A stretch of 64,000 nt of DNA from positions 628,257 to 692,256 of the forward strand of contig CAVSWO010000002.1 in the NCBI GenBank assembly GCA_963731735.1, written 5' to 3'. Source of the DNA: Candidatus Kerfeldbacteria bacterium. Its GTDB lineage: Bacteria; Patescibacteriota; Patescibacteriia; SBBC01; CAIJZX01. Every line of letters starts with the position of its first letter. Within the stretch, counting starts at the first letter, position 1. The position numbers and the translations under genes are program-made. The notes beneath the pieces are model-generated. The model had not been told where the DNA came from. It ran no database searches and saw only the letters and a list, made by a program, of their open reading frames with translations. Shown piece after piece: positions 1 to 64,000 of this stretch.

Positions 1-594
1 GGCCTTGTTTTCGCCGCTCCAATTTTTCGGGAACATCCCGAGACCGAGTTGTTGACTCCAGCGCCAGCGATACCACAGGTATGCCAACACTCGCAACAAC
101 AGCAAGCCGATCAGCGCCTTGGGGATCCAGGCATGATGATAGCGTGGCAGCAAGATCAGCATGAAGGCCCAACCGGAAGCCGTATCAATGGCTGGATCTA
201 AATATTTACCCAGCCAGGTGGTTCGTTCCGGATACCGACGGGCCATGGCACCGTCGAACATATCCATCAAGATACCCGGGATAAAAAATGCCAGTGCCAT
301 CCCAAGTCGTGACTGCTGAGCCATCCAAGCTGCACAGCCAAGCAAACATCCGCCCAGCAGCGTCACCCGGTTCGGGGTTAGCCGCAGCGCCACCAATCCA
401 TCAACCACTGGGTCAAGCCAGGAGTTCTTGACTGGCCGCATCCGGTTAGCCTGACGATTCAGTCGTTGTAGACCTGAGTCAAAGCTGGATTGAATTCGGC
501 CGCGAGAATTATAGGTTGAGACCGTAGCGGTAATAATGGCAGTCAGCACAATCACGACCGCCACAAGTAATCCATGACCAAGCGTAATGTGCAT
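1..594 (-). CDS. CDP-alcohol phosphatidyltransferase (PgsA-like), 3' end runs off the window
   Basis: Minus-strand translation MHITLGHGLLVAVVIVL...DMFDGAMARRYPERTTWLGKYLDPAIDTASGWA contains the D-G-x2-A-R...G-x3-D-x3-D motif. A GGAGGG RBS lies 5 nt before the ATG at 594. The ORF is open to position 1. Confidence 0.7.
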   Translation of the reverse strand, partial: MHITLGHGLLVAVVIVLTAIITATVSTYNSRGRIQSSFDSGLQRLNRQANRMRPVKNSWLDPVVDGLVALRLTPNRVTLLGGCLLGCAAWMAQQSRLGMALAFFIPGILMDMFDGAMARRYPERTTWLGKYLDPAIDTASGWAFMLILLPRYHHAWIPKALIGLLLLRVLAYLWYRWRWSQQLGLGMFPKNWSGENKA

Positions 595-732
595 GCCGCC
601 CTCCGCGGTTTCAAGTGAAAGGTACCAGTAACCCTTCTCTACCGTTTTACGGGCAGTTTGTCAACCTGACCCGGCCACGGGCTTGACAAAGCCAGCGGTA
701 CGGTTCAAGGTACAGGGGCGAGATGTTGGTCG

Positions 733-1200
733 TTGTTTCACAACCGCGTCGACCAGACAAAAGGGGGGAGTCACTTGCATCAGTATGCAGATCTGACACG
801 GACGGCACGGACCATTGCCAAAATTTTTGGTAAGGACGTGACCCAAGCAGAAGTACTCAAACTGCTGACGATCGTTCGTCAGGAAGTGGCCGAGAACCAT
901 CCGAACCGCTGGCCATCAGCCGAAACCGGCAACGGCCTGCAGATTGGACAAACGGTCAAGTACCGATTGCCTATTCGGGCGACCGAACAGGGTTGGTCGG
1001 GTGGCCAGACAGACGAGGCGCGCATTCTGTTCGCCATCGTCGATCTGCCGGAACCGGACGCCGAGTATCAGGGCGATCGGCCGGTCTTGCAGGAAGTCAT
1101 GCTACGCACGACTGACGGCGGACACCTCAGAAAGAAAATCAACAACATAACCCCACAACCCATGGATCAGGAGCCGCATCATGGAGAACCGACAGCATAG
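733..1200 (+). CDS. hypothetical protein (the true start may be the TTG near 775, after a GGGGGGAG RBS)
   Basis: ORF from the supplied track with protein-like composition. No recognisable motif. Confidence 0.4.
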   Translation: MFHNRVDQTKGGSHLHQYADLTRTARTIAKIFGKDVTQAEVLKLLTIVRQEVAENHPNRWPSAETGNGLQIGQTVKYRLPIRATEQGWSGGQTDEARILFAIVDLPEPDAEYQGDRPVLQEVMLRTTDGGHLRKKINNITPQPMDQEPHHGEPTA

Positions 1201-1314
1201 GGATTTTGCTCCCAACATCTCGCCCTGAGCGCCGAAGTGGATTTCACACCTCGGCGCTTACTCTTTTTCACGTTGCGACGAGGGGCACTTTCTGGTACAA
1301 TCACAGCCAAAATC

Positions 1315-1692
1315 ATGACATCAAACGCCGCCGGTCGAACCCTGGGATATATCCTCCGTGAATTGGTGGGTGAGTTACTGTATTGGCCGGTCTGGTGGTA
1401 TACCACGGGCTTGCGGCTGGCCTGGCGGCGGATGCAGTCGCAAGTAATCCGCATGTACGATCGGTTAGGAACCCGGTATCTGTTCTCAAATATGGGTCGG
1501 CCGATGTATGGCGATTACACGCGCAGTGGCCGCGTCATCAGCTTCTTCTTTCGGTTGCTGCTGGTGGGATGGTCGTTGTTGGTTTTGAGTGTCTGGGGGC
1601 TATTTGCGGCTCTGCTCTTTCTCCTCTGGATCGTGATTGTGCCGGGCGTACTGGCGATGTTGGTGCTACAGCTTTTACCAGTCTCCTCATGA
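1315..1692 (+). CDS. small hydrophobic membrane protein (alternative start 1237)
   Basis: The sequence ...FFFRLLLVGWSLLVLSVWGLFAALLFLLWIVIVPGVLAMLVLQLL contains two or three TM helices. Its TGA stop overlaps the ATG of the downstream Clp-like gene in an ATGA arrangement. Confidence 0.5.
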   Translation: MTSNAAGRTLGYILRELVGELLYWPVWWYTTGLRLAWRRMQSQVIRMYDRLGTRYLFSNMGRPMYGDYTRSGRVISFFFRLLLVGWSLLVLSVWGLFAALLFLLWIVIVPGVLAMLVLQLLPVSS

Positions 1693-4403
1693 ATCCACCA
1701 ACCGGCATCGCACTCTGCGCTACGTGCGGCGGACACGGGTATCTCCGATCGCAACGCGAACGGAATCAGCCATGTCCGACCTGCGGAACCCACGGGACGG
1801 CGGTCTGGTGGGCCGGCAAGTGGTGGTCATGGCAGCAACCGCTGACCGCCGGCAGTATTGCCGCCCGACACACAGAACATGTGCTCAAAATCATCGTGTC
1901 GGCTTTTGCGATGGCCCTCCTACTGGGCGGACTGCTCTGGGGCGGGCCGGTATTCTATCGCGCGGCGCTTGACCAACAACTCATTTCGACACTGGTCACG
2001 CACGACGTGCGACTGGCCGCTTGGTGGCTTGGGATCGCGGCCGGTTTGTATGTAACGTACCGACTCGAGCGCGACGCCTTGCTGATGCCGCTGATCCCGG
2101 CCGCTACCGGCGCCACCCAGCCGGCCGGGACACCCTGGGGAGGAACCACGAAACCGGAAGATTTAGCCAGTCTCTTTCCTGAGGAGAGTCACCGGGTGCT
2201 CGAACACGCTTGGCGGTTGGCGCAGGCACGGAAACAGGCACAGGTGCTGCCCTCCCACCTGGTTGAAATTCTTTCAACCCGACCGGATGTCGCCAGCATG
2301 ATTGTTCGGATGGGGCTGCAACCTGAAGTGGTACGTGAAAAATTACGCGCGTCGGAGCCGCCGGCCGCTCCGGGCAGCGCCCAACCGAGTTTAAGTATGG
2401 CCGCCCAACTGATGATTGCCGAAGCGTTTTTGATTGCGGCTCAAGCGCATCACGACCGGATCCGACCGACTACCTTGATGGCCGCCGTGGGATCATTGGA
2501 TGACCCGGCCCGCGATGTCATGTTTGATCTCGGACTCGATCAAATCAAACTCGAGCATGTGTTGGCCTGGTTGATGATTCAAGAAGATCTCCGTACAAAA
2601 GTTCGTCGTTACCAGCGCCAGGCAGCGCTCAAACCGAAAGGTGCCATTGATCGAGGATTTACGGCCGCCGCGACGCCCGTCTTAAGTCACTTTAGCCATG
2701 ACCTGACCATTCGTGCCCGGAACGGCAATCTTCCGTATGTGATCGGGCGTGATGAAGAATTGAAACGAATATTTCGGGTCCTTGAAAGCGGTCACCAAAG
2801 CGTGATGTTACTGGGGCAACCCGGCGTCGGAAAAACCAACGTTTTGTACGCCTTGGCCGAGCGGATGGTAACCGAGGATGTGCCCGAACCACTGCAAGAT
2901 AAACGTTTGGTCAGTCTCTCGGCCGCCGCGCTGGTCTCGGGGGCCGGCAAGGTAGGAGATTTGGAAGAACGGGTGACCACGATTACCCATGAACTGGCGC
3001 GAGCTGGAAACATCGTGCTGGCGATTGAGGATTTCGATCAACTGGTCGGCGTGTCTTCCAGCGGTGGTGGTTTAGACGCGGCTCATATTTTTGCCCATGA
3101 GATTCAGCAAGGCGGTTTGCTGGTGATCGCGACTGCGTCACCGGCGGCCTATCGACGCGTGATTGAGCCGAGTGGAACCGGCAGCGCCTTTCAGTCGATC
3201 GAGATCCCAGAAATGAGTGTGGAGCATGCGATCGTGGCGGTTGAATCTCGGATTGGAGGTTTAGAGGCCCAGCACGCGGTCTTCTTTACGTATGACGCAA
3301 TTGACCACGCGGTCCGGCTCGCCCAACGCTACTTACATGACTCGCCATTACCGGGCAAAGCCCTGGAGATCCTCGGGGAGGCGGCCACCGTCACCCACCG
3401 TGCGCGCGGGAAAAACGCTTTAGTATTGAAAGATGACGTGGACAGTATTGTGAGCGAAGAGTCCAAGGTCAATGTTCGCAGCGTGACCCAGGACGAACAG
3501 ACAAAACTCCTGCATCTGGAAGATGCATTGCATCAGCGGGTGATTGGCCAAGATGAAGCGGTCAATGCGGTGGCGAACGCGCTCCGTCGCGCCCGGGCGG
3601 AAATTCGCGACGCCAAGCGCCCGATTGCCAGCTTCTTGTTCCTCGGTCCGACCGGGGTTGGAAAAACCGAACTGGCTAAAACGGTGGCGGCCGTGTACTT
3701 CGGATCGGAAGACGCGATGGTTCGGATCGATATGTCGGAGTATCAGGAAGTTTCAAGCATTGACCGGTTGATTGGCAATCCGCAGACGGCCGGCGGCGGT
3801 CAATTGACGGATGCCATCCGGGTCAAACCTTTTTCAATCGTCTTGCTCGATGAATTAGAAAAGGCGCATCCGGATATTCTGAACCTGTTCCTGCAGGTGA
3901 TGGACGATGGACGGCTGACAGACGCCGCCGGCCGGACGGTTGATTTTACCAACGCCATTATTATTGCCACTTCAAACGCCGGGACACAGCATATGCAAAA
4001 TCGTTTCCGTGAAGGCATTCAGCTGGAGACGATCAAGAATGAACTCATCAATCAAGAGCTCCAGCGTTACTACCGGCCGGAATTCTTGAACCGCTTTGAC
4101 GCGATCGTGGTCTTTAAACCGCTGAGTCCGATTCAAGTCGTGAAGATCGTTGATCTGATGATGCGCCAGGTAACCAAGTCGCTGGCTGAAAAAGGCATTA
4201 CCTTCAAAGTCGCCCCAGAAGCGATTGCCGAATTAGCCCAACAAGGCTTCGATCCGACGTTTGGCGCCCGACCGCTGCGCCGGTTGGTACAAGAAAAAGT
4301 CGATAACGCGCTGGCGACGTTCTTGTTGCAGGGAAAGCTCGGACGCCGTGATGTGGCGACGCTTGAACCCGGCGGCCAGATCCGAGTTACCAAGGCGCAA
4401 TAA
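1689..4403 (+). CDS. ClpC/ClpB-family double-AAA+ chaperone with N-terminal DnaJ-type CxxCxGxG zinc fingers and predicted TM helices
   Basis: Walker A motifs are LLGQPGVGKTN (NBD1) and FLFLGPTGVGKTELAK (NBD2). Two Clp_N repeats are present (VLEHAWRLAQARKQAQV; AQLMIAEAFLIAAQAH). The N-terminus CATCGGHGYL...CPTCGTHG is followed by hydrophobic segments HVLKIIVSAFAMALLLGGLLWG and LAAWWLGIAAGLYVTY. The track ORF starts at 1383, but that stretch overlaps the upstream gene in another frame, so the start is placed at ATG 1689. Confidence 0.8.
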   Translation: MNPPTGIALCATCGGHGYLRSQRERNQPCPTCGTHGTAVWWAGKWWSWQQPLTAGSIAARHTEHVLKIIVSAFAMALLLGGLLWGGPVFYRAALDQQLISTLVTHDVRLAAWWLGIAAGLYVTYRLERDALLMPLIPAATGATQPAGTPWGGTTKPEDLASLFPEESHRVLEHAWRLAQARKQAQVLPSHLVEILSTRPDVASMIVRMGLQPEVVREKLRASEPPAAPGSAQPSLSMAAQLMIAEAFLIAAQAHHDRIRPTTLMAAVGSLDDPARDVMFDLGLDQIKLEHVLAWLMIQEDLRTKVRRYQRQAALKPKGAIDRGFTAAATPVLSHFSHDLTIRARNGNLPYVIGRDEELKRIFRVLESGHQSVMLLGQPGVGKTNVLYALAERMVTEDVPEPLQDKRLVSLSAAALVSGAGKVGDLEERVTTITHELARAGNIVLAIEDFDQLVGVSSSGGGLDAAHIFAHEIQQGGLLVIATASPAAYRRVIEPSGTGSAFQSIEIPEMSVEHAIVAVESRIGGLEAQHAVFFTYDAIDHAVRLAQRYLHDSPLPGKALEILGEAATVTHRARGKNALVLKDDVDSIVSEESKVNVRSVTQDEQTKLLHLEDALHQRVIGQDEAVNAVANALRRARAEIRDAKRPIASFLFLGPTGVGKTELAKTVAAVYFGSEDAMVRIDMSEYQEVSSIDRLIGNPQTAGGGQLTDAIRVKPFSIVLLDELEKAHPDILNLFLQVMDDGRLTDAAGRTVDFTNAIIIATSNAGTQHMQNRFREGIQLETIKNELINQELQRYYRPEFLNRFDAIVVFKPLSPIQVVKIVDLMMRQVTKSLAEKGITFKVAPEAIAELAQQGFDPTFGARPLRRLVQEKVDNALATFLLQGKLGRRDVATLEPGGQIRVTKAQ

Positions 4404-4407
4404 ATCG

Positions 4408-4833
4408 ATGCCGGTCCGGATACCCTCAAGTCCGCTGTTTTCCGTACTCCGAAAGCTTGATCTGCCGGCAAAGAATTATGTGGTCTTTGGCAGCGGCCCG
4501 CTCTGGGTGCGGGGATTACGCGAATCGCACGATTTGGATATCCTGGCCCGTGGTTCCGCCTGGGAGCGGGCCAAACAGGTCGGTCAACTTGGAACAGTCG
4601 TCGGGAGTGACCGCCCGGTGGTGCGAATTCCCGGGATGGCGATTGAAATTTTTGATACCTGGTACCCGGGCGCCTGGGACGAACAGGGGATCATTGACCG
4701 GGCGGAAATGATAGATGGGTTGCCGTTTGCCAGCTTGGCGGATGTCCAAGCCTGGAAAAAGCGGATGGGCCGCCCGAAAGATTTAGCTGACCTCCGTCTG
4801 CTAGCTGAATATGTAACACAGCCCAGCCAATAA
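4408..4833 (+). CDS. minimal nucleotidyltransferase-fold protein
   Basis: The sequence VVFGSGPLWVRGLRESHDLDIL matches the GS-x(9-13)-D-h-D NTase signature. The start is placed at ATG 4408, immediately after the Clp stop. The track ORF 4261..4833 has an implausible N-terminus. Confidence 0.5.
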   Translation: MPVRIPSSPLFSVLRKLDLPAKNYVVFGSGPLWVRGLRESHDLDILARGSAWERAKQVGQLGTVVGSDRPVVRIPGMAIEIFDTWYPGAWDEQGIIDRAEMIDGLPFASLADVQAWKKRMGRPKDLADLRLLAEYVTQPSQ

Positions 4834-4879
4834 CTAGCCGTCGGAGAATTTATTCTGTGCTCAGTCCATTCACGCCAGA

Positions 4880-4907
4880 TTGATTTTCCCTGAGTTTTTG
4901 CTACACT
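4880..4907 (+). promoter_or_regulatory. sigma70-like promoter upstream of glyQS (TTGATT-16-TACACT)
   Basis: Hexamers read directly from the sequence. Spacing is 16 nt. Confidence 0.4.
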
Positions 4908-4916
4908 CCAAAGGCT

Positions 4917-6278
4917 ATGGCCAAGCTCGAAACGACCAAGATGGACCAGATTGTGAACCTGGCGAAACGCCGAGGTTTTGTTTTTCCGAGCGCGGAGATT
5001 TATGGCGGCCTGGGCGGTTTTTGGGACTGGGGTCCGCTCGGGGTCCTACTCAAGAACAATATCAAACAGGAATTTTGGAAAACATTTGTCCAGCAACGCG
5101 ATGATGTGGTTGGGCTGGATGGTTCAATTATTACCAACCCGAACGTTTGGCAGGCCAGCGGTCATGTCGCCGGATTTGCCGACGAATTAGTCGAGTGCAA
5201 AAAATGCCACCATCGGTTTAAGGCAGACGATGTTGAAGCCAAGTGCCCGGATTGCGGCGGCGATTTTACTCCAGCCCGAAAATTCAACACTATGTTTCGG
5301 ACCTTTGTCGGTCCAGCCGAGGAGAGCGCGAGTACCGCGTATTTGCGTCCCGAAACCGCCCAAAATATTTTTGCGAATTTTGAACTGGTTCGGGAGTCGC
5401 TGCGTAAAAAATTACCGTTTGGAATCGCGCAAATTGGTAAAGCTTTTCGGAATGAAATCACCCCCGGCAACTTCATTTTCCGCTCGCGGGAGTTTGAACA
5501 AATGGAGATTGAGTACTTTGTAAAACCCGGCGATGATGATCAAGTCTTTGATCAATGGGTGCGGGCTTGCCATCAGTGGTTCTTAGACCTCGGGCTTTCG
5601 AAGGACAACCTGCGTTTAGCTCAACAGCCGGTGGCGGAATTAGCGCACTATGCTAAAGCTACCACCGATATCGAATTTGCCTTCCCAATCGAAAAAGGCT
5701 GGGCCGAGCTGATGGGCGTGGCTAATCGCACTGATTATGATTTACGGCAACATGGCCAGCATGCTCGGGCTGATGAAAACGCCTTCGCAACCGCCATCGA
5801 TTCTGAAGGCCGGACAAAAAAAGTCCCGTATGTGATTGAGCCGTCGATGGGCGTTGACCGAGCCGCGCTCGCCTTCATACTTGATGCCTACACAGTCATT
5901 AAAGGGGGACGCTCGACCACAACCGAAAGTATCAAAGAAGCGGAAGTTGTTTTGAAACTCCATCCAAAACTCGCGCCGTACAAAGCGGCGATTTTACCCT
6001 TGTCAAAAAAACCAGCCCTGCAAAAAATTGGGCAAGAAATAGCCAAGACGCTTCGACAGCAATGGTTTATCGATTACGACGAAACTGGGTCGATCGGCAA
6101 ACGCTATCGCCGTCAGGATGAAATCGGGACGCCGCTGTGCATCACGGTCGACTTTGATACGATTGAAGGCACCAAGCGCCCAAAACAAACCGTGACCGTC
6201 CGCAATCGCGATACCATGGCCCAAGCGGCGGTGGCGATTGAAGACTTGCCTGCGTATGTGGCGAAAACTCTGGCCTAG
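4917..6278 (+). CDS. glyQS: glycyl-tRNA synthetase, alpha2 (class II) type
   Basis: The sequence FRNEITPGNFIFRSREFEQMEIEYF is class II motif 2. Length is 453 aa, and the HCKKCHHRF...CPDCGG insertion is typical of GlyRS. Confidence 0.9.
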   Translation: MAKLETTKMDQIVNLAKRRGFVFPSAEIYGGLGGFWDWGPLGVLLKNNIKQEFWKTFVQQRDDVVGLDGSIITNPNVWQASGHVAGFADELVECKKCHHRFKADDVEAKCPDCGGDFTPARKFNTMFRTFVGPAEESASTAYLRPETAQNIFANFELVRESLRKKLPFGIAQIGKAFRNEITPGNFIFRSREFEQMEIEYFVKPGDDDQVFDQWVRACHQWFLDLGLSKDNLRLAQQPVAELAHYAKATTDIEFAFPIEKGWAELMGVANRTDYDLRQHGQHARADENAFATAIDSEGRTKKVPYVIEPSMGVDRAALAFILDAYTVIKGGRSTTTESIKEAEVVLKLHPKLAPYKAAILPLSKKPALQKIGQEIAKTLRQQWFIDYDETGSIGKRYRRQDEIGTPLCITVDFDTIEGTKRPKQTVTVRNRDTMAQAAVAIEDLPAYVAKTLA

Positions 6279-7959
6279 TTTACTGGTGCTGGGTTTGGTG
6301 GTTTTCGCCCGCCCGGTGTTTGCGCAAGCCTGGTCGATACCTGAGTTTCAGGCAGACATCACGATTAACCAAGACGCATCGATTGACGTGGTCGAAGTGA
6401 TTCGAGTTGACTTTGGCACGGCTAAACACGGCATCTACCGAACCATACCTTTTCGCTACACCGTCGGTGACAATTCGACGGTCAGTGTGCCATTGACGAT
6501 TCGCAGCGTGCGGATGGACGGCCGATCAATCAAATATACAGAGCGGCAGAGTGGAAACGATGTGACGTTGAAAATTGGTGATCCCAACACCACCATCACC
6601 GGCGCGCATGTCTATACGATTGATTATACGGCGCAAGCCGCCATCAATTTCTTCAGTGACCACGACGAGCTCTATTGGAACGTGACCGGTAGCGATTGGG
6701 AGGTGCCGATCCAAAGTGTTAGCGCCAGTGTGCATTGGCCGTCCCAGGTATCGGCTGACCAGCAGCGGGTCGGTTGCTATACCGGCGCCATCGGTTCCCG
6801 GGCGCGTGACTGCCTGGCCCAAGCTGAAACTGGTCAAGCGACGTTTTCGGCGCAAGATTTTCTGACGGTTGTTGTCGGTGCGCCGCCGGGGACGGTGACC
6901 AAACCAGCCAATTACGATACCCTTCGGACGTCGGCCGGTCAATCCGAATTTACCCGACGGTTTCTTTCGATGCCAATCATGAGCTTGAACCTCTTGATTC
7001 TCCTGGGATCGATGGTTGGCATAGTGGTTGCCTGGCGTCGCTACGGTCGCGATCCACGCAGTCGTGGAACGGTGATCGCACAATACGAACCTCCGGCCGG
7101 GCTGCGACCAGGTGAAGTCGGTGTGGTATTTAATGAACGGGCAAACCAGCGCGATCTGTCGGCCACAATCATTGATTTGGCCGTTCGCGGCTATCTTGAA
7201 ATTACGGAAATTGAAAAGAAGCACGCGCTCGGTCTTGGCCACTCAACCGACTACAAACTCAATCTGAAAAAATCCATTAATGATAGCGCTTTGCAACCCT
7301 ATGAACAGCAAATGCTCAAGGGCCTGTTTGGAACAGCCAAGCAGCAGGTCTTATCCGATCGCAAAGGCAAGATGCATACCGAGGTGAAACAAGCCCAAAC
7401 AGGTTTGTATCAACGGGTGGTTAGGCTGGGACTCTTTGACCACAACCCGCAACGCACGCGCTGGACTTTCGCGGGGGTGGGCATTGCCTTACTGTTTTCG
7501 GGTTTTTGGATTGTTCCATCAGGCATTGTGGCGGTACCAGTCATGGGACTGGTTTTCCTGATCGCCGCGCCGTTTATGCCGAAGCGCACGAAAGCCGGGG
7601 TTGACGCATATTGGCAGGCCCGTGGTTTTAAACTGTTTTTAGAAAAGGCGGAGAAGTATCGCCTCAAGTGGCAAGAAAAAGAACACATCTTCGAGCAATA
7701 CTTACCCTACGCCATGGTTTTTGGAGTGGCCGATAAATGGAGCAAAGCCTTCAAGGATCTGCAGCAGGCGCCGCCGGACTGGTATCATGGGGCAGCCGGC
7801 GGTCAATTCAACACCCTTTTGCTGTGGTCAGCCTTGAGTAATTTTACTTCGGTTTCGGCCGCCAGCTTCGCGCCGCCGGCCGCCAGCGGCAGTTCCGGTT
7901 TTGGCGGCGGTGGATTCTCGGGCGGGGGATTCGGTGGGGGCGGCGGCGGATCTTGGTAA
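6238..7959 (+). CDS. DUF2207-like membrane protein with a glycine-rich C-terminus
   Basis: It has an N-terminal signal, a large extracytoplasmic domain, TM helices and the C-terminal sequence SGSSGFGGGGFSGGGFGGGGGGSW. An alternative start lies at 6256. Confidence 0.65.
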   Translation: MKTCLRMWRKLWPSLLVLGLVVFARPVFAQAWSIPEFQADITINQDASIDVVEVIRVDFGTAKHGIYRTIPFRYTVGDNSTVSVPLTIRSVRMDGRSIKYTERQSGNDVTLKIGDPNTTITGAHVYTIDYTAQAAINFFSDHDELYWNVTGSDWEVPIQSVSASVHWPSQVSADQQRVGCYTGAIGSRARDCLAQAETGQATFSAQDFLTVVVGAPPGTVTKPANYDTLRTSAGQSEFTRRFLSMPIMSLNLLILLGSMVGIVVAWRRYGRDPRSRGTVIAQYEPPAGLRPGEVGVVFNERANQRDLSATIIDLAVRGYLEITEIEKKHALGLGHSTDYKLNLKKSINDSALQPYEQQMLKGLFGTAKQQVLSDRKGKMHTEVKQAQTGLYQRVVRLGLFDHNPQRTRWTFAGVGIALLFSGFWIVPSGIVAVPVMGLVFLIAAPFMPKRTKAGVDAYWQARGFKLFLEKAEKYRLKWQEKEHIFEQYLPYAMVFGVADKWSKAFKDLQQAPPDWYHGAAGGQFNTLLLWSALSNFTSVSAASFAPPAASGSSGFGGGGFSGGGFGGGGGGSW

Positions 7960-8056
7960 GCCGTTAGGTTCGGACAGACATATTCCAAAGTGCCCGCTCC
8001 ATTCCTCTCCAGCCGGATTTTGTGCTATAGTAGAAGCGAATAAAAAACCAACAACT

Positions 8057-8734
8057 ATGCCCGAACTGCTCGATCCCGAAACATCGTTGCCGGAAAAAAA
8101 GCGAAAATTTACGCCGGCCCAGATTATCATGCTGCTCTTGTATCCGGTGATCTTTATCGTTGGCTTAAGTACCGGCCTGGTGATCGGATTGAAGCAGGGG
8201 AAACAGGTTCCAAATGTGAATACCGCCAATACGCAAGCGCCCGTGACGATCGTCCCGAACGCTAACACCAATGTCAATACCAGTCCGACCACCAACGCGA
8301 ATGTCAATGTCAGCAGCGTGATTACGAACACCAATAACGCGCTCAGCGGGGGCGGATATTTAGAACTGGATGCCGCGACCCAGGCCAGCCTCAACCAGGC
8401 GGCTGAAAAAGATAAAAATACTTTGGTTGATCAGTCGGCCTCGCTGCCGGATATCGTGCGTCAACAGGATTTGATCACTATCAAATATAATTTGCAGGCC
8501 TATTACGAGGTTAACCAGTCCTATCCGTCAACCAAGGACAAACAAATTCGCCTCGATCGCGGCGCCTCCGACGTCCTGTACCAGGCGCTCAAGACGTTTT
8601 ACGGCGGTAGTTATAATGAACCGATTGACCCTGAACATCCAACCTATTATTACGGTTATACTTCGGATGGAAAAAGCTTTGAATTGTCCGCCTATCTGAC
8701 GAGCAAATCGAAACCGTTTGTCTTAACCAACTAG
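8057..8734 (+). CDS. membrane-anchored protein with a pilin-like C-terminal domain
   Basis: The sequence MPELLDPE...FTPAQIIMLLLYPVIFIVGL is a TM segment, followed by an N/T-rich linker. The C-terminal ...YYYGYTSDGKSFELSAYL resembles type IV pilin or pseudopilin globular domains. The track ORF 7901..8734 was trimmed to the first convincing ATG. Confidence 0.45.
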   Translation: MPELLDPETSLPEKKRKFTPAQIIMLLLYPVIFIVGLSTGLVIGLKQGKQVPNVNTANTQAPVTIVPNANTNVNTSPTTNANVNVSSVITNTNNALSGGGYLELDAATQASLNQAAEKDKNTLVDQSASLPDIVRQQDLITIKYNLQAYYEVNQSYPSTKDKQIRLDRGASDVLYQALKTFYGGSYNEPIDPEHPTYYYGYTSDGKSFELSAYLTSKSKPFVLTN

Positions 8735-8735
8735 G

Positions 8736-10004
8736 ATGAAACTCGAAACCCTTCCCAACGGCCTGCGCTGCGTGACCGTCCCGCTCCATGATACGAAAGC
8801 TGTGACGGTGTTTGTATTTGCCAAGGTCGGTTCCCGCTACGAGACCCGATCAACTAACGGTATCTCACACTTTATTGAACACCTGATGTTCAAGGGCACG
8901 AAGAAACGCCCGACCACCATGGCAATCTCACGCTTGCTCGATGGAGTGGGCGCCAACTATAATGCGTTCACCTCAAAAGACTGGACCGGATATTATGTCA
9001 AAATCAATCACCAACACGCAACCTTGGCGCTGGATATCGTCAGCGATATGTTGCAGCACTCGCTCTTTAAACCGGCCGAGATCGAGCGCGAACGCGGGGT
9101 CATCATTGAGGAGATCAACATGTACGAAGATAATCCGTTGATGTCGATTGAGGACATGTTTGAATCAGCCGTGTATGGTGATCATCATCCGCTTGGGTGG
9201 AACATCGCGGGTCCACGGTCGGTCATCCGAAAAGTATCCCGTCCGACAATTTTGCGCTATCGCGATCAATACTATCACGCTAAAAATATGTTGGCGGTGG
9301 TGGTTGGGAAAATCCCGGACGGATTCGGTAAAGACATTCACCGAATGTTCGGGACCGTTCGATCGCGTTCGAAAACTCCCCATGCCAAACCGTACAAACC
9401 GCATGCCCGCCGCCATCCGATTCATCTGCGCTGGAAAGAGTTGGAACAGGTGCAGTTGGCGGTTGGCACCAAAGCCTTTAAGTATACGGACCGGCGGATG
9501 CCGGCACTCAGTCTGCTGGCGGCCTTGCTGGGCGGTAATATGAGCTCACGCCTGTTTATTCAAGTTCGGGAACGTCGCGGTCTGGCGTATTCAGTTCACG
9601 CGGCAGTTAATCCGTATGAGGATGTCGGAAGTTTTATGGTCCAAGCCGGGCTGGAGAAAAAACGCGTCCTGGATGCCCTGCGGGTGATTCTGGCTGAACT
9701 TCATAAAGTCAAATCCCAATCGATCGGTCCGGCCGAACTCAAGCGCACCAAAGAATTTATACGCGGCAAAATGGTGCTTGACCTGGAAGATTCCGATTCG
9801 ATCGCGTCGTGGTATGGGCGGCAAGCCATGTTTTTTGGAAAAATCCAATCACCCGAGCAAGCCTTGGCCAAAATTGATGCGGTCACGGCCGGTGATATCC
9901 GTCAGGTGGCCAACCAACTCTTTCGACCGGCGGCGATGCGTCTGGCCGTGATTGGTCCGTTCAAAGACTCGGCACCGTTCGCGTCAGTCCTGCGAACGGT
10001 CTAG
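8736..10004 (+). CDS. M16 family zinc peptidase
   Basis: The sequence ISHFIEHLMFKGT carries the inverted zincin motif HxxEH. Length is 422 aa. Confidence 0.85.
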   Translation: MKLETLPNGLRCVTVPLHDTKAVTVFVFAKVGSRYETRSTNGISHFIEHLMFKGTKKRPTTMAISRLLDGVGANYNAFTSKDWTGYYVKINHQHATLALDIVSDMLQHSLFKPAEIERERGVIIEEINMYEDNPLMSIEDMFESAVYGDHHPLGWNIAGPRSVIRKVSRPTILRYRDQYYHAKNMLAVVVGKIPDGFGKDIHRMFGTVRSRSKTPHAKPYKPHARRHPIHLRWKELEQVQLAVGTKAFKYTDRRMPALSLLAALLGGNMSSRLFIQVRERRGLAYSVHAAVNPYEDVGSFMVQAGLEKKRVLDALRVILAELHKVKSQSIGPAELKRTKEFIRGKMVLDLEDSDSIASWYGRQAMFFGKIQSPEQALAKIDAVTAGDIRQVANQLFRPAAMRLAVIGPFKDSAPFASVLRTV

Positions 10005-10053
10005 TCTCGGCGTCAAGATTGCTTTTTTTTCACGTTTTACGTAGGCTATAGCT

Positions 10054-11100
10054 ATGGCTAAAGCACAATCCTTTGACCTCTCCACCCTCTCGATCCTCAA
10101 GATCATTCTGATCCTATTGGCGGTTGGTTTCTTGTTCCTGATTCGGGATGTGTTGCTGTTGGTGTTTGTGGCCTTAGTGCTGGCGGCGGCGATCGATCCG
10201 TCCATTACAGCCCTTGAACGGCGCGGTATTCCGCGTGGGGCCGGGATTGCAATTATCTATTTGGGGATTTTGGCGATTATCAGTCTGATCGTGGTGCTAT
10301 TTGTGCCGCTGATTGTTGATCAATTGACGCAGTTTACCAAAGCGTTTCCGAACCTGTATGAAAAGGGTTTATCGGTCTTCCAGCAATTCCAGGATAATTC
10401 AACCTTTGACAGTTTCCGTTCGGCGCTGGAAAACCTGGCCCAGGGACTGTCGAACTTAACGCAAGGGATATTCTCGCAGGTATTTGGATTCTTTGGGGGC
10501 TTGTTCTCGTTCATCGGCGTACTGGTCCTGACGTTCTACATGACCATGGAAGAAAAGGGCATGAAGCGGATCGCCGTCGATTTGTCGCCGGCGCGCCATC
10601 GCCCGTATTTAACGCAGTTATTTAACCGGATTGAAAATCGACTGGGTTCTTGGCTGCGTGGCCAGCTGACGCTGGGTTTGATTATTGCCACCATGACCTA
10701 TCTCGGTTTGACGCTGCTGGGGGTCAAATACGCGCTGGTCCTAGCTTTGATTGCCGGAGTAACAGAACTGATTCCAATCGTTGGTCCATTTATCGGTGCC
10801 ATCCCGGCCGTGATCGTGGCGCTATCGATGAATCCATTTTTGGCCCTGTGGGTTTTAATCCTGTACATTGTCATTCAGCAGCTGGAAAATAATTTGATCG
10901 TACCGAAAGTCATGTCGCACGCGACCGGCATCAATCCGGTGATTGTGATCATCGGTATCTTGGTGGGTGCTAAAGTAGCCAACTTAGCCGGCGTAATCTT
11001 GGCCGTCCCGACTATCATCATCATTACGACATTCTTGGAAGATTTTTTGGAGGAGCGGAAGAGTGAAGATCTTCGCTTAGAAGAAGTCGTCAAGAAATAA
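10054..11100 (+). CDS. AI-2E family transporter (PerM/YhhT-like)
   Basis: Multi-TM protein with the ...TELIPIVGPFIGAIPAVIVAL... signature of AI-2E transporters. Confidence 0.8.
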   Translation: MAKAQSFDLSTLSILKIILILLAVGFLFLIRDVLLLVFVALVLAAAIDPSITALERRGIPRGAGIAIIYLGILAIISLIVVLFVPLIVDQLTQFTKAFPNLYEKGLSVFQQFQDNSTFDSFRSALENLAQGLSNLTQGIFSQVFGFFGGLFSFIGVLVLTFYMTMEEKGMKRIAVDLSPARHRPYLTQLFNRIENRLGSWLRGQLTLGLIIATMTYLGLTLLGVKYALVLALIAGVTELIPIVGPFIGAIPAVIVALSMNPFLALWVLILYIVIQQLENNLIVPKVMSHATGINPVIVIIGILVGAKVANLAGVILAVPTIIIITTFLEDFLEERKSEDLRLEEVVKK

Positions 11101-11107
11101 GCCGTCC

Positions 11108-11782
11108 ATGAGTCGGCTGTATGTAGTCGGAACGCCGATTGGCAATCTGGCTGACTTGTCGCCACGAGCTCAGCAGGTGTTGTCATCGGTGGCGGTGATT
11201 GCCTGTGAAGACACGCGCGTCACAAAAAAATTGCTGGCCCATTACCAGATCGCCACTCGGCTAACGAGTTTGCATCAGCACTCGGATCGACGCGCGCTCG
11301 ACGCAACCTTGGATATCGTGGCGCAGGGGAGCGATGTGGCCTATGTGACTGATGCCGGGATGCCGGGCATCGCCGATCCCGGCGGACAACTGATCGCAGC
11401 CGCCTATCAACGCGGTTTGACTGTCGAAAGCGTGCCGGGGCCGACGGCGCTGACCACCGCCCTGAGCTTGAGTGGGTTCCCGACCGACCGCTTTTTGTTT
11501 CTCGGATTTTTACCGCACAAAAAAGGTCGACAAACGCTTTTACAGCGGATTGCCGAGACCGCGGAGACCGTGGTAGTCTACGAATCGCCGCACCGGCTAC
11601 GGAAAGCTCTGGACGAACTGATCGGGGTGGTACCTGATCGGGAACTGGCCGTCTGTCGCGAATTAACCAAGCTCCACGAGAGCGTGATCCGGGGCAAGCC
11701 CAGCACCGTTCGCGACTGGTACCAAGCACATCCCGACCAAGTCCGCGGCGAAATTGTGCTCGTGATCGGACCCATTCTATGA
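11108..11782 (+). CDS. rsmI: 16S rRNA (cytidine1402-2'-O)-methyltransferase RsmI
   Basis: The sequence LYVVGTPIGNLADLSPRA...ACEDTR is the tetrapyrrole-methylase-like RsmI N-terminus. Confidence 0.85.
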   Translation: MSRLYVVGTPIGNLADLSPRAQQVLSSVAVIACEDTRVTKKLLAHYQIATRLTSLHQHSDRRALDATLDIVAQGSDVAYVTDAGMPGIADPGGQLIAAAYQRGLTVESVPGPTALTTALSLSGFPTDRFLFLGFLPHKKGRQTLLQRIAETAETVVVYESPHRLRKALDELIGVVPDRELAVCRELTKLHESVIRGKPSTVRDWYQAHPDQVRGEIVLVIGPIL

Positions 11783-13224
11783 ATCGAACATCGCTGACCA
11801 CCACGCTCCCCTACGTGAATGCCGACCCACACATTGGCTTCGCCTTGGAAATTATTCAAGCCGACGTGATTGCCCGCTGGCGACGCCAACGTGGTGACCA
11901 GGTCTTTTTTAATACCGGAACGGATGAGCACGGCATAAAAATTTTCCGCCGGGCCTTGGATGCCGGACTCGAACCCCAGGCCTATGTGGACAAGGTGGCC
12001 GCCAAATTCGACCAACTCAAACCGGCGCTCAACCTTACCTACAATGCATTTACGCGGACGACCGACCCCAAGCACGTGGCGGCCGCCCGGGCTTTTTGGC
12101 AACGTTGCGATGCGGCCGGAGATATATATAAGCAACAGTATCAGGTCAAATATTGCTCGGGCTGTGAGCTTGAAAAAACCGAATCGGAACTCGATCACGG
12201 CCACTGTATCTTACATCCTCAGCTAGAGATCGAAATACTTGATGAAGAAAATTATTTCTTCCGGTTTTCCAAATATCAGTCGCAACTCTTGGCCCTGTAT
12301 GACCAGCAGGCTGACTTTATTGTGCCGGAGCACCGCCTGAAAGAAATTCGAACCTTTGTTGCCGGCGGCCTCCAGGACTTCAGCATTTCTCGGCTAAAAG
12401 AAAAAATGCCATGGGGCGTACCGGTACCGGGCGATGAGCAACACGTGATGTATGTCTGGTTCGATGCGTTGGTTAATTATATTTCGTGTCTGGGCTGGCC
12501 GGAGGAAAAGTATAGCGACTGGTGGCCGTCGATCCAATTTGCCGGCAAGGACAACCTGCGCCAGCAGGCCGCCATGTGGCAGGCGATGCTGCTGTCGGCC
12601 GGAATCCAGCCGTCCAAACAGATTGTGATTCACGGATTCCTGACCAACGGTGGCCAGAAGATGTCCAAGTCGTTGGGAAATGTGGTTGATCCGTTTGCGC
12701 TGGTCAAACAGTTTGGGACCGACCCGGTTCGATACTTCCTGACGCGTTACATTACGCCGTTCGAAGACAGCGATTACAGTTCGACGCGTTTGCAGGAAGC
12801 CTATACCTCGGACTTAGCCAACGGACTCGGAAACTTGGTTTCACGCGTGAGCAATTTGCTCGAACAGCATTGTGCCGGGGCGTATACGCGGTCGCCAAAT
12901 TTCAGTTCGGAGACCTTGCAGGCCTACGATCTGGCCCTGGCCGGCTATCGTTTTGATGAAGCGCTCAAAATCGTGTGGGAGCAAGTGGCGGAAGCCAACC
13001 ATCGGATTGATGCAACGAAACCGTGGGATATGGCCAAACAGGGACAAACCGACGCAGTCCGGGCCTTGCTGAATGAACTGGTCAATCGAATTTTAGATCT
13101 GAATGAATTGCTGGTGCCATTCCTTCCGGGTACGGCCGAAAAAATTGCAACCGCACTGACCGCGCCAGTCCGCAAGGCGCAGCCGTTGTTTCCCCGACTT
13201 GAGACTCCAGCCAAAAAGGAGTAA
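11779..13224 (+). CDS. metG: methionyl-tRNA synthetase (short form)
   Basis: A HIGH-like motif (NADPHIGFAL) and a KMSKS motif are present. Length is 481 aa. The start overlaps the rsmI stop. Confidence 0.9.
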   Translation: MNRTSLTTTLPYVNADPHIGFALEIIQADVIARWRRQRGDQVFFNTGTDEHGIKIFRRALDAGLEPQAYVDKVAAKFDQLKPALNLTYNAFTRTTDPKHVAAARAFWQRCDAAGDIYKQQYQVKYCSGCELEKTESELDHGHCILHPQLEIEILDEENYFFRFSKYQSQLLALYDQQADFIVPEHRLKEIRTFVAGGLQDFSISRLKEKMPWGVPVPGDEQHVMYVWFDALVNYISCLGWPEEKYSDWWPSIQFAGKDNLRQQAAMWQAMLLSAGIQPSKQIVIHGFLTNGGQKMSKSLGNVVDPFALVKQFGTDPVRYFLTRYITPFEDSDYSSTRLQEAYTSDLANGLGNLVSRVSNLLEQHCAGAYTRSPNFSSETLQAYDLALAGYRFDEALKIVWEQVAEANHRIDATKPWDMAKQGQTDAVRALLNELVNRILDLNELLVPFLPGTAEKIATALTAPVRKAQPLFPRLETPAKKE

Positions 13225-13233
13225 GCTCATGCC

Positions 13234-13764
13234 ATGGTATGGCTTGATTGGGTTCTGATTATCGCTTTACTCAGCTACGCTTGGGGCGGTTCACTAACCG
13301 GACTGATTCAATCCATCGGCGGATTGGTCGGGTTGCTGTTGGCGGTGGTGCTGACGCCGCGACTGGCCGGACCGGTGGGGGATTTTTTATCGGTGCTTTT
13401 TGGCGGCAATCATGTGCTGGGCGAAATATTCGCCTTTATTTTGTTGTTCCTCTTGATCACGCGTTTGGTAGCCCTAATCTTTGTGTTCGGAAATCGGGCC
13501 TTTAATTTAGTCGCAATTTTGCCGGGCATGAAATCGCTCAATCGCTTGGGTGGGGCGTTGTTCGGGTTACTTGAAGGTTCGCTTTTTCTCGGCATCCTAC
13601 TCCAATATATCACGCGTCTGCCGTTGAGCTCCGGATTAACCTCCGTCATCCAGGATTCGGTCCTGGCACCGACCTTGATGGGGATTGCTGTTTGGTTAGT
13701 TGCGCTGTTTCCGAAAGCCTTACGTGAAACAACCCGCGTTATCGATAAGGTTGTCCCAAATTGA
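13234..13764 (+). CDS. CvpA family membrane protein
   Basis: Four TM helices, with an AAAAAGGAG RBS 12 nt upstream. Confidence 0.65.
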   Translation: MVWLDWVLIIALLSYAWGGSLTGLIQSIGGLVGLLLAVVLTPRLAGPVGDFLSVLFGGNHVLGEIFAFILLFLLITRLVALIFVFGNRAFNLVAILPGMKSLNRLGGALFGLLEGSLFLGILLQYITRLPLSSGLTSVIQDSVLAPTLMGIAVWLVALFPKALRETTRVIDKVVPN

Positions 13765-14597
13765 AGACGGTCGTATCAACAGCCACGCCGGACCAGCCGA
13801 GTGTCCGATTGATTGATTCCCACTGCCACCCGCAGCTGGCGCAATACGCCGAAGATCGATCGGCCGTCATCCGGCGCAGTTTGGAACAGGGGATTGGCAT
13901 GATCATCGTCGGAACTACGCTCAACGACAGTCTTGAAGCGGTGCGTCTGGCCGAAGCCTATCCGAACCAGCCGGTTTGGGCGGCGGTTGGCGTCCATCCG
14001 ACCGATGGTGATTTAGGCGAAGTTCACCCGGCCCAGCTAGCCGCACTCCTGGACAACTCGAAGACGGTTGCGATCGGTGAAACCGGACTGGATTACTTCC
14101 GGCTGCCACCCGATGATGTGGACACCCGCCAGCTGCAAGCCGATGTCTTCGAGCAACAGTTATTGCTGGCGGCCGAAAAGAATCTGCCGCTGATAATTCA
14201 CACCCGCGATCGGGAGGGAGTGTTCGACGCCTATCAGGACACGCTCACCATCTTGCGTCGGTTAAAGTTTAGCCGGTTTGTGATGCATTGCTATTCAGGC
14301 GACTGGGCGCATGCCGAGCAATTTCTCGATCTCGGCGGCCGGCTTTCCTTCACGGGCATTCTGACATTTCCCAAATCAGAGATGATGCAAGCGGTGGCCC
14401 GGCGGGCGCCACTTGAGAAAATACTGATCGAAACCGACGCGCCGTTCCTGGCCCCGGCTCCGCACCGAGGCAAGCGGAATGAACCGGCCTGGGTCCAACT
14501 GGTGGCGGATAAGCTGGCTGAACTTCGTGATCTCGATGCTGTTCAGGTGGCGACCGCCACGACCGCCACGACCCAGGAATTTTTTGGGCTGTCCTAG
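13761..14597 (+). CDS. tatD: TatD family metal-dependent DNase
   Basis: The sequences IDSHCHP, IGETGLD and HCYSGD are TatD signatures. Confidence 0.85.
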   Translation: MKTVVSTATPDQPSVRLIDSHCHPQLAQYAEDRSAVIRRSLEQGIGMIIVGTTLNDSLEAVRLAEAYPNQPVWAAVGVHPTDGDLGEVHPAQLAALLDNSKTVAIGETGLDYFRLPPDDVDTRQLQADVFEQQLLLAAEKNLPLIIHTRDREGVFDAYQDTLTILRRLKFSRFVMHCYSGDWAHAEQFLDLGGRLSFTGILTFPKSEMMQAVARRAPLEKILIETDAPFLAPAPHRGKRNEPAWVQLVADKLAELRDLDAVQVATATTATTQEFFGLS

Positions 14598-14633
14598 CTT
14601 GCCAGCTGAGCCAAAACCCGCTACCGTAGGGCC

Positions 14634-15710
14634 ATGGATTCCGCACTCTTAACTGCACTCTTCGTTGGTGGTGCCTTTGCCGTAATTGGAATTGTGGCGG
14701 CGGTCCTCATGTTCCAGCGCCTGTCTCGAACTTCCCAATTACTTAAACAGATGAATGACCAGGCGGCGAATAATCCGGCCGCTATGTTGCTGAAAGAGGA
14801 CCTCAAGGCGCTGAACGAACGACTCGACCGGCAATCGGAAAACATGCAGCGTTCCATCCAATCGCAATTTGGCGAAAGCGCCAAGATTATTCGCGATGTC
14901 ACGGAACGCCTGACCAAGTTGGATGAAACGAACCGACAAGTCGTGAGTTTTGCCGATCAACTCAAGCGATTGCAGGACACCTTAAATAATCCGAAACAGC
15001 GTGGCGTGCTCGGGGAGTATTACCTTGAAACCGTTCTCAAAAACGTCTTACCGCCGAAAAATTTTAAACTTCAGTATAAATTCAAGGATGGCGAAATTGT
15101 GGACGCCGCGATATTCTTACAAGACAAAATTATTCCGGTCGATGCGAAGTTTAGTCTGGAAAACTACAATCGCCTAGCCGAACTTTCACCCGGCCCGGAG
15201 CACGAGAAGATTGAGCGACTGTTTAAATCGGATTTGAAAAATCGGATTGATGAGACAGCAAAATATATTCGGCCCGGTGAAAATACCATGGATTTCGCTT
15301 TCATGTTTATTCCGGCCGAAGCGATTTATTATGACTTACTGGTCAATCAAGTCGGGCAGAGTGGTGTCTCGTCGCGCGACCTGATTGATTACGCGTTCAA
15401 AGAAAAACATGTGATTATCGTCTCGCCAACCTCATTCTTTGCCTATCTCCAGACGGTCTTACAAGGCTTACGAGCCATGCAGATTGAGGAAAGCGCCAAA
15501 GAAATCCGGAAGAATATCGAAGTCTTGGCCAAGCACCTCCAGTCGTACGACGGCTACATGCAAAAACTCGGCAGTTCGCTCGGCACAACCGTCAATCAAT
15601 ACAACCTGTCCTATAAGGAATTCAAGAAGATTGATAAGGACGTGGTCAAAATTGCCGAAATTGAAAGTACGGTCGAACCGGTGATGCTAGAAAAACCGAA
15701 CGTAGAATAA
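14634..15710 (+). CDS. rmuC: DNA recombination protein RmuC
   Basis: An N-terminal TM segment is followed by a coiled coil. The C-terminal RmuC nuclease-like region reads IPVDAKFSLENY...FIPAEAIYYDLL. Confidence 0.85.
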   Translation: MDSALLTALFVGGAFAVIGIVAAVLMFQRLSRTSQLLKQMNDQAANNPAAMLLKEDLKALNERLDRQSENMQRSIQSQFGESAKIIRDVTERLTKLDETNRQVVSFADQLKRLQDTLNNPKQRGVLGEYYLETVLKNVLPPKNFKLQYKFKDGEIVDAAIFLQDKIIPVDAKFSLENYNRLAELSPGPEHEKIERLFKSDLKNRIDETAKYIRPGENTMDFAFMFIPAEAIYYDLLVNQVGQSGVSSRDLIDYAFKEKHVIIVSPTSFFAYLQTVLQGLRAMQIEESAKEIRKNIEVLAKHLQSYDGYMQKLGSSLGTTVNQYNLSYKEFKKIDKDVVKIAEIESTVEPVMLEKPNVE

Positions 15711-15711
15711 A

Positions 15712-15745
15712 AAAACGTCCACCCTTAGGCGGACGTTTTGCGACG
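15712..15745. terminator. bidirectional intrinsic terminator shared by rmuC and the convergent gene
   Basis: The hairpin AACGTCC-acccttaggc-GGACGTT has an A-run upstream and TTTTG downstream. Confidence 0.55.
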
Positions 15746-16210
15746 AGCGGGATGAAAACTACTCCCGTGTAGCTGAACTTCGGAACGCAGCTGGTGTAAG
15801 GCGTGCAGCGCGTCTCGCAGCACGATGCTATCGGTCAACTTGTCTGAAACAACAACCACGCGCAGGATCGGGTAGCGTCTTCCTTGAAGACGATAGTGCT
15901 CGTGTTGGGCCTCGAATTTGCGTTGAAAGATCTGACTGCTTTTGACTTGGAGAAACAGAGCGCCCACATCGCTGGTGACGATCAGGTCGATGCCTTGCTG
16001 ATCCTGTGAACGGTTGGCGAACTCAACTTTGTACATCCAGGGCGGACAATGTTCGCCGGTTTCGATGCAGGCGGTCAGGAGTGCGTGCAGGCGCTCTTCG
16101 TTGGCTCGACCCCAAAGCGTTTGATGTCCGTTCACCAGCGACTCAACCGACTGGTTGCCATTTCGTCTCCGACGTTTGCTTTTTCGTACACCATGTCTCA
16201 TTTTGCCCAC
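15725..16210 (-). CDS. hypothetical protein with a possible PD-(D/E)xK nuclease-like core and a basic N-terminus (GTG start)
   Basis: A GGAGGTGA RBS precedes the GTG. The sequence GIDLIVTSDVGALFLQVKSS fits the h-h-D...(E/Q)-h-K pattern. Confidence 0.4.
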   Translation of the reverse strand: MGKMRHGVRKSKRRRRNGNQSVESLVNGHQTLWGRANEERLHALLTACIETGEHCPPWMYKVEFANRSQDQQGIDLIVTSDVGALFLQVKSSQIFQRKFEAQHEHYRLQGRRYPILRVVVVSDKLTDSIVLRDALHALHQLRSEVQLHGSSFHPARRKTSA

Positions 16211-16291
16211 AATCTCACCTCCTTGTGCGGGCTCATGGCACCAAAAAGAACAGCAGTGAATATGCCTACCCTACACGAAATGGCCGAAAAG

Positions 16292-17402
16292 TCAAGCCCG
16301 AGTCGAATAGCTCAGGCTCATGACGGAGAATCCAAGGAGAGACAAATACCCAATACTATTTGTGTTGAAATACCGAGAGAAAAACAGTAGGACAAATGTT
16401 ATGCCCAGCGTAGCGATCAGCGCGTTAGCCAGGCTATTGTGTCTAGCTTGCCATCGCCACAGCCACCACATTGTCGGCACCCCAACCACCAGCTGCCAAA
16501 TCCAAAATGGATAGGTATCAAAAATCGAATGAATAAAATTCATCCGGTACAGGAGTTTTGCGAACCCGACGCCCCAGATCGGCCAACTGGTTGGCAGGCC
16601 GCCGGTCGCGAATCGCCAGGTATCGTCAACAAAGGCGGCTGGATTCCAAAGCACAAATGGCAATAGGAGCACCAGCGCGGTTCCAGACAACCACACCACA
16701 CTCTGTATCCGCTGGCGGGCCGGGATGCGCGGCCAGGCATAAAGTCCAAAGAAGGGGAGGGCGAACCAGGCAGTTTGTTTGGTGGCTACGGCCACGCCGA
16801 GCAGCATCGCCGCCAGGATCCAACGTTGTTTCCGAAGCGCCGCCGCGGCCGCTAGTAGCCACATACATACCAGAATGTCGTTGTGCCCCTGCAGCAAGAA
16901 AGGGAGCCACAGCGGATTGAATATCCAGGCCGCGGCGGCCACCAATTTCCAACGGAGGCGCCGACAGAAACTCAGTAGTATGGCCAACGATACCAGCATG
17001 GCAATCGCATGAGTTACCCGTTGGTCATACCAGCCGATGACCAGCTGACTGAGCCAACTGACTGGTAAAGATGTTAGGATGGTGCCGGGTAAATAGACAA
17101 AATGCGTGCGGGCCGGATACGACCGAGTTTGGCCGGTCCGGGGATCGTGAAAATCCGAGAATTGCAATTCGGAATATACTCGCGTGTAGGGATTTTGACC
17201 CTGCCACAAACCGTCGATTGCCAGCTCGGTTTGGAAGGCGCCGTCTTGGATATGCAAAATTGGCGAGCCCCTGGTGCCGCTCAGCGATGGTTGGCCACAG
17301 GATACCAGTCAGGATCAGGCCAGATGCCACCAACACGAAAATATTGCTGCGGGTGGGCGATAGGTGTTTGATTGCCGTTTGGCCTGCCATACCGTGCATC
17401 AT
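16292..17402 (-). pseudogene. DUF2029/GT87-like polytopic membrane glycosyltransferase-like protein, apparently frameshifted near 17260-17300
   Basis: The main ORF 16292..17257 begins at the conserved AIDGLWQGQNPY region. The expected N-terminal TM helix (IFVLVASGLILTGILWPTIAERHQG) lies in another frame, in the overlapping ORF 17025..17402. Confidence 0.5.
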
Positions 17403-17452
17403 ACGTGACTTCTGAAAAAACCGCTAACCTTAGCGAAATTGATTTTTCAGCC

Positions 17453-17481
17453 TTGCCATAATGCCAAAAAAGTTGTAGTCT
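17453..17481 (+). promoter_or_regulatory. sigma70-like promoter of the atp operon (TTGCCA-17-TAGTCT)
   Basis: Hexamers read directly from the sequence. Confidence 0.4.
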
Positions 17482-17529
17482 GTGGTCGCCATTTTTGGTG
17501 TAAAACCGCCAACTTGGTACACTGTACCT

Positions 17530-17784
17530 ATGAGTCCCGAAAATCCACGTCCGTACTGGCAAGCCATGCGTTTGGCGCTCGACTTGGGCTGGATGATCGT
17601 GATTCCGCTGGTGCTGCTGGCGCTGGCCGGCCGCCTGGCGGATCAGTACTTCGACACCTCACCCTGGTTGCTGCTGGTCGGCATGACGCTGGCCATGGCC
17701 CTGACCACCATCTTGCTGGTTCGAAAATTCACTCAACTGATGAACGACCTTAACCATCCATCCGGAAACAAACCGCAGTCATGA
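17530..17784 (+). CDS. ATP synthase protein I / AtpZ-like small membrane protein
   Basis: The sequence MSPENPRPYWQAMRLALDLGWMIVIPLVLLALAGRLAD is typical of AtpZ/AtpI. It lies immediately upstream of atpB. Confidence 0.6.
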   Translation: MSPENPRPYWQAMRLALDLGWMIVIPLVLLALAGRLADQYFDTSPWLLLVGMTLAMALTTILLVRKFTQLMNDLNHPSGNKPQS

Positions 17785-18527
17785 GTCACATTACCATCTC
17801 GCTTGCACCCGAAGTCGTCGGTCACCTGTTTGGACTGCCAATTACCAATAGCATGTTGGGCGCGTTGCTGGGCGCGCTAGCCTTGGCCTTGGTGGCCTGG
17901 GCAGTTTCAAGAAATGTCCGGATGATTCCCGGCCGTTTGCAAAACGCGACCGAAATGGTGTTCGAATATTTTCTAGGGATCATGGACGGCGTGACCGGTG
18001 ATCGCCAACAGACCCGGCGCTTTTTTCCATGGGTGATGACGATTTTCCTGTTTATCTTGTTTATGAACTGGATCGGTCTGACGCCGATTTTCGGCAGCAT
18101 CGGTCTGAACGAAGTCGAAGGCGGACACCAGGTATTCATTCCGTTTTTACGCGGCGGCTCGGCTGATTTGAACATGACCGTCGCCATCGCGATGGTGTCA
18201 GTGATTGCAGCCCAATTCTTTGGCGTGATGGCGATTGGCGCTAAAAAACATTTACGCAAGTACTTCAATCCAAATCCGACCATGACCTTTGTCGGGATTA
18301 TTGAGTTGATCGGGGAATTTACGAAAATCATTTCTTTCTCTTTCCGGCTGTTCGGCAATATCTTCGCCGGCGAAGTTTTGCTGTTAGTGATTACGACCTT
18401 GGTCCCGCTGATCGCGCCCCTGCCATTCTACTTCCTGGAGTTATTTGTCGGCGTGGTTCAGGCCCTGGTCTTCGCTTTGCTGTCCCTGGTCTTCTTCAAA
18501 ATTGCGGAAACGGCTGAAGCACATTAA
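17781..18527 (+). CDS. atpB: F0F1 ATP synthase subunit a
   Basis: A conserved Arg lies within FRLFGNIFAGEVLL. Length is 248 aa. Confidence 0.9.
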   Translation: MSHITISLAPEVVGHLFGLPITNSMLGALLGALALALVAWAVSRNVRMIPGRLQNATEMVFEYFLGIMDGVTGDRQQTRRFFPWVMTIFLFILFMNWIGLTPIFGSIGLNEVEGGHQVFIPFLRGGSADLNMTVAIAMVSVIAAQFFGVMAIGAKKHLRKYFNPNPTMTFVGIIELIGEFTKIISFSFRLFGNIFAGEVLLLVITTLVPLIAPLPFYFLELFVGVVQALVFALLSLVFFKIAETAEAH

Positions 18528-18547
18528 TCGTATTTATTGGTAACTAA

Positions 18548-18799
<252 letters not shown>

Positions 18800-18805
18800 T
18801 TCCCC

Positions 18806-19315
18806 ATGGCGGAGCTCTTCAGTAAACTCGGAATTGACTGGCGGTTGTTGTTAGCGAATACGCTAACCTTCTTCCTGGTGCTTTGGATTCTCCGCCGCTT
18901 TGCGTACCAGCCGATTTTGTCAGCCCTCGACAAGCGGCAACACACGATTTCGTCGAGCCTCGATCATGCCAAACAGGCCAAGCAAGAAGTCGAGAAGCTC
19001 CAACAGCAAAAAGAGGAGATGTTGCAGGACACCCGCCAGCAAACTCAGGAAATGTTGCATCAAGCCGAGCAGCAGGCGGAAGCGGTCCGCCAGGAGAAAT
19101 TGGCCCAGGCCGGCGCCGAGGCCAAGACGCTGGTTGATCGCACGCGCCAGCAGCTGCAACGCGAACAAACCGAGATGCTGACCAAAGCCAAGGGTCAGCT
19201 GGCAGATTTAGTGGTTGAGGCGACCGCCAAAGTGCTGGACGAAAGTTTAGACGCTAAGGCTGAGCGCGACCTGCAGGCCAAAGCCGTCAAAGCCCTAAAA
19301 CACGATTCCGCATGA
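18806..19315 (+). CDS. atpF: F0F1 ATP synthase subunit b
   Basis: An N-terminal TM segment is followed by a long charged coiled coil. Confidence 0.85.
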   Translation: MAELFSKLGIDWRLLLANTLTFFLVLWILRRFAYQPILSALDKRQHTISSSLDHAKQAKQEVEKLQQQKEEMLQDTRQQTQEMLHQAEQQAEAVRQEKLAQAGAEAKTLVDRTRQQLQREQTEMLTKAKGQLADLVVEATAKVLDESLDAKAERDLQAKAVKALKHDSA

Positions 19316-19794
19316 CCACCGACCAAGAATTCCAGTCGTATATCGGTGATCTACTGAGTCATCAGGATGTCCAGCGCCTGCATCAAACCAAGGCGCACTG
19401 GCATCGCGATCGTTTTGAACACTGTTACGCCGTGGGATTGGTATCGTTCCGACTCGCCAAATTGGTCCACGGCAACCGGACGGTTGCCGCGCGGGGCGGT
19501 TTTCTCCACGATTGGTACCATGGCCATCAACCGGAACGCGTCCGTTTCAAAAATCCCGACGGCCATCATTTTCGCCAATCACACGCGGCCGCGGCCACCT
19601 ACGGTGAATCACCGGAAGTCCTGCATGCGATTCGAACGCATATGTGGCCGTGGGGCCGAACGGTACCGCGTACTCGCGAGGCCTGGGTTGTCTGGGCGGC
19701 CGATAACCTGGTTTGGTTGCAAGACATTTGGCATGGCCTCGGCTATTCGATTCGCACCGGTTGGCATAATTTTCTCTACGGACCACAACTATGA
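19312..19794 (+). CDS. HD-domain phosphohydrolase-like protein, inserted in the atp operon
   Basis: The sequence RFEHCYAVGLVSFRLAKLVHG...GGFLHDWYHG carries the H...HD metal-binding signature. Its start overlaps atpF and its end overlaps atpH. Confidence 0.6.
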   Translation: MTTDQEFQSYIGDLLSHQDVQRLHQTKAHWHRDRFEHCYAVGLVSFRLAKLVHGNRTVAARGGFLHDWYHGHQPERVRFKNPDGHHFRQSHAAAATYGESPEVLHAIRTHMWPWGRTVPRTREAWVVWAADNLVWLQDIWHGLGYSIRTGWHNFLYGPQL

Positions 19795-20183
19795 AACGGT
19801 TAACTGCCCAGCAATACGCGCACGTCCTGTCGCGAGCCTACACGGCCGCCAATTCGGCTGAACGGGCGGGGGTGATTGAACGCTTCGTGGCGCTGCTGTC
19901 GGCGCGACGCGCCTGGAAACTCGTCCCCCGGATCTTGCAGCACATCGAAGCCATCGAAGACGCCCAGGCGGGCCTGACCAAGGTGGCGGTTTGGCAAGCC
20001 AAGGATGCCCCGACGGCCGAACTGGCCGAAGCACTGACCCAAGTGCTTGGACCTGTCCGGCTGGAAACCCGAACCGATCCAAAACTGATCGGCGGGCTCA
20101 AATTCCGAATCCATGACCAGCTGATTGACGGAACGCTGGCTCATCAGCTTCAACGCTTACATACTCAACTGATCAACGCATAA
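19791..20183 (+). CDS. atpH: F0F1 ATP synthase subunit delta (short, 130 aa)
   Basis: The C-terminal ...[22 protein letters not shown] is OSCP-like, and the position in the operon fits. Confidence 0.7.
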
Positions 20184-20188
20184 TCACT

Positions 20189-21680
20189 ATGGCCGATCAT
20201 CTCGTAGACCTGCTCACCAAGGAACTCAATCATTTTCAAACCAAAGCCGCGCGCGAACTGGTCGGGACCGTGCTAGAAGTCGGCGACGGCATTGTCCGCG
20301 CCGCGGGACTGTCCGACGTGCAGTCCCAGGAAATGGTGACCTTTGAATCCGGCGTCCAGGGCGTCGTCCTTAACTTGGAAGAAGACACTGTCGGGATTAT
20401 CGTGCTGGGTTCAGATATCGGCATTGAACAGAACCAAACCGTCAAAGCCACCGGGAAAATTTTACAGGTGCCGGTCGGCGACGCGGTGGTTGGCCGGGTG
20501 GTCAATCCGCTGGGGTTACCGCTTGACGGCCAGGGCGCGGTCAGCACCAAACAGTTCTATCCGGTTGAAAAAATCGCGCCTGGCGTGATTACCCGTGAAT
20601 CGGTTACCCAGCCGCTCCAGACCGGGATCAAGGCGATTGACGCGATGATTCCGATCGGCCGCGGGCAGCGTGAATTGATTATTGGCGATCGCCAAACCGG
20701 GAAAACCGCTATCGCGGTTGATACCATCATCAACCAAAAAGGCAAAGGCGTCCTATGTATTTATGTCGCGATCGGACAGAAAGAATCAAAAGTGGCCCGG
20801 ATCGTTTCAAAGTTAGAAGAAACGGGGGCGATGGAATACACGACGGTCGTCCTAGCTGGCGCCTCGGATCCGGCCGCCCTGTCCTACATCGCGCCATACG
20901 CCGGTTGCGCGATGGGGGAATATTTCATGGATCAGGGGAAAGACGTGCTGGTTGTCTACGATGACCTCTCGAAACACGCCTGGTCATATCGACAAGTCTC
21001 GCTGTTGCTGCGCCGCCCGCCGGGCCGGGAAGCCTACCCGGGCGATATTTTCTATGTTCACTCACGCCTGCTTGAACGGTCCGCCAAATTGAATAAGGAT
21101 TTTGGCGGCGGCTCGTTAACAGCGTTGCCGATTATTGAAACGCAAGCCGGTGATGTCTCGGCCTATATTCCGACCAACGTTATTTCGATTACGGACGGGC
21201 AGATTTATTTGGAATCGGACTTGTTCTACCAAGGCATCCGCCCGGCCTTGAACGTCGGCCTTATCGGTCTCCCGGGTTGGTTCCGCCGCCCAAACCAAGG
21301 CCATGAAAAAAGTGGCCGGAAAAATCCGGATCGCCTTAGCGCAGTATCGTGAACTGGCGGCCTTTGCCCAGTTCGGTTCAGAACTTGATCCAACCACGCA
21401 GAAACAACTCGATCGCGGCCGCCGGATGACCGAAATATTAAAACAAGGTCAGTATGATCCAATGAGCGTGCCGCAGCAGGTGGCTGTGTTGTACGCCGCG
21501 GCGAACGGGTATCTGGATGACGTGGACCCGGAGCAGATCGGTGCTTGGGAACACGATTTTCATCAATTCCTGGAGCATCAAGCCAGCGACTGGATTCAGG
21601 GCGTGGCTGATGGCGAGCTGACCGAGAAACTTGAAAAACAACTGCAGCAGTTGATTAAAGAGTTTCAGAAAGGACGCTAA
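20189..21680 (+). CDS. atpA: F0F1 ATP synthase subunit alpha, split by an apparent +1 frameshift near 21255-21262
   Basis: ORF 20189..21352 carries the Walker A motif GDRQTGKT and continues as ...RPALNVG. Shifting one base at the 'ggcc' site reads [24 protein letters not shown]..., which continues in-frame into ORF 21303..21680, the conserved alpha C-terminus. Confidence 0.85.
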
Positions 21681-21776
21681 TGCTTGTGTCAGAACATTCC
21701 GGCCATGCCAGACTGTCACCATCTCGGTCGCGGTCTCACCCTATCATCAATCATTCAATGGTAAATTTCTAACCAG

Positions 21777-24603
<2,827 letters not shown>

Positions 24604-24616
24604 CGACGGGCCGAGA

Positions 24617-24645
24617 TTGACAAATTCGTCCGGATGCGCTATGCT
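24617..24645 (+). promoter_or_regulatory. sigma70-like promoter (TTGACA-17-TATGCT) for the 24713 gene
   Basis: Near-consensus hexamers with 17-nt spacing. Confidence 0.5.
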
Positions 24646-24712
24646 GGCAATTCGGTTTTTTCGGTTTGCTCTTTATTTCTTTACCCCCAACCCAGAAGGG
24701 AACAGGACCACG

Positions 24713-25351
24713 ATGGGACTGAATCTGGAGCAGCACGAGGAAAGCCTGCTTTTCATTCGCGGTGCAGTCGAGCGGCAGATCTTCCGTCCGGTCGACGTCT
24801 ATCACGACGACCAGGACAATCATGACCCGGCCATCATCGTCGCCTGTGGTGACAAGGATCAGGCGCATGATCGTTTGCATCACTGCTGGGATCGCGTGAC
24901 GCGCCAGGCGCAACTGGTGATGGTCCATGGTGGCGGCCTGCTGCTGGACGGACTGAGCCCGGCCAATCGGGAGTTCAACTCCGTCGGATTCGTGCTGAAT
25001 GAAATTCACCGCGGGATCCTGGCCAAGGAACAGCACACCGGTGTGCGCGTCAAGCGGATCATTCCGTACTTCGACTTTCCGTGTGGTGTGGCCGGCATGT
25101 ACGCCATCACCGCGGCCGGCAGCTGCCGATCGGCCATCAGTGTCAAGCCGTTTCTGAAGCAGAACTTCCCGGGACGGGAAGTGGCCCTCAAGTTCTACCT
25201 CGACCGACCGGCCAAGGTGCTCGGAACCGATCATCCGCTGGTGATCAAGAACCCGAACGCCAAGGCCCTGACCTTCAACTTCTCGGCCAAAGCCATGACC
25301 GAATATCTGCGGGAGTTTGAAACCTCACAATCGCGCGTCGCCGTCGGCTAA
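24713..25351 (+). CDS. hypothetical protein with strongly GC3-biased codons
   Basis: The plus frame is preferred over the antisense ORF 24572..25234 because third codon positions are nearly all G/C (ctg, gag, cag, gac, atc, ttc). A promoter lies upstream. No motif recognised. Confidence 0.5.
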   Translation: MGLNLEQHEESLLFIRGAVERQIFRPVDVYHDDQDNHDPAIIVACGDKDQAHDRLHHCWDRVTRQAQLVMVHGGGLLLDGLSPANREFNSVGFVLNEIHRGILAKEQHTGVRVKRIIPYFDFPCGVAGMYAITAAGSCRSAISVKPFLKQNFPGREVALKFYLDRPAKVLGTDHPLVIKNPNAKALTFNFSAKAMTEYLREFETSQSRVAVG

Positions 25352-25408
25352 CTTGCCGATGTCATCCGTGGACTGATACACTGTATCAGTCCACTTTTTT
25401 ATATTTCT

Positions 25409-25825
25409 ATGTCCCACACCGCCAAAGCCCTGGTTCTCCACTGCATGGATTTCCGCTTTATCCATCAGATCGTGCATTATCTGAAAGCCGAAGGCCTGAT
25501 TGACCAGTATGACGACGTATCCCTAGCCGGAGCGGCCAAATGCCTGGCTGATCCGATGCAAGCCCACGACACCGAAGTCGTACTGCGGCAAATCGAATTG
25601 TCGCAAAAGTTGCACCAGATTACGTCGGTCTATTTGATCAACCACCGCGATTGCGGCGCCTACGGGAAAATTTTCGATACGCCCGAAGCGGAAACCGAGC
25701 GCCATACCCAGGATTTACAGCGGGCCAAAACAATGGTTCAGGAAAAATTTCCGGAGCTGGAAGTCAAGACCATCTTGGCGACGCTGCAGGAATCGGGCCA
25801 AGTCCAATTTACACCCGTCGCCTAA
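25409..25825 (+). CDS. small beta-carbonic-anhydrase-like protein
   Basis: The CxDxR (HCMDFRF) and HxxCG (NHRDCGAYG) zinc-ligand motifs of beta-CAs are present. The protein is unusually short at 138 aa. Confidence 0.5.
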   Translation: MSHTAKALVLHCMDFRFIHQIVHYLKAEGLIDQYDDVSLAGAAKCLADPMQAHDTEVVLRQIELSQKLHQITSVYLINHRDCGAYGKIFDTPEAETERHTQDLQRAKTMVQEKFPELEVKTILATLQESGQVQFTPVA

Positions 25826-25834
25826 ACACTTTTT

Positions 25835-25866
25835 GACGGTCGGCCGTCCGTCGCGACGGCTTTTGG
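25835..25866 (+). terminator. intrinsic terminator after the beta-CA-like gene
   Basis: The hairpin GCCGTC-cgtcgc-GACGGC is followed by TTTTGG. Confidence 0.5.
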
Positions 25867-25867
25867 C

Positions 25868-25912
25868 TTGACAGAATGCCGCGTCAGGGGTATGACACAG
25901 TCAATCCTGACG
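25868..25912 (+). promoter_or_regulatory. sigma70-like promoter (TTGACA-17-TATGAC) with a flanking 7-bp inverted repeat CGTCAGG/CCTGACG
   Basis: The hexamers and an inverted repeat bracketing the -10 were read from the sequence. A GGAGG RBS lies 7 nt before the ATG at 25952. Confidence 0.5.
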
Positions 25913-25951
25913 TATTACTGACCTTCCAATCCAACTTCCCGGAGGTGGCTG

Positions 25952-27028
25952 ATGTTGACGGACGTCCGCGAACTTCGCGATGGGCAGCCCTGTGCCATTC
26001 TGGGCATCGGGCATACCGTTCTCGACGAACAGTTACGGTACGATAACCCGCGATTCATTTTGAATCCGGAGAATTCGCCGACGGCGCTGTCGCCCATCGG
26101 GCGCAATCGGTTATTTCACGAACTCGAACGCAAAACCGGGCGGATGAAAGATGCCGACTTGGCTGCCCTGGCCGACAAGAAATTCATCGCCGCCACGGGC
26201 ATTCGTTCACGAATGATGTGGCCAGGTTCGCCGGCTGAATTGGGCGCCCTGGCGGCCAAGCAAGCCCTGGCTGACGCGCAGGTATCGGTCGACCAGATCG
26301 ATGCGATTCTCGTCGGTACCAATACCGGTAACGGTTATCCGAGCACGGCTGATGTGGTCAAGGAGTTGCTGGGCGCCAAGTCGGCCGCTCGCTGTCGTGA
26401 TCTGCAGGAAGCCTGTCCGGTCGGCGCGATTGTGGTGCTTGAGGGCTGGGAAAAGATTCGGAGTGGCCGTTACGGCCAGGTGCTGGTCATGGCCGCCGAA
26501 AAAGCGACCAGCCTGGCTTCGCCTGATGACTACAAAAGCGCCAACCTGTTTGGTGACGCCGCTTTTGCCTATGTCCTCGGTCCGGCCGAACATGACGACT
26601 TCGTCTTTTTTGAGGATGGATCGGATCCTTCGAATAAGCAGTCGACCTACATCACCAAAAAGCCTGACGGTTTCCATCAGGACGGGGGCGCGGTACATCG
26701 GTATGTCGGGCGCGTGGTGCCGGAACTGCTCGAACAGACGTTCAAGCGTCTGCGGCTTGATCCGGCTTCGGTCGATCATTTCTTTCCCCACCAACCGTCG
26801 ACCAAGACGCTCGATTTCCTGATCGGCAATATCCGCCGCCGGTGGCCTGGGTTCAATCCGGTCATCCATCGGAACGTGGAGGAGATGGGCAACACCTCGG
26901 GAGCCTGTACCGGCTGGATGGTCTCACGGGCCAAAGCGTCCGGTCAGCTCAAGTCCGGACAATTCTGCCTGGTCGCCAGTTTCGGGGCCGGTATGAGTTG
27001 GGCCTTCTATGGCTTCATTGTTCGTTAA
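25952..27028 (+). CDS. 3-oxoacyl-ACP synthase III (FabH)-like / type III condensing enzyme
   Basis: A Cys-His-Asn triad is present: active-site Cys in DLQEACPVGA, His in FFPHQPSTK, and Asn in GNTSGAC. Confidence 0.8.
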   Translation: MLTDVRELRDGQPCAILGIGHTVLDEQLRYDNPRFILNPENSPTALSPIGRNRLFHELERKTGRMKDADLAALADKKFIAATGIRSRMMWPGSPAELGALAAKQALADAQVSVDQIDAILVGTNTGNGYPSTADVVKELLGAKSAARCRDLQEACPVGAIVVLEGWEKIRSGRYGQVLVMAAEKATSLASPDDYKSANLFGDAAFAYVLGPAEHDDFVFFEDGSDPSNKQSTYITKKPDGFHQDGGAVHRYVGRVVPELLEQTFKRLRLDPASVDHFFPHQPSTKTLDFLIGNIRRRWPGFNPVIHRNVEEMGNTSGACTGWMVSRAKASGQLKSGQFCLVASFGAGMSWAFYGFIVR

Positions 27029-27086
27029 GTATCGTCCCTGCACCAAGGTGTGCGGGGACTTTTTTTGGCTGTGATACAATACCCTC

Positions 27087-30008
27087 ATGCCAGGGGAGAT
27101 TCCGGATAAAGTAAATCGCGAGCAGCAGGCCGCCATTCGCCATGGCCGGGGGCCGCTCTTGATCGTGGCCGGCGCTGGAACCGGGAAAACCACGGTCGTG
27201 ACCGAACGGATTGCGCACCTGATCATGAACGAACAGGTTCCGTCGGACAATATCCTGGCCCTGACCTTTACCGATAAAGCGGCCGGTGAAATGCAGGACC
27301 GAGTTGAGCGGATTTTACCGTTCGGGTATGTCGACCTGTGGGTCATGACCTTTCACAGCTTGGGCCAGCGGCTGCTGAAAGAGCACGCGCTTGATATCGG
27401 GCTGTCCAATGATTTTAAACTCTTATCCCAAACCGACCAGTGGCTGCTGATTCGGGAACATTTGGAAGAATTCGATTTGGAGTACTATCGGCCGCTCGGC
27501 AATCCGACGAAATTTATTTCCGCCCTGGTCCGGCACTTTTCACGCTTGAAAGACGAAGATATTTCACCGGAGGAATATTTAAAGTATGCGAAAACTTTGT
27601 CCAAGGGCAAAACGAAGAAAGCAGCCGAAGACCAGGCCGAAGCCGATCGGATAATGGAAGTCGCGAAGGCCTACCAAAAGTATAATCAGTTGTTACTCGA
27701 CAACAACGCCCTGGATTTTGGCGATCTCATTCTGTATACCTTGCGGCTGCTGCGGGAACGGCCGGCCATCCTGAAAAAGTATCAGCAGCAATTCCAGTAT
27801 ATCCTGGTCGACGAATTTCAGGACACGAACTGGGCGCAGTTTGCATTGATTAAACGACTGGCGGCGCCGCGCAACAATCTGACGGTGGTCGGTGACGATG
27901 ACCAATCAATCTACAAATTCCGCGGCGCTTCGGTTTCAAACATTATAGAATTCAAGAAAGATTTTCCGGAGGCCGAAGTGGTGGTATTAACCAAGAACTA
28001 TCGGACCCAGCAGAAGATCTTGGACCTGGCCTATGCGTTTATCCAGCAGAATAACCCCGATCGCCTGGAAGCCAAGCAGGATTTGTTTGGCGGTCTGTCG
28101 GTCGTCAAGAAACTGACGGCCCAGCGCCCCGGTTCGGGGGAAACCGGCTGGTTGCATCTGGACACCCAGGAAGCCGAGGCTCGGGCGGTGGCCGATAAAA
28201 TCGAAGCTCTGCGGCAAAACGATCCGAAGTTAGGCTGGGACGCCTTCGCGGTTCTGGTTCGCGCCAATGATCATGCCCAATTGTATCTGCAGGAGTTCGA
28301 GCGGCGCGGCCTACCGCATGTATTCCTGGCCGCCCGCGGCTTATTTACGAAACCGTTGGTGCTCGATCTCTTGGCGTATCTGCGTCTGCTCGATAACTAT
28401 CACGAAAGTTCGGCCCTGGCCCGCGTGCTGGCCATGCCAATCTGGGCGATTGATCACGGCGACGTGGTGGAACTATCCTACCAAGCCAAAAAGAAAACCC
28501 GATCGCTGTTTGAGCAGCTCCAGCATGATGATGTTTCGGTATCCGATTCGACGCGCCAAGGCATCCAACGACTGAAGCAACTGGTAGCCGAACACACTAA
28601 AGACGCCAATAGCAAAAAGGCCGGTGAAGTGGTGCTGCAGTTCCTGAATGATTCCGGCTATCTCAAAGCCATGACCAAGGAGGAAACAGCCGAGTCGCAG
28701 CAGCAGACCGCACTGTTGCGGCAATTTTTCAAAGTGATTGAAACCTTTCAGCAGGGCGAAACCCACGCCTCGGTCAAAGGACTGTTGCGATACATTGACC
28801 ATGTGATGGAATCCGGCGACGCCGGCGGCTTGGAACATGATGTCGAGGCCGGCCCTGAGACCATCAAAATCATGACCGTTCACTCGGCCAAGGGCCTGGA
28901 GTTTCCCTACGTTTTTATCGGCAACATGGTCGAGGATCGCTTTCCCGGTCGCGACCGCCACGACCCGATTCCGGTCCCGGACGCCCTGGTCCGCGAAGTG
29001 TTGCCGTCCGGCGACGCCCATCTGCAGGAAGAACGTCGTTTAATGTACGTGGCGATCACCCGGGCCCGGAACGGCGTCTGGTTAACCGCGGCCGAAGACT
29101 ATGGCGGCCAGCGCCGGAAAAAGCCCTCCAAGTTCGTCTATGAACTGGGGTTATTGCAGCCACCGGTCAAGGCCGAAAAGAAGCCGCCGCTGCCGGCTCG
29201 TGAATTCAAACCCACCCCGGTCCAAAAAAAAGAAGCGGCCGCCTACCTGGCCAAGGAAAATCAGTTTAGTTTTACGAAACTCTCAACCTACAACGATTGC
29301 CCCTGGAAATACCGCTACGCCTTCGTGCTACAAGTCCCGAAGCGGGGGAGTCACGCGCTGTCGTACGGATCGTCGGTCCACAAAACCCTGCAGAATTTCT
29401 TCGCCCTTTGGAAGACACGGGAGCCGGCCGGCAAGTCCGTCAGTTTGGACGAGCTGCTGACCTTTTACGATCGCTGCTTCATCGACGAATGGTACTCGAG
29501 CAAGGCCCAGAAAAAAGAATATTACGACAAAGGCAAAGCCGCCTTAACGACCTGGTACAGCCGCGTCAGCAAACAGCCGCCGGAGGTCTTGCGACTGGAG
29601 CAGGTCTTTAATCTGAAGGTCGATGAATTCGTGATCAACGGCGCGATCGATCGGATCGACAAAATCGGCGGCTCGGACGAAAATCCGGAGGTCAAAATTG
29701 TCGATTATAAAACCGGCAAAGTTAAAGAGAAATTCGCCAAGGACGATAAGTACCAGCTCTTGATTTACGCCCTGGCCGTGCAGGATCCGAATATTCTGCC
29801 GGGCGAGGTCAAGCAACTGGAATACTACTTTATCGACGAAAACGTTTCAAAAACCTACCAGCCGACCGAACAGGACCGGACGGATACCCTGGATTGGATT
29901 CGCCAGACGGTCGGTAAAATCCAATCGGGTGATTTTCATCCGACACCCAGTAAATTTATCTGCGACTACTGCGACTTTAAAGAGATCTGCGAATTCCGAG
30001 CAGTGTAA
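27087..30008 (+). CDS. UvrD/PcrA-type SF1 helicase fused to a C-terminal PD-(D/E)xK nuclease with a Cas4/AddB-like 4-Cys Fe-S cluster
   Basis: Helicase motifs are I (AGAGTGKTT), II (LVDEFQDT), III (VVGDDDQSIY) and VI (TVHSAKGLEFPYVFI). The nuclease region reads IDRIDK...VKIVDYKTGK. The Cys pattern is CPWKY...CDYCDFKEIC. Confidence 0.85.
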   Translation: MPGEIPDKVNREQQAAIRHGRGPLLIVAGAGTGKTTVVTERIAHLIMNEQVPSDNILALTFTDKAAGEMQDRVERILPFGYVDLWVMTFHSLGQRLLKEHALDIGLSNDFKLLSQTDQWLLIREHLEEFDLEYYRPLGNPTKFISALVRHFSRLKDEDISPEEYLKYAKTLSKGKTKKAAEDQAEADRIMEVAKAYQKYNQLLLDNNALDFGDLILYTLRLLRERPAILKKYQQQFQYILVDEFQDTNWAQFALIKRLAAPRNNLTVVGDDDQSIYKFRGASVSNIIEFKKDFPEAEVVVLTKNYRTQQKILDLAYAFIQQNNPDRLEAKQDLFGGLSVVKKLTAQRPGSGETGWLHLDTQEAEARAVADKIEALRQNDPKLGWDAFAVLVRANDHAQLYLQEFERRGLPHVFLAARGLFTKPLVLDLLAYLRLLDNYHESSALARVLAMPIWAIDHGDVVELSYQAKKKTRSLFEQLQHDDVSVSDSTRQGIQRLKQLVAEHTKDANSKKAGEVVLQFLNDSGYLKAMTKEETAESQQQTALLRQFFKVIETFQQGETHASVKGLLRYIDHVMESGDAGGLEHDVEAGPETIKIMTVHSAKGLEFPYVFIGNMVEDRFPGRDRHDPIPVPDALVREVLPSGDAHLQEERRLMYVAITRARNGVWLTAAEDYGGQRRKKPSKFVYELGLLQPPVKAEKKPPLPAREFKPTPVQKKEAAAYLAKENQFSFTKLSTYNDCPWKYRYAFVLQVPKRGSHALSYGSSVHKTLQNFFALWKTREPAGKSVSLDELLTFYDRCFIDEWYSSKAQKKEYYDKGKAALTTWYSRVSKQPPEVLRLEQVFNLKVDEFVINGAIDRIDKIGGSDENPEVKIVDYKTGKVKEKFAKDDKYQLLIYALAVQDPNILPGEVKQLEYYFIDENVSKTYQPTEQDRTDTLDWIRQTVGKIQSGDFHPTPSKFICDYCDFKEICEFRAV

Positions 30009-30056
30009 ATGAAACGCAAGAAACCGCGGCGGTTACGCGCTGTTATAGGATGTAAA

Positions 30057-30710
30057 TTATTTTCGCCTCTTCGTCGAACGCTTTGTGTACTTTGCGGGTG
30101 ATACAGTACATACAAAGCTCATCCAATTATTGCCGCCTTCCGATTTCTGGAACTGCTTGATAACTCGGAAACCATGTTCCCGCAGAATGTTCCTAAATTC
30201 ATTTTTGGAATAAAAGGCAAAAAATCTCGTTACACCGCCGTATTTTTCTTGCGTGATTACTTGTTCATCAACATTACTTTTTTCTTTCATCGAAACCACA
30301 AACATGCCTTGCGGTGTTAACAGACGGCGAATAGAACGAAGGACCTTCGGCAGCCGCCTTTTTGGAATATGGAGCAAGGTAGCAATAGACCACACTGCAT
30401 CAAACTGGTGAGCCGGAAAGCGGAGATCATAAAAGCTCATTTTCTTGAATGTGCCCTTTGGATTGAGTTTTTGTGCTAACGCTAAGAGTCCTTTTGAAGC
30501 GTCGGTACCGATGTAGTCAAAACCGGCCTGAAGTAGATCATGTGCGTCTCGACCGCCCCCACACCCGATTTCGAGGACGCGGTTGCCGTGAATTTGGCGA
30601 TGAAGTTCATCCAGTTCATCTTTCCAAAAATGAAACATCCGATTCGTTGTAGCATACTTCGGCGCAATTTTGTCGTAGGCTTCGATTGTTTGTTTTGTGC
30701 GTAAGTCCAT
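30057..30710 (-). CDS. class I SAM-dependent methyltransferase (Methyltransf_11-like)
   Basis: Motif I reads VLEIGCGGGRDAHDL. It is the first gene of the AT-rich island and is convergent with the helicase gene. Confidence 0.75.
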   Translation of the reverse strand: MDLRTKQTIEAYDKIAPKYATTNRMFHFWKDELDELHRQIHGNRVLEIGCGGGRDAHDLLQAGFDYIGTDASKGLLALAQKLNPKGTFKKMSFYDLRFPAHQFDAVWSIATLLHIPKRRLPKVLRSIRRLLTPQGMFVVSMKEKSNVDEQVITQEKYGGVTRFFAFYSKNEFRNILREHGFRVIKQFQKSEGGNNWMSFVCTVSPAKYTKRSTKRRK

Positions 30711-30921
30711 GAGCGAAAATAATTTATTTCCGATAACGTTTGCGCGTACACGATTTTACGTAGTATATCGGGTACGCGCTGTTGTACGGAGTCGGGGTTC
30801 CGAACATTGACAAGTGTCAGGTTCTATGTAAAAGTCTAACACACTTTGTACATTCCCTGGTAGCTTAGATTCAACAGGGCGTTGTTTCTAGGTAGCCATC
30901 GACTCATTAGGAGACATAGCC

Positions 30922-31251
30922 ATGAGTAGTGGTAGTGTCGCCCGACAGGAGCGCGAGTTTCTGGCGTGTGTGATCCGTCATCTCCCAGAGCTTTTTCCAA
31001 ATGAACGGCAGGCGTGGATTGAAAACCAGGATCTTCTGTCCGAAAGGTTGGAGCTAGCCCTGGACATGGTAAGCCCCAGGATCAAACTCCTTGAACGTCT
31101 AAATGAAGGAGTGACGCGCGTCACAAAAAAAGGTCATGCCGCCAAGATAAGACTCTTTCTGTTCAATCTTGGCTCTGAAGACCAAGTGACTGTCGATAAG
31201 CTTGCACGAGCAATCGTTCAAGCTGTTGACCCAGCATCACTCAAAGAGTAG
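30922..31251 (+). CDS. hypothetical 109-aa protein
   Basis: The gene has a TTGACA-16-TAAAAG promoter-like element, an AGGAGA RBS 7 nt before the ATG, and a strong terminator. The product is not recognised. Confidence 0.55.
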   Translation: MSSGSVARQEREFLACVIRHLPELFPNERQAWIENQDLLSERLELALDMVSPRIKLLERLNEGVTRVTKKGHAAKIRLFLFNLGSEDQVTVDKLARAIVQAVDPASLKE

Positions 31252-31265
31252 TGGCACAGATAAGT

Positions 31266-31309
31266 AACGGACTTCGAGATTACATCAACGAGTCCGTTTA
31301 ATTTTTTTA
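31266..31309 (+). terminator. intrinsic terminator
   Basis: The hairpin AACGGACT-(16 nt)-AGTCCGTT is followed by TAATTTTTTT. Confidence 0.7.
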
Positions 31310-31394
31310 CTAGGAACCCCGATTTCGTACAACGTTTGCGTCTCATACGACCGTCTGCCGTAGCAATAGCGAAGGCAGATGTCGTATAGACGCT

Positions 31395-31418
31395 GTTAGG
31401 AGATGTAACAATAGGGTC
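31395..31418. repeat. left copy of the 24-bp inverted repeat GTTAGGAGATGTAACAATAGGGTC
   Basis: Matches the reverse complement of 32072..32095 at 22 of 24 positions. It abuts the stop codon of the kinase gene. Confidence 0.8.
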
Positions 31419-32055
31419 ACTTGGTTAGTAGTTTAATCGCTTTCTTCAGCTGTCCGCTAAAATCGTTGTCCATGTTGAGAACCTTGAATTTGTACTTCCG
31501 CGCTTCTTTATTAAAAAACTGTCCATAGTAACTGACCATTTGTGCGATTTTGTACAAAGTCTTTTTGTTTAAAGTCTTGCGAAGTATCCAATCGTTTGGA
31601 GTTGAGCTTTTCTTTGTATCATGCACAAACTTTTCAATATCAGACTTCACAAGAAAAAGAACGCGGAAATGTTTACCGCCATATTTTTTAATAAGTCGAG
31701 CTGCAAGTTGTGGCGTTATGTGGTAGCCCTCTAGAATGTAGTCATTCCCATCTTTGATTTCAGATATGGCAAACATATCTAAAGCATCATAACTTGCTAC
31801 AGCTTGCTTCATGTAATTTTTGGCAACCCGATGTGGAGTGTTGCGTGAATATGTTTCATCATTTGTTTTACCTTTTTTGGAACTGTGAGGATACAATCTC
31901 GCAAGCGCTTGCTTGGAGACATACTTCGAAACATATTCACGAACTACAACTTGCAGCGTGTCAGAAGCAACCCACTGGATTCCGAGCCCTTTGGACAGTT
32001 TTTTGGCGAGTGTGGTCTTACCACATTTTGGCGGACCACCGATTAAATAAATCAT
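31417..32055 (-). CDS. P-loop NTPase/kinase-fold protein, possibly a nucleoside/nucleotide kinase
   Basis: The Walker A motif is IYLIGGPPKCGKTTLAKKL. Length is 212 aa. The gene is AT-rich. Confidence 0.65.
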   Translation of the reverse strand: MIYLIGGPPKCGKTTLAKKLSKGLGIQWVASDTLQVVVREYVSKYVSKQALARLYPHSSKKGKTNDETYSRNTPHRVAKNYMKQAVASYDALDMFAISEIKDGNDYILEGYHITPQLAARLIKKYGGKHFRVLFLVKSDIEKFVHDTKKSSTPNDWILRKTLNKKTLYKIAQMVSYYGQFFNKEARKYKFKVLNMDNDFSGQLKKAIKLLTK

Positions 32056-32071
32056 AGTTGTGATTCAGCAA

Positions 32072-32095
32072 GACCCTATTGTTATTTCTCCTAAC
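32072..32095. repeat. right copy of the 24-bp inverted repeat (GACCCTATTGTTATTTCTCCTAAC)
   Basis: Lies 17 nt upstream of the kinase start codon. It is the reverse complement of the 31395..31418 repeat. Confidence 0.8.
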
Positions 32096-32265
32096 GTCAG
32101 GGATATACGAAGTTTTGCGACGAAGGAGTAAAATTTGGGTGAGGGGCGAGCCGAGCCCCGAACCGTATGTCCCTTGTTAAGTGACCCGAACGGAATGAAA
32201 TGGAGTGAGAGCGCAGCGGGGCTTGAGTTGAGGATTTGTCCTTCATTATAAAAAAGGGCAAAAAA

Positions 32266-33084
32266 TTATTTTTCAGCAACCCAAAATAATCTGTGACTAC
32301 TTAATTTTATACCTTCCTTGTTAAGTTTTTTATCAACCTCTTCAAGATGTGCCTTGTCTTTCATTTTATCAAAATCTGGAATTATTGGGGCTCTTTCAAG
32401 AATTTCTATAACATCGTTAATTGACGAATACACCTGATGAAATTTAAAGTATTTTGATTCAACGAGTTTCATTCCAGATTGTGCCAATAATTTTTTTACT
32501 AATTCAAGTTTTGTTTTCTGATTAGGATAATTTTGCCCTCTTCTAAAAATTTTTTTGAGTTCGATTTTATCCTTCTCGCCAATAGTTTCTTCAATCATCA
32601 GCCCTCCTTTTTTTAAAACGCGAAAACTTTCTCTAATAAAATCAATGTTGGCAGAAAGGGGTCCTCTTGAGCTGAAAATAATATCAAAATGGTCATCTTC
32701 AAAAGGCAAATTTTTTCCATCTGCAACCTTGAAAATAACATTTTTAGCTTCAACAGATTTTTTAAGTTTATCTGCGGATTTTATGTAATCCTCAAAAGGA
32801 TCAATGCCAACAATTTCTTTAAAAAATGGGGAAAGTTTGAGTGTTAGTTCGCCAGACCCACATCCCAAATCCAATATTTTAAAATTTTTGTTGGCGAATT
32901 TTTTAAGAAACTCAAAAAAATTTGGTTTTTCTCCAGCGATTAATTTACCTTGTCCATGAAGCTCGTATTTTTTAAATTTCGTTGAACTTTTCTTATAAAA
33001 AATATCGTGATGATCTTTCATGTTTGTCTTGTTATTAAATAATTTTTTGCCCCTATATATTTTTGGACAAATCCTCAATTTCAC
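32266..33084 (-). CDS. class I SAM-dependent methyltransferase, very AT-rich
   Basis: Motif I is ILDLGCGSGELTL, and the post-I acidic residue and FEDDHFDIIFS are present. The start may be the internal MKDHH at ~33021. Confidence 0.7.
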   Translation of the reverse strand: MKLRICPKIYRGKKLFNNKTNMKDHHDIFYKKSSTKFKKYELHGQGKLIAGEKPNFFEFLKKFANKNFKILDLGCGSGELTLKLSPFFKEIVGIDPFEDYIKSADKLKKSVEAKNVIFKVADGKNLPFEDDHFDIIFSSRGPLSANIDFIRESFRVLKKGGLMIEETIGEKDKIELKKIFRRGQNYPNQKTKLELVKKLLAQSGMKLVESKYFKFHQVYSSINDVIEILERAPIIPDFDKMKDKAHLEEVDKKLNKEGIKLSSHRLFWVAEK

Positions 33085-33280
33085 TTAACGATTGCGCGTA
33101 GGCGAAGTTCGTCGGTGATACAATCGTACCATCACCGGCGAACTTAGGCGAGCGGTTTCTAGGGGATGGCCTTCGGGCGGCCACAGAAACCCGAGCCGCC
33201 TACGCGCTGTTGTACGATGATTTGCCGACCGCCGCATATGTAAAAGAAAAGCGTGGTTGTCTCCATGTTACCCGACATTC

Positions 33281-33335
33281 TTGACACGAACTAATCCTTA
33301 TGCTATCCTGCTTTGTCAATTCATGGTGAATTGAC
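33281..33335 (+). promoter_or_regulatory. sigma70-like promoter (TTGACA-17-TATCCT) followed by a perfect 9-bp palindrome GTCAATTCA-TGG-TGAATTGAC, a putative operator
   Basis: Read directly from the sequence. The palindrome lies at the predicted transcription start. A GGAGG RBS lies 7 nt before ATG 33358. Confidence 0.55.
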
Positions 33336-33357
33336 TGCTCCTTTCGGAGGTAGAGCG

Positions 33358-33660
33358 ATGCCAGACATTCGCGTGTCCATTCCTCATCGGCTCGGCAAGC
33401 CCGAAGCGCTCAAGCGAGTTCGCACGCTCCTGACGAACGTCAAGCGTGACCATGGTGACCAGGTCAGCAACCTCGAGGAGCGCTGGCATGACAACGGTGC
33501 CAGGTTCAGCTTCAGTACCATGGGCTTCGATGTCTCGGGGCAGCTGACCGTGAGTGACCGAGAAGTCACTGTCACGGGCAAGCTCCCCTGGCTGGCGGGC
33601 ATGTTCAAGGGTCAGATCGAGGACACGATCCGCGATCAGGCCAGCGAGCTTCTCGTCTAG
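33358..33660 (+). CDS. small protein resembling the 'putative polyhydroxyalkanoic acid system protein' family (PHA_gran_rgn-like)
   Basis: The sequence MPDIRVSIPHRLGKPEALKRV...GQLTVSDREVTVTGKLPWLAGMFKGQIEDTIRD fits the ~95-aa family pattern. The track start of 33313 was replaced by the RBS-supported ATG at 33358. Confidence 0.5.
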   Translation: MPDIRVSIPHRLGKPEALKRVRTLLTNVKRDHGDQVSNLEERWHDNGARFSFSTMGFDVSGQLTVSDREVTVTGKLPWLAGMFKGQIEDTIRDQASELLV

Positions 33661-33691
33661 GGCGCTCCAAGGAATCATCTCCGATAACATG

Positions 33692-33730
33692 GGTCCGGGA
33701 GTAGCGATACTCTCGGACCTAGCTTTTCTT
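33692..33730 (+). terminator. intrinsic terminator
   Basis: A 12-bp stem GGTCCGGGAGTA-GCGA-TACTCTCGGACC is followed by TAGCTTTTCTT. Confidence 0.65.
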
Positions 33731-33899
33731 ACAACATAGGGAGGCAAATTTTCGTACAACGTTTCGGCGTAGACGATAGTGGCGACAGCGCGGAGGCGGT
33801 ACACTTTTCTTGACCGCCGGAGCGACGAGCCATTTCGCGTATACACCAGTGCTTTATATGACGTTTCAGTCTGTCTAATCATACTACCAGCCGGTGTCT

Positions 33900-34343
33900 T
33901 CAGTAAAACTTTCCTATACCAATGTTCTCTAGGGCAAGTTTTGTCTTGAGGCAACACATTGACTGGAAGGTTGCCGATGGAAAAACCAGGTGAGAGCATT
34001 CCATTGATCTCCAGGTTCCATATTTGTTCATTTCTACTGTCCATTTATCTGCAGTGAGGTACAATATCAAAGTCATTCTCGATCTGTAGAAAGTCTGTGC
34101 ATGATGTGAACAAGCTTTAACATCCTCAGGTGCAAGTATTATCCCAGCTTCTTCATGAGATTCGCGAATAATAGTCTCTTTTGCTCCGTTGTTTTCGCGA
34201 CCTTCCAGATGACCAGCAACCACACTGTAATTTCCATCTTGATAGCCTGTATTTAATATCTTCGGAGAAGTAAAACTTGCCCATCTTTTTTCAAGGACAA
34301 GATAAGCTGCTACGAAGGCTCTGAACTTTTCTTTGCTGTACAT
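33900..34343 (-). CDS. NUDIX hydrolase, possibly frameshifted near 34050
   Basis: The Nudix box GHLEGRENNGAKETIIRESHEEAGI is present. The overlapping ORF 33316..34044 in another frame reads NEQIWNLEINGMLSPGF, which resembles the usual Nudix C-terminal region. A perfect TATAAT -10 and an ATACGAAC-agag-GTTCGTAT palindrome lie upstream. Confidence 0.65.
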   Translation of the reverse strand: MYSKEKFRAFVAAYLVLEKRWASFTSPKILNTGYQDGNYSVVAGHLEGRENNGAKETIIRESHEEAGIILAPEDVKACSHHAQTFYRSRMTLILYLTADKWTVEMNKYGTWRSMECSHLVFPSATFQSMCCLKTKLALENIGIGKFY

Positions 34344-34465
34344 AAGTTTATTCTCTAACAGACAGAAGACGAAATGCCATATAACTCGTTATTATACGAA
34401 CTCTGTTCGTATCATAGCCCCTCGAGCCGGGTTTGGCCAGAAAAATACTGAATATATTATGCCAT

Positions 34466-34497
34466 AAAGAAAAACCCCACGGACGAAACGCGCGGGG
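34466..34497 (-). terminator. intrinsic terminator downstream of tRNA-Arg
   Basis: On the minus strand, the hairpin CCCCGCGCG-tttcgtcc-GTGGGG is followed by TTTTTCTTT. Confidence 0.55.
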
Positions 34498-34506
34498 TTG
34501 GATGTG

Positions 34507-34578
34507 AACATTGAGTGAGATTTGAACTCACGACCTTCTCCTCCGTAGGGAGACGCTCTATGACTGAGCTATCAATGC
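34507..34578 (-). tRNA. tRNA-Arg (anticodon ACG) with an atypical D-loop lacking GG
   Basis: Manual fold: acceptor stem GCATTGA/TCAATGT (G1-T72 wobble), D-stem GCTC/GAGC with loop AGTCATA, anticodon stem TCTCC/GGAGA with loop CTACGGA, T-arm GTGAG-TTCAAAT-CTCAC. Length 72 nt, with no encoded CCA. Confidence 0.65.
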
Positions 34579-34582
34579 TCTT

Positions 34583-34865
34583 ATTTGATTAGTTCAATGA
34601 ACAGATGAGGTGACGAGCGCTGCAAAGGCAGCAATGGGATGGTTCGTTCGCAACCGCTCCCACCTCTACCAGAAAGGAGGCTCGTCACCAAAAAAGAATG
34701 GAGGGACACGCGGTGGCGTCTCGTGCCGCTGGAAGGATTCCAGGCAGCTTGCGGCCCCTCCAAGGAGCCGGCATGGGGGAATTGCCCGACAAGGCATCCC
34801 GCACAAGCATCATGCTTGCCTCGGTGTTTTTTGCGAGGACACCAGAGCCCATGCCGGAAATGACC
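34583..34865 (-). ncRNA. structured non-coding region of unknown identity
   Basis: No credible ORF. Several long-range complementary segments are present: CCGGCATGGG...CCCATGCCGG, GGTGACGAGC...GCTCGTCACC, CAAGCATGATGCTTG and CTGGAATCCTTCCAG. Confidence 0.3.
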
Positions 34866-34943
34866 GGAAGAAAAGCGAGCAGAGAGCCGAAGCCGGTGTC
34901 TCCAGCAACACCCGTGCCCGGGAACATTGCACGCTCTGCTCGC
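34866..34943 (-). terminator. long terminator-like hairpin following the tRNA-like gene
   Basis: On the minus strand, GCGAGCAGAG...(49 nt with an internal GCTTCGGC tetraloop)...CTCTGCTCGC is followed by TTTTCTTCC. Confidence 0.4.
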
Positions 34944-34948
34944 CAATG

Positions 34949-35060
34949 CGACGGAGGCGGGAATCGAACCCGGATCTCGAGAACTTTCCGTTTCGATCTG
35001 ACCATCTCGAGATCGTGCTGGCTTGGGAAAGCCAGCCTGTACCACACAGCCTCCTCCGTC
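34949..35060 (-). ncRNA. 112-nt noncanonical tRNA-like gene with an 8-bp acceptor stem, 4-bp T-stem and very long extra arm (tRNA-Sec / allo-tRNA-like architecture)
   Basis: Minus strand: GACGGAGG...(A)GGCTGT-GTGGT-ACAGGC / GCTGGC-TTTCCCAA-GCCAGC / a 10-bp extra arm GATCTCGAGA...TCTCGAGATC / CGGG-TTCGATT-CCCG / CCTCCGTC-G. The anticodon loop has 8 nt, so the anticodon is ambiguous. CCC is the likeliest, with U33 and A37. Confidence 0.5.
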
Positions 35061-35111
35061 AATGCTGTTAAGAACCTGGCGCACCGTATCATGCGGGCCG
35101 AAATCAGTCAA

Positions 35112-35143
35112 GACAAAAAAAGACCCCTAGCGGACTAGGGGTC
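35112..35143 (-). terminator. intrinsic terminator of the 35135..35662 gene
   Basis: On the minus strand, GACCCCTAGTCCGCTAGGGGTC is followed by TTTTTTTGTCTT. Confidence 0.6.
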
Positions 35144-35662
35144 GGGATGCTCGAGAATCATACAGGATGCCACGAAGGCGTAACCCGGGTACAGGCTGAT
35201 CCAAGCCTGATCGGCGACTTCGCAAACGAGCCCGAGCCCGCGGTGATCCAGCATGTAGAGTGGCTGGATTGCGCACAGCTGCTTGGGCAGAGCCTGGACC
35301 GTCGGGGCGACCCGATTCCAGGTGAGGATGGTGAAAATGCGGTGCGGGGCTTGACCGCTGACGATCAGCAAGTCGTGCGCCCGGGTTCCGTCCAAAGCGT
35401 GGCGGAGCGAATTTGGGAACAGCTCCAGGGCGGCCAGGGACAGCTTGGCGAAGCAATGCGGTTCCAGCTGCAACGACCGCAGTCGCACGTCAAGCGCCTC
35501 CGACAAAGCATCGATCTGTGCCTGGCCAGCCGGATAAATGAAAGGCCAGGTAACGGATTGACCCAAGCGAACTCGAGCCATGAAGACATGATCGTCGATC
35601 TTGTCGATCAGCATCTTGGTCAGGGGCTCCGGCGGCCCCAGCGGATATTCTGTCGCATGCAC
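35135..35662 (-). CDS. hypothetical 175-aa protein
   Basis: The minus strand is preferred over the overlapping plus ORF 35147..35782 because it ends in an intrinsic terminator and has more protein-like composition. Confidence 0.45.
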   Translation of the reverse strand: MHATEYPLGPPEPLTKMLIDKIDDHVFMARVRLGQSVTWPFIYPAGQAQIDALSEALDVRLRSLQLEPHCFAKLSLAALELFPNSLRHALDGTRAHDLLIVSGQAPHRIFTILTWNRVAPTVQALPKQLCAIQPLYMLDHRGLGLVCEVADQAWISLYPGYAFVASCMILEHPDP

Positions 35663-35760
35663 TGGTGGCCTCCTGAGGTTGGAAGAGCGCGTCTGCCTTG
35701 GGTGTACGCTGTTCCCGACGCGTTGTCAAGCGGCGGTAAAATCAGTATACTCAAGGCCGT

Positions 35761-36189
35761 ATGTCGTTGGTGCGATTTCTGATTATCGTAACTGTTGGGA
35801 CGCTGTGCGCCTGGGGCGCTTGGGTGATGGTTATTTTGACGCTTGACCCGCAAACGGGCGGTGCGGTGGCGGTTGGCCTGTTCAGTTTAAGTTTGTGGCT
35901 GGCCCTGATCGGGACGATCACCTTGGCGGGATTTTTTCTGCGCTACTGGCTGGAAAAACAAGCCGTGCCGTTCCGGCAATTGGGCATCGCTTTCCGCCAA
36001 GCCGTGATTGTCGGCAGTTTAGCGGTCCTGGGGTTACTGCTCCAGGCCGGGCGGATCTTGCACTGGTGGACGATCGTCATGATCGTGGCCTTTGGATTGC
36101 TGGTGGAATTCTACGCCCTGGCCGGCGACGCGCGCCGTCCGAATACGGTTGACCATGAACCGCAGCAACCACAACCAACCGCCGACTAA
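35761..36189 (+). CDS. small polytopic membrane protein
   Basis: Four hydrophobic helices (IIVTVGTLCAWGAWVMVILTL etc.). No motif recognised. Confidence 0.5.
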   Translation: MSLVRFLIIVTVGTLCAWGAWVMVILTLDPQTGGAVAVGLFSLSLWLALIGTITLAGFFLRYWLEKQAVPFRQLGIAFRQAVIVGSLAVLGLLLQAGRILHWWTIVMIVAFGLLVEFYALAGDARRPNTVDHEPQQPQPTAD

Positions 36190-36898
36190 TCCCATGGACC
36201 ACGGCCACCTGCATCCGCTTACCCAGTACGCCCGTCGAGTGCTCGACGTCTGGCGCAGTCTTGGCTATGACTTGCATACCGGACCCGAGCTGGAAACCGC
36301 TTGGTTCACCTTTGACGGGTTGAATGTCCCGCCGGATCACCCGGCTCGGGATATCCAGGACACCTTCTTTATTAAAGACCATGACGATCTGGTCTTGCGG
36401 ACGCACGCTTCGACGGTCCAATTACGCTGGCCGAAGTCTCATCGGGCCAAACCGCCGTATCGGGTGGTGGAAATCGGCAAAGTTTACCGCCATGAAGCAA
36501 CCGACGCCACCCACGAGTCGATGTTCTTCCAGTGCGACGGGGTGCTAATTGACCGCCAGGTAACGATGGCGCAGCTGGTCACGACGCTCCGGGCCTTCAT
36601 TAAAAAACTTTATCCGGACAAAAAATCGCGTATCCGACCGAGCTTCTTTCCGTTCGTCGAACCGGGGATTGAACTTGATGTCTGGTGGGAACAGCCGGGC
36701 AAGGACGGAAAATGGTTGGAGATTCTCGGCGCCGGGTTGGTGCATCCGCGCGTGATTGAAAACATGGGCTTCGATCCGAAGGACTGGCAGGGGTTTGCGT
36801 TCGGCTGGGGACTCGATCGTTTGGCGATGCTCGAATTCGGTATCCAAGATATCCGCCTGTTCTATAACGGCAATCTTGAATTTTTGAAACAGTTCTAA
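36158..36898 (+). CDS. pheS: phenylalanyl-tRNA synthetase alpha subunit, catalytic core only (start uncertain: 36158 or 36194)
   Basis: Aligns from GHLHPLTQYARRV...FTFDGLNVPPDHPARD onward with the E. coli PheS core. Class II motifs FRPSFFPFVEPG and GAGLVHP are present. It lacks the N-terminal helical region. Confidence 0.8.
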   Translation, partial: NRSNHNQPPTNPMDHGHLHPLTQYARRVLDVWRSLGYDLHTGPELETAWFTFDGLNVPPDHPARDIQDTFFIKDHDDLVLRTHASTVQLRWPKSHRAKPPYRVVEIGKVYRHEATDATHESMFFQCDGVLIDRQVTMAQLVTTLRAFIKKLYPDKKSRIRPSFFPFVEPGIELDVWWEQPGKDGKWLEILGAGLVHPRVIENMGFDPKDWQGFAFGWGLDRLAMLEFGIQDIRLFYNGNLEFLKQF

Positions 36899-36899
36899 C

Positions 36900-39173
36900 A
36901 TGGAAGTACCGATTCGCTGGCTCAAAGAATATATCCGGCCGCTGCCGAGCTTGACGAAACTCTCGGAGATCTTATTGATGCACGGCCTTGAAGTCGAGGC
37001 GGTGATTGATCGGAGCCGGGATTTTCAGCAAGTGGTGGTGGGCGAAGTAACCGGTGTCAAACCCCATCCGAACGCCGATCAACTTCGTTTGACCGAGGTG
37101 GTGGTGGCCGCCGGTCGCCCGGCAATTGAAATTGTCTGCGGCGCTCCAAACGTCGCGGTCGGACAAAAAGTGCCGGTGGCGCTCCTGGGTGCGGTGTTAC
37201 CCAACGGTCTAACTATCGCGAATCGCCGCATTCGCGGAATTGCTTCGAACGGCATGCTTTGCGCCGAGGATGAACTGGGACTCGGGAAACACCATGCCGG
37301 TATCTTGGTGCTGGATCCGGGTCTGCCGCCGGGCACACCCCTGGCCAAAGCCCTCGGACTTGACCAGCCGATCTTGGATATCGCGATCCCGGCCAACCGC
37401 AGCGACTTAATGAGCGTCCGCGGCCTGGCTTGGGAAATTGGCGCCATGCTCGGGAAGCCACCAAAATTTCCGAAGGTAAAATTTTCGGAATCCACGACCG
37501 CCATGACAGTCAAAGTCAACGTTACCGACGCCAAGCTGTGCCCGCTCTATACCGCCCGATCCATCCGCGGCCTGACGGTCGGTCCGTCACCGCTCTGGCT
37601 GCAATCGTGGCTATGGGCGGCCGGGATGCGGCCGATTAATGTGGTGGTGGATGTCACCAATTACGTGATGTTGAATTACGGCCAACCGCTGCATGCCTTT
37701 GATGCGGCCAAGGTCAGGCAGCAGACGATTACGGTGCGTCCGGCCGCGCCGGGAGAAACACTCGTGACCCTGGATGGTCAAGCGCGTCAGCTGGATCCGT
37801 CGATGCTGGTGATCGCCGATACCGGGGGACCAATCGCGCTGGCTGGGGTCAAAGGCGGTCTCGAGAGTGGCGTGACTGACCAGACGACGGAAATTATTTT
37901 GGAATCAGCCATTTTTGATCCGGTTTCGATTCGTAAAACTTCTCGCCATCTCGGCCTAGTCTCGGAAGCATCGAAACGCTACGAAAAAGGACTGTGGCCG
38001 GCCTTGGCGCTTGAGGCCAGTCGGGTGGCGGCCGCGCTGATCGCCGAACTGGGTGGCGGCGCGATTGACCGGGGGAGTCTGGAGGTTGGCGTTACCACGC
38101 GCGCGCCGCAGGTCGTTGCAATCGATCCGAAGTATATCGCCGAGCGATTGGGCATGTCGGTTTCGACCGCCAAGGCCAAAACAATCTTAACCAAGCTCGG
38201 CTTCACGATCAGTGGCCGACCGACGTGGCAGGTGACGGTTCCGGCCTGGCGGCTTGATGTATGCTTGCCCGAAGATATTGTGGATGAAGTTGGACGGATG
38301 CTGGGGTACGAAAGCATTCCAACCGCGCGATCGTCGGGTTCACCAACGGTCACCGAGATTCCGCCGGCCATTCGATTTGCCGAAGAGGTCAAGAATAGTT
38401 TAGTTGCGCTGGGTGGCACCGAGATTATTTCGCACGCTTTCTATAGCGCCGAAGCGGCGGCCGCCCAAACCGGCCGGCATTATCAGATTGCCAACCCGCT
38501 GGATAAGACACAGGGCATGTTGCGACGGAGTTTACTCCCGCAGATGCGGATGGTGTTGCAACGGGCGGCGGACGCCGGACAGGATGTCACAATTTTTGAA
38601 CTTGGACGAATCTTTGATCCGGAACTGCCGGGCGCAATTGACCGCAAGCAACCGTGGAAAATCGCGCTCGGCGCGACTCATAAAGGATCAGCCTCGGTGC
38701 TGACGCCGCTGGTGTCAAAACTCCAAGCCGTGCTCAAAGCCGATATTCCGGTTGCGATGAAGCAGGCGCCGGAGCGGGTACGCGGACGCCAGCTCGAATA
38801 CCTCGAGCTCGACTTGACTGCGCTCCAAACCACTTCAAGCGCGACCTTCGGTCCCTGGGACCCTGAACGGTACGCGCGTCCAGCCGGCGCCTATCGTGAG
38901 CCGTCAAAGTATCCCGCCATTACCCGCGATATTTCCTTCTGGTGGCCGGGTGACAAATCGTCGCTCCAGGCGCTGATTGATGACTTCCAGTCGAACCACA
39001 GCTTACTGTGGGAGACGGTCAGCAAAGACGAATTCATCAAGGATGACCGCACCAGCTATCTCATCTCATTTGTTTTCCAGTCCGCCGATCGAACCCTGAC
39101 CAAGGCCGAAGTTGATCAACTCGAAACTCAAATGAAAACCGCCTTAACCAAGCAGGGGGCGAGTATTCGATAA
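36900..39173 (+). CDS. pheT: phenylalanyl-tRNA synthetase beta subunit
   Basis: The tRNA-binding fold reads VVGEVTGVKPHPNADQLRLTEV. B3/4 and B5 regions and the C-terminal ferredoxin-fold anticodon-binding domain are present. Length is 757 aa. Confidence 0.85.
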   Translation: MEVPIRWLKEYIRPLPSLTKLSEILLMHGLEVEAVIDRSRDFQQVVVGEVTGVKPHPNADQLRLTEVVVAAGRPAIEIVCGAPNVAVGQKVPVALLGAVLPNGLTIANRRIRGIASNGMLCAEDELGLGKHHAGILVLDPGLPPGTPLAKALGLDQPILDIAIPANRSDLMSVRGLAWEIGAMLGKPPKFPKVKFSESTTAMTVKVNVTDAKLCPLYTARSIRGLTVGPSPLWLQSWLWAAGMRPINVVVDVTNYVMLNYGQPLHAFDAAKVRQQTITVRPAAPGETLVTLDGQARQLDPSMLVIADTGGPIALAGVKGGLESGVTDQTTEIILESAIFDPVSIRKTSRHLGLVSEASKRYEKGLWPALALEASRVAAALIAELGGGAIDRGSLEVGVTTRAPQVVAIDPKYIAERLGMSVSTAKAKTILTKLGFTISGRPTWQVTVPAWRLDVCLPEDIVDEVGRMLGYESIPTARSSGSPTVTEIPPAIRFAEEVKNSLVALGGTEIISHAFYSAEAAAAQTGRHYQIANPLDKTQGMLRRSLLPQMRMVLQRAADAGQDVTIFELGRIFDPELPGAIDRKQPWKIALGATHKGSASVLTPLVSKLQAVLKADIPVAMKQAPERVRGRQLEYLELDLTALQTTSSATFGPWDPERYARPAGAYREPSKYPAITRDISFWWPGDKSSLQALIDDFQSNHSLLWETVSKDEFIKDDRTSYLISFVFQSADRTLTKAEVDQLETQMKTALTKQGASIR

Positions 39174-39177
39174 CGCT

Positions 39178-39900
39178 ATGTCGACACATATTGAAATGGG
39201 GATTAATCCCGAAGACGAAGCAGCCGCGGCTTATTATCACCAGGAGTTGCATGACGAAAATCCCGAGGGGCGCGATACGGCGGTTGATGCCTGGTATCAT
39301 CGAAAAGATAAGTTGGCGGAGTATGATTTAGCGGAACTCCGGGCGGTCGATCAAGAATTGTCTGAGATGCCGGAAGTTCGAGAATATGGACATCAGCGAG
39401 TTCGCATAGAAAAAATTGAAAATATGTGTGAAGCGGCGCAAGACTATGTGCCTGAAGAAATGCTCAAAAAGTTCGCTCCGATGGAAACACTGTACGCAGA
39501 TTTGGTCAGTCAACTGCGCACCCAGATTGATCGCTATACCGAAACGCTTCGAAAATTTCACACCTCTGAAGTTTCACGATTTCACATGGATACCGATCGG
39601 TATCAGTCCGTAATGAAATCGGTCGACCGACAACGTCGCTCAGCGCATGAAGTCTTGCTTGATGATTTTCATGCACTTTCCCGATTTCTTACTCAACGAA
39701 TACCAAAAACCGGCGGGTCGGGATTTAATCAGTCCGGTTGGGAAGCCTATCTCAAACAAACGTGGTTTACGATTGATCAATTGAAGGATCGCGACTACCT
39801 GGCCGAGTGGTCAGTCAAGACCGATATCGTTGAAAAAGCCCGCACCTTGCAAGCGGCAATTTCCGCTAGGCTGGAAAAGAAAAGCGCGGAAACGGATTAA
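39178..39900 (+). CDS. hypothetical acidic protein (240 aa)
   Basis: ORF with coherent codon usage. No motif recognised. Confidence 0.45.
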   Translation: MSTHIEMGINPEDEAAAAYYHQELHDENPEGRDTAVDAWYHRKDKLAEYDLAELRAVDQELSEMPEVREYGHQRVRIEKIENMCEAAQDYVPEEMLKKFAPMETLYADLVSQLRTQIDRYTETLRKFHTSEVSRFHMDTDRYQSVMKSVDRQRRSAHEVLLDDFHALSRFLTQRIPKTGGSGFNQSGWEAYLKQTWFTIDQLKDRDYLAEWSVKTDIVEKARTLQAAISARLEKKSAETD

Positions 39901-40266
39901 CCGTTCCCGCGCGAGAGTACTGATCGGAGGATGCGACCGTAGAGCCGAAGTGCAACCACCAGCAGTTCCAATCGATTCATGGGCGCCGGACGGATAGCCG
40001 ATGGTAATTGCGGCAGCAGATGGAGCAAGTGATCCATGGATTGGCTAGCCACGGCTTGATCGACGGCCAGCTCGAAGTTGGTGGAGCGTTGACTCGGAAT
40101 AGCATCAGCCAGCAGGCAGGCGAGCGCCTCGACCTGACGGACTGTTGGATTGCGACGATGCGCCAGCCATTCGACCGTCGAAACGATTCGACCATCGACT
40201 GACCGGAAGAGTTCACCGGGTGGCAGATCGAATGGCGCGCCGCCGGGGTGCGAGTCATGGTGCATG
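39897..40266 (-). CDS. hypothetical protein (123 aa)
   Basis: An AGGAGG RBS lies 6 nt before the ATG at 40266. The track ORF was trimmed from 40334. It is convergent with, and overlaps, the preceding gene. Confidence 0.45.
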
Positions 40267-40410
40267 ACGCGCCTCCTTTCAGTAATGTGGGAATGAACGA
40301 GTGGGGCTGAAAAACAGCCCTCGGAACCTAGCAAAAACCGACCCGTTTGTCAACCCGTATAGTGTTTGCGTTGGTCCGAGTTTTTTGCTATCCTTAGCGT
40401 AAAGCAGTAA

Positions 40411-43463
<3,053 letters not shown>

Positions 43464-43537
43464 ACGTCCAAGCTTTCACCCTGATTATTACCCGAGCCTC
43501 CTCGAGGCGTCGGTAGGCTTGTACGTTTTGCAGCCAC

Positions 43538-43563
43538 CGTCCCTCGGGGACGGTCGTTTTTTG
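43538..43563 (+). terminator. terminator-like hairpin with no upstream ORF
   Basis: The hairpin CCGTCCC-tcgg-GGGACGG is followed by TCGTTTTTTG on the plus strand. Confidence 0.4.
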
Positions 43564-43590
43564 TTCATTTCCAAACTTCAGGAGGTTGAC

Positions 43591-43743
43591 ATGCGCGGTT
43601 CGTCATTTGTCTCTCGACCGGTACCCAGCCTGCCCGCCACGCAGCCCGTTCAGCCGTTTACCAATGCCGATGAAACCGGGGATTTTCCCCAGCCGGACCG
43701 GCCGGACCAGGACGCGGCAACGGATACCAAGGACAGGTCGTAA
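43591..43743 (+). CDS. putative small proline-rich/acidic protein (50 aa)
   Basis: An AGGAGG RBS lies 6 nt before the ATG. The region is very GC-rich. No motif recognised. Confidence 0.35.
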   Translation: MRGSSFVSRPVPSLPATQPVQPFTNADETGDFPQPDRPDQDAATDTKDRS

Positions 43744-43789
43744 GCTCGTCCGACCGGGTTCCCACGGTCTCTCCATGGAGGATACGACC

Positions 43790-43981
43790 ATGGCCACCAC
43801 CCACCAAGCACCCGAAATCGTGCAATGGCACCATCACGTGGTTCCGGACCAGCGGTTCTGCAATCAGGACACTCCGGACCGAGAGGATCCAATCTATGGG
43901 TATACCTGTCTCGACTGCGGCGCCTTCGCGCCCACCAAGGGAGAACTCCTCCGTGACCATCCCCACTGTGGCCGGTCCTGA
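43790..43981 (+). CDS. putative small zinc-ribbon protein (63 aa)
   Basis: A GGAGGA RBS lies 7 nt before the ATG. The Cys/His pattern is FCNQD...CLDCG...HPHCG. Confidence 0.4.
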   Translation: MATTHQAPEIVQWHHHVVPDQRFCNQDTPDREDPIYGYTCLDCGAFAPTKGELLRDHPHCGRS

Positions 43982-44163
43982 ACCCCAGGTCGTCAACGGC
44001 CACGTGCTCGAGACGACGCTCATCCGCGGTGATGGACTCGGCCGCCAGGTGCAGGCTCTGCGTTGTCGGGGTTGTGGCCAACTGGCTACCAACCCGAAGA
44101 TCTTCGATCAGCCCCGGGCGCCATGCAATCCGCCGGCGCGCGACCTCCCGAGCCTCTAGACCC

Positions 44164-44192
44164 AGCCACCCCTCTCCCGGGTGGCTTTTTTC
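44164..44192 (+). terminator. intrinsic terminator
   Basis: The hairpin AGCCACCC-ctctccc-GGGTGGCT is followed by TTTTTTCAT. Confidence 0.65.
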
Positions 44193-44207
44193 ATCCCCAG
44201 TCACGTA

Positions 44208-44236
44208 TTGACAGCGCCATACGCCGGGTGTAGAGT
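44208..44236 (+). promoter_or_regulatory. sigma70-like promoter (TTGACA-17-TAGAGT) for secE-nusG-rplK
   Basis: Hexamers read directly from the sequence. Confidence 0.5.
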
Positions 44237-44290
44237 AGGTGAGTCGCCCCTCCCAGGGGCACGTTCGGGTACGATATTCTCACTTTTTCC

Positions 44291-44479
44291 ATGGCTTTTC
44301 GCCTTACGACGTACTTCAAAGAGGCACGGGAAGAACTCCGCAAGGTCGTTTGGCCAACGCGGCTGGAAACCCGAAACAACACCCTGATGGTGATTGGGAT
44401 TAGTATTTTCGTGATGACCTTTTTGGGACTGATCGATTTGGGCCTGAACTACCTGCTCGAACAATTCTTCATTCGCTAG
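44291..44479 (+). CDS. secE: preprotein translocase subunit SecE
   Basis: A 62-aa single-TM protein immediately upstream of nusG. The sequence KVVWPTRLET is the SecE motif. Confidence 0.8.
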   Translation: MAFRLTTYFKEAREELRKVVWPTRLETRNNTLMVIGISIFVMTFLGLIDLGLNYLLEQFFIR

Positions 44480-44486
44480 CCGACCT

Positions 44487-45032
44487 ATGCCGAAGCAAAC
44501 ACTTCAACAGGGCAAACGATGGTATGTCCTGCACACCTACTCCGGATACGAAGAAAACGTGGCCCGGAACCTCCGTCAACGTATTGAATCGATGGACATG
44601 GAGGACAAAATTTATAATGTGCTGATTCCGACGGAAAATCGGATTAAGATTAAGAATGGCAAACGCAAAATCGTCACCGAGAAAATTTTCCCTGGGTATG
44701 TGTTGGTCGAGATGGTGGTCACGGATGATTCCTGGTACGTAGTCCGCAACACGCCGAACGTGACCGGGTTCGTTGGCTCCGGAACCACGCCAACGCCGAT
44801 TGCTGAAACTGAAGTCAAGGCGTTGATGGAACGAATGGGCGTGGCCGAACCGAAATACAAGATCGATGTCGAAGCGGGTTCGGCAGTCCGGATTACCGAC
44901 GGCCCATTCAAAGAATTCGAAGGCAAAGTTTCCGAAGTCGACGAAGGCCGCGGCAAAGTCAAAGTCTTGGTCTCGATGTTCGGACGCGAAACACCGGTGG
45001 AACTCGACTTTTTGCAGATTAAGAAGGTCTAA
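44487..45032 (+). CDS. nusG: transcription termination/antitermination factor NusG
   Basis: The NGN domain reads [11 protein letters not shown]. The KOW domain reads [29 protein letters not shown]. Confidence 0.9.
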
Positions 45033-45043
45033 GGAATATTGCT

Positions 45044-45466
45044 ATGGCTAAGAAAATCAAGACAGTTATCAAACTCCAGATCCCGGGCGGCAAGGCCACC
45101 CCGGCTCCGCCGGTTGGAACGGCTTTAGGGCCGCACGGGCTGAACATCGCTGAATTTGTGAAGAAGTTCAACGATCAAACCGCCGACCGGAATGGCGAAA
45201 TTACGCCGGTCGAAATGACGATTTTCGAAGACCGGACGTATTCGTTCGTTTTGAAAACCGCGCCGGCGTCCGAGCTGCTCAAAAAAGCCGCCAACATTCA
45301 AAAAGGCAGCGGCGATCCGCTCCGGACCAAAATCGGCAAAGTCACCAAAGCCCAGATTAAAGAAATTGCCGAGAAGAAAATGCCGGACCTGAATGCCAAA
45401 GACTTGGATGGCGCGATGCGGATTATTGAAGGGACGGCTCGACAAATGGGCCTAACGGTAGAATAA
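45044..45466 (+). CDS. rplK: 50S ribosomal protein L11
   Basis: The sequence [26 protein letters not shown] is highly conserved in L11. Confidence 0.9.
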
Positions 45467-45473
45467 TACCTGT

Positions 45474-46424
45474 ATGGGCGCAATTTTAGGAATTCTCGGT
45501 GCCTTCTCGGGCGTCGGATTAGTCGTCTTACTGATCGTGGCAGTTCTGCAACAGACCAAGCAGGGCGGTAGCTTCAAGCAGGCCTTCTATACGTTCATGT
45601 CGTTTATCATGCTGGCTACCCTGGTCGGATCGAGTTTAGCGATCCTGTCAGCCACCGCCAAGCAATTTGTCTTTACGGATGCCAGCAGCAAGGTCGCCCG
45701 CCTAAGTCCGCCACCGGCGCTTTATTTGCCGAACGCGCCGGCCGACAAAAATTCAGGCGTGCCGCAAACCTATACCTGTCCGGATAGCTGCCAATTTAGC
45801 GCCGAGGACAAAGCCCAAATCACGACCTGGGAAACTGCCTATCAGGACTGGCGGTCCACCGGTCTGGATTCAGGCGCTCAATTTCGGAGCGATCTGGTGA
45901 CGCCGTTAGCCTTCTTGATCGTTTCGTTACCGCTGTATCTGCTGTTTCTCCGGGTGATGGAGCGCGGTGCCAAGCAAGAGCTAGACCAATTGAAAAAACC
46001 CACCTCCTTACGATCGCTGTATATGTACTTGGTCGCGATCAGCGGTTTGTTGCTGGCCATTTTTAGCTCGGGCTGGCTGTTGAATACCGGATTACGAAGT
46101 TGGTTAAAAGCTGATACCAGCACGACCAACGTCCAAACCGCCAAATTACCGACGCCCGAAACGACGGCGGTCGCCAGCTTGATCAGCTGCGCCGACCAAT
46201 GCGGATTTACCGCCAACCAAGTCCAGTTGGCCACGCAATGGGAATCCGATTACCAGACCTGGCAGTCGGATCAAATGGCGCCAGGTTCCCAGGCCCAAGA
46301 CGATTTCGCCAATCAACTGCCGGCTTTGCTGATCGGCTTTCCGCTGTTCTGGTTCCACTTCGCGCGGATCCGCAAAGAATCTTCTGATCACGAAAACCAA
46401 ACACCGAGTCCTGCAACTTCATAA
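45474..46424 (+). CDS. polytopic membrane protein with an internal two-fold repeat, inserted between rplK and rplA
   Basis: Two similar modules are present: QTYTCPDSCQFSAEDKAQITTWETAYQDWRS...LYLLFLRVM, and SLISCADQCGFTANQVQLATQWESDYQTWQS...LFWFHFARI. Confidence 0.55.
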   Translation: MGAILGILGAFSGVGLVVLLIVAVLQQTKQGGSFKQAFYTFMSFIMLATLVGSSLAILSATAKQFVFTDASSKVARLSPPPALYLPNAPADKNSGVPQTYTCPDSCQFSAEDKAQITTWETAYQDWRSTGLDSGAQFRSDLVTPLAFLIVSLPLYLLFLRVMERGAKQELDQLKKPTSLRSLYMYLVAISGLLLAIFSSGWLLNTGLRSWLKADTSTTNVQTAKLPTPETTAVASLISCADQCGFTANQVQLATQWESDYQTWQSDQMAPGSQAQDDFANQLPALLIGFPLFWFHFARIRKESSDHENQTPSPATS

Positions 46425-46483
46425 ATTTACCTGGTGGGACCCTGGATGCAGGCCGGGGGTTTGAACCACGAAAGGAACACTCT

Positions 46484-47170
46484 ATGCGAAGCAAACGCTA
46501 CCGCGCCGCGCTCGAGAAAATCGATCCGGCCAAACAGTACACCCTGGATGATGCCATCCAGGCCGTGCAATCGACGGCTACCACCAAAGTCCCGGGCAGC
46601 CTTGAAGTCCATATCCGATTAGGGATTGACGCCAGCAAGGCCGACCAAGTTGTCCGCGGGACGCTCACCCCGCCGCACGCCACCGGCAAGCAAGTCCGGA
46701 TCGCGGTTTTTGCCAAAGGTTCGGCCGCTGAAGCAGCCAAGCAAGCCGGCGCCGATATCGTGGGTGAAGCCGACTTAATCGCCGAGATTAAGAAGACCGA
46801 GAAAACCAATTTTGATTTGGCGATTGCCACGCCCGAGATGATGAAAACACTGGCCCCAATCGCCAAAATTCTCGGCACCCGCGGCCTGATGCCGAATCCC
46901 AAGAATGAAACCGTCACGCCGGACCCAGCCAAGGCGGTTGAAGCCTGGCGCAAAGGCAAACTCGCTTTTCGAAGCGATGCCAGCGGCAATCTTCACGCGG
47001 CGGTTGGAAAAGTCACCCTGCCAGCGGCTGATCTGAAAGCCAACCTGCAAGCCTTCCTGGAAGCCGTGAAAAAAGCCAAGCCGGCTGAAGTCAAAGGCAC
47101 CTATATCCAAGCCGTCACGCTTGCCAGTTCGATGGGCCCGGGAATCAAAGTCGATCAGACTTCCCTCTAA
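46484..47170 (+). CDS. rplA: 50S ribosomal protein L1
   Basis: The sequence VHIRLGIDASKADQVVRGT...GLMPNPK is the L1 signature. Confidence 0.9.
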   Translation: MRSKRYRAALEKIDPAKQYTLDDAIQAVQSTATTKVPGSLEVHIRLGIDASKADQVVRGTLTPPHATGKQVRIAVFAKGSAAEAAKQAGADIVGEADLIAEIKKTEKTNFDLAIATPEMMKTLAPIAKILGTRGLMPNPKNETVTPDPAKAVEAWRKGKLAFRSDASGNLHAAVGKVTLPAADLKANLQAFLEAVKKAKPAEVKGTYIQAVTLASSMGPGIKVDQTSL

Positions 47171-47186
47171 CCGTCTGCACGTGACC

Positions 47187-47225
47187 GCCCCGCCGCTGGC
47201 CAGCGACGGGGCGGCTTTGACTTTT
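47187..47225 (+). terminator. intrinsic terminator after rplA
   Basis: The hairpin GCCCCGCCGCTGG/CCAGCGACGGGGC has one mismatch and is followed by TTTGACTTTT. Confidence 0.55.
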
Positions 47226-47253
47226 ACTGCTTGGCCAGGTACCGTATGAACAC

Positions 47254-47868
47254 ATGGCGCGCGGGAAGTACATCATTATTTCGGGAGGCGAAGGCAGCGG
47301 AAAATCGACGATCGTCAACCGTGTAGGTGAACGGTTTGCCAGTGTGTTAACCACCCGCGAACCGGGTGCGACGGCGTTTGGTCAGGCCGTGCGCGATCTT
47401 GTCTTGCGAGCTGACATGCGGTTAACGCCCTGGACCGAGTATTATTTGTTTATGTCCGATCGGGCGAATCATCTGGAAACGCTGGTCCGACCGGGCTTAG
47501 AATCTGGCCGGCATATAATTTCGGATCGGGGATTTCCCGAAACCTTTGCCTATCAACTCTATACCCGTCTGCATATTGAAGACCCAAGTGCATACATCCA
47601 AGAACTCCAGGCGCGGGGCTGGCCCTGGCCGGATCTTTGGATTTTGCTCGATGTGGACCCGGCCATCGGGCTCCAACGTCGTCGCTTGACCGGCCAAGAG
47701 AATGTCATCGACCAACGGGACCTCGATTATCATCAGCGGGTACGCGAAGGATTCCACCGATTTGCCAAGCACACCACCTTCCCGGTCAACGTGGTTGACG
47801 CCAGTCGGCCGTTGGATACGGTCTTGGAAGACGTGGCCGCCCGAATTCAAAACACCCTGCAGCCATGA
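47254..47868 (+). CDS. tmk: thymidylate kinase
   Basis: The P-loop reads [13 protein letters not shown], and the DRY-like motif region is present. Genomic context is tmk-thyA-folA. Confidence 0.8.
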
Positions 47869-48788
47869 AGCAGTATCTCAATCAGCTCCGCGAAATTTTA
47901 GACCATGGTGAACGGCGGGCTGACCGAACCGGCTTCGGGACGATTTCAATTTTTGGTATGCAGACGCGGTATGATTTGCGCCAGGGATTCCCGTTAGTAA
48001 CCACCAAAAAAGTCAGTTTTAAAAACGTGATGGTTGAGCTGCTGTGGTTTTTGCGCGGTGATACGAACATTCAGTATTTAGTCCAACACGATGTCAAAAT
48101 CTGGAATGAATGGGCCTATCAGGGATACCTGGAGGATCAGCAGTTGACCGAAAAATTGCCGCGTTATTCGGATGCCTGGAAGGCGCATATGAAAGAATTT
48201 GTGGAACGCGTCAAAACCGATAACGCCTTTGCCAAAAAATACGGGGAGCTCGGCCCAATTTACGGGAAACAGTGGCGCCGATGGTTAGCGGCCAACGGGC
48301 AAGAAATCGACCAAATTGCCGGGGTGATTGCTTTGATCAAACGCGACCCGACTTCCCGTCGGATTATTGTCAGCGGCTGGAACGTGGGCGAAATTCAGGA
48401 GCTCATCAAGAGTCATCATCGCGCGCCCCCATCCTGCCACACGATATTTCAGTTTTATGTTTCGGGCGAGTGGTTAGATCTCCAGCTCTACCAGCGCAGC
48501 GCCGATATGGCCCTGGGCGTACCGTATAATCTGGCCAGCTACGCGGCTTTGCTCTCGATTATCGCCCAAGCGTGCGGATACAAGCCGCGGTACTTCATCC
48601 ATAGCTTTGGCGACGCCCACATCTACCTAAATCATGTCGACGGCATTCGAGAGCAATTAACACGAACTCCCAAGTCTTTGCCAACTCTCACGATCGCCCG
48701 GAAACCTATCGACGATCTCCGGTTCGAAGATTTTACGCTGGAGGGGTATGATCCATACCCAGCTATAAAATTTCAAATTGCTGTATGA
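47865..48788 (+). CDS. thyA: thymidylate synthase ThyA
   Basis: The active-site region reads [14 protein letters not shown]. The sequence [18 protein letters not shown] is present. Length is 307 aa. Confidence 0.9.
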
Positions 48789-49309
48789 AGAAGTTCACGG
48801 TGATTGCCGCGATTGACCAGCGCCGAGGACTTGGAAAGGACGGAAAAATTCCCTGGCGTCTCCCCGGCGAGATGGCGCATTTTCGCCAGCTGACCACCCA
48901 GGCCGCACCAGGAAAATACAACGCCGTGATTATGGGCAACGCGACCTGGTTTTCCTTGCCGCCGAAGTTTAAGCCGTTACCTGATCGCCTCAATATTGTA
49001 CTCAGCCGAAACCCAATCGAAGTGCCGGCGGGTGTGCGGGTGACGCATAGTCTGGACGAAGCCCGACAGGTGGCGGAAGCCGATCCCCAGGTTGAACGCG
49101 TATTTATCATCGGCGGCGGTTCGGTTTATGCGCAAACGATTAATCATCCGGACTGCCAGGAAATTCTTTTAACCGAAATTGATGCAGACTTCGATTGTGA
49201 CACGTTTTTTCCCCCCATCCCGGGGCAATACACGGTATCGGATCAGTCGAACCCGGTCTTGGAGAGTGGCGTAACCTACCGTTTTCTAACCTACGTACGG
49301 TCAACGTGA
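48785..49309 (+). CDS. folA: dihydrofolate reductase
   Basis: The sequences [27 protein letters not shown] and [12 protein letters not shown] are present. The start overlaps thyA. Confidence 0.8.
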
Positions 49310-49350
49310 GACTTTTTTTCTGCTGGAATTTCTGCTAGGATAGGCTAGCT

Positions 49351-50841
49351 ATGAAGGAACTGGAAGCGATTATCGGACTCGAGGTCCACGTCCAACTCAA
49401 GACCAAATCCAAGATGTTTTGTCGCTGCGACAATCGGGATGACCAGCCGCCGAATTCGGCTATTTGCCCGATTTGCTCCGGCCAGCCCGGGGCGCTCCCG
49501 TTACCGAATCAGCAGGCGATCGATTGGGCAATGATGGCGTCGTTAGCGTTGGGCTGCCAAATTAACCAGGAGTCAAAATTCGACCGCAAAAATTATTTTT
49601 ATCCGGACTTGCCGAAGGGTTACCAAATTAGCCAATTCGATCAGCCGTTTGGATTCGCCGGCCAAGTCCAGGTGCCGGTCGCGGGCCAAGCAAAAAAATT
49701 TCGGATTCACCGTCTGCATCTTGAGGAGGATGCGGGCAAGTTACTGCACCAGGGTGAAACCACGCTGGTGGATTTGAACCGGGCCGGAACACCGCTGATG
49801 GAAATTGTCAGCGAACCGGATTTTCGAAATGCGCAAGAAGCAAAATCGTACGTGCAGGAATTGCGATTGGTGATGCGCTACCTCGGAGTCTCCGAGGCGG
49901 ATATGGAAAAAGGGCATTTGCGGTGTGACGCCAATGTATCGCTGCGGCCGATTGGCGAGCAGCAGCTGTATCCGAAAACCGAAGTCAAAAACCTCAACTC
50001 ATTTAAGGCGATTGAGCGGGCTTTGGACTATGAAATCAAACGCCAACGCGGGTTGTGGGAAGACGGTACGCCGCCGGAAAAATCCGCCACGCGCGGTTGG
50101 GACGAAGATCAGGGAAAAACCCTGCCGCAGCGAACAAAAGAAGAAGCCTCTGATTATCGGTATTTCCCGGAACCAGATATCCCGCCGATCGTTACGACCA
50201 ATGCCCAACTGGAAGCGCTCCGGTCGGCCATGCCTGAATTGCCTGCCGCCCGGCGTGACCGATACCAGACGATGTACGCGCTCAAACCCGAGGACGCCAC
50301 CGCGCTGGTGGCCAACAAGCAACTCGCCGATTACTTCGAAGCGGTGGTCAGCGAATTTCGAGCCTACGCCGAGGCCGAGCTCACGATTTCTCCTGAACAA
50401 GCCAGTGCCCACTGGGAAACCGAAAAGGGTAAACATACCAAACTGATTGCCAATTGGCTGATCAATCGGATTTCCGGCGAACAACTGGCGGAGCACGGGC
50501 TAACGGTCAGCGCCAAAGATCTAGCCCGGCTGCTCTGGATGTTGCACGCGGGACTGATAAATACTTCGGCCGCCGCCCAGGTCTATGAACACATGCTGGC
50601 GACCAAAAAAGGTCCGCACGAGCTTGTCAAAGAACTTGGCTTGGAGCAGGTGAGTGATACCGGTCAACTCGAGAACATCGTGGCCGAAATTCTCGCCCAG
50701 CACCAATCGGTGGTGGATGAAGTGAAGTCCGGCAAACCAGCCGCCGCCCAATTCCTGGTCGGACAGGTGATGCAGGCCACCAAGGGCAAAGCCAATCCGA
50801 AAGTCGTTCAGGATCTGCTCCACAAACAATTAGGCATCTAG
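49351..50841 (+). CDS. gatB: Asp/Glu-tRNA(Asn/Gln) amidotransferase subunit B
   Basis: The sequences IGLEVHVQLKTKSKMFC and CDANVSL are present, with a C-terminal YqeY-like domain. Length is 496 aa. Confidence 0.9.
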   Translation: MKELEAIIGLEVHVQLKTKSKMFCRCDNRDDQPPNSAICPICSGQPGALPLPNQQAIDWAMMASLALGCQINQESKFDRKNYFYPDLPKGYQISQFDQPFGFAGQVQVPVAGQAKKFRIHRLHLEEDAGKLLHQGETTLVDLNRAGTPLMEIVSEPDFRNAQEAKSYVQELRLVMRYLGVSEADMEKGHLRCDANVSLRPIGEQQLYPKTEVKNLNSFKAIERALDYEIKRQRGLWEDGTPPEKSATRGWDEDQGKTLPQRTKEEASDYRYFPEPDIPPIVTTNAQLEALRSAMPELPAARRDRYQTMYALKPEDATALVANKQLADYFEAVVSEFRAYAEAELTISPEQASAHWETEKGKHTKLIANWLINRISGEQLAEHGLTVSAKDLARLLWMLHAGLINTSAAAQVYEHMLATKKGPHELVKELGLEQVSDTGQLENIVAEILAQHQSVVDEVKSGKPAAAQFLVGQVMQATKGKANPKVVQDLLHKQLGI

Positions 50842-51759
50842 GAATTTTTTAACGTATTGCGTGGCGTCCGCGGGGGTTCGCAACCAGATAATATCTGGTT
50901 CTTTACGCCACCAAGTCTCCTGTCGACGGACAAAGGCGTGAATGTCACCCTTGAGACGTGCAATCATTTCCGCGCGTTCAAGCTGGCCACGGAGGAATTT
51001 TGCGATCCAACGGTATTCCAAACCGAAAGCATCCAGACGTTTCCATGAAACCCCCTGGGCATGCAAGCGTCTGACTTCTCGAATCATGCCCTGGCGAATA
51101 CGTGCATCAACACGTTGATCAATTTTTCGATATAGCTTGGTCCGCGGGACACGCAGGCCGAGTTTGATGGTGCGCATGTCCTCAGTTTTTTTGACCACCC
51201 CCGCACCCCTCCTTGTATAAGGAGGGGACTGACTGAGGGCAATTTCAATTGCCCGGATAAGGCGCCGGCGGTTGGCGCGGTCGATAATTTTGGCTCGGGT
51301 GGGGTCGAGTTTGGTTAAGAGGTTGATGAGTTGATTGGTTGATTTGGCATCCAACCGCCGACGCAGATCCAGGTCTGGCTTCACCGCCGAGAAGCTGATC
51401 GGTTCGGTCAGGGCCTTGATGTAGAAGGGTGAGCCACCAACAACAAAGACCGGCGTTGAGGCCGGAATGCGCTTGAGGAGGCGTTGGACGTCTCTGACAT
51501 AGCGTGAAACGGAATACTGACCCTGTGGGGAGGCGACGCTGAGGAGATAGTGGGGGACACCGCGCATTTCCCGCTTGGTAATCTTGGCGGTCCCGATATC
51601 AAGCCCGCGGTAGACTTGGCGTGAATCGGCTGAGATGACGATGCCTTTGAATTTCCTGGCGAGTCGGACGCCGAGGGCAGATTTCCCCGAGGCAGTCGGG
51701 CCAAGGATGACGATCAGCTTGCGCATGGTGACTACTATACCATGCTTGACGGAAATCAT
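50830..51759 (-). CDS. miaA: tRNA dimethylallyltransferase MiaA
   Basis: The P-loop reads ILGPTASGKSALG, and SADSRQVYRGLDIGTAK is present. Confidence 0.85.
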   Translation of the reverse strand: MISVKHGIVVTMRKLIVILGPTASGKSALGVRLARKFKGIVISADSRQVYRGLDIGTAKITKREMRGVPHYLLSVASPQGQYSVSRYVRDVQRLLKRIPASTPVFVVGGSPFYIKALTEPISFSAVKPDLDLRRRLDAKSTNQLINLLTKLDPTRAKIIDRANRRRLIRAIEIALSQSPPYTRRGAGVVKKTEDMRTIKLGLRVPRTKLYRKIDQRVDARIRQGMIREVRRLHAQGVSWKRLDAFGLEYRWIAKFLRGQLERAEMIARLKGDIHAFVRRQETWWRKEPDIIWLRTPADATQYVKKFLDA

Positions 51760-51819
51760 GGTTTATTGTAAGACAACCCACACACGATTGATCCTTCCAC
51801 CTGAACCAGGAGGTTCACA

Positions 51820-52572
51820 ATGAAAACTTCAGCCGCGTCCAAGGATGGTCGGTGGACGATCATTTTTGACGGGGACGGAACGCTCTGGCAATGTGATTAT
51901 TATCCACCCGCCAGCGCCAATTGTATCGCTCGGATACGTGAAGCCTGGCCCGACTGTCCAATCTCGGATGCGGAAATCGACCGCCACGAACATCGCGTTC
52001 AGCGCGCTTTGCTCAAGCGTTACGGATTTTATCTGACCATCTTTGAAGCCGGCTGGGTGGAAACCTACATCCAGCTCTGCCATACTTTTCAGCGGCCGGT
52101 TGAGCAACGCATGATTGCGGATATTCGACGGCTGGCCGGCGCCATACACTTGGCTGACTACCCGGTATTTGCCGGCGTCATCCCGACCCTAGATGACCTG
52201 TTGGCGGCCGGCTACGAATTGCATCTCCTGACGCTGGGCGATAAAACCTTCCAATGGTCAAAAATCCGTCGGAACGGGCTGGCGGAACATTTTAGTCAGG
52301 TGCATGTCGTCCAACAAGGCAAAGAACGCAGCATGCGAATGCTGGCGTGTAACGGTCGGCCGACAATCATGGTCGGGGACTCGTACTGGAGCGACATCGT
52401 ACCGGCCAAGGTGAATAGTCTGACTCCGGTTTGGATTCATACCACGGAATCCTGGCACCTGGGCGACGGGGAACTTGACCTGGGCGGAGTTCATGTCATC
52501 CGGTCGGTGCCGGACGTCCCGAAGCTCCTGGATCACCTCAACAGCAATCCTTTCCGACCCGCGGCTGACTAA
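51820..52572 (+). CDS. HAD-superfamily hydrolase
   Basis: Motif I is IIFDGDGTLW. The C-terminal MVGDSYWSDI is motif IV. Confidence 0.65.
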   Translation: MKTSAASKDGRWTIIFDGDGTLWQCDYYPPASANCIARIREAWPDCPISDAEIDRHEHRVQRALLKRYGFYLTIFEAGWVETYIQLCHTFQRPVEQRMIADIRRLAGAIHLADYPVFAGVIPTLDDLLAAGYELHLLTLGDKTFQWSKIRRNGLAEHFSQVHVVQQGKERSMRMLACNGRPTIMVGDSYWSDIVPAKVNSLTPVWIHTTESWHLGDGELDLGGVHVIRSVPDVPKLLDHLNSNPFRPAAD

Positions 52573-52587
52573 GCTGCGGGTTTTTTC

Positions 52588-54336
52588 TTACAACGTCAGT
52601 TTACGCGCTTGGACAATTTTTTGTGAACTTGCCAAAAACGCCTTGAGCGTTGTTTGGCGCATAACTTTTTTGCCGCGGACCCGGACGGCAATCTGCTTGA
52701 GGGATTTTTCTTTATCACCAATGACGATGGTGTAGGGCACTTTCTGCTTTTCAGCCTTGCGAATTTTATAACCGACGGTTTCATCGGCCTGATCCAGATG
52801 GACGCGCATCCCAGCCTCGGCCAGTTGACGGAATAATTTTTTGCCGGTCGGGTTATGTTTTTTCGCCACGGTCGCGATTTGGACTTGGACCGGCGATAAC
52901 CAGAGCGGGAAGGCCCCACCGAAGTGTTCAATCAGAATAGCCAAGTAGCGCTCAATCGAACCCATAATTGCGGCGTGAATCATCACAATTCGTTCAGGTT
53001 CACCCTGTTCATTGATGCAGGATAAGGAAAATCGCTCCGGCATATTCATATCAAGTTGAATGGTGGCCAGCTGCCATTCCCGGCCGAGGGAATCAATCGA
53101 GATGAAGTCGATTTTCGGTCCATAGAAGGCCGCCTCGCCAATCGCTTCCGTAACCTTGGCCTGTTCGGCTTTGGCTACCTGGCGGAGCAAGGTTTCTGCG
53201 GTTTTCCAGCTAGCTGCTTGGCCCAGATATTTTTCCGGTTGCTTGGGATCGTGGAGTGACAGACGAACCTGCAATTCGAATCCGGCCGCTCGATAAAATG
53301 TTTTCACGATTTTCCAGATCGCCCGCATTTCCGATTCGACCTGGGACAACCGACAGAAGACGTGGGCGTCATCCTGGGTGATGGCGCGAACCCGGGCCAG
53401 GCCGGCGAGTTCGCCGGTCTGTTCGTCGCGGTAGACTTTGGTCGTACTAGCGTACCGTTGCGGCAATTCACGATAGGAATGCTGTTTGCGCGCGTAAATT
53501 TGCGTATGGTGCGGACAGTTCATCGGCTTAATCGCGAATAGGTGCCCCTCACGCGTTTTGACCTTAAACAATTCATCGCTAAATTTCTGCCAATGGCCGC
53601 TGCGTTCATACAGATCTTTCTTGGTCAGGTGGGGGATGTCGACGCGCTGATACCCGGCGGCCTGACGAAGTTCCCAGACATAGGTATCAAGCGTATCGCG
53701 GAGGAGCGTTCCCTTGGGTGTCCAGAGTGGCAAACCGCCCCCGACTAATTCGCTAAAGGTAAACAGATCGAGTTCCGGGCCAAGAATTTTATGATCGCGT
53801 TTTTTCGCTTCGGCTTGCTGCCGCGTGTAGACTTCTAGTTCCGCCTTGGTCGCGAAAGCTAAACCATAAATGCGCTGCAGCATCGGTTTTGTGCTGTCCC
53901 CGCGCCAATAGGCGCCCGCGATATGTGTCAACCGAAAGGCGTCGGGATTGATGTCACCGGTATTAGCCACATGGCCGCCACGGCAAAGATCGATAAAATC
54001 ACCCACTTGATAAAATGTCGGCGTTTGACCTTGGGACTTTATTTCTTCCAGCAATTCTTGCTTGTACGGTTGGCGTTCGATGTATTCGGCCACCCCAGGT
54101 GTTTCAACGCCGACCGCCCGCATTGGCAACCGCTGCTTGATTAAATGACGCATGCGCTTCTCGAGTTGTTTCAGCTGATCAGGGTGAACTGATTGGTCCA
54201 GGTCGATATCATAATAAAAACCATTCGCAATCGTCGGGCCGATGGCAAATTTGGCTTTTGGATACTGGTCCTGAACGGCGTGGGCCAATAGATGTGCTAA
54301 GGTGTGCCGAATCTGATCGAGTTGTTGGGTTGACAT
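52588..54336 (-). CDS. thrS: threonyl-tRNA synthetase lacking the N-terminal TGS domain
   Basis: From MSTQQLDQIRHTLAHLLAHAV... the sequence aligns with the N2 domain onward. The class II core and anticodon-binding domain are present. The 89-codon upstream extension in the track ORF looks non-coding. Confidence 0.85.
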   Translation of the reverse strand: MSTQQLDQIRHTLAHLLAHAVQDQYPKAKFAIGPTIANGFYYDIDLDQSVHPDQLKQLEKRMRHLIKQRLPMRAVGVETPGVAEYIERQPYKQELLEEIKSQGQTPTFYQVGDFIDLCRGGHVANTGDINPDAFRLTHIAGAYWRGDSTKPMLQRIYGLAFATKAELEVYTRQQAEAKKRDHKILGPELDLFTFSELVGGGLPLWTPKGTLLRDTLDTYVWELRQAAGYQRVDIPHLTKKDLYERSGHWQKFSDELFKVKTREGHLFAIKPMNCPHHTQIYARKQHSYRELPQRYASTTKVYRDEQTGELAGLARVRAITQDDAHVFCRLSQVESEMRAIWKIVKTFYRAAGFELQVRLSLHDPKQPEKYLGQAASWKTAETLLRQVAKAEQAKVTEAIGEAAFYGPKIDFISIDSLGREWQLATIQLDMNMPERFSLSCINEQGEPERIVMIHAAIMGSIERYLAILIEHFGGAFPLWLSPVQVQIATVAKKHNPTGKKLFRQLAEAGMRVHLDQADETVGYKIRKAEKQKVPYTIVIGDKEKSLKQIAVRVRGKKVMRQTTLKAFLASSQKIVQARKLTL

Positions 54337-54412
54337 AAGCGTCGAACTATGATAGTAACAAATTGTTCTTTCAGGAGTGCCGAGATCAGCGTCGTTCTCC
54401 AGAGGAGGGAGC

Positions 54413-54724
54413 ATGACCCGCATGCGTGAGCTCCACGATTGGCCGGCGGCCGTGGTGGTTGAGAATCTGGCCGAACCGTCACTCAAATTACCGCCGCATT
54501 GCTCACCCGCGATGGTTCCCGGTACGACCTTCGTGAAGTACCGATCGGGCCGGACGGCTGAGCGTCTGCTGCAACATCTGTTCGAGGAAATCGAGCTGGC
54601 CATGGTGGCCAGTCCAGCGTCCCGTCCCGATTGGGACAGCCTGGAAGTCTTTCAACTCGATCATCGTATCCGAGGTCGATGGGACGGGGCGGTGCGCCTC
54701 AAGATTCATCCGCGGTTGGAGTAA
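54413..54724 (+). CDS. hypothetical 103-aa protein, divergent from thrS
   Basis: A GAGGAGGGAGC RBS lies directly before the ATG at 54413. No motif recognised. Confidence 0.4.
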   Translation: MTRMRELHDWPAAVVVENLAEPSLKLPPHCSPAMVPGTTFVKYRSGRTAERLLQHLFEEIELAMVASPASRPDWDSLEVFQLDHRIRGRWDGAVRLKIHPRLE

Positions 54725-54963
54725 TCCGACCGCTTTTTTTTCGCAAAGAACCAACCATCACTGTCTGATGTTTGGGACCCACGAGTTTGTTCGGGGCGGT
54801 TCCACCCAACTTTTCGGGCCGCGATTGCGGCGCGAACGCTCACTTGGTTGTTTGGCGCTTAGTCTCCGGTTGGAGAATCGGACTGATTCCGGCTTGGTAA
54901 GCCGAACAATCGCGCTGCAGTGATTGTACCGTTTTTCACCAGGACGTCAACCTGATAGCCCGG

Positions 54964-56106
54964 TCAAGATGAAGAATTACTATTTTGCTTGCCGGGAGCG
55001 GGATCTTGGGGCGTCTCGAGACGGACCGTAATCCGATCGGCTTGCGCCGAGGTGGCGGTCCGCCACCAGGGTGCGATCTTGACGAGCACCCGATCAACTT
55101 GTTGAGAACCTAACAATCGCTTAGTGATATCCTCTTGCGACAGACTAGTAAAACGGCTGGGTTGGAGGATCGGATTTTTTGGACTCAAGCTGGCGGTGGC
55201 GGTCCCGGTGACGCTGATGGTCAGACTGTCGAGCGCCGGTTGTTCGACGAAGGTGAGTTTGATTGGGTCAACCGAAACGATGATCTGGCCGTCGGCCAGC
55301 GCATCAGTCAGCCGTTGCCTGATCAAGGCGTCTAGCGCGGATTGGTCGAAGGTCGCCGTAATGACTTTGGCCTCGACGGTGATGGTGTACTGATCGCTGG
55401 GCGTATCGGGATCGGGATCAGCACTGACCGAAACTGGTTGAACCGTTCGAAAAGTTCCGGCTGAACTGGCGCCGACCCGGTCGAGAATTTTCTGTTGGGC
55501 CTGGTTGCTGGCTTGATTTAACCCTTGACTCCCAAGGACGCCAGCCGCCGTGGTGGTGCCGCCGGTAAAGACCTGATCAGTTGTTCCGTAGACGAGCGCT
55601 TGATTGGCCGGACGCAGCGCCACGATGGTCAACCGGCCGGGTTCAATTTCACCTTCCGGTCCAAGCGGATCAGCCACCGCTTCGATTTGGATAGTGCCGT
55701 GGGCAGGCACATCGACACGGTCGACCGTCCGGACAATTACGCCGCCGGTGGACTGCAGCCGGGTATTGGTCGCCAGCGGTTGGCTGGCACTCGAGTCATT
55801 ATGAATCGTCACTTGGCCGCGAGCATGGGCGGGAACTGCTTCACCCTGGTCGTTCGGTTGGGCAGAGACCGTGGCAGATTCCTGACTAACCGTGACGTCT
55901 CCGGCCAATCCATTCGGACCTTCGCCGTCCGGACTGATGGTCAGTGTCAGATCGGTCTTGACCGGCGTGGTTTTTGGGAAAACCGTGATGGTTGTTCGTG
56001 ACCACCCGGTGTACCCTAACCCCCCCAGCACCAGCACTACCAACGCAATAAACACCAGGCTGATCGTTCGGTAGCGTTGCTGCAAATGTGCTTGGGCCAA
56101 AGACAT
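54964..56106 (-). CDS. signal-anchored secreted Thr/Ala/Gln-rich protein of unknown function, downstream of dnaE
   Basis: The ATG at 56106 lies 1 nt after the dnaE TAG. The N-terminus MSLAQAHLQQRYRTISLVFIALVVLVLGG is a single TM segment. Confidence 0.5.
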   Translation of the reverse strand: MSLAQAHLQQRYRTISLVFIALVVLVLGGLGYTGWSRTTITVFPKTTPVKTDLTLTISPDGEGPNGLAGDVTVSQESATVSAQPNDQGEAVPAHARGQVTIHNDSSASQPLATNTRLQSTGGVIVRTVDRVDVPAHGTIQIEAVADPLGPEGEIEPGRLTIVALRPANQALVYGTTDQVFTGGTTTAAGVLGSQGLNQASNQAQQKILDRVGASSAGTFRTVQPVSVSADPDPDTPSDQYTITVEAKVITATFDQSALDALIRQRLTDALADGQIIVSVDPIKLTFVEQPALDSLTISVTGTATASLSPKNPILQPSRFTSLSQEDITKRLLGSQQVDRVLVKIAPWWRTATSAQADRITVRLETPQDPAPGKQNSNSSS

Positions 56107-56107
56107 A

Positions 56108-59100
56108 CTAATCGAGGATACAGTTTCCCAACAATTCTTCCAAGCGTTGACGCAGTTCCGGCGTGTCGGTGACCCGAAATTCGGTTGGGATGACTTTTTG
56201 CTGCGCGCCCTTGCGAACATGGAGTTCAACCGTTTGGTCGCCCGGCCAGCCGCTTAAGGCTGTTTTGATATCCTGAAAAAGTTCAGTACTGGCGCGCTCA
56301 AGATCGACCGCGATTTTTAAAACGGGCGGGAGCTCCCGCGGTTGAAAAATCTGACCGGAGTCAGCCAGGATTTTCCACTCGCCATCCTTATTCGAAAGCT
56401 GACCTTCAATGATTACGATCCGATCTTCAATCCAGAGGCCGTCGGTCATTTGAAAAATTTTCGGAAAGACCACGATTTCAATCGTTCCGGTTGCATCCTC
56501 CAGGCGAACAAACGCCATCCGCTGATTGTTTCGGGTCATGATCTGCTTGACGCTTGAAATCAGACCACCGACTCGGAGTTTCTTACGGTTTGGCTGGTCT
56601 TTGAGCTGCGCGATTGGAACGGCCTCTCGTTCAAGCTGTTGACGATGAGCCTGGAGCGGGTGATCGGTGATGTACAAGCCGAGCAGTTGTTTTTCCCACT
56701 GCCCGCGCTGGCTGGAGGCGGCTGGTTCGACCTCCGGCAGGCGTAATTTTGGCGCGTGGGCGGTCGGTAAAGTGCCGAACAAATTGATCTGACGCTGGTT
56801 AGCCTCCTCATCCGCTCGCCGGGCGAACAACAATAAATCGTTGACGTTGTTAATAATGGCTTGTCGTTCGGCGAAGGCATCCAGCGCGCCGACCTTGGCT
56901 AAACTCTCAAGCGATTTTTTATTCAAATCCTTGTGCTGCACCCGTTGCAGGAAATCTTCGAGTGATTGGAAGGGTCCGTTGGCCTTTCGCTCAGCAATCA
57001 AAGCCGCCACTAAATTTTCACCCACGTTTTTTATGGCGCTTAAGCCGAATCGGATGGTGGTTGGATGGCCGTCCGGATTCGGTACCACCGCAAACGACGC
57101 AAAACTTTCATTCACGTCCGGGGGCAGCACGGTCAGTCCCATCCGCCGAGCTTCTTCAATTTCCAAGGCCACCCGATCCGTATTGTGCTGATCGGAACTG
57201 AGCAGGGCGGCCATGAACTCGGCCGGGTAGTTCGCTTTAAAATAGGCCGTTTGGTAAGCGATCACCGCATAGCAGGCGGCGTGCGACCGGTTAAAACCGT
57301 AGCCGGCGAACGGTTCAATGAAATCGAAGATTTTTTCAGCCACTTGTTGATCGGTACCGCTCGCCACCGCGCGGGTAATAAACTTTTCTCGCTGTTCTCG
57401 CAGCAACTTGGCAATCTTTTTCCCCACCGCTTTCCGCAAAATGTCAGCCTCACCCAGCGAAAAACCGGCGATATCACGGGCAATCTGCAGGACTTGTTCT
57501 TGGTAGACGGCGACCCCGTAGGTTTTGGCTAAAATCGGTTCCAGGCGCGGATCCAGATAGGTTGGCTTGTGGCGCCCGTGCTTGCCGGCGATGAATTGCG
57601 GAATCAGCTCCATCGGTCCCGGGCGGTAGAGCGCCACCATCGCGATAATGTCTTCCAGGGCGGTCGGCTTCAGTTCACGGAGATACCGGCGCATGCCACC
57701 GGATTCAAGCTGGAAGACGCCGGTGGTTTCACCCCGTTTGAGCAGTTGAAAAGTGGCTCGGTTATTGAAGGGCAAGGTTTGCAAGTCAATTTTTTGCCCC
57801 CGAGTTTTTTCAATAATTGCGATGCAGGTTTCTAAAATGGTCAGGTTCGACAATCCCAAGAAGTCCATTTTGAGCAGACCCAGGTCTTCAATCGGGTGGA
57901 GCGAGTATTGACTGACGATGGCTTGGTCATCGGGTGAAGCATATTGGAGCGGGACGTGATGCTGTAACGGTTCTTTGGTGATTACCACGCCACAGGCGTG
58001 CCGTGAGGCGTGCCGTGCCACGCCTTCGAGCTTTTTGGCGCTTTCAATCAGCCGCCGGCCGTCTTCATCATTTTCAAAAATTTCTTTGAGTTCCGGTACG
58101 CTGGCCAAGGCTTGGTCGAGGGTGGTGAACATCGGGATCAGTTTGGCCACCCGATCGCAATAGGCATAAGGGAGGCCCAGGACCCGCCCGACATCACGAA
58201 TTGCGGCGCGAGCGGCCATGGTCCCGAAGGTAATTATTTGAGCGACGTGGTCTTTCCCATATTTTGATTCAACGTAGCGGAGGACTTCGTCTCGACGGGT
58301 ATCGGCAAAGTCAATATCAATATCCGGCATCGACAGACGTTCCGGATTGAGAAAGCGCTCAAACAGCAGATCATAGGCAATCGGGTCGACGTTGGTAATG
58401 TTCAAAAGGTAGGACACAATCGATCCGGCCGCCGAACCGCGTCCGGGTCCAACCACAATGCCATTATCTTTGGCCCAATTGACGAAATCCTGGACGATTA
58501 AAAAGTACGAGGCAAAACCGGTTTTTTCTATCACCCCGAGTTCGTAATCCAAACGGGTTTGAATCGTTTCGGTCATTTGGCCATAGCGTTCCGGCACGCC
58601 GGCCTCGGCCAATTGGCGCAGATAGGCCTCGGGTGAGAGCCCGCTCGGGACGTCAAAATGCGGCAGCTGGATTTGGCCGAGCGGGATTTCAACCGAGCAG
58701 CGCTCCGCGATGGTCACCGTATTCTGCAAGGCTTCCGGCGTATCACCAAAAATTTCGGCCATTTCTTCCGAGGTTTTTAACGAGACATCTTCATTCCGCA
58801 TGCTCAGGCGATCTTGATCGTCCAATTTCTTCTTCATGTGAATACACAGCAGAATATCCTGTGCCTCGGCATCTTCCGGATCGAGGTAATGCACATCGCC
58901 GGTGGCCACCAGGGGCGCGCCGGTGGTTTTGGTCAATTGTTTGAGCGCTTGATTGACTTCGGCTTGTTGGGGCAGGGACGGATGGTGCTGGAGTTCCAGG
59001 AAGAAATTATCCTTCCCTAAAATTTCTTGATAGGTGCGGATAACTGCTTCGGCCGCGCCGATGTCTTGATTAATTATAGCGCTGGCAACCTCGCCCTTGA

Positions 59101-59560
59101 GGCAGGCGCTCAGGCCAATCAGTCCGGTCGAATGTTGCCGGAGGGTTTCGTGATCAATGCGTGGGCGATAGTAATATCCGTCCAGGTGGGCGATTGACAC
59201 TAACTGCAGTAAATTCAGATACCCCTGATACGTTTCGGCCAACAGGATCAGATGATTATTGCGTTCGTCGAGTTTGGCACGCTTTTGATGCAAGCCGTTT
59301 GGCGCCACATAAATTTCTACCCCGATGATGGGTTTGATGCCGGCAGCTTTGGCTTTCTGGAAAAACTCAACCGCGCCGTACAGGACGCCGTGATCAGTCA
59401 GGGCGACGGCCGAAAATCCTTTTTGGGCGACAGCCGCAATCAGCGCGTCGATCTTTGGCAGACCGTCGAGCAGGGAATAGTGACTGTGCGTGTGGAGGTG
59501 GACGAAAGGTTGTGACATAGCGAGGACCCGCCCTTCGCGTTGCGAAGGGTGCAACACCAC
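56108..59560 (-). CDS. dnaE: DNA polymerase III alpha subunit
   Basis: The PHP domain reads FVHLHTHSHYSLLDG. The palm/fingers domains and an OB fold are present. Length is 1150 aa. Confidence 0.9.
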   Translation of the reverse strand: MVLHPSQREGRVLAMSQPFVHLHTHSHYSLLDGLPKIDALIAAVAQKGFSAVALTDHGVLYGAVEFFQKAKAAGIKPIIGVEIYVAPNGLHQKRAKLDERNNHLILLAETYQGYLNLLQLVSIAHLDGYYYRPRIDHETLRQHSTGLIGLSACLKGEVASAIINQDIGAAEAVIRTYQEILGKDNFFLELQHHPSLPQQAEVNQALKQLTKTTGAPLVATGDVHYLDPEDAEAQDILLCIHMKKKLDDQDRLSMRNEDVSLKTSEEMAEIFGDTPEALQNTVTIAERCSVEIPLGQIQLPHFDVPSGLSPEAYLRQLAEAGVPERYGQMTETIQTRLDYELGVIEKTGFASYFLIVQDFVNWAKDNGIVVGPGRGSAAGSIVSYLLNITNVDPIAYDLLFERFLNPERLSMPDIDIDFADTRRDEVLRYVESKYGKDHVAQIITFGTMAARAAIRDVGRVLGLPYAYCDRVAKLIPMFTTLDQALASVPELKEIFENDEDGRRLIESAKKLEGVARHASRHACGVVITKEPLQHHVPLQYASPDDQAIVSQYSLHPIEDLGLLKMDFLGLSNLTILETCIAIIEKTRGQKIDLQTLPFNNRATFQLLKRGETTGVFQLESGGMRRYLRELKPTALEDIIAMVALYRPGPMELIPQFIAGKHGRHKPTYLDPRLEPILAKTYGVAVYQEQVLQIARDIAGFSLGEADILRKAVGKKIAKLLREQREKFITRAVASGTDQQVAEKIFDFIEPFAGYGFNRSHAACYAVIAYQTAYFKANYPAEFMAALLSSDQHNTDRVALEIEEARRMGLTVLPPDVNESFASFAVVPNPDGHPTTIRFGLSAIKNVGENLVAALIAERKANGPFQSLEDFLQRVQHKDLNKKSLESLAKVGALDAFAERQAIINNVNDLLLFARRADEEANQRQINLFGTLPTAHAPKLRLPEVEPAASSQRGQWEKQLLGLYITDHPLQAHRQQLEREAVPIAQLKDQPNRKKLRVGGLISSVKQIMTRNNQRMAFVRLEDATGTIEIVVFPKIFQMTDGLWIEDRIVIIEGQLSNKDGEWKILADSGQIFQPRELPPVLKIAVDLERASTELFQDIKTALSGWPGDQTVELHVRKGAQQKVIPTEFRVTDTPELRQRLEELLGNCILD

Positions 59561-59574
59561 CGATCAAGCGGGAG

Positions 59575-59883
59575 CTAAAACTCGTCCGCCGAACTCGATG
59601 CGCGTGTGCTGGACCGACGTTTGGCTCGCCGGTCGGCAAAAAAGCCAAGGAGCTGTTTCAGGCCGGCTGCCAAAGCCGCCAATTCGAGATGGGTTGAAGT
59701 AATTTTTTCCTTGATGGTTTGCAAAATATCATCAATCGTGGCCAAGCGATCCCGAAAATCTTCGACGGTGCTGGAAACCGTCCGGATGATTTTGATCAGG
59801 TAGTAAGTGAACCACGCGAAAAACCCGGCTATCAGCGCGGCGCAGATGGCCAGGGTGTAGAACAGGATGTCCTGGGAATTCAT
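59575..59883 (-). CDS. small membrane protein (DUF948-like: N-terminal TM plus coiled coil), upstream of dnaE
   Basis: The sequence ILFYTLAICAALIAGFFAWFTYYLI is a TM segment, followed by a charged helical region. Confidence 0.45.
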   Translation of the reverse strand: MNSQDILFYTLAICAALIAGFFAWFTYYLIKIIRTVSSTVEDFRDRLATIDDILQTIKEKITSTHLELAALAAGLKQLLGFFADRRAKRRSSTRASSSADEF

Positions 59884-59955
59884 GCCTAGAGTATAGCACG
59901 CTCCGGCCGCGGACTAAAGTCCGCGGCCGGGACCGGCAACCACCGGCGACCTGGA

Positions 59956-60828
59956 TTGACCGACCCCCCTATTTTTGGTACGCTCAAGCCCGTTATGCAG
60001 CCTCGTGGCGACTTCCAATTAGCCTTCGGATACTGGATGGTCAGCCATCGCGAGCAACTCCGGAAATGGTGGGTGCTGGCACTTTTGGGATTCATTGGAT
60101 TTAGCTTGATTTGGACGATTGGCTTTTTTGCGCTGTTTTTTAGCCGACAGTCGGCTGATGCGCAGTTGGTGGCCGGCCGGGCCAGTGATCTGAGCGCGCT
60201 GCAAGTTCCATCCAGCGCCTTACCGCAAGCCTTGGAGACTTCGGATGTGACGGTCATTCAACGTTCGAGCACCAGTGTCGACTTGGTCGACTTTCTCACC
60301 AATCCCAACACCGCGTGGGGAGCGGCCGAGGTGACCTACCACTTTACGGTGAATGGACAAGATCAACCGTCGAACACCACCTTTGTCAATATTGCCACCC
60401 AGGATCGGCCGCTGATTGCGTCGAACGTCCCGCTCGAGAAGAGTCAAGGTGCTACCGCCAGCTTGACGATTGATGAAGTCAATTGGCAGCGGGTGGCCGC
60501 CGCGGCCCTGCCGAAACCCGCCTTCGCGGTGGAGTCGATCCAGCTCTCATCGACGAACGTGACGCTGAGTGGGCAAACATTTCTGACCATTAATGTCCAA
60601 GCCAAAGTTACCAATCGATCAGTCTATAATTTTTTACGCGTGACGGTACCGATTGTCCTGAAGCAGTCTGGGAAAATTGTGGCGGTTGATGAACTGCCGC
60701 TCGACCGCTGGCCAACCCTGAGCCAGAAAACGATTAATCACACCTGGGCCTATCCGGTCGGCGCGGCTACCGAAGCGGTGATTCTGCCCCAGGCCAGTCA
60801 GTTCGACGCGACCAACCTGTACCAGTAG
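59956..60828 (+). CDS. membrane-anchored hypothetical protein (290 aa)
   Basis: An N-terminal TM segment (WVLALLGFIGFSLIWTIGFFALFF) is followed by a Thr/Ser/Val-rich domain. An alternative start lies at ~59995. Confidence 0.45.
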   Translation: MTDPPIFGTLKPVMQPRGDFQLAFGYWMVSHREQLRKWWVLALLGFIGFSLIWTIGFFALFFSRQSADAQLVAGRASDLSALQVPSSALPQALETSDVTVIQRSSTSVDLVDFLTNPNTAWGAAEVTYHFTVNGQDQPSNTTFVNIATQDRPLIASNVPLEKSQGATASLTIDEVNWQRVAAAALPKPAFAVESIQLSSTNVTLSGQTFLTINVQAKVTNRSVYNFLRVTVPIVLKQSGKIVAVDELPLDRWPTLSQKTINHTWAYPVGAATEAVILPQASQFDATNLYQ

Positions 60829-61941
60829 ATGCCAACGCTTGGATTTCGACAGCTTTCTCGGGGCCTCGATTTAGGCCTGCTGACCGTCACGGTCTTGCTG
60901 GTGCTGTTTGGGTTGGCGGCGCTGTATAGCTTTTCGATTAACATCGCCCAGCCGGACTATACAATTTTGATTCGCCAGGCAATCTTTGCGCTGACCGGAT
61001 TTATCCTAGCCTGGATCTTTTTACGTATCGATTATCGGTTCCTGGGTGGGATGCATTGGTTGCTGTATGGTCTGGGGTTGTTGATGTTGCTGGCGGTCTT
61101 GGTGTTTGGCACGACCGTTCGGGGTACGACCGGTTGGTTCGAGGTGGCCGGATTTCAACTGCAACCCGTTGAATTGGTAAAAATAATTTTGACCATCACC
61201 TTGGCAAAATATTTTGCTGACCATGCCCATCGTGATACGCCACTGCGGTTAGTCTTGACCAGCGGATTGATCGCGGCCGGCGCGGTCGGGCTGGTGCTGC
61301 TGCAGCCGGATTTTGGATCGGCCATGATCCTGCTCGGCATTTGGGTAGCCTTACTCTTTGTTTTACCTATTCCGCGCCGGATATTTATCTGGTTAGGACT
61401 GGGACTAGTGGTCGTCAGCGCCGTCAGCTGGGTGGCACTGCTGCAGCCTTATCAGAAGGAACGCATCCTGAATGTACTGTCGCCGAGTCGTGATCCGCTG
61501 GGTACCGGCTATAACGTCCGGCAAGCCATCACGGCGGTCGGGGCGGGGCAAATTTTTGGTCGGGGTTTAGGCTTGGGTACGCAGTCGCAGCTGAATTTTC
61601 TCCCGGAACGGCACACCGACTTTATCTTTGCATCAATTGCCGAGGAATTGGGCCTGGTCGGGAGCTTGGCGATTGTGCTGCTCTTGAGTTTGTTTTTTTG
61701 GCGACTTTGGCACCTAGTTCGGCATCTGCGGGATGATTATAGTTTGTTGCTGGTGCTGGGATTAGGAATCATGTTTTTTATCCAAGCCGGCATCAATATC
61801 CTGATGAATATCGGACTCTTTCCGGTGACCGGACTCCCGCTGCCGTTCATTTCGTATGGGGGGAGTTCGCTGTTGGCCAGTTTAATCGCGGTTGGGATTA
61901 TTGAAAGTATTATCATTCGTCAGGGGAGCCGAGTTCGCTAG
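60829..61941 (+). CDS. SEDS family cell-wall polymerase (RodA/FtsW)
   Basis: A 10-TM protein with GFQLQPVELVKI and FIFASIAEELG motifs. Confidence 0.8.
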   Translation: MPTLGFRQLSRGLDLGLLTVTVLLVLFGLAALYSFSINIAQPDYTILIRQAIFALTGFILAWIFLRIDYRFLGGMHWLLYGLGLLMLLAVLVFGTTVRGTTGWFEVAGFQLQPVELVKIILTITLAKYFADHAHRDTPLRLVLTSGLIAAGAVGLVLLQPDFGSAMILLGIWVALLFVLPIPRRIFIWLGLGLVVVSAVSWVALLQPYQKERILNVLSPSRDPLGTGYNVRQAITAVGAGQIFGRGLGLGTQSQLNFLPERHTDFIFASIAEELGLVGSLAIVLLLSLFFWRLWHLVRHLRDDYSLLLVLGLGIMFFIQAGINILMNIGLFPVTGLPLPFISYGGSSLLASLIAVGIIESIIIRQGSRVR

Positions 61942-61979
61942 AATGAACCCTGTCCCGTTCGAACACCGACAGTTCGGGG

Positions 61980-62007
61980 TTGACATTCGCTTCGCCCATG
62001 GTATAGT
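61980..62007 (+). promoter_or_regulatory. sigma70-like promoter (TTGACA-16-TATAGT)
   Basis: Hexamers read directly from the sequence. Confidence 0.5.
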
Positions 62008-62036
62008 AGCGGCAGCGAACCATAATTATTTCTCAC

Positions 62037-62384
62037 ATGTTCGCTGATGCGCAACATGGCGGCTCGGGAAACATGCAGATTTTAACTGCCTGCCCGCTCT
62101 GCCAAGCCAATTACAACCCGCTCAAAACCCAAATCATGGCCGAGCGGGAAGACGCGCACCTCCTCTACTTGGAATGCCGCCGATGCGGCAGTTCGGTGGT
62201 GGCGGTCGTGACTACTGGAACAAGCGGTCTCCAATCGGTCGGAGCCGTGACGGATTTGTCGAGCCAAGAATTGGTTCGATTCCAGGATCGGCGGCCGGTG
62301 CAACTTGATGATGTACTTGATTTGTCGAGTTGGCTGGATGACCATGAACATCAGGTGCGAACCCTGGTCGCGCTACCCACATAA
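62037..62384 (+). CDS. small zinc-ribbon protein (start possibly ATG 62073)
   Basis: The Cys pattern is CPLCQ...CRRCG. No other motif recognised. Confidence 0.4.
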   Translation: MFADAQHGGSGNMQILTACPLCQANYNPLKTQIMAEREDAHLLYLECRRCGSSVVAVVTTGTSGLQSVGAVTDLSSQELVRFQDRRPVQLDDVLDLSSWLDDHEHQVRTLVALPT

Positions 62385-62415
62385 TTATTGATTTCTCGAC
62401 GAAAGGAAGAACTGC

Positions 62416-63132
62416 ATGGAAGCTCTCGTATTGCCGGCCCGGACCCGTACCGCGCTTGGTAAACAAGCAAAAAGTGTTTTACACAAACACGCCATCCCGG
62501 CCGTCCTGTATGGCCATGGCGTTACCAACCGTAATCTCGAAATTGACGGTCTGGTGTTTGGAAAAATTTTTCGACAAGCCGGAAGTTCAAGTTTGGTGGA
62601 CCTGACTATTGATGACGGTCAAGCCATTAAGGTCCTGATCCACGACGTCCAACGTCACCCAACCAGTGACGATTTTACGCACGTTGATTTGTACCAGGTC
62701 AAGATGACCGAAAAGATCGAGACCGACATTGCCCTGAATTTTATTGGTGAATCGCCGGCTGTGAAAGAGCAGGGAGGTATCTTAGTCCGTCCGATGGATG
62801 AAATTCGCGTCAGTTGTTTACCGGGTGACCTGGTTCATGCGATTGATGTTGATATTAGTCAGCTCAAAACGTTTGAAGATCACATTCGGATTCAGGATTT
62901 GCCGATTCCGTCGGGCCTGACCGTGCTGGATGATGTGGAGGCGATTGTGGCCAGCGTGACGCCGCCGCGTTCGGAAGCGGAAATTGAGGCGCTGGATAGC
63001 GCCGTAGCCGAAGATGTGTCAACCGTCGAAAAGGTTGAAGAAAAGAAAGACGCCGAGTCGGACGAAGATGCGGAGGCTGAGACCGGCGACAAAAAACCCG
63101 AAGCCAAGAAAGAAGCAAAGAAAGACGAGTAA
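62416..63132 (+). CDS. rplY: 50S ribosomal protein L25 / general stress protein Ctc, with a Lys/Glu-rich C-terminal tail
   Basis: The L25 N-terminal beta-barrel reads LPARTRTALGKQAKSVLHKHAIPAVLYGHG. Confidence 0.8.
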   Translation: MEALVLPARTRTALGKQAKSVLHKHAIPAVLYGHGVTNRNLEIDGLVFGKIFRQAGSSSLVDLTIDDGQAIKVLIHDVQRHPTSDDFTHVDLYQVKMTEKIETDIALNFIGESPAVKEQGGILVRPMDEIRVSCLPGDLVHAIDVDISQLKTFEDHIRIQDLPIPSGLTVLDDVEAIVASVTPPRSEAEIEALDSAVAEDVSTVEKVEEKKDAESDEDAEAETGDKKPEAKKEAKKDE

Positions 63133-63197
63133 TGCAAAGCCCCGGCGGCCTACGGCCGCCGGGGCACCACCATTTCGCATGTTGTTTGATCACTAAT

Positions 63198-64000
63198 CGT
63201 TCACCCCATGCCCAAGAAAAACAAAAAGAAAAAAGGGATGCCGGAGGCCGAGGCCGCCGACCGCCCAAAGGATTCGACTACCAGTCCAGTCGAGCCGGTG
63301 AAAGCTGACGACACGGCTTCGACGGATACGCAACCGAAGGACGCGACTCCGACGACCACACCCAGTACTGGCGGACCGACGGTCGTCAAGAAAGAAGTCA
63401 AACGCGGATTGAAGCCGACCCACCTCTGGATTATTATCCTGGTGGCTGGATTGTTATTGATCGGGGGCGCGACTTGGGCCGGGATGCAAATTTTTGGGCC
63501 ACAGAGTCCGAGCGTGGTCCATCCGGCAACCAACACCAAGACCACCGCCTTTTATCGGAAACTCGATGGCATGCCGGTCGAGGAAGATAAAGTCAATCCG
63601 AATCTGTACGCGGTTATGATCGAAAACCTGACCGATTCGCGACCGCCCTCCGGACTCGATAAAGCGCCGGTCGTGTATGAAGCGTTGGCGGAAGGCGGAA
63701 TTACCCGCTTTATGGCCATCTTCCCGATCACCGTCAAGGTCGACGAAATCGGACCGGTCCGTTCGTCGCGTCGGTATTATATTGATTGGGCCGAAGAATA
63801 CAACAAACCGCTTTACATTCATGCCGGCGGAGCGCCGAACGCGCTCAGCTATCTCAAGAGCAGCGCCAACGTGATTGATTTTAACCAGTTTTATCACGCC
63901 GGAAACTTCTGGCGCGATAAGACCAGATTCGCCCCGCATAACCTGTATACGTCCTCCGATAAGTTATTCCTGGGTTTGAAACAAGTGGCACCGGATAACG
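63198..64000 (+). CDS. DUF3048-like (YerB-type) exported protein, 3' end runs off the window
   Basis: A basic/Pro/Thr-rich N-terminus and a TM segment are followed by YAVMIENLTDSRPPSGL...VYEALAEGGITRFMAIF...GPVRSSRRYYI, which matches the DUF3048 pattern. No stop is reached before the window end. Confidence 0.5.

Follow-up and report, generated by a model that had tools for sequence, protein, structure and literature searches.

Clp/Hsp100 proteins are textbook soluble threading motors. The stretch of DNA analysed here, 64 kb in length (the window), encodes a member of this family whose N-terminus is predicted to hold it in the membrane, and the locus raises the question of what such an ATPase would do there. 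We propose that it is a ClpP- and DnaK-independent remodeller, driven by its second AAA+ module (D2), which works on the cytoplasmic face of the membrane together with a small membrane protein encoded directly upstream. Judged from sequence, we give this reading as a whole, including the operon described below, a probability of roughly 0.6. The preliminary description of a membrane-tethered, zinc-ribbon-capped double-AAA+ Clp/Hsp100 protein is supported; its label “ClpC/ClpB-like” holds for the family but not further, given that the protein has neither the ClpP loop of ClpC nor the M-domain of ClpB. Features and coordinates are listed in Table 1.

Table 1. Predicted genes, signals, domains and motifs of the locus, with positions in the window.
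Feature	Position	Strand	Remarks
Candidate sigma-70-like promoter	1273..1301	+	TTGCGA-17-TACAAT, extended -10 TG; small gene starts 14 nt downstream
Small partner gene, 125 aa	1315..1692	+	N-terminal helical part, C-terminal hydrophobic stretch
Membrane-anchored Clp/Hsp100-like ATPase gene, 904 aa	1689..4403	+	Start overlaps partner stop
Four-Cys zinc ribbon, two knuckles (residues 10-36)	1716..1796	+	CATCGGHG and CPTCGTHG; AF2 strands
Trp-rich juxtamembrane motif WWAGKWWSWQQP (residues 40-51)	1806..1841	+	Conserved; predicted beta hairpin
TM helix 1 (residues 65-90)	1881..1958	+	KD 2.36; AF2 helix 54-94
Hydrophobic helix 2 (residues 107-126), probable second span	2007..2066	+	AF2 helix 107-131
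Divergent Clp_N double-repeat domain (residues 161-293)	2169..2567	+	hhalign against ClpB N domain
Family-specific conserved linker ALKPKGAIDRGFTAAATPVL (residues 313-332), N domain to D1	2625..2684	+	Predicted disordered
D1 AAA+ module	2694..3488	+	Walker A GQPGVGKT intact; other motifs degenerate
D1 pore loop	2937-2972	+	GKVG in place of KYRG; Tyr replaced by K
D1 Walker B	3012-3038	+	IED in place of DE
D1 Arg fingers	3174-3197	+	RR replaced by SA
D2 AAA+ module and D2-small domain	3489..4400	+	ClpB type, catalytic motifs complete
D2 Walker A	3645-3668	+	Intact
D2 pore loop RLIGNPQTAGGGQLT	3765..3809	+	4-residue deletion takes out canonical GYVG tyrosine
D2 Walker B	3837-3866	+	DE
D2 sensor-1	3966-3983	+	Retained
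D2 Arg finger	4074-4100	+	Retained
D2 sensor-2	4263-4283	+	GARPLRR
Weak terminator-like hairpin, right past ATPase stop codon	4417..4434	+	No excess over shuffled sequence

The two-gene locus and its distribution

The locus is a unit of two forward-strand genes, the first for the small membrane protein and the second for the ATPase, whose ORF is intact from the ATG at 1689 to the stop codon at 4401-4403. The overlap of the two genes was correctly described beforehand: the TGA of the small ORF sits inside an ATGA (1689-1692) that also includes the ATPase start. The candidate promoter is a consensus match, of which the region held 4 against 2.1 expected, and terminator-like hairpins are no more numerous here than in shuffled sequence. 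We interpret the locus as probably a bicistronic operon of Patescibacteria that joins the small membrane protein to a membrane-integral class-I Clp/Hsp100-family ATPase.

The pairing with a small membrane protein was also part of the preliminary description, and it is kept well beyond the source genome. Of the 80 orthologous loci compared, 72 have the partner gene directly 5' of the ATPase gene and in the same orientation (72/76 when limited to loci with enough upstream DNA), and it is the sole neighbour retained throughout the family. All 620 partner homologues are about 120-130 aa long and annotated “hypothetical”; no Pfam domain was found among them, a PDB fold search with the partner model gave no match, and neither did PADLOC for the protein. 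Its N-terminal helical part bears the motifs FPVWWYxxGL and PMxGDYxRxGRxIS, and its C-terminal end is one hydrophobic stretch of about 42-48 residues, with room for one or two spans. The AF2 model (pLDDT 94) consists of two long helices and renders the hydrophobic stretch as a single one; the polytopic topology first ascribed to this protein is thus not established.

Full-length homologues of the ATPase (n = 66) share 40-65% identity at 95-100% coverage, and below them the matches are to ClpB only, with coverage of about 34%. A profile of the N-terminus retrieved 160 clusters at E<=1e-10 among 1.84 billion representatives, and the ATPase is encoded in at least 167 GTDB species genomes from Kerfeld-, Kuenen-, Falkow- and Uhrbacteria and Parcubacteria. 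On this distribution, the architecture of zinc ribbon, hairpin, Clp_N and double AAA+ is that of a conserved Patescibacteria family. Databases name its members only “AAA family ATPase” or ClpC, and we found no literature on them.

The genes flanking the ATPase loci are housekeeping genes. Across 80 GTDB loci the neighbours include GlyRS (23 loci), L21 (21), Glycos_transf_4 (20), YidC (12) and ClpP (1). A yidD-yidC pair precedes the ATPase gene in the 12 loci, which belong to certain clades, and the Glycos_transf_4 gene, which is polytopic, lies 3' of it in the 20, with one fusion of both; each association is restricted to individual clades. A clpP gene, which the preliminary description had suggested looking for, was not found within the window. 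It occurs about 4 kb upstream of the ATPase in two Parcubacteria loci, and no clpS-like gene adjoins the ATPase. PADLOC defence-system models gave no full-length match, only partial D2 matches to the ClpB-like PDC-M37B and DolB; with these generic AAA matches and the housekeeping context, we rejected an assignment as an anti-phage defence AAA+ protein.

Architecture of the ATPase

The N-terminus had been read as a set of DnaJ-type CxxCxGxG zinc fingers. Two knuckles do exist, at residues 10-17 and 29-36, with C10, C13, C29 and C32 invariant across 27 diverse members and AF2 beta strands at residues 7-29, but they make up one four-Cys site. The second knuckle, canonical in most homologues, is not an exact CxxCxGxG in the window copy because its sixth position is T, and the protein reaches 15.5-16.6 bits with Pfam DnaJ_CXXCXGXG, whose cut-off is 32.7. 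The knuckle is shared with the DnaJ Cys-rich domain (PF00684) and Anti-TRAP, at sub-threshold Pfam E values of 0.01-0.02, and Anti-TRAP (PF15777) is among the precomputed Pfam matches of two homologues. DnaJ itself has four knuckles and two zinc centres, in contrast to two knuckles and one Zn site here; with only two repeats, the second of them imperfect, and a score under the gathering cut-off, membership of the DnaJ domain was rejected. Of 80 species loci, 65 encode the ribbon and 15 do not.

Of the two predicted TM helices of the preliminary description, the first is clear and the second marginal in the window copy. TM1 is strongly hydrophobic (Kyte-Doolittle 2.36 in the window copy and >1.6 in 80/81 orthologues); TM2 has a KD of 1.32 and a summed Hessa score of +6.5 in the window copy, whereas most orthologues are hydrophobic there (KD >1.2 in 72/81 and >1.6 in 49/81). 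Mean K+R counts of 3.6 ahead of TM1, 1.4 in the loop and 4.6 past TM2 fit an N-in/C-in hairpin, with both ends of the protein predicted to be cytoplasmic. We infer membrane insertion from hydropathy, charge bias and conservation. The start at ATG 1689 is real and does not lie downstream of the hydrophobic segments: the alignment with homologues of 40-65% identity begins at residue 1 and takes in the four Cys, the W-rich motif and the hydrophobic hairpin.

The Clp_N domain is present but divergent, and not the pair of canonical repeats first described. An hhalign comparison of the family profile with the ClpB N-domain profile gives 99.2% probability (E 5.5e-20, 133 columns, 14% identity); hmmscan of the window protein alone against Pfam did not report Clp_N, precomputed PF02861 matches are recorded for most homologues, and the NCBIfam ClpA model aligns over residues 166-885. 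In the linker that follows, K, P, T and P are invariant; it is modelled at pLDDT 52-56, and its counterpart is absent from ClpA and ClpB.

Two AAA+ modules are indeed present, but the first (D1) has degenerate catalytic motifs in every one of the 66 and of the 80 members examined. Walker B departs from DE throughout (66/66 and 80/80), the Arg-finger RR is lost in 66/66, the pore aromatic is present in 1/66 and 2/80, and Walker A retains K[TS] in only 52/80. By these motifs, D1 is a pseudo-ATPase in every member. D2 matches Pfam AAA_2 (2.7e-55) and ClpB_D2-small (6.6e-22) and is collinear with the D2 of Thermus thermophilus ClpB at 326 bits; the protein also matches AAA_lid_9 (2.1e-8). Across the family its Walker A is KT in 76/76 and its Walker B DE in all, with sensor-1, Arg finger and sensor-2 conserved. 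The D2 pore-loop tyrosine is missing in the window copy (RLIGNPQTAGGGQL), one of 27/66 and of 45/75 relatives, or about half of the family, that lack the aromatic; the tyrosine was lost in at least three separate lineages, and 39/66 relatives keep the canonical GY loop. In a sister lineage D2 is gone entirely, with anchor, N domain and D1 retained.

Also sought was an IGF/LGF ClpP-docking loop in D2. No such helix-loop-helix (IGF/IGL/LGF/VGF) follows sensor-1; the segment is of ClpB-type length and aligns gap-free to ClpB D2, whereas E. coli ClpA (SIGL) and a ClpC-type protein (SLGF) carry the insertion. The AF2 model of the ATPase (pLDDT 86.4) has ClpC, ClpB and ClpC1 as top Foldseek PDB matches, with E values against ClpC and ClpB structures of about 1e-57 to 1e-46.

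Could the protein be a decaying Clp relic of reduced genomes with no specific function, or its N-terminal extension an annotation artefact? Progressive decay of the D1 motifs, down to a Walker A canonical in only 52/80 members, would fit a relic, as would the varying D2 pore loops, the lineage without D2 and the 15/80 loci without a ribbon. However, an uninterrupted ORF of about 900 aa persists in at least 167 species, the catalytic residues of D2 do not vary, nor do the four Cys in members that have them, TM1 and the adjacent partner are conserved, and the family-wide alignment from residue 1 argues against an artefact. Because Patescibacteria genomes are streamlined, retention of the ATPase would itself imply selection. 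We regard this as the least probable of the readings and hardly credible.

Comparison with known Clp/Hsp100 and other AAA+ systems

The spacing from Walker A to Walker A is 277 residues, compared with 281 in E. coli ClpA, 399 in ClpB and 330 in the ClpC-type protein. Some 120 residues of ClpB have no counterpart in the alignment, and there is no M-domain, in agreement with the short linker between the two nucleotide-binding domains noted earlier. ClpA shares this spacing and the lack of an M-domain and aligns collinearly in a single alignment; unlike the ATPase, it is soluble and has an IGL ClpP loop, an active D1 and pore tyrosines. Equivalog status was rejected on scores of 498.6 bits against 993.15 (TIGR02639) and 376.7 against 1350 (NF008263).

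ClpB shares more with the ATPase: Clp_N, two AAA+ modules, D2-small, a collinear D2 with every catalytic motif, and no ClpP-docking loop. The protein might therefore be a membrane-localised ClpB-type disaggregase that acts on aggregates at the membrane, the more so as ClpB is its best NCBIfam match (567 bits) and the T. thermophilus D2 is the most similar to its own. That score nevertheless falls far under the ClpB cut-off (TIGR03346, 567.5 bits against 1232.1), which, with the missing M-domain, led us to reject a ClpB equivalog. The M-domain is the element that couples ClpB to DnaK, and ClpB function requires both rings and both pore loops; here D1 is catalytically dead, and the window copy has neither pore tyrosine. 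The N-terminal zinc ribbon, the TM hairpin and the conserved small membrane partner likewise set the ATPase apart from ClpB, and a disaggregase role is, in our view, very unlikely.

ClpC, ClpE and ClpX are ClpP partners, and ClpE and ClpX bear an N-terminal four-Cys zinc-binding domain. ClpC structures are the best whole-chain PDB match to the ATPase, both by sequence and by fold, but the ATPase differs from ClpC, ClpE and ClpX in having no LGF/VGF loop and no short M-domain. ClpE and ClpX show a precedent for an N-terminal zinc module on a Clp ATPase; the ribbon described here differs in its CxxCxGxG-like knuckles and in the TM helices that come after it.

Among membrane-bound systems, FtsH and Msp1 resemble the ATPase in being tethered by an N-terminal TM anchor that keeps the AAA+ ring on the cytoplasmic side; they differ in AAA+ clade, in their single ring and in their aromatic pore loops, and in FtsH a protease is fused as well. 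Torsins are Clp/Hsp100-related, membrane-associated proteins that have no aromatic pore loops and need membrane cofactors (PMC5425593). Torsin with LAP1/LULL1 is like the ATPase in its N-terminal hydrophobic segment and its degenerate AAA+ scaffold (PMC5425593), the small partner would correspond to its membrane-protein cofactors, and Torsin is the closest analogue for a non-processive mode of action. The likeness is no more than an analogy, and a partial one because Torsin, unlike the Patescibacteria family, lacks its own Arg finger. Torsins also form a single ring and reside in the eukaryotic ER lumen, whereas the ATPase keeps the D2 Arg finger, carries its degenerate AAA+ module fused in cis as D1, and has a partner that is not AAA-like.

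Proposed function and significance

In the remodeller that we propose, the zinc ribbon, the Trp-rich hairpin and the two-helix hydrophobic hairpin would hold the ATPase at the membrane, where it would assemble as a hexamer with its N-domain/D1 face against the cytoplasmic side. D1 may serve as a nucleotide-binding or structural assembly ring, and ATP hydrolysis by D2 would drive the remodelling or release of a membrane-associated client recognised by the N domain, the zinc ribbon and the partner protein, probably without the help of a protease or DnaK. For the window copy we consider non-processive conformational action more likely than classical threading, as both of its pore loops are without an aromatic, a condition shared by about half of the family.

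The preliminary description had suggested extraction or quality control of membrane or secreted substrates. Such clients are plausible by geometry, but threading, which needs a gripping pore, is doubtful with the D2 GY deleted. The corresponding alternative is that the protein unfolds by threading and draws membrane or secreted proteins out of the bilayer through its pore, as FtsH and Msp1 do, possibly with hand-off to a protease. The N-terminal anchor would place the substrate-entry (N/D1) face at the membrane, as in FtsH, D2 is catalytically complete, and neighbours such as yidD-yidC upstream (12/80) and Glycos_transf_4 downstream (20/80, fused once) would suit such a role; these associations are, however, clade-specific. 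With the D2 GY pore loop retained in 39/66 relatives, threading may be the mode of the ancestor and one that is still common, and the window copy could grip its substrate otherwise. Yet there is no IGF/LGF ClpP loop and no protease domain, the D1 pore tyrosine is missing in 65/66, the D2 tyrosine is deleted in the window copy and was lost in three or more separate lineages, and the sister lineage without D2 keeps anchor, N domain and D1. We hold threading to be a possible but doubtful account of this protein.

A more speculative and rather unlikely extension of the remodeller is that of an Hsp100 hexamer embedded in the membrane, in which D1 is dead and the D2 cycle does not thread but assembles, gates or dismantles an envelope-biogenesis complex, acting through the N domain, the zinc ribbon, the TM hairpins and the small partner. 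The complex could be one around the Glycos_transf_4 polyprenyl-phosphate transferase encoded 3' of the ATPase. If true, prokaryotes would have in this pair a functional counterpart of Torsin and its cofactor, Patescibacteria-specific and possibly essential there.

Overall, the remodeller probably does a job unlike that of any studied Clp, and its current annotation as “AAA family ATPase” or “ClpC” misleads, the latter name implying ClpP-dependent proteolysis. A widespread membrane-integral lineage with a permanently inactive first ring, no coupling to protease or DnaK, a dispensable pore tyrosine and a dedicated partner would widen the known mechanisms of Clp/Hsp100 proteins. Members that have or lack the D2 tyrosine or the zinc ribbon, and the one lineage that has dispensed with D2, provide natural comparisons by which the roles of pore loops and second ring could be tested. 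Finally, Patescibacteria are largely uncultivated bacteria with minimal genomes and tiny cells. A conserved pair of genes specific to this lineage, next to genes for housekeeping and the envelope, may serve some core function in their unusual envelope or episymbiotic lifestyle.

A two-gene unit and its predicted membrane-anchored N terminus

Judging from their arrangement, the ORF of the ATPase, a predicted membrane-anchored Clp/Hsp100-type protein, and the ORF of a 125-aa membrane protein (the small partner) look like a bicistronic unit. The ATGA overlap reported in the preliminary description is present, with the TGA of the small gene lying within 1689-1692. Among orthologous loci from GTDB genomes, 72 of 80 species loci (72 of the 76 with enough upstream DNA) have the small partner immediately upstream in the same orientation, and three of the eight loci without an adjacent copy end at a contig edge. 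It is conserved at 29-58% identity, with the motifs FPVWWYxxGL and PMxGDYSRxGRxISFFxR, and its 620 homologues, each about 120-130 aa, are all labelled "hypothetical"; no Pfam domain was found in any of them. The small partner itself has no match among Pfam, NCBIfam and PADLOC families and no fold match in the PDB. No natural small partner-ATPase fusion occurs among 269 proteins examined, the N-terminal extension of one homologue (P0034) being unrelated. The small protein has a single hydrophobic stretch of about 45 residues, modelled by AlphaFold2 as one long helix (pLDDT 94). It could form one span or two, so its earlier description as polytopic is not established.

The ATPase begins with CATCGGHG (residues 10-17) and CPTCGTHG (29-36), followed by WWAGKWWSWQQP. 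The CxxC knuckles, a Trp-rich motif and both hydrophobic helices can be aligned from residue 1 in full-length relatives, and 27 diverse members all have C10, C13, C29 and C32. These relatives, together with the profile matches and the AlphaFold2 model, therefore exclude a start downstream of the hydrophobic segments, and the N terminus is genuine. The knuckles first read as DnaJ-type zinc fingers are real, but they form one four-cysteine ribbon of two knuckles rather than the four-repeat DnaJ domain; the second has T in this copy where the motif has G. A DnaJ identity was rejected, as Pfam DnaJ_CXXCXGXG scored 15.5-16.6 bits in a single-sequence scan against the 32.7 needed.

Of the two TM helices originally described, the first is strong (residues 65-90, Kyte-Doolittle 2.36), but the second is marginal in this copy (107-126, 1.32) while hydrophobic across most of the family: values exceed 1.6 for TM1 in 80 of 81 sequences and 1.2 for TM2 in 72 of 81. 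On average the family has 3.6 K+R residues ahead of TM1, 1.4 between the helices and 4.6 past TM2, a pattern that fits an N-in/C-in hairpin and would leave both zinc ribbon and ATPase body cytoplasmic; topology was judged here from hydropathy and K+R counts.

Fifteen of 80 orthologues are without both CxxC knuckles and keep the hydrophobic hairpin (L022, L023, L045, L059, L060, L062, L063, L067, L071, L074, L075, L082, L084, L085 and L090); three of these, L023, L060 and L084, have Met instead of Tyr in the pore loop of D2, the second AAA+ module (PPGM).

Features of the two-gene unit, its surroundings and related loci
Feature	Sequence	Position	Strand	Remarks
Sigma-70-like match	window	14 nt upstream of small gene	+	TTGCGA-17-TACAAT; consensus match only
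Small partner	window	1315-1692	+	125 codons
ATPase	window	1689-4403	+	904 codons, intact; ATG 1689, stop 4401-4403
GlyRS	window	4917-6278
DUF2207 membrane protein	window	6238-7959		Gly-rich tail
ORF	window	7901-8734		no Pfam matches
M16 peptidase	window	8736-10004
UvrD-type helicase-PD-(D/E)XK nuclease fusion	window	27087-30008	+	973 aa, AddA/AddB-like
SAM-dependent methyltransferase	window	30057-30710	-	low-GC island
Small P-loop protein	window	31417-32055	-	low-GC island
SAM-dependent methyltransferase	window	32266-33084	-	low-GC island
tRNA gene	window	34507-34578	-	end of low-GC island
D2-less gene	L091	401-2221
D2-less gene	L092	4808-6619
D2-less gene	L093	780-2675
ATPase-Glycos_transf_4 fusion (P0217)	L094	4001-7696		1231 aa, one genome

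A Clp/Hsp100 protein with a degenerate first module

Pfam recognizes AAA_2, ClpB_D2-small, AAA and AAA_lid_9 in the ATPase. The top NCBIfam matches are ClpB (567 bits; cut-off 1232) and ClpA (499 bits; cut-off 993), the latter collinear across residues 166-885, and no curated NCBIfam equivalog threshold is reached. AlphaFold2, run on the family alignment, gave a confident model (pLDDT 86.4) in which beta strands at residues 7-47 make up the zinc ribbon and W-hairpin, long helices cover 54-94 and 107-131, and a helical N domain precedes the two AAA+ modules; its closest PDB folds are ClpC, ClpB and ClpC1. The Clp_N domain, previously called canonical, is there but divergent and was unlisted by single-sequence hmmscan; the family profile matches the ClpB N-domain profile with 99.2% probability (E 5.5e-20, 133 columns, 14% identity).

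The linker between the N domain and D1, the first AAA+ module, is ALKPKGAIDRGFTAAATPVL (residues 313-332, window 2625-2684), in which K, P, T and P are invariant family-wide. It is the sole low-confidence part of the model (pLDDT 52-56), has no counterpart in ClpA or ClpB, and may be a binding motif.

For motif comparison, the family was aligned with E. coli ClpA, E. coli ClpB and ClpB/ClpC-type proteins. The short linker between the nucleotide-binding domains and the lack of a ClpB M-domain both held up: the two Walker A motifs are 277 residues apart in the ATPase, compared with 281 in ClpA, 399 in ClpB and 330 in one ClpC-type protein, and about 120 residues of ClpB face a gap. The IGF/LGF ClpP-docking loop that the preliminary description proposed to look for in the second module is absent. 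Past sensor-1 the ATPase is collinear with ClpB (326 bits between its D2 and that of T. thermophilus ClpB) and has no counterpart of the insertion present in ClpA (SIGL) and in the ClpC-type protein (SLGF). Likewise, the search for a ClpP partner found no clpP within the 64-kb window. At the level of sequence, then, the ATPase is shown to be without a ClpP interface and without the M-domain interface for DnaK.

Both predicted AAA+ modules are present, but D1 is degenerate, having lost its canonical Walker B, Arg fingers and pore tyrosine, and is by its motifs a putative pseudo-ATPase. Its Walker B reads ED in this copy and EN, KD, DN or DH, among other variants, elsewhere, with DE in none of 66 homologues or 80 GTDB loci. 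The tandem Arg fingers (RR) are substituted in 66/66 homologues, the pore-loop Tyr is missing from 65/66 homologues and 78/80 loci, and only 52/80 loci keep a canonical Walker A K[TS]. D2 appears catalytically complete, predicted active and ClpB-type, with Walker A KT in 76/76, Walker B DE in all, and conserved sensor-1 N, Arg finger and sensor-2 GARPLRR. Its pore loop, GAPPGY, is retained in 39 of 66 homologues; G[YFW] is missing at this site from 27 of the 66 and from 45 of 75 GTDB loci, through several distinct deletions and substitutions in different clades. In this copy (RLIGNPQ----TAGGGQL), a four-residue deletion removed the tyrosine.

Family extent, genomic neighbourhood and a lineage without D2

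Besides one identical protein, a full-length search recovered 65 relatives of about 900-925 aa (40-65% identity, 95-100% coverage). Their assemblies are assigned to Kerfeldbacteria, Parcubacteria or "Patescibacteria group", and the proteins are annotated at source as "AAA family ATPase" or "ClpC". The next matches are ordinary ClpB at about 34% coverage, with no intermediates. Searched against 1.84 billion cluster representatives, a profile covering residues 1-135 matched 160 clusters at E<=1e-10, many with proteins of about 900-935 aa, and a scan of GTDB species genomes, with an alignment built on the family-specific QDKRLVSL motif, confirmed the ATPase in 167 genomes. Many genomes with the Patescibacteria-type pair bear the title "uncultured Gammaproteobacteria bacterium" (TPA_asm; e.g., L014, L017, L023, L024), and one GTDB record, L046, bears that of Vicinamibacterales; such names probably reflect placeholders or mis-binning, not true occurrences outside Patescibacteria.

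Neighbours of the ATPase other than the small partner are clade-specific housekeeping or envelope genes. A CLIPPER-domain protein is found in 29 of 80 GTDB loci, GlyRS in 23, L21 in 21, Glycos_transf_4, placed immediately downstream in the same orientation, in 20, TGT in 17, yidC (after rpmH-rnpA-yidD) in 12 and clpP in one; the first six were each considered and rejected as universal neighbours. Glycos_transf_4 is an MraY/WecA-type polyprenyl-phosphate sugar-phosphate transferase whose ORF begins 0-500 nt past the Clp stop in such loci (e.g., L017, L018, L062, L069, L090), and one genome encodes it as a fusion with the ATPase; the window has no such gene. A defence-system reading was also discarded, as PADLOC matches to the ATPase were generic AAA only.

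Downstream, the gene order from GlyRS to the M16 peptidase is matched in two Kerfeldbacteria loci (L001, L004). Farther along, a low-GC island (about 30000-34600; GC 0.43-0.44 versus about 0.55 elsewhere), immediately preceded by the UvrD/PD-(D/E)XK fusion gene, also holds proteins without Pfam matches and may be horizontally acquired.

The N-terminal profile also retrieved a distinct group of 583-631 aa at 22-25% identity (P0195, P0200, P0202, P0207, P0209, P0212, P0230, P0232 and P0257-P0259). Zinc ribbon, TM hairpin and Clp_N are all found in its members, together with a degenerate P-loop domain; D2 is missing, and a conserved VPYTKILK tail closes the protein at the point where D1 would meet D2. 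Of the three loci examined, Glycos_transf_4 follows in two, with L21 too in one, matching what lies downstream of the full-length form in L094; upstream is signal peptidase I in two of the three, not the small partner. We read this group as a lineage that probably lost D2.

Proposed mode of action and relation to known systems

We propose that the ATPase is a membrane-anchored, ClpP- and DnaK-independent, D2-only Clp/Hsp100 variant acting with a partner, a reading in which we have high confidence (probability about 0.85); the full statement, including a non-threading mode, we hold as somewhat better than even relative to its rivals. The protein would form a hexamer whose N-domain/D1 face is held to the cytoplasmic side of the membrane, with D1 serving as an assembly ring; the N domain, zinc ribbon and partner would recognize a membrane-associated client, which D2 hydrolysis would remodel or release. 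This geometry is akin to that of FtsH or Msp1, in line with the initial suggestion of extraction or quality control of membrane or secreted substrates. Processive unfolding by Clp/Hsp100 proteins critically needs aromatic pore loops. We favour a non-processive, conformational action because this copy has no such loop in D1 or D2 and the family has lost them repeatedly with D2 catalysis invariant.

Zinc ribbons are known from ClpE and ClpX. Torsins are Clp/Hsp100-related, membrane-associated proteins without aromatic pore loops that need membrane-protein cofactors as well as a degenerate AAA+ scaffold (PMC5425593). They may be the closest functional analogue, in part only, because D2 of the ATPase retains its own Arg finger.

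No curated Pfam or NCBIfam family captures this combination, and we found nothing on the family in the literature on Patescibacteria/CPR/Parcubacteria Clp/AAA proteins or membrane-anchored Hsp100. Overall, the parts are known—Clp_N, AAA+ modules, zinc ribbon—and it is their combination that appears undescribed, in a Patescibacteria-restricted family where a predicted TM hairpin goes with a putatively dead D1, both the M-domain and the ClpP loop are missing, the pore tyrosine is optional and the small membrane partner seems obligate. As read from sequence, the family's D2-less lineage shows that the motor can be lost while the membrane/N-domain/D1 part is retained.

Follow-up and report, generated by a model that had tools for sequence, protein, structure and literature searches.

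A probable integron-type gene-cassette array, without its own integrase and with a retained attI-like site, in a small CPR-type bacterial genome

In the analysed window, i.e. the whole 64-kb stretch of DNA, the minus strand of positions 30,005-34,416 very probably represents an integron-type gene-cassette array that has no integrase of its own, but retains an attI-like entry site. The array (30,010-34,416) comprises the attI-like site, followed by six cassettes of 0.6-1.0 kb that carry, in minus-strand order, a Nudix-like ORF, a PHA_gran_rgn ORF (reversed), a SAM-methyltransferase, a P-loop kinase, an orphan 109-aa ORF (reversed) and a second SAM-methyltransferase; each cassette is closed by an attC-like imperfect hairpin, of the form …TAAC-stem-AAAC-G|TTA…. 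The six ORFs are located where a preliminary description of this DNA had placed them; four are collinear with the array and two are reversed, each of the latter with its own TTGACA box. As that description had also stated, integrases and transposases are absent: neither a Pfam scan of the likely-gene ORFs of at least 180 aa nor a tblastn search of the whole window detected any tyrosine recombinase or transposase. Since the window contains no recombinase, the array is of the CALIN type (integron-type cassette array minus integrase), and the gene combination, which the preliminary description did not assign from the sequence alone, belongs to a system type already described. The host genome, at 822 kb, is a tiny CPR-type bacterial genome. 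The features of the array are the following:

34374-34416, minus strand: attI-like site, matching the consensus near the recombinase genes of related loci
33760-34384, minus strand: cassette 1, Nudix-like ORF 33900-34343 (minus), decayed attC-like site at about 33754-33857
33089-33759, minus strand: cassette 2, PHA_gran_rgn ORF 33358-33660 (plus), attC-like site 33083-33215
32095-33088, minus strand: cassette 3, class I SAM methyltransferase 32266-33021 (minus), attC-like site 32089-32183
31333-32094, minus strand: cassette 4, P-loop kinase 31417-32055 (minus), attC-like site 31327-31401
30737-31332, minus strand: cassette 5, orphan 109-aa ORF 30922-31251 (plus), attC-like site 30731-30787
30005-30736, minus strand: cassette 6 (distal), class I SAM methyltransferase 30057-30710 (minus), truncated attC-like site, R'' at 30042-30049
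34506-34578, minus strand: tRNA-Arg(ACG), on which ARAGORN and Rfam agree; array boundary, outside the array

The label “attC-like” rests on a purpose-built covariance model, trained on 42 sites (41 from other genomes), together with the anatomy of the sites. Across the 64 kb, the matches of the model are confined to the minus strand of the array: four are strong (E from 7e-15 to 6e-7), belonging to cassette 3 (78 bits, E = 6.6e-15), cassette 4 (52.8 bits), cassette 2 (52.7 bits, 33077-33221) and cassette 5 (41.9 bits, for a site outside the training set); a fifth site is decayed, and the sites at the ends match only marginally. The motif GTT[AG]nnnG.AAT occurs at six sites on one strand (G at 34385, 33760, 33089, 32095, 31333 and 30737), and the pattern of the cassette unit is 5'-TTAnnnGAAAT…ORF…ACATCnnnTAAC-[imperfect hairpin, conserved TATRCGG/TCGYATA stem]-AAAC-G-3'. 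The hairpins fold far more stably than shuffled sequences (z = -2.8, -5.5 and -5.2 for cassettes 5, 4 and 2, respectively); over 150 sites, 96.1% of the cells of the 12-bp stem are paired, versus 74.4% in shuffles, and the covariation score of the stem is 0.531, versus 0.12 in shuffles and 0.03-0.12 with the partners slid.

The first 18-25 nt of each cassette are complementary to the bases that are located directly before its own hairpin, as would be expected of units that were once circles joined at G|TT. The resulting end inverted repeats are located at 33854-33874/34358-34384 (cassette 1), 33209-33226/33743-33760 (cassette 2), 32228-32285/33023-33078, plus GTTAAGTG/CACTTAAC (cassette 3), 31395-31418/32072-32095 (cassette 4, complementarity 92%), 30781-30801/31313-31333 (cassette 5, 90%) and 30042-30066/30713-30737 (cassette 6, 88%); together with the attC-like recombination sites, they account for what had been described as palindromic operator-like sites. 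Over many loci, 41 cassettes were compared with non-own pairs for the complementarity of their own ends outside the 7-nt core: 11 lie above the 99th percentile of such pairs, and 16 are at or above the 95th. The longest ORF is located on the R''…R'-reading strand in 39 of 41 decidable cassettes (p = 8e-10); in the one clear case, the site at 31327-31401, the extrahelical bases are located on the arm that would suggest the opposite strand assignment, in conflict with the comparative evidence, to which we give more weight. Three features set the sites apart from textbook attC sites: strong sequence conservation (some are about 95% identical across genomes that are labelled as different phyla), an asymmetric spacer (1 nt against 3-4 nt) and a pairing that reaches 10-18 nt beyond the R box.

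The gene families of the preliminary description were mostly right, as regards both methyltransferases, the P-loop protein and PHA_gran_rgn; the Nudix-like protein of cassette 1 falls just under the Pfam cut-off (NUDIX, 20.3 vs 21.1 bits), and shares 37% identity, across the entire protein, with an ORF in another array (L047). The attC-like site of this cassette (GC 0.429) is weak (16 bits, E = 0.28, at 33748-33865), with its R'' mutated to TAAAGCAC. The cassette 2 protein (100-115 aa) is PHA_gran_rgn (PF09650, E = 5.9e-16). The methyltransferase of cassette 3 is a generic class I SAM enzyme (Methyltransf_31/25/11); this gene, which had been called the AT-rich extreme, is very AT-rich (cassette GC 0.332), and its start is most likely ATG 33021 (251 aa, the public-record call), not GTG 33084. 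The attC-like site of the cassette is preceded by an additional 5' hairpin (about 32184-32235). The 212-aa protein of cassette 4 has only weak AAA and 2-phosphoglycerate-kinase-like matches besides its P-loop; it is a P-loop kinase of the NMP-kinase fold, with 530 homologues over CPR lineages (identity up to 82%). For its AlphaFold2 model (pLDDT 93.8), Foldseek returns only kinase folds of a generic kind (adenylate, gluconate and shikimate kinases), at a TM of about 0.5. The orphan protein of cassette 5 has no Pfam, NCBIfam or PDB match, and two distant relatives only, among 1.84 billion representatives. Cassette 6 (GC 0.442) carries another generic class I SAM enzyme (Methyltransf_25/23/11); its terminal site lies directly against the stop codon (30006-30008) of the helicase-nuclease gene, and is a marginal match (9.3 bits, 29992-30054) with a weak fold (z = -0.9).

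The composition and the surroundings of the array support its being horizontally acquired accessory DNA. The GC profile shows the shift that had been estimated by eye, from 0.55-0.61 in the flanks down to 0.30-0.47 over 30.0-33.2 kb and 33.8-34.6 kb (0.432 for the array as a whole, versus an average of 0.545 +/- 0.030 for 700-nt windows outside it), with the exception of the PHA_gran_rgn cassette, which is not AT-rich (0.557; its ORF, 0.607). In five syntenic relatives, where the helicase is 73-78% identical, the order is helicase, 0.4-2 kb, membrane protein, PheS, PheT and GyrB; the cassettes, the attC-like matches and the tRNA-Arg are all absent at this locus. The array enzymes are not housekeeping genes conserved at this spot, and the earlier proposal of horizontal acquisition stands, without the argument from tRNA adjacency.

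The comparison with other arrays has revealed that cassettes recur individually. The kinase cassette is present in two arrays (L002 and L003) with wholly different neighbours, and between these two, the kinase ORF and its downstream hairpin are 99.6% identical, while the flanks are dissimilar; the kinase and methyltransferase cassettes of the window are about 81-83% identical to copies from other metagenomes, again with different neighbours. Cassette 3 is 83% identical to its counterpart in array L096, with the homology starting from G|TTAAGTG and the other five genes absent, and the window site 32079-32179 is 92% identical to L003 6898-7000, located there behind a creatininase gene. The homology of recurring cassettes breaks exactly at G|TT.

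These observations bear on the earlier proposal that the six genes are a co-functional, individually regulated module for nucleotide/NAD salvage or modification on a tRNA-linked island, which we now regard as very improbable, and as largely refuted already. A kinase, a Nudix protein and two methyltransferases are imaginable in one pathway, and the stretch is AT-rich, located beside a tRNA and missing from relatives; against this, every gene sits in a separately bounded cassette with its own end pair, the cassettes range in GC from 0.33 to 0.56, those of the kinase and the methyltransferase are found elsewhere beside unrelated genes, with the other five genes missing, and both an integrase and a tRNA-derived direct repeat are absent. 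The promoters and terminators that had been ascribed to each gene are at chance level (8 sigma-70-like matches vs 7.8 +/- 2.7 in shuffles; 6 terminator-like sites vs 4.7 +/- 2.0), and only the PHA_gran_rgn gene has a convincing promoter (TTGACA-17-TATCCT, 33281-33309) and terminator (33690-33721). The PADLOC check for known systems, suggested at the time, returned matches to generic domains only. The six cargo genes are mutually unrelated and form no functional module.

It is extremely improbable, in our view, that the intergenic elements are instead structured RNAs or REP/MITE-like repeats (e.g. processing or termination signals) among ordinary variable genes. Their high conservation, which includes unpaired stretches such as TCACCCAAATT, would suit such elements, and a G·T wobble (G·U-type on the sense strand) is kept in 144 of 150 sites, which an RNA-level function would fit too; the search of Rfam, with zero family matches, is neutral. 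However, the homology breakpoints exactly at G|TT, the complementarity between both ends of each cassette, and the constant divergent recombinase gene with its related core site would be left unexplained. The integron explanation leaves room for an RNA-level side effect, since attC sites are in any case transcribed.

The attI-like site (minus-strand sequence GATACGAACAGAGTTCGTATAATAACGA|GTTATATGGCAT) consists of a short ATACGAAC-AGA-GTTCGTAT hairpin as left arm, the centre TAACGA and, as right arm, the start of cassette 1, with the crossover G|TT at 34385/34384. It fits the consensus nTTCGnATAnAAACGA|GTTAnnnG.AAT, which 11 of the 15 related loci examined carry at a distance of 57-149 nt from the start of the recombinase; the core TTCGNATA…|GTT is common to the window, L002 and the same fraction (11/15) of the recombinase loci examined, and the 16 nt that precede the crossover are those of L102, except for the first base. 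In the window, some 120 nt separate the site from the 3' end of tRNA-Arg, and a recombinase gene is absent; a hairpin with a T-run (stem AACCCCGCG…GGGGTT, then TTTTTC, by folding) is located downstream of the tRNA, at about 34468-34500. The adjacency of the tRNA is incidental: there is no integrase and no tRNA-derived direct repeat of at least 11 nt, and the equivalent array in L002 begins behind a mechanosensitive-channel gene; no fragment of the tRNA recurs at the distal array end.

In related loci, an IntI-like tyrosine recombinase of roughly 270 aa, present across CPR lineages, is encoded divergently from the array wherever a full-length recombinase occurs (16 of 16 loci); the family is tied to the arrays by association only. 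Its top NCBIfam matches are NF040815 and TIGR02249, and its top PDB match, and closest relative of solved structure, is the Vibrio integron integrase VchIntIA (2a3v). We consider it unlikely that this enzyme is the lineage's Xer-like chromosome-dimer resolvase, with no true integron, the site beside its gene being a dif-like core, just as difSL adjoins xerS, and the cassettes being IMEX-/pdif-like elements that exploit this core, possibly with double-stranded core sites. Relative to VchIntIA, the recombinase is missing about 43 residues of the IntI-specific insertion, reported as essential to integron integrase activity (PMC8138268, PMC9668308); half of the tested recombinases pass the XerA-type model NF040815, XerD is a frequent label in public sources, and Xer-related recombinases of candidate phyla form a 'Cand' subgroup that is presumed to replace Xer (PMC8138268). 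Read by eye, the attI core also has a 7-nt centre that is flanked by two inverted arms of 9 nt each (e.g. TTCGTATAA-AAACGAG-TTAAACGAA, arms matching at 8 of 9 positions), and the 3' half of each attC with the start of the next cassette is collinear with it. On the other side, integron-integrase models and structure outscore those of XerC/XerD (TIGR02249 196-233 bits, itself under the cut-off, vs 160-204 for Xer models; VchIntIA 150 bits vs XerD 82), and the central regions vary among sites. Classical double-strand exchange is intolerant of differing central regions. Covarying hairpins and cassette-specific R''/R' complementarity are the signature of a folded single-strand substrate, and tandem runs of single-ORF units in one orientation, 5 to 10 or more per array, divergent from the recombinase gene, are the layout of an integron.

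Under the integron-type explanation that we prefer, the cassettes would have entered singly at the attI-like site, each time by site-specific recombination of attI with a circular cassette at the latter's folded attC-like site; the candidate catalyst is an IntI-related tyrosine recombinase, which may be encoded elsewhere in the genome, may have been supplied in trans, or may since have been lost. The decay of the proximal and the distal attC suggests that the array is probably partly fossilised.

The reading of the sequence has revealed a recurrent motif at every gene boundary of the array (window positions 30,005-34,416, minus strand), and the repeat finder has located around each of its six genes an inverted repeat of its own, 18-25 nt long, which begins with GTT at the start of the unit and closes with AAC at its end; around the AT-rich methyltransferase gene, the repeat reaches 38 nt. 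The paired segments are the following:

30042-30066 with 30713-30737, cassette-end inverted repeat pair
30781-30801 with 31313-31333, cassette-end inverted repeat pair
31395-31418 with 32072-32095, cassette-end inverted repeat pair
32228-32285 with 33023-33078, cassette-end inverted repeat pair
33209-33226 with 33743-33760, cassette-end inverted repeat pair
33854-33874 with 34358-34384, cassette-end inverted repeat pair

Between consecutive units lies an imperfect hairpin, and three of these hairpins fold far better than shuffled sequences (z = -2.8, -5.5 and -5.2). When a circular integron cassette is opened at the crossover G|TT, the nucleotides TTnnnn are left at its 5' end, while its own R''-L''-loop-L'-R' site is kept at the 3' end. 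The units of the array are discrete and bear signatures of such a circular permutation, with junctions at G|TT, and the bracketing repeats and the hairpins have the anatomy of integron gene cassettes. The hairpins were scored with a covariance model that was built in this analysis (R1), and not with the attC model of IntegronFinder; R1 was trained on 42 sites, one of them from the window, and its E-values are rough. The attC-like sites that it locates are listed below with their scores:

32083-32188, minus strand, attC-like site, 78 bits
31321-31407, minus strand, attC-like site, 52.8 bits
33077-33221, minus strand, attC-like site, 52.7 bits
30725-30793, minus strand, attC-like site, 41.9 bits
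33748-33865, minus strand, decayed attC-like site, 16 bits

The array comprises a cluster of four strong sites and a decayed one, all on the minus strand and 0.6-1.0 kb apart, together with a truncated terminal site; the first and the last site are degraded, the model gives marginal matches at both array ends, and it finds nothing credible elsewhere in the 64 kb. An attC site consists of inverted R'' (…AAC) and R' (GTT…) boxes around an imperfect palindrome of roughly 57-141 nt. The sites of the window measure 57, 75, 95 and 133 nt, in a count that starts at R'' and includes all 7 nt of the R' box, and all of them carry AAC and GTT; their R' boxes (GTTAAGT, GTTAGGA, GTTGTAC and GTTATCG) fit GTTRRRY only loosely. 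The search of the window against Rfam, at the gathering threshold, has returned the tRNA only, and no family that matches the attC-like sites. An extra conserved hairpin (…GCCCCGCTGCGCTCTC…TCGGGGC) occurs just 5' of R'' in many sites of the "CGGGGCGTATAAC" class, where it breaks up the cassette-end inverted repeat; it is located at 32184-32235 in the window, at about 7815-7870 and 5540-5560 in the metagenomic loci L002 and L003, respectively, and also in locus L024.

The composition of the array is in agreement with this anatomy. The AT-rich dip that had been noticed by eye is borne out by the GC profile: values of 0.30-0.47 extend over 30.0-33.2 kb and 33.8-34.6 kb, between flanks of 0.55-0.61, and the mean of the array is 0.432, against 0.545 +/- 0.030 in 700-nt windows outside it. 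The cassettes individually span 0.33 to 0.56, the PHA_gran_rgn cassette being GC-rich (0.557), a spread that is compatible with independent origins. The six ORFs are confirmed, as is tRNA-Arg(ACG) at 34506-34578 on the minus strand. The preliminary description had interpreted these six genes as a nucleotide or NAD salvage or modification module, with a regulated promoter and a clean terminator for each gene, and here the evidence has turned against it: sigma-70-like matches number 8, compared with 7.8 +/- 2.7 in shuffled sequences, terminator-like sites number 6, compared with 4.7 +/- 2.0, and the "operator-like" palindromes are the attC-like hairpins and the inverted repeats of the cassette ends. 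Each gene is separately bounded, and no functional link joins the six. What had been a speculative module gives way to a concrete anatomy, in which an entry site is followed by six cassettes, independent of one another and with exact junctions.

The gene families of the same description stand in part. The searches against Pfam and NCBIfam return two generic class I SAM methyltransferases, both of them unspecific, and PHA_gran_rgn; the P-loop protein has weak kinase-type matches only, and the NUDIX match is just below threshold (20.3 bits, threshold 21.1). The AlphaFold2 model of the kinase (pLDDT 93.8) matches the general NMP-kinase fold only, and the comparison of its sequence with PDB chains has given nothing useful; its NCBIfam match to 2-phosphoglycerate kinase, at 38.9 bits, falls far short of the cut-off of 343 bits. 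The Nudix ORF has a full-length homologue, 37% identical, in another array, and no match among PDB chains at E <= 0.01. The 109-aa ORF is essentially an orphan, with two distant relatives among 1.84 billion representatives, no match in Pfam or NCBIfam and two chance-level matches among PDB chains (E = 0.33). A TTGACA box is found upstream of both ORFs that read against the array, as is to be expected, since reversed cassettes need a promoter of their own. An anti-phage defence system, which PADLOC was to rule out, has been rejected: the run returned no specific system components, and only generic methyltransferase domains (matching mad2) and, from the helicase, UvrD domains (GajB-type models).

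Further support for the cassette boundaries is provided by copies of the same cassettes in other genomes. Homologues of the kinase, 530 in number and up to 82% identical, are spread over many CPR lineages, and one of them, P0016, occurs in two different contexts (loci L002 and L003) within one metagenome; the block that these two loci have in common, 99.6% identical, consists of the kinase ORF and its downstream hairpin, while the sequences upstream and further downstream differ. All three copies of the kinase cassette start with GTTAGG(A/T)GAAATAACAATAGGGTC and end with GACCCTATTGTTACATC…TAAC. For the AT-rich methyltransferase cassette, locus L096 has a copy that is 83% identical, with a homology that begins at G|TTAAGTG and an upstream site that is unrelated; in both cassettes, the boundaries of homology coincide with G|TT. 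Similarly, the site at 32079-32179 of the window is 92% identical to a site that is located behind a creatininase gene in L003. The shared cassette blocks, and this shared site behind a different gene, indicate that the hairpin belongs to the ORF that lies upstream of it in ORF sense.

These copies also bear on the orientation of the array. With the hairpin assigned to its upstream ORF, the top strand of the array is the minus strand of the window, and a wider count across many loci agrees: the longest ORF lies on the strand that reads R''…R' in 39 of 41 decidable cassettes (p = 8e-10). In most of 41 cassettes, the first 8-9 nt are the reverse complement of the cassette's own R''. The opposite, plus-strand orientation was suggested by bulged bases, which are clear only in the 31327-31401 hairpin, on the arm that the textbook rule does not predict; it is overturned by the common block of L002 and L003 and by the ORF count, and either the plus-strand reading is wrong or else the bulges disobey the textbook rule here. 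Elsewhere on the same 822,872-bp contig, another copy of the kinase (P0065, 69% identical) possibly marks a second array. In L002, the array has transposase genes of the IS110 family (DEDD) and of an IS30-like type (rve) at its distal end (13408-16030).

The entry site and the recombinase have been explored through the related loci. The window itself, as had been noticed, holds no integrase: no tyrosine recombinase has been found by Pfam searches of ORFs of at least 180 aa, or by tblastn of the 64 kb with IntI1 and XerD probes, and none lies within 30 kb on either side of the array. These probes served for gene location only, the conclusions being carried by the profile and PDB comparisons. 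Among about 120 loci of 8 kb around related sites, tblastn has located 16 full-length recombinase genes and several partial ones; in all 16 loci with a full-length gene, the recombinase is divergent from the site array, and the association of the sites with a divergent, IntI-like recombinase is constant. A divergent recombinase followed by attI and the cassettes is the canonical layout of intI, attI and cassettes. In the related loci, the core of the first crossover reads nTTCGnATAnAAACGA|GTTAnnnG.AAT, preceded by an inverted copy of ATACGAA and often by further copies of TTCGTATAA, and, for 11 of the 15 loci examined, the distance between this core and the start codon of the recombinase is 57-149 nt; in four loci (L015, L110, L054 and L088), the sequence 5' of the first GTT is different. 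The corresponding core of the window is the following:

34386-34413, minus strand, attI-like core, GATACGAACAGAGTTCGTATAATAACGA|GTTATATGG

Its 16 nt up to the crossover are those of locus L102, except for the first base. It is situated 120 nt from tRNA-Arg, and the core of L002 is situated behind a channel gene; both arrays therefore have an entry site without an adjacent integrase. By eye, the attI core could also be read as a dif-type core, with two inverted arms (5-8 of 9 positions matching) around a centre of 6-8 bp; its right arm is simply the beginning of the cassette that happens to be first.

The recombinases have lengths of 262-297 aa. Among NCBIfam models, two fit them best: NF040815 ("tyrosine recombinase/integron integrase") gives 202-249 bits, and five of ten proteins pass its cut-off of 220, while the integron integrase model TIGR02249 gives 196-233 bits, below its curated cut-off of 265. 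The models of XerC and XerD stay behind these, at 160-204 bits. The best relative in the PDB is the Vibrio integron integrase VchIntIA (2a3v, 150 bits), followed by archaeal XerA (138) and XerD (82). Matches to the XerA/IntI models are full-length, and the catalytic R-K-HxxR-H/W-Y residues are present, with GLRVSE, KGSKDR, HSLRHSF, LGH and IYTH in the alignment. In the alignment with 2a3v, residues 178-240 of the latter stand against only 20 residues in the query, so that the IntI-specific insertion is missing; likewise, all ten proteins match TIGR02249 in two stretches, without roughly profile positions 180-236. This insertion, around patch III, is described as defining and necessary for the function of integron integrases (PMC9668308, PMC8138268). 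The recombinases fall short of an IntI in two respects, the insertion and the TIGR02249 cut-off, and yet are closer to IntI than to Xer. The 'Cand' Xer-like group of earlier work is treated only as a presumed substitute of Xer (PMC8138268). The family as a whole comprises more than 7,700 clusters, with inconsistent names in public sources; none of the top 120 homologues of the L102 recombinase comes from the 822,872-bp contig. In the Gracilibacteria locus L024, the recombinase ORF (6507-7355) contains five in-frame stops under translation table 11, which would be explained by UGA as a sense codon (genetic code 25).

The geometry of the site has been compared across genomes, starting from L003, where eight sites in a common orientation read …ACATCnnnTAAC-A-nnnnnTATRCGG…TCGYATAnnnnn-(A)AAC-G|TTAnnnGAAAT. 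A stringent two-gap pattern derived from these sites occurs in at least 118 loci among species-representative genomes, mostly of Patescibacteria/CPR, with some in MAGs labelled as DPANN archaea or other phyla; the non-CPR labels may be binning errors. The hairpins covary: in the 12-bp inner stem of 150 sites, 96.1% of the cells are paired and double changes occur in 9 of the 12 pairs, with a covariation score of 0.531, compared with 0.12 in shuffled alignments and at most 0.12 with the partners slid, all in an alignment that is biased towards the structure, having been fitted to the model. Outside the stem, complementarity between a cassette's own ends beyond the 7-nt core is far commoner than between the ends of different cassettes, and 11 of 41 cassettes reach the 99th percentile of the non-own pairs, with cassette bounds taken from the covariance-model coordinates. 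To our knowledge, classical attC sites lack outer pairing of this length. It is broken by a double mismatch that is itself conserved (GAAAT against ACATC, at the 5' and the 3' end, respectively), and the asymmetric spacer (A versus AAAC) is constant across the sites; the double mismatch, which is located outside the R box, may act as an element of strand choice. In 144 of the 150 sites (alignment A3, columns 27/177), a G·T (G·U) wobble closes the conserved stem on its inner side, as in the pair CGG…TCG of 32089-32183 in the window; on the complementary strand, it would be a C·A mismatch. The wobble might mark the folding strand or hint at a role at the RNA level. Near-identical attC-like sites (about 95%; within L004-L121, e.g. 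L010, L016, L019, L022, L043, L048, L054, L056 and L083) come from MAGs whose labels range from many CPR phyla through DPANN and other archaea to Gammaproteobacteria and Bacteroidetes, which reflects either a very wide and recent exchange of cassettes or mis-binned small contigs.

The position beside a tRNA gene, together with the composition, had been taken to argue for horizontal acquisition; the acquisition stands, and the vicinity of the tRNA is incidental. In five metagenomic relatives, whose helicase is 73-78% identical to that of the window, the gene order is kept [ATP synthase, (FabH), helicase, membrane protein, PheS, PheT, GyrB], and the gap between helicase and membrane protein measures 0.4-2 kb; these relatives have no tRNA-Arg and give no match with the site model. 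The array has been inserted, and no empty attI has been found at the syntenic position of the relatives. A tRNA-integrating island, which would share the tRNA neighbour, the atypical GC content and the absence from relatives, has been rejected: the window has neither an integrase nor a tRNA-derived repeat of at least 11 nt elsewhere, and thus no direct repeat of a tRNA 3' end; the array is not a single acquired block, and the equivalent array of L002 is not beside a tRNA.

The preliminary description had found no described system to which the locus could be assigned. The term CALIN (a cluster of attC sites lacking an integron integrase) reportedly goes back to Cury et al. in 2016. In its operational definition, a CALIN combines two or more attC sites with the absence of an integrase, and the mean is six sites, as in this array (PMC9024848). 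By this definition the array is a CALIN, which, by analogy, would work like an integron; it is not a complete integron, because the window has no intI, and the complete layout is found in the 16 related loci if a recombinase without the insertion is accepted as an integrase. With sedentary chromosomal integrons and CALINs, the array and its relatives share the tandem cassettes of 0.6-1.0 kb, mostly with a single ORF and mostly co-oriented; the terminal imperfect palindrome of 57-133 nt between …AAC and GTT…, with the junction G|TT; the R'' that matches the cassette's own 5' end; the attI-type entry site; the divergent tyrosine recombinase, in the related loci; and a cargo of mixed GC content and unrelated functions. 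They differ in the CPR-type host, a group that we have not met in the integron literature searched (the searches on CPR, Patescibacteria or Parcubacteria gave resistome surveys only, and no paper on integrons or cassette arrays of CPR bacteria); in the strongly conserved inner stem (TATRCGG/TCGYATA) and loop motifs; in the end pairing, which continues 10-18 nt past the 7-nt core with the GAAAT/ACATC double mismatch; and in the recombinase of about 270 aa without the IntI-specific insertion, which the integrase criterion of IntegronFinder would therefore presumably miss.

Two other kinds of system have been compared. Recombination by Xer at dif, with its exploiters (XerS/difSL, IMEX of the CTX-phi type and the pdif modules of Acinetobacter), shares a simple Xer-like recombinase without the insertion and a palindrome-like core that adjoins the recombinase gene, and CTX-phi also uses folded single-strand hairpins that mimic the core site. 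In contrast, the recombinase here is closer to the integron integrase than to XerC, XerD or XerS, the arrays consist of many single-gene units, each with unique complementary ends, and there are no conserved 28-bp sites in alternating orientation such as those of pdif modules. The archaeal integrons of Ghaly et al. (2022) come from MAGs of small-genome lineages, including DPANN, and are mostly CALINs; their attI is semi-conserved across phyla and their attC sites are common to different domains (PMC9668308). By description, the small-genome hosts, the prevalence of CALINs and the cross-phylum attI are shared, and the pattern scan has also matched MAGs labelled as Woesearchaeota, Micrarchaeota and Altiarchaeota; in an archaea-labelled MAG (L054), a recombinase accompanies five sites. 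The difference lies in the integrase: the IntI-specific domain was required of the archaeal IntIs (PMC9668308) and is missing from the recombinases here.

It is tentatively proposed, as a reading that we hold to be quite possible and still somewhat doubtful, that the array is an instance of a large, undescribed integron-like lineage in CPR, and possibly DPANN, served by an IntI-related recombinase without the insertion that is regarded as essential and diagnostic. This broader reading draws on the association with the recombinase and on our own site model. From the biology of integrons, cassettes would leave by attC x attC exchange and enter by attI x attC exchange, the attC partner would be a folded single strand, and the TTCGTATA-type box, which is shared by attI, L' and, in complementary form, the 5' ends of the cassettes, would be the element to which the recombinase binds. 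In such a lineage, the sites appear to be recognised through this conserved box in attI, inner stem and, by complementarity, cassette ends, and the strand-marking element seems to have shifted outside the R box; because the recombinase lacks the insertion, its elements would be reported as orphan attC clusters only, or missed, and many arrays called CALINs in MAG surveys may be complete elements. If the proposal is true, the lineage could stand, in evolution, midway between Xer/dif recombination and classical integrons, and, because near-identical sites occur in MAGs of many phyla, it could be a principal channel through which ultra-small symbionts exchange genes. The tiny genomes of CPR bacteria are believed to make do with the help of hosts and of gene exchange; cassette capture that is as widespread among them as the loci and recombinase clusters counted here would be a major mechanism for accessory genes. 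If the recombinase works without the IntI-specific domain, the definition of the integron integrase, and with it the detection rule of standard software, needs widening. The strongly conserved sites also offer PCR handles for the recovery of cassettes from CPR-rich environments.

Additional observations concern the surroundings of the array. The gap between helicase and membrane protein is variable between the relatives as well: in L122 and L123 (about 3754-4400 and 10985-11640, respectively) it holds a small ORF that is GIY-YIG-like by eye (MKTYYVYILRCADGSYYTGVTNN…), and in L125 a tRNA-Ser (11115-11207). In the window, 1.2 kb of GC-rich sequence without a Pfam-annotated gene (34579-35760) separates tRNA-Arg from the membrane-protein gene; the 175-aa ORF at 35135-35662 on the minus strand is probably a real gene, since L122 and L123 both have a counterpart, 28% identical, in the syntenic position. 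A second, milder GC dip (0.45-0.50) contains a gene of the DUF3232 family (39178-39900), which occurs at the same place in L123 and L125; being conserved in relatives and without an attC-like site, this region is not another cassette. Finally, two ATP synthase genes appear split into overlapping ORFs in different frames, alpha (20189-21680) into 387 aa and 125 aa, and gamma (21777-22710) into 226 aa and 150 aa; the splits are either frameshifts or pseudogenes, or indel errors of the assembly, and they hint at such errors, possibly also at the 3' end of the Nudix ORF.

What the first reader, a model, noticed from the sequence alone, without database searches (positions are those of the whole stretch)
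30034..33764. Family of short recurrent motifs (GCGCTGTTGTACG; GGAACCCCGAYTYCGTACAAC; TTCGTACAACGTTT) in every intergenic region of the island
TACGCGCTGTT occurs at 30034, 30773 and 33201. The last two continue as GTTGTACG[GA], and both lie upstream of TTGACA promoters. The motif GGAACCCCGA[CT]T[CT]CGTACAAC occurs at 31313..31333 on the plus strand, and as its reverse complement at 30781..30801. The motif TTCGTACAACGTTT occurs at 31325 and 33751, both in convergent gene-end regions. All share the core CGTACAAC / GTTGTACG. A second long-range inverted repeat, CGCGTAGGCG...CGCCTACGCG, encloses a 15-bp perfect hairpin and a GCCTTCGGGC tetraloop stem in the 33100..33205 leader. The density of shared short motifs suggests one common regulator, or recombination or processing sites specific to this island.
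Basis: seen in the sequence. Interest (0 to 1): 0.55.

Follow-up and report, generated by a model that had tools for sequence, protein, structure and literature searches.

The report
Hairpin recombination sites of gene cassettes
The repeated short motifs are the conserved ends of hairpin recombination sites that separate six mobile gene cassettes in an integron-like array. Related ultra-small (CPR) bacteria have the same arrays beside a Xer-like recombinase that lacks the domain defining true integron integrases, which may bear on how integrons arose.

Summary
The motifs are real, far above chance, and confined to the 4.5-kb low-GC island at 30009-34505.

- **What they are.** They are the ends of five hairpin sites with the layout ATTTC-NNNN-AAC-GTTT-[stem...stem]-T-GTT-NNNN-GATG. 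These sites divide the island into six one-gene cassettes. Each gene segment is flanked by its own 9-25-nt inverted repeat.
- **Independent test.** A covariance model built only from metagenome copies finds three strong sites in the 64-kb window. All three are in the island. It finds none in 1.25 Mb of related genomes.
- **End site.** The tRNA-Arg end of the array carries ...ATATAAC|TCGTTATTATACGAAC. In eight or more related CPR loci this dif-like "attI" lies directly upstream of a divergent tyrosine recombinase gene.
- **Recombinase.** That recombinase is 270-292 aa and 35% identical to IntI1, but it lacks the IntI additional (I2) domain.
- **Crossover.** Natural presence/absence variants place the crossover at AA|C and show a new cassette inserted exactly at attI.
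- **Differences from integrons.** The unpaired features of the hairpin lie on the crossover side, the reverse of classical attC.
- **This window.** It has the array and attI but no recombinase gene, so it is an orphan array.

Verdict: a new variant of a known kind (integron / Xer-exploiting element).

The parts
27087..30008 (+). Left chromosomal flank: UvrD/PD-(D/E)XK helicase-nuclease gene. Its stop codon lies 34 bp from the first junction.
   Evidence: Pfam. The synteny helicase -> membrane protein -> PheS/PheT holds in 9 Kerfeldbacteria relatives, with only 0.7-2.1 kb between helicase and membrane protein and none of the cassette proteins found.
30009..30044 (+). Truncated or degenerate terminal hairpin (H0). 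Only the 3' arm TTACGCGC-T-GTT is intact. This is the distal end of the array.
   Evidence: Sequence. The fold is weak (-5.4 kcal/mol; z = -0.86). The matching 5' arm GCGCGTAA is absent.
30009..30736 (-). Cassette F: SAM methyltransferase ORF 30057-30710 (-). Flanking arms at 30042-30066 and 30713-30737 (25 nt, 3 mismatches). GC 0.44.
30726..30793 (+). Hairpin site H1 (AAC 30735-30737 ... GTT 30781-30783).
   Evidence: CM R1 53.0 bits, E = 1e-11, + strand only. DNA fold -13.5 to -14.7 kcal/mol.
30737..31332 (-). Cassette E: 109-aa ORF 30922-31251 on the + strand, antisense to the array, with TTGACA at 30807. GC 0.47.
   Evidence: An identical cassette pair lies on Logan contig L001.
31322..31407 (+). 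Hairpin site H2 (AAC 31331-31333 ... GTT 31395-31397), with a single bulged C after 6 bp on the AAC-side arm.
   Evidence: CM R1 65.8 bits, E = 3e-15. Fold -19.5 to -19.8 kcal/mol, z = -5.1. 89% identical hairpin in L188.
31333..32094 (-). Cassette D: P-loop NTPase-like 212-aa ORF 31417-32055 (-). 24-nt arms at 31395-31418 and 32072-32095. GC 0.40.
32084..32190 (+). Hairpin site H3 (AAC 32093-32095, GTCA, GGGATATACG...CGTATGTCCC, TT, GTT 32176-32178). A divergent subtype.
   Evidence: CM R1 gives only 16.1 bits. The MFE fold closes the predicted base stem, -12.8 kcal/mol. Near-identical hairpins lie in Portnoybacteria arrays L203 and L205.
32095..33088 (-). Cassette C: SAM methyltransferase ORF 32266-33084 (-). 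9-nt arms. GC 0.33.
33078..33221 (+). Hairpin site H4 (AAC 33087-33089 ... GTT 33209-33211).
   Evidence: CM R1 44.2 bits, E = 2.5e-9. This site was not retrievable by the search pattern, so the hit is an independent detection. Fold -37.7 to -39.9 kcal/mol, z = -5.3. The 5' half is 89% identical to a site in the Kerfeldbacteria array L200.
33089..33759 (-). Cassette B: PHA_gran_rgn-family ORF 33313-33660 on the + strand, antisense to the array, with a TTGACA-17-TATCCT promoter-like site at 33281. 18-nt arms. GC 0.56.
33749..33866 (+). Hairpin site H5 (AAC 33758-33760 ... TTT 33853-33855). Degenerate: weak stem, and GTT changed to TTT on the non-crossover side.
   Evidence: CM R1 9.5 bits for the 5' part only. 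Fold not better than shuffles. The 5' part is 89% identical to L200.
33760..34384 (-). Cassette A, next to attI: weak NUDIX-family ORF 33900-34343 (-). GC 0.43.
34374..34416 (+). attI-like, dif-like end site: ATGCCATATAA|C-TCGT-TATTATACGAAC-TCT-GTTCGTATCATA.
   Evidence: The same AAC-T[CGA]GT-T(A/T/G)TTAT(G/A)CGA motif lies directly upstream of the recombinase gene in L192, L198, L199, L109 and L202-L205 and in L207 and L209. In L200 the triplet reads ATC instead of AAC. The arm is 10/11 identical to the E. coli dif XerC arm in L198.
34506..34578 (-). Right chromosomal flank: tRNA-Arg(ACG), with its terminator hairpin at about 34470-34505.
   Evidence: ARAGORN; Rfam 62.7 bits

Best explanation
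The island is an orphan integron-like cassette array, read on the window's minus strand.

**Anatomy (shown).**
- Six cassettes run from an attI-like, dif-like site beside tRNA-Arg towards the helicase gene.
- In the direction of the array, each cassette is: TT + arm, one gene, the complementary arm ending in AAC, then a hairpin ending in ...CAAAC-G.
- On the plus strand each junction reads ATTTC-NNNN-AA|C-GTTT-GCG[stem...stem]CGC-T-GTT-NNNN-GATG.
TACGCGCTGTT is one stem arm plus the spacer and GTT. CGTACAAC / GTTGTACG is the variable arm, which happens to be the same in two cassettes.

**Mechanism (inferred by analogy with integron attC and with CTX-phage/dif).**
- A single strand folds so that the two outer arms form an 11-bp duplex resembling the XerD arm of dif, and the stem forms a second arm containing AT-N-CGA.
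- Together they imitate the double-stranded attI / dif-like site.
- A tyrosine recombinase exchanges strands at AA|C, and replication completes the event.
- Cassettes are therefore excised as circles and inserted at attI.

**Recombinase.**
- Shown in related loci: the recombinase encoded next to attI is a 270-292-aa XerA/IntI-like protein without the IntI additional (I2) domain.
- Inferred: a copy elsewhere in this genome serves this array in trans, or the array is now frozen.
- I do not decide here whether this recombinase is also the host's chromosome-dimer resolvase and attI its dif.
For: 1. **Motifs.** Real and island-specific.
2. **Matching arms.** Each of the six gene segments starts with the reverse complement of the 9-25 nt that precede the AAC at its other end. 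The arm sequences differ between cassettes. In 82 metagenome units all four variable positions match in 53, against 7% for random pairing.
3. **Hairpins.** H1, H2 and H4 fold with z = -2.6 to -5.3. In the 26 family members used for the model, 98.5% of cells pair and 91 cells carry double changes, against 30 in shuffles. Sliding the partner collapses pairing to 27-47%.
4. **Independent model.** A model built without any window sequence scores H2 at 65.8, H1 at 53.0 and H4 at 44.2 bits, on one strand only.
5. **Spread of the family.** It occurs on at least 120 metagenome contigs, mostly as co-oriented arrays with a median spacing of 609 bp.
6. **Crossover.**
   - L142 differs from L152 by one 332-bp unit inserted at ACACAAC|GTTT.
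   - L205 differs from L204 by a 1009-bp cassette inserted exactly at ...ATATAAC|TCGT of attI.
   - In L202-L205, which encode an identical recombinase, attI has three different left flanks that all break at AAC.
7. **Link to the recombinase.**
   - All six unbiased look-ups of recombinase homologues show attI plus variable small genes diverging from the gene: Kerfeldbacteria twice, Portnoybacteria, Gracilibacteria, a MAG labelled Cloacimonetes, and one unnamed.
   - R1 hits below E = 0.01 were seen in all six.
   - L192 and L109, found through their hairpin sites, show the same arrangement.
8. **No additional domain.** The recombinase has 20 aa where VchIntIA has 63 and a gap of about 44 aa against IntI1 196-250. 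It scores 200-234 bits on TIGR02249 against a cut-off of 265, and only profile positions 2-177 match.
9. **Strain-specific island.** Nine relatives keep the flanking synteny without it. Cassette GC is 0.33-0.56 against 0.54 for the host.
10. **Gene direction.** ORFs lie on the array strand in 58 of 75 metagenome cassettes (p = 2e-6) and in 4 of 6 here.
Against: - No recombinase gene lies in the 64-kb window, so activity on this array is not shown.
- H5 and the terminal H0 are degenerate. The island could be a dead fragment moved here by some other route.
- Nothing here shows which strand folds, or that folding happens in vivo.
- The crossover is located only to within a shared AACGT / TAAC.
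- Four metagenome arrays (L145, L191, L194, L141) carry all their ORFs on the other strand, which is unexplained.
- The model's training sequences were selected for folding, which inflates the percentage paired.
- Similar hairpins usually occur with unrelated flanks on both sides, so the hairpin-to-gene linkage rests on four or five informative cases.
Confidence: 0.72

Rival explanations
1. This is an ordinary integron fragment (CALIN). The sites would be classical attC sites served by a canonical IntI, with its additional domain, encoded elsewhere in the genome. The Xer-like gene next to arrays in relatives would be a bystander.
For: The layout is attC-like: AAC/GTT ends, an imperfect hairpin of 49-125 nt, one ORF per unit, and cassette-specific arm complementarity. 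No recombinase lies in the window. CALINs are common according to the IntegronFinder papers listed.
Against: - In every related locus examined, the gene beside the conserved insertion site is the recombinase without the additional domain. This holds in all 6 unbiased look-ups, and cassette gain occurs exactly at that site.
- No recombinase gene of any other kind was detected on the 120 site-bearing contigs; the motif screen and a tblastn with the Xer-like queries found only Xer-like ones.
- The bulge and the long spacer lie on the crossover side, the reverse of aadA1 attC in R100.
- The family model does not score the class 1 attC at all.
Confidence: 0.12
2. Each unit is a small transposon-like element (MITE-like or IS-derived) bounded by terminal inverted repeats. 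The units would have inserted in tandem into a palindromic target, so the hairpins are targets rather than parts of the mobile unit.
For: Each gene is flanked by 9-25-bp inverted repeats beginning GTT and ending AAC. Near-identical hairpins occur with unrelated flanks on both sides in 138 pairs.
Against: - The inverted repeats differ between units, apart from ATTTC/GATG and AAC/GTT. A single transposase could not recognise them by sequence.
- No transposase was detected.
- The gained units in L142 and L205 include one hairpin each.
- Insertion is always at one conserved site beside a tyrosine recombinase gene.
Confidence: 0.05
3. The motifs are regulatory or RNA-level elements: operators for one island regulator, transcription terminators, or RNA processing sites. 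This covers the reader's first and third options.
For: The hairpins lie between genes. Two motif copies precede TTGACA boxes.
Against: - The variable arm positions covary across about 600-1000 bp of intervening gene, which no operator or terminator needs.
- The hairpins lack T-runs, and terminator-like and promoter-like counts are at shuffle level.
- No Rfam family matches.
- Cassette presence/absence variants break at the motif.
Confidence: 0.04

Closest known systems
Integrons (IntI / attI / attC; e.g. class 1 In2 of R100, Vibrio chromosomal integrons) and CALINs
   Same: - An array of one-gene cassettes, each ending in an imperfect hairpin bounded by xxxxAAC ... GTTxxxx.
- The first bases of a cassette are complementary to its own site's inverse core.
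- New cassettes enter at an attI beside a divergently transcribed tyrosine recombinase gene.
- Cargo is mostly co-oriented and very diverse.
- The recombinase is 35% identical to IntI1.
   Different: - The recombinase lacks the IntI-specific additional (I2) domain that defines IntI.
- The bulged base and the longer spacer lie on the crossover side of the hairpin rather than the far side.
- The outer arms extend to about 20 bp with a conserved 2-nt mismatch.
- attI looks like dif.
- The hosts are CPR/Patescibacteria. I found no report of integrons in that group.
- The window's array has no recombinase gene nearby.
CTX-phage-type IMEX (mobile elements exploiting Xer): a single-stranded hairpin that imitates dif and is integrated by host Xer
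   Same: - A Xer-type recombinase without I2.
- The mobile partner carries a hairpin whose paired arms resemble dif arms. The R arm ATTTCNNNNAA compares with ATTTAACATAA, and the attI L arm TTATGCGAACC with TTATGCGCACC.
- Integration occurs at a dif-like chromosomal site, and elements accumulate in tandem.
   Different: - The units are single promoter-poor genes, not phages or satellites.
- There are dozens of different units per lineage.
- The site is linked to the recombinase gene.
- The window's copy is not at a GC-skew switch.
- Escudero et al. 2020 (PMC7790495) proposed such a Xer-like stage as a hypothetical ancestor of integrons, not as something observed.
Single-recombinase Xer systems with a linked dif (XerS/difSL, XerH/difH, archaeal XerA)
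   Same: - One Xer-like gene with its target site immediately upstream.
- The protein aligns end to end with archaeal XerA structures 4A8E and 5HXY.
- It scores around the cut-off of NCBIfam NF040815.
   Different: Those systems are described as dimer-resolution modules without cassette arrays. Here every examined copy carries variable cassettes at the site.
Acinetobacter pdif modules (genes flanked by plasmid XerC/D sites)
   Same: Accessory genes bounded by Xer-type sites and shuffled between replicons.
   Different: pdif sites are ordinary 28-bp duplex sites in alternating orientation (my own knowledge of that literature). Here the sites are co-oriented hairpins of 49-125 nt with covarying stems.

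Membership tests
Integron (IntI + attI + attC cassettes) | attC ends: inverse core ...AAC and core GTT... | tested here: met
   AAC is present at all five internal junctions and at attI. GTT is present at four of the five internal junctions (TTT at H5) and at the truncated terminal H0.
Integron (IntI + attI + attC cassettes) | Imperfect hairpin with a variable central part, about 50-150 nt, conserved in structure rather than sequence | tested here: met
   Lengths are 49-125 nt. Covariation in the family: 98.5% paired and 8 of 12 stem pairs with double changes.
Integron (IntI + attI + attC cassettes) | Each cassette's first bases are the complement of its own site's inverse core | tested here: met
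   6 of 6 window cassettes, over 9-25 nt. 53 of 82 metagenome units against 7% for random pairing.
Integron (IntI + attI + attC cassettes) | Extrahelical bases on the arm far from the crossover (R''-L'' arm), as in aadA1 attC | tested here: not met
   The bulge and the 4-nt spacer lie next to the AA|C crossover. The canonical arrangement was checked on R100.
Integron (IntI + attI + attC cassettes) | Integrase of the IntI family with the additional (I2) domain, adjacent to the array | tested here: not met
   None was detected in the window. The adjacent recombinase in relatives lacks the domain and scores below the TIGR02249 cut-off.
Integron (IntI + attI + attC cassettes) | attI beside the integrase gene, where new cassettes are inserted | tested here: met
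   Met in related loci. The window has the attI sequence but not the gene.
Integron (IntI + attI + attC cassettes) | Sites recognised by IntegronFinder's attC covariance model | not testable with these tools
   That model is not in Rfam or the toolset. Rfam gave no hit.
CALIN (cluster of attC sites lacking an integrase) | At least 2 attC-type sites less than 4 kb apart, with no integron integrase nearby | tested here: met
   Five co-oriented sites 0.6-1.0 kb apart and no tyrosine recombinase detected in 64 kb. This is subject to the attC caveats in the rows above.
Xer/dif with IMEX | Recombinase of Xer type (no I2) | tested here: met
   Shown in related loci only.
Xer/dif with IMEX | Target is a dif-like core: two approximately 11-bp arms around a 6-8-bp centre | tested here: met
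   attI reads ATTTCNNNNAA-CTCGTT(A/T)-TTAT(G/A)CGAAC. E. coli dif in reverse complement reads ATTTAACATAA-TATACA-TTATGCGCACC. The L arm matches 10/11 in L198.
Xer/dif with IMEX | The site lies at the replication terminus and serves dimer resolution | tested here: inconclusive
   Cumulative GC skew is monotonic across the window, so the orphan copy is not at a switch. The recombinase-linked copies lie on contig ends and cannot be placed.
pdif modules | Modules bounded by plain duplex XerC/D sites in alternating orientation | tested here: not met
   The sites are hairpins and all lie in one orientation within an array.
REP/BIME-type dispersed repeats or MITEs | Copies scattered through the genome's intergenic regions | tested here: not met
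   No significant hit outside the island in 64 kb. No hit in 1.25 Mb of related loci.

The most novel reading that the evidence does not exclude
CPR bacteria may carry a living "Xer-stage" integron.

- A recombinase closely related to IntI, but without the I2 domain, would capture single-gene cassettes at a dif-like site next to its own gene.
- Each cassette's hairpin would imitate that site.
- The unpaired features of the hairpin are placed as a mirror image of classical attC.

This would be the intermediate that Escudero et al. (2020) postulated for the origin of integrons, or an independent reinvention of the integron. The recombinase might double as the cell's chromosome-dimer resolvase.

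The window would then show that such arrays can also exist detached from the recombinase gene.
Probability: 0.5. Interest if true: 0.85.

Novelty: new variant of a known kind. Interest (0 to 1): 0.72.

Why it matters
- **Origin of integrons.** Integrons are the main gene-capture device behind multi-drug resistance. Their origin from Xer-like recombinases is so far only a hypothesis, and acquisition of the I2 helix is thought to be what made hairpin recombination possible. A widespread natural system that uses hairpin cassettes with an I2-less recombinase would make that question testable in vitro.
- **Missed by current tools.** Integron-finding programs require the additional domain, so they would not call these platforms complete integrons in CPR genomes.
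- **Gene exchange in CPR bacteria.** It would identify a route for gene exchange in a quarter of bacterial diversity. The same hairpin types occur in Kerfeldbacteria and Portnoybacteria.
- **Annotation of this genome.** The 4.5-kb island is horizontally acquired cargo (two methyltransferases, a P-loop protein, a NUDIX protein and two small proteins), not a co-regulated operon.

Tried and rejected
1. **First reading of orientation.** I first took the plus strand as the top strand, with crossover at ctG|TT, using the classical rule that the extra bases mark the far arm. I rejected this after the L142/L152 and L204/L205 variants, the attI polymorphism and the ORF orientation all placed the crossover at AA|C.
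2. **Simple pattern scan.** A hand-written scan for AAC-spacer-stem...stem-spacer-GTT gave 25 hits against 18 +/- 6 in shuffles, so it does not discriminate.
3. **Look-up of the helicase.** An exact look-up found nothing on record.
4. **Which flank travels with a hairpin.** Of 191 hairpin pairs, 138 were ambiguous and 1 was right-linked. Hairpin types are shared far more widely than cassettes.
5. **Family model on class 1 attC.** Scoring the aadA1 attC of R100 gave no hit on either strand, so it says nothing about orientation.
6. **First alignment.** The MAFFT alignment of mixed bulged and unbulged sites (A1) put the gap in the wrong column. I replaced it with the bulged class only.
7. **Defence-system scan.** PADLOC on the six cassette proteins gave only generic methyltransferase and P-loop similarity.
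8. **A second dif.** I considered the palindrome TTATACGAAC-TCT-GTTCGTAT at the window's attI as a second dif. I rejected this because the arms face the wrong way, so it is better read as a hairpin.
9. **Literature.** Six full-text searches found no description of integrons or Xer-linked cassette arrays in CPR/Patescibacteria. Subscription journals are not covered.

Full report
**1. The observation**

- ACGCGCTGTT is exact only at 30035, 30774 and 33202 in 64 kb. Fifteen matches with up to one mismatch compare with 5.1 expected.
- CGTACAAC / GTTGTACG occurs five times against 1.16 expected, four of them in the island.
- TTCGTACAACGTTT occurs at 31324 (not 31325) and 33751, and in no shuffle.

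The island spans 30009-34505. It lies between the stop codon of a UvrD/PD-(D/E)XK helicase-nuclease gene and tRNA-Arg(ACG). Its 1-kb windows have GC 0.34-0.52, against about 0.54 for the flanks.

**2. What the motifs are**

On the plus strand, every intergenic junction follows one plan: ATTTC-NNNN-AAC, a 4-5-nt spacer (GTTT), a stem beginning GCG, a variable middle, the returning stem ending CGC, a 1-2-nt spacer (T), then GTT-NNNN-GA(TG).

The decisive feature is long-range. The 9-25 nt after each GTT are the reverse complement of the nucleotides before the next AAC, on the far side of the gene. The arm sequences differ from cassette to cassette, and a 2-nt mismatch sits at positions 10-11 in five of the six pairs.

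- The GGAACCCCGAYTYCGTACAAC pair is the two arms of one cassette.
- TACGCGCTGTT is a stem arm plus the spacer and GTT.
- CGCGTAGGCG...CGCCTACGCG is the stem of the largest hairpin.
- TTCGTACAACGTTT recurs because two cassettes happen to share the variable tetranucleotide.

As single-stranded DNA, H1, H2 and H4 fold at -13.5, -19.8 and -37.7 kcal/mol, with z = -2.6, -5.1 and -5.3. H3 closes its predicted base stem. H5 and the terminal H0 are degenerate.

Each interval holds one main ORF:
- two SAM methyltransferases
- a P-loop protein
- a weak NUDIX match
- a PHA_gran_rgn protein
- a 109-aa protein with no family match

**3. The family elsewhere**

Of 126 pattern matches, 82 distinct sites fold with the GCG/CGC base closed. 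Many carry a single bulged base after 6 bp on the AAC-side arm.

I built covariance model R1 from 26 of these, using no window sequence. On that alignment:
- 98.5% of cells pair.
- Eight of twelve stem pairs show double changes.
- 91 cells carry double changes against 30 in shuffles.
- Sliding the partner drops pairing to 27-47%.

The sequences were chosen for folding, so the percentage paired is inflated. The double changes are not.

With filters off, R1 finds three strong hits in the window, all on the plus strand and all in the island: 65.8, 53.0 and 44.2 bits. The third site could not have been retrieved by the search pattern. R1 finds nothing in 1.25 Mb around the helicase gene of 75 other genomes.

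In the metagenome contigs R1 finds 188 + 43 sites, mostly in co-oriented arrays of 3-9 with a median spacing of 609 bp. The arm-matching rule holds there too. All four variable positions match in 53 of 82 units against 7% for random pairing, and 15.2 of the first 20 positions match against 9.3.

**4. Host and context**

The helicase is 70-78% identical to genes in Candidatus Kerfeldbacteria MAGs. Some of these records are labelled 'uncultured Gammaproteobacteria' in their titles.

Nine relatives keep the order helicase, then 0.7-2.1 kb with tRNAs, then a membrane protein, PheS and PheT. None carries any cassette protein. The island is therefore a strain-specific 4.5-kb addition. A Logan contig from run ERR11594398 carries cassettes E and D at 100% identity.

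**5. Where the crossover is, and which way the array reads**

I first assumed the classical geometry, with the crossover at ctG|TT. Comparative data contradict this.
- L142 differs from L152 by one 332-bp unit. The unit consists of a hairpin, GTT-arm, content and arm-AAC, inserted at ACACAAC|GTTT.
- The block shared by L131 and L171, and the homology between L104 and L149, both end at AAC.
- Four Portnoybacteria contigs encode an identical recombinase (P0094). To the right of AAC their sequences are identical. To the left there are three different flanks.
- L205 differs from L204 by a 1009-bp cassette inserted exactly between ...ATGTCATATAA and C-TCGTTTTTATACGATG. The cassette is a hairpin followed by a 259-aa ORF.

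So strand exchange is at AA|C on the plus strand of the window, which is G|TT on the minus strand. The array reads on the minus strand, and each hairpin follows its gene.

This fits gene direction. ORFs lie on that strand in 58 of 75 metagenome cassettes (p = 2e-6) and in four of six here. The two antisense genes carry TTGACA boxes; only the one at 33281 passes the promoter scan.

Cassette coordinates:

| Cassette | Coordinates |
|---|---|
| F | 30009-30736 |
| E | 30737-31332 |
| D | 31333-32094 |
| C | 32095-33088 |
| B | 33089-33759 |
| A | 33760-34384 |

**6. The end site and the recombinase**

The window's right boundary reads ATGCCATATAA|C-TCGT-TATTATACGAAC. The same AAC-T[CGA]GT-T(A/T/G)TTAT(G/A)CGA motif lies 90-130 bp upstream of a divergent tyrosine recombinase gene in:
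- L192, L109, L198 and L199
- L200, where the triplet reads ATC, and L202-L205
- L207 and L209

L198 and L200 are Kerfeldbacteria. L200 comes from the same assembly as the helicase locus L007 but lies on another contig.

All six look-ups of recombinase homologues, chosen only for contig length, show this arrangement. Variable small genes lie on the attI side and conserved core genes on the other side, and R1 hits below E = 0.01 were seen in all six.

The site resembles dif. The E. coli dif sequence was confirmed (PMC3025954). In reverse complement it reads ATTTAACATAA-TATACA-TTATGCGCACC. The attI consensus reads ATTTCNNNNAA-CTCGTT(A/T)-TTATGCGAACC, and the L arm matches 10 of 11 positions in L198. 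The observed junction falls where XerD cuts dif (position of XerD cleavage from my own knowledge). Many hairpin stems carry the same ATTATACGAA as the attI arm, and CG is conserved there in the alignment.

The recombinase is 270-292 aa.
- It is 35% identical to IntI1, with a gap of about 44 residues over IntI1 196-250.
- It has 20 residues where VchIntIA (2A3V) has 63.
- It aligns end to end with the archaeal XerA structures 4A8E and 5HXY.
- It scores 200-234 bits on TIGR02249 (integron integrase, cut-off 265), matching only profile positions 2-177.
- It scores 210-232 bits on NF040815 (XerA-like, cut-off 220).

It therefore lacks the additional (I2) domain that defines integron integrases. 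No tyrosine recombinase gene was detected in the window.

**7. Comparison with classical attC**

On R100, reading from aadA1, the attC is TCTAAC-AATTC-GTT[C]AAGCCG[A]CGCCGC...GCGGCGCGGCTTAAC-TCAAGC-G|TTAGAT. The extra bases are on the arm far from the crossover. That the crossover is at G|TT is established knowledge.

In this family, the bulged base and the longer spacer are on the arm next to the crossover. This holds whichever strand one reads. The geometry is thus mirrored.

That is plausible for an enzyme without the I2 helix, which is the part of IntI that reads the extrahelical bases. It remains an inference from sequence.

**8. How it most likely works**

Shown:
- the anatomy of the sites
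- covariation in the stems
- island specificity
- the crossover position, to within 4-5 nt
- insertion at attI
- linkage to the recombinase in relatives
- absence of I2

Inferred:
- A single strand of the cassette site folds so that the outer arms and the stem imitate the two arms of attI.
- The recombinase exchanges one strand at AA|C, and replication resolves the product. This parallels integrons and CTX phage.
- The window's array is served in trans or is inactive.

The array here looks like a fragment. Its distal hairpin has lost one arm next to the helicase stop codon, and attI is followed by about 90 bp and then the tRNA. How it reached this locus is unresolved.

**9. Known or new**

The closest known systems are integrons and CALINs, hairpin-type IMEX elements such as CTX phage, and single-Xer systems with a linked dif.

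This system fails the integron membership test on two defining features: the IntI additional domain, and the placement of the extrahelical bases. It works like an integron in every tested respect.

Escudero et al. (PMC7790495) proposed a Xer-like ancestor hijacked by single-stranded IMEX elements as a hypothetical step towards integrons. Six full-text searches found no description of such arrays in CPR bacteria. I rate it a new variant of a known kind.

**10. Open points**

- Four arrays (L145, L191, L194, L141) have all ORFs on the other strand, and L194 also carries phage tail genes.
- It is not known whether the recombinase is also the dimer resolvase. The window's attI is not at a GC-skew switch.
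- Nothing shows which strand folds.
- It is not known whether this genome has the recombinase at all.

Noticed in passing
window 34950-35060 (-), within 34579-35135: A tRNA-like element with a very long extra arm lies next to tRNA-Arg. Rfam tRNA-Sec scores 29.5 bits, below the gathering score of 47, and ARAGORN does not call it. At the same position downstream of the helicase, ARAGORN calls odd tRNAs in relatives: SeC(tca) in L004, Pyl(cta) in L006, and a 4-base anticodon (ctaa) in L003.
   Followed up: partly
L145, L191, L194, L141 (metagenome loci): These arrays use the same hairpin family, but all their ORFs lie on the strand that is antisense in the other 24 arrays. They may be a second population, such as a different platform or inverted arrays. 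No recombinase was seen on these contigs.
   Followed up: partly
L194 1-11300 and 12557-14325: A contig with phage-like genes (Baseplate_J, a tail-fibre chaperone domain) carries a four-site hairpin array at one end. This suggests a phage or prophage with cassettes.
   Followed up: partly
window arms, e.g. 30051-30052 vs 30727-30728; also L154, L162, L169: The extended arm duplex has a conserved 2-nt mismatch at positions 10-11 (TG opposite TT on one strand, CA opposite AA on the other). It occurs in nearly every cassette of the family. It could be a strand-choice signal or a barrier to duplex recombination.
   Followed up: partly
window 32180-32240; L203 about 6840-6890; L204 about 1600-1640: After the H3-type hairpin comes a conserved element, GACCCGAACG...GTGAGAGCGCAGCGGGGC. 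It is shared between this Kerfeldbacteria window and Portnoybacteria arrays, so this hairpin subtype is longer than modelled.
   Followed up: no
window 34390-34416; L109 about 601-620: In the window and in L109 the attI arm is followed by its own inverted copy, forming a perfect 8-bp hairpin (ATACGAAC-TCT-GTTCGTAT). L192, L198, L199 and L200 lack this. A promoter-like TGGCCA-17-TATGAT on the minus strand (34439-34411) points into the array and overlaps it.
   Followed up: partly
L009 12935-13240: In one relative, the sequence after the helicase stop codon is flanked by a direct repeat GCTCGGAGGAAAAACCA(G/A)ACGGTT about 240 bp apart. It is unrelated to the hairpin family.
   Followed up: no
L003-L009 record titles: Several MAGs whose helicase, PheS and PheT are 70-80% identical to Kerfeldbacteria genes are titled 'uncultured Gammaproteobacteria'. 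A MAG labelled Cloacimonetes (L209-L211) carries the CPR-type recombinase and array. These are likely taxonomic mislabels.
   Followed up: no

Follow-up and report, generated by a model that had tools for sequence, protein, structure and literature searches.

Inverted repeats around a Patescibacteria P-loop gene as the probable ends of an integron-type cassette

A bracketed gene in a row of cassettes

A pair of near-perfect inverted repeats encloses one small gene in the 64-kb stretch of Patescibacteria DNA analysed here (the window), which raises the question of what such a bracket does. The left arm, GTTAGGAGATGTAACAATAGGGTC, lies at 31395-31418 and the right arm, GACCCTATTGTTATTTCTCCTAAC, at 32072-32095. 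The arms are complementary at 22 of 24 positions, are separated by 653 nt and span 701 bp in total, exactly as an earlier note on this DNA had described them in coordinates and in sequence. The pair is the sole instance in the entire window of inverted repeats matching at 22/24 or better within 1 kb, and none of 40 resamples of the local composition gave an inverted repeat of at least 22/24. A search of the window for the 24-mer at up to three mismatches returned two copies, the two arms themselves, with an expectation of 0. The repeat pair is real and non-random, and chance is excluded.

The bracketed ORF (31417..32055, minus strand) encodes a protein of 212 amino acids. Its stop codon shares 2 nt with the left arm, and 16 nt lie between its ATG and the right arm. 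The product is assigned as a P-loop NTPase of a family common in Patescibacteria, which is an assignment at the P-loop/Walker-A level only; to that extent the earlier description of a kinase gene stands, and the word kinase itself is unproven. A paralog (P0056, 69%) lies on the same 822,872-bp contig as the window.

The gene belongs to a low-GC island at approximately 30.0-34.4 kb (GC 0.34-0.45 in the 30-33 kb windows, compared to about 0.54 outside) that is flanked by a UvrD/AddA-like (UvrD/PD-(D/E)XK) helicase gene and a tRNA-Arg gene. The island consists of six unrelated small genes, which encode two SAM methyltransferases, the P-loop protein, a PHA-granule-like protein, a NUDIX protein and one hypothetical protein. 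All six have an end-to-end inverted repeat of their own, each with a different sequence, in which the left arm starts with GTT and the right arm ends with AAC. A repeat scan also found short conserved direct repeats between the units. The like bracketing of the neighbouring genes and the conserved hairpin sites between units were overlooked in the earlier reading.

Scans with regular expressions or with a naive AAC...GTT hairpin were too noisy in AT-rich genomes and were replaced by a covariance model, R1, built from an alignment of 24 sites. Within the window R1 found four strong sites and one degenerate site, all on the minus strand at 30.7-33.9 kb, and no sites elsewhere in the 64 kb. Beyond the window it found 73 sites in 17 loci, plus 33 in nine further loci. 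Rfam held no family for the hairpin sites; tRNA-Arg was the only match.

Read along the minus strand, the array begins next to tRNA-Arg(ACG) (34506..34578, minus strand), which flanks its integrase-proximal end; there is no integrase gene between this tRNA and the first cassette. The NUDIX cassette (33760-34384; ORF 33900..34343) is followed by the degenerate site at 33749..33864 (R1 22.2 bits, E 0.0095), in which the AAC of R'' has become AAA and the arms were read from the sequence. The PHA-granule-like cassette (33089-33759) carries a reversed ORF at 33313..33660, a bracket at 33209-33230/33739-33760 with 22 nt of own-end pairing, and a site at 33078..33220 (88.5 bits). In the methyltransferase-2 cassette (32095-33088), 32228-32285 pairs with 33023-33078, and its site at 32084..32187 (69.6 bits) lies upstream of the P-loop cassette. 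The 3' arm of this cassette is displaced by a conserved 43-nt insert of the GACCCGAACGGA...GAGTGAG type (32185..32227, minus strand), a module also present in cassettes of the related arrays L002, L003 and L031. Beyond the P-loop cassette, the orf109 cassette (30737-31332) has a reversed ORF at 30922..31251, a bracket at 30781-30801/31313-31333 with own-end pairing of 21-26 nt, and a site at 30726..30792 (51.3 bits). The last cassette, methyltransferase-1 (about 30009-30736), has a bracket at 30042-30066/30713-30737 (25 nt at 88%) and a truncated terminal site (30009..30053, minus strand) that retains the R''-L'' half only and abuts the helicase stop codon.

The P-loop cassette itself was placed at 31333..32094 on the minus strand (762 nt), with limits inferred from comparisons between related arrays that are given below. 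It would run from TTAGGAG through the ORF to CCTAAC, a hairpin and a final G. Its attC-like site as it stands in the array is at 31322..31406 (R1 51.3 bits, E 4.5e-9, with a fold as ssDNA). The inner hairpin of this site occupies 31334-31394; the cassette would end with the G at 31333. A cassette-like mobile unit was among the earlier proposals and is borne out as an integron-type gene cassette, with limits that need correction: the full cassette adds the downstream hairpin of 61 nt and is 31333-32094, not 31395-32095.

A CALIN is a cluster of attC sites lacking an integron-integrase (Cury 2016, IntegronFinder). The window contains no tyrosine recombinase (Pfam on 20 ORFs; tblastn), so its array is of this kind, with at least two attC-like sites and no integrase nearby: five sites and a truncated one at 30.0-33.9 kb, and six cassettes. 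It differs from a CALIN in that its site family is non-canonical and was identified with R1 in place of the IntegronFinder attC model. The array may be inert or static, since the window has no recombinase. Promoter-like matches in it were not in excess (8, compared to 7.9 in shuffles). The related array L004 had 32 such matches, compared to 20.4 ± 4.6 in shuffles, several of them inside sites; promoters within sites are suggested in L004 and form no part of the explanation for the window.

Hairpin sites and the pairing of cassette ends

The sites between units follow the pattern ...ACATC-RYYYAAC-A-[stem]...[stem]-RAAC-GTTRRRY-GAAAT..., to which all five window sites conform; AAC and GTT are invariant across the 24 aligned sites. 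As in attC, an inverse core RYYYAAC (R'') is combined with a core GTTRRRY (R'). In the alignment, nine of the 11 pairs of an 11-bp stem show compensatory changes on both sides, and by this covariation the L-box hairpin is held by structure and not by sequence conservation, which is also characteristic of attC. The attC norm includes extrahelical bases near L'' and an unpaired central spacer of 5-6 nt in each arm (Nivina 2016). The Patescibacteria sites differ from integron sites on both counts: the symmetrical L stem has no extrahelical base, and the spacers between R and L boxes are 1 nt on the R'' side and 4 nt on the R' side. The plus strand was considered as the top strand of the array, by analogy with the arm asymmetry of the aadA attC site, and was rejected because homology with L004, L023 and L033, whose polarity is known from the recombinase, contradicted it. 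The arm asymmetry of the hairpin family simply differs from that of the aadA attC.

The bracket proved to be a general property of such cassettes. Among 57 cassettes lying between consecutive sites, self pairing of the ends, anchored at GTT/AAC, had a median of 22 nt, compared to 4 nt for non-self pairing. At positions 13-24, beyond the 12 nt that are conserved, 8.0 of 12 positions paired in self and 3.6 of 12 in non-self comparisons of these 57. The 65 cassettes with clean ends gave a median of 24 nt with a range of 0 to 48, and 50 of them paired over at least 18 nt. Some apparent failures of pairing reflect the conserved 43-nt insert, which merely displaces one arm, as at 32185-32227.

Four cassettes with reversed ORFs had brackets whose polarity followed the array, with a median pairing of 26 nt compared to 24 nt. 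That polarity follows the array despite the reversed ORFs argues for the bracket as a part of the recombination site rather than a feature of gene expression. As a control, eleven cassettes from class 1 integrons were scored, and own-end pairing beyond the 7-nt core was present there as well, at 10-13 nt only (for example, catB3 12, aadB 12, GES-5 13 and aac(3)-Ia 10). Since class 1 cassettes share this pairing in shorter form, the bracket is an existing property of integron cassettes that has been enlarged.

The two arms of the P-loop cassette can be read accordingly on the minus strand. The right arm (32072..32095), at the 5' end of the cassette, comprises G|TTAGGAG (the R' core), the family-conserved GAAAT and the cassette-specific extension AACAATAGGGTC. 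The left arm (31395..31418), the 3' arm that overlaps the stop codon, comprises GACCCTATTGTT, ACATC and TCCTAAC (the R'' inverse core). The two mismatches between arms (ACAT vs AAAT) are conserved family-wide: positions 9-12 of the 5' end are AAAT in 42 of 65 cassettes, and the 3' arm has ATGT, as reverse complement, in 35 of 65. The hexamer AGGAGA was pointed out earlier and is indeed in both arms, where other copies of the P-loop cassette have ATATGA, AAGTGA, ATGTGA or AGGTGA. Since it falls within variable R-box positions, it is not a conserved ribosome-binding site.

Our preferred reading, to which we give a probability of about 0.87, is that the arms mark both ends of a single integron-type cassette in a six-cassette array and are the half-stems from the base of that cassette's own site, parted by insertion at G|TT. 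Crossover would take place at G|TT of the R' core, as in integrons, with the exact position of cleavage a putative one. In the integrated linear cassette, the 5' end would then contain the distal portion of the cassette's R' arm, 700 bp from the R'' arm at the 3' end, and this separation of the arms is what would appear as a cassette-specific inverted repeat "bracketing" the gene. Excision as a circle would bring the arms back together around the 61-nt inner hairpin, whose stem would thereby gain 24 bp, with a predicted junction of ...ACATCTCCTAAC-[61-nt hairpin]-G|TTAGGAGAAATAAC.... The extended stem would favour a hairpin or cruciform in the free cassette, preferentially on the bottom strand, and hence re-insertion, and the sites resident in the array would fold more weakly.

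Folding energies calculated with ssDNA parameters are consistent with this scheme. Within the array, where the next cassette supplies its R' arm, the P-loop site was predicted to fold at approximately -21 kcal/mol. The circularised site reached -36.5 kcal/mol for the top strand and -40.7 kcal/mol for the bottom strand, with a nearly continuous basal stem of 24 bp. Across 51 sites the median gain upon circularising was 12 kcal/mol; 49 of the 51 gained, and in 49 of 51 the bottom strand was the more stable, a folding bias shared with classical attC sites. On the bottom strand the AAAT/ACAT mismatches become a T-G wobble and a T-T mismatch, and the conserved GAAAT/ACATC mismatches may mark strand identity. 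The analysis establishes the array, the sites with their covariation, the mobility of the unit as read from its contexts, the covariation of the arms and the energetics. We infer which enzyme acts and that it does so on DNA in single-stranded or cruciform form; since the array-linked recombinases described below lack I2, the use of folded DNA is read from covariation and not from enzymology.

The cassette in related genomes and the competing explanations

A P-loop copy with 78% identity was found in L004, a single-cell genome, within a run of small co-oriented genes that begins beside a divergently transcribed tyrosine recombinase. Each cassette in that run has its own bracket of 18-26 nt. The bracket of the P-loop homolog is GTTATATGAAATAACAATAGGGTC...GACCCTATTGTCACATCACATAAC, in which the inner 16 nt are conserved and four variable R-box bases are changed on both arms. 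This comparison establishes the minus strand as the top strand of the window's array.

From 80 homolog loci and five metagenome matches to the arm pattern, 14 arrays with the P-loop cassette were assembled. The bracketed unit measured 698-701 bp wherever both arms were on the contig, and the gene had a single orientation relative to the asymmetric arms and the flanking sites in 14 of 14. The four variable R-box bases covary between the arms (AGGA/TCCT, AAGT/ACTT, ATGT/ACAT), with some single mismatches, and the sites upstream of the cassette differ among arrays, including the five metagenome copies. These five came from the search for further copies of the 24-mer that the earlier note had proposed, and all were the same cassette in the same orientation. 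The 12-nt arm extension did not vary among copies whose proteins are 73-82% identical. In a second lineage of the gene (53-56% identity) the bracket is of unrelated sequence and is nevertheless paired, over up to 48 nt, and the most distant homologs lack a bracket and look like resident genes. The differing array contexts indicate that the P-loop unit is mobile.

Two comparisons bear on the limits of the unit. L002 and L003 contain an identical cassette with different neighbours; identity starts at AAC|GTTAGGTG and continues through the gene, the 3' arm and most of the downstream hairpin. It stops in L003 6 nt before the next GTT. The right junction of L002 is aberrant and was rejected for placing the crossover, as its next GTT is missing and the region is probably rearranged. 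Between L009 and L089, identity is 64% upstream of GTT, 85% through the 701-bp unit with 100% in the arms, and 48% past the next GTT. The downstream hairpin is approximately 98% identical in its R''-proximal half and 79% in the inner hairpin; the arms change far more slowly than the inner hairpin, a difference for which the simple model gives no account. From these limits, the unit appears to consist of 5'-TTRRRY..., the ORF, ...RYYYAAC, its own hairpin and G. A G|TT crossover and a unit of this anatomy are the canonical description of an integron cassette (PMC5027507). The P-loop unit shows the same order, with 5' TTRRRY, ORF, downstream site and complementary own ends, and, with AAC and GTT invariant, the G|TT crossover can be positioned to an accuracy of only a few bases.

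Even if the arms are cassette ends, the part of the pairing beyond the conserved core of approximately 12 nt could be a neutral relic of how cassette and site originated, with no present function. About 7-13 bp of R-box pairing is enough for recombination by classical IntI1, and the spread of extension lengths, from 0 to 48 nt, would also fit such a relic. Against this, the arms of L009 and L089 have remained identical while the ORF has fallen to 85% and the inner hairpin to 79%, the 12-nt extension is constant over copies at 73-82% protein identity, two lineages of the P-loop gene keep pairing with unrelated sequences, and at least 18 nt are kept in 50 of 65 cassettes. We consider a neutral relic very unlikely, given arms that are better conserved than the ORF and pairing that persists although the sequences are unrelated. 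The extra 12 or more bp are predicted to have a functional role rather than to be merely tolerated.

It is also highly improbable that the bracket serves the transcript, as a long-range RNA stem around the ORF that affects stability or translation, or that the arms are paired operators. A read-through transcript would include both arms, with the stop codon at one of them and the 5' UTR containing the other, and an RNA stem may form as a by-product. However, the cassettes with reversed ORFs keep brackets of equal length (median 26 nt compared to 24 nt) and the polarity of the array, which speaks against the RNA stem proposed earlier as the purpose of the repeats. The arms begin and finish exactly at the recombination cores, core bases covary, and AGGAGA is not conserved. 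The arm sequences are specific to each cassette, so there is no common operator; with this arm confined to the P-loop gene and different arms on the other cassettes, the earlier suggestion of an operator pair for a dimeric regulator loses its basis.

A MITE-like or transposon-like element, with terminal inverted repeats recognised by a transposase, would explain why inverted repeats bound a small unit that is present in many genomic contexts. This suggestion, made in the earlier note, is hardly credible, given that MITEs are multi-copy, non-autonomous elements that share terminal repeats and have target-site duplications, whereas here the arm occurs only with the P-loop gene (two copies in the window and five of five metagenome matches on the same cassette) and each neighbouring cassette has different arms. 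The insertions are always between attC-like hairpins within arrays, in one orientation and with no target duplications, and the shared block reaches beyond the arm into the downstream hairpin. Finally, gene-orientation phase variation, in which a recombinase would flip the 701-bp unit between its arms, is next to negligible and largely refuted by the comparisons above: the arms are inverted, each with a recombinase core (GTT/AAC), and two of the six window cassettes have the ORF on the opposite strand, yet an invertible switch would present both orientations between fixed repeats. The 14 arrays show one, judged against the flanking sites and against the arms, which are asymmetric with GAAAT upstream and ACATC downstream, and even the reverse-ORF cassettes lack the swap of arm asymmetry that inversion at GTT/AAC would cause.

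Array-linked recombinases and relation to known systems

Six related arrays (L004, L023, L033, L093, L094 and L095) have a recombinase of 270-279 amino acids directly upstream and divergently transcribed; three of the six show synteny with a V-ATPase operon. On the NCBIfam model XerA_Arch (NF040815) these proteins score 201-224 bits (cut-off 220), and on the integron-integrase model TIGR02249 they score 185-208 bits (cut-off 265) with an alignment that skips roughly model positions 180-250. Scores on XerC/XerD are lower (156-184 bits). The best PDB matches are XerA (4A8E, 5HXY). The L004 protein aligns with VchIntIA (2A3V) over 5-196 to 3-199 and 197-273 to 241-317, and the I2 insertion of approximately 41 residues (VchIntIA 200-240) is absent from the array-linked recombinases. 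From these alignments, the enzyme that adjoins the arrays of the relatives is an IntI/XerA-like tyrosine recombinase without I2. In NCBI these proteins already carry the label "site-specific tyrosine recombinase/integron integrase". A complete integron has an IntI with the I2 helix; the window has no recombinase and the enzymes of the six related arrays have no I2. In integrases that possess it, I2 docks the extrahelical bases of attC; its acquisition is held to have enabled single-strand recombination, with a "lack of intermediates" (PMC7790495). The bulge-free L stem and the 1-nt and 4-nt spacers of the Patescibacteria sites agree with the absence of I2.

The likeness to integron cassettes and attC sites, of class 1 and of sedentary chromosomal integrons, is extensive. 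Both have mostly promoterless, co-oriented small ORFs and imperfect hairpins in which only AAC and GTT are invariant, with R'' (RYYYAAC) and R' (GTTRRRY) cores. In both, an ORF and its downstream site make up the cassette, the 5' end can pair with the cassette's own R'', folding is better on the bottom strand, and the recombinase gene is divergent at one end of the array. In contrast to integrons, own-end pairing in Patescibacteria has a median of 24 nt and reaches 48 nt, rather than 10-13 nt, and the sites add five conserved bases with two fixed mismatches (GAAAT/ACATC) outside the 7-nt core. These differences stand alongside the unequal spacers, the L stem with no bulge and the missing I2 insertion.

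The array-linked recombinases resemble XerA and XerCD in length, in their XerA-level score and in having no I2. They differ from XerA/XerCD acting on dif in that they adjoin cassette arrays and prefer the integron-integrase model over XerC/XerD, and the sites are long covarying hairpins, unlike dif (28 bp). The archaeal integrons are similar in that their arrays lie outside the classical Proteobacteria and were found in MAGs. Archaeal IntIs are reported to have kept both canonical attC folding and the additional domain specific to IntI (Ghaly et al. 2022, PMC9668308), whereas the Patescibacteria enzymes lack the domain.

The explanation of the bracket is thus classical integron logic, and the family works like an integron but misses two defining features of membership, I2 on the one hand and the extrahelical bases and spacers on the other. 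No earlier description seems to exist of the long stems specific to each cassette, of the non-canonical architecture of the sites or of the recombinase without I2. A literature search found no description of integrons in CPR/Patescibacteria, which, with incomplete coverage, is absence of evidence only. We suggest tentatively, at somewhat less than even odds, that widespread and apparently undescribed integron-like platforms exist in Patescibacteria, with covarying hairpins that have no bulge, bracket stems formed only in the excised cassette and an I2-less IntI/XerA-like recombinase, as an intermediate or sister state in the evolution of integrons or as an independent solution to the problem that integrons solve.

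The bracket itself has a clear and mostly classical account, as cassette ends that are halves of the stem of their own recombination site. The wider interest lies in arrays of hairpin sites across Patescibacteria, beside recombinases without I2, with no extrahelical bases and with basal stems of double length. Current integron finders may miss or mis-score such arrays. If confirmed, they would be a natural system in which to ask whether recombination at hairpin sites is older than I2 and what guides the choice of strand and orientation when extrahelical bases are missing, and they would mean that ultra-small, host-dependent bacteria keep a dedicated platform for gene capture.

Ends and junctions of the array

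Only the R''-L'' half is left of the last site of the array (window 30009-30053), and the cut coincides exactly with the helicase gene's stop codon (30008). At the opposite end, only an L'-R'-like half-site (34386-34425) is present, adjoining the terminator of tRNA-Arg. The array in the window has the look of an integron that has decayed or been truncated. Beside it, surrounded by overlapping spurious ORFs, is a tRNA-like sequence whose variable region or insert is very long (34950-35060, minus strand), which matched the Rfam tRNA-Sec model at 29.5 bits (E 0.0013), below the threshold of 47, and was not called by ARAGORN.

Irregular junctions were also seen beside the P-loop cassette in relatives. 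The right junction of this cassette in comparison locus L002 (8779-8800) has no RAAC-GTT end and runs directly into a peptidase C39 gene, which is probably a rearrangement within the site. In locus L091 (~10041-10060), the P-loop cassette is separated from the next by a minimal 15-nt 'site', AAC-ACGCCTACCGTCGCC-GTT, and the cassette beyond it shares the R' core GTTAAGTG with the P-loop cassette. This short 'site' may have arisen by deletion or be a scar left by recombination.

The inner hairpin (the part of the site between the R cores) 3' of the P-loop cassette diverges much more quickly than either the ORF or the arms, as judged from the sites in L003, L006, L007, L009 and L004. Nearly the same type of hairpin lies 3' of the P-loop gene in L007 and 5' of it in L009. 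This hints that inner hairpins are swapped or converted independently of the cargo.

Cassette ends, inserts and promoter-like sites

Some cassettes have a conserved insert of ~43 nt that separates the R'' core from the 3' bracket arm. The copy in the window (32185-32227), read as the reverse complement, is GACCCGAACGGA...GAGTGAG, and the insert is also found in cassettes of L002, L003 and L031. Cassettes that carry it have GGGTC in place of the usual ACATC, and the 3' arm is displaced. The ends of class 1 integron cassettes (L085-L087; catB3, aadB, GES-5, aac(6')-Ib, aac(3)-Ia and a cupin) are perfectly self-complementary over 10-13 nt, a pairing 3-6 nt longer than the textbook 7-nt core.

Among the 11 sites of L004, a single-cell genome, 7-8 contain a sigma-70-like TTGCCA-17/18-TATTAT within the variable loop, directed at the downstream cassette (for example 7061-7090, 10293-10321, 12257-12285 and 6282-6311). 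Promoter-like matches numbered 32 in L004 compared to 20.4 ± 4.6 in shuffled sequence; the same comparison gave no excess in the array of the window (8 versus 7.9). Site-borne promoters, as suggested for L004, would be a departure from classical integron cassettes, which are promoterless. The PHA-granule-like ORF (33313..33660), which is reverse-oriented in its cassette, has a good promoter-like site of its own (33281-33309, plus strand; TTGACA-17-TATCCT, including TG). It also has a strong terminator-like hairpin of 14 bp (33690-33721, plus strand), and looks like a self-contained gene within the cassette.

Recombinases and apparently resident relatives

A V-type ATPase operon adjoins the array-linked recombinase, an IntI/XerA-like tyrosine recombinase, in three genomes (L004, L094 and L095), suggesting that this lineage has a conserved, sedentary chromosomal platform. 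The L023 recombinase (5016-5852) reads through six UGA codons; the genome, from Gracilibacteria, therefore uses genetic code 25, and cassettes of this family are thus common to lineages with different genetic codes.

Across loci L010-L084 the P-loop family occurs in two forms: bracketed cassettes, in two lineages with unrelated arms, and apparently resident genes without a bracket in many CPR genomes. A 69% paralog (P0056) is encoded on the 822,872-bp contig that holds the window. A family with both bracketed and bracket-less forms could help in the study of cassette origin.
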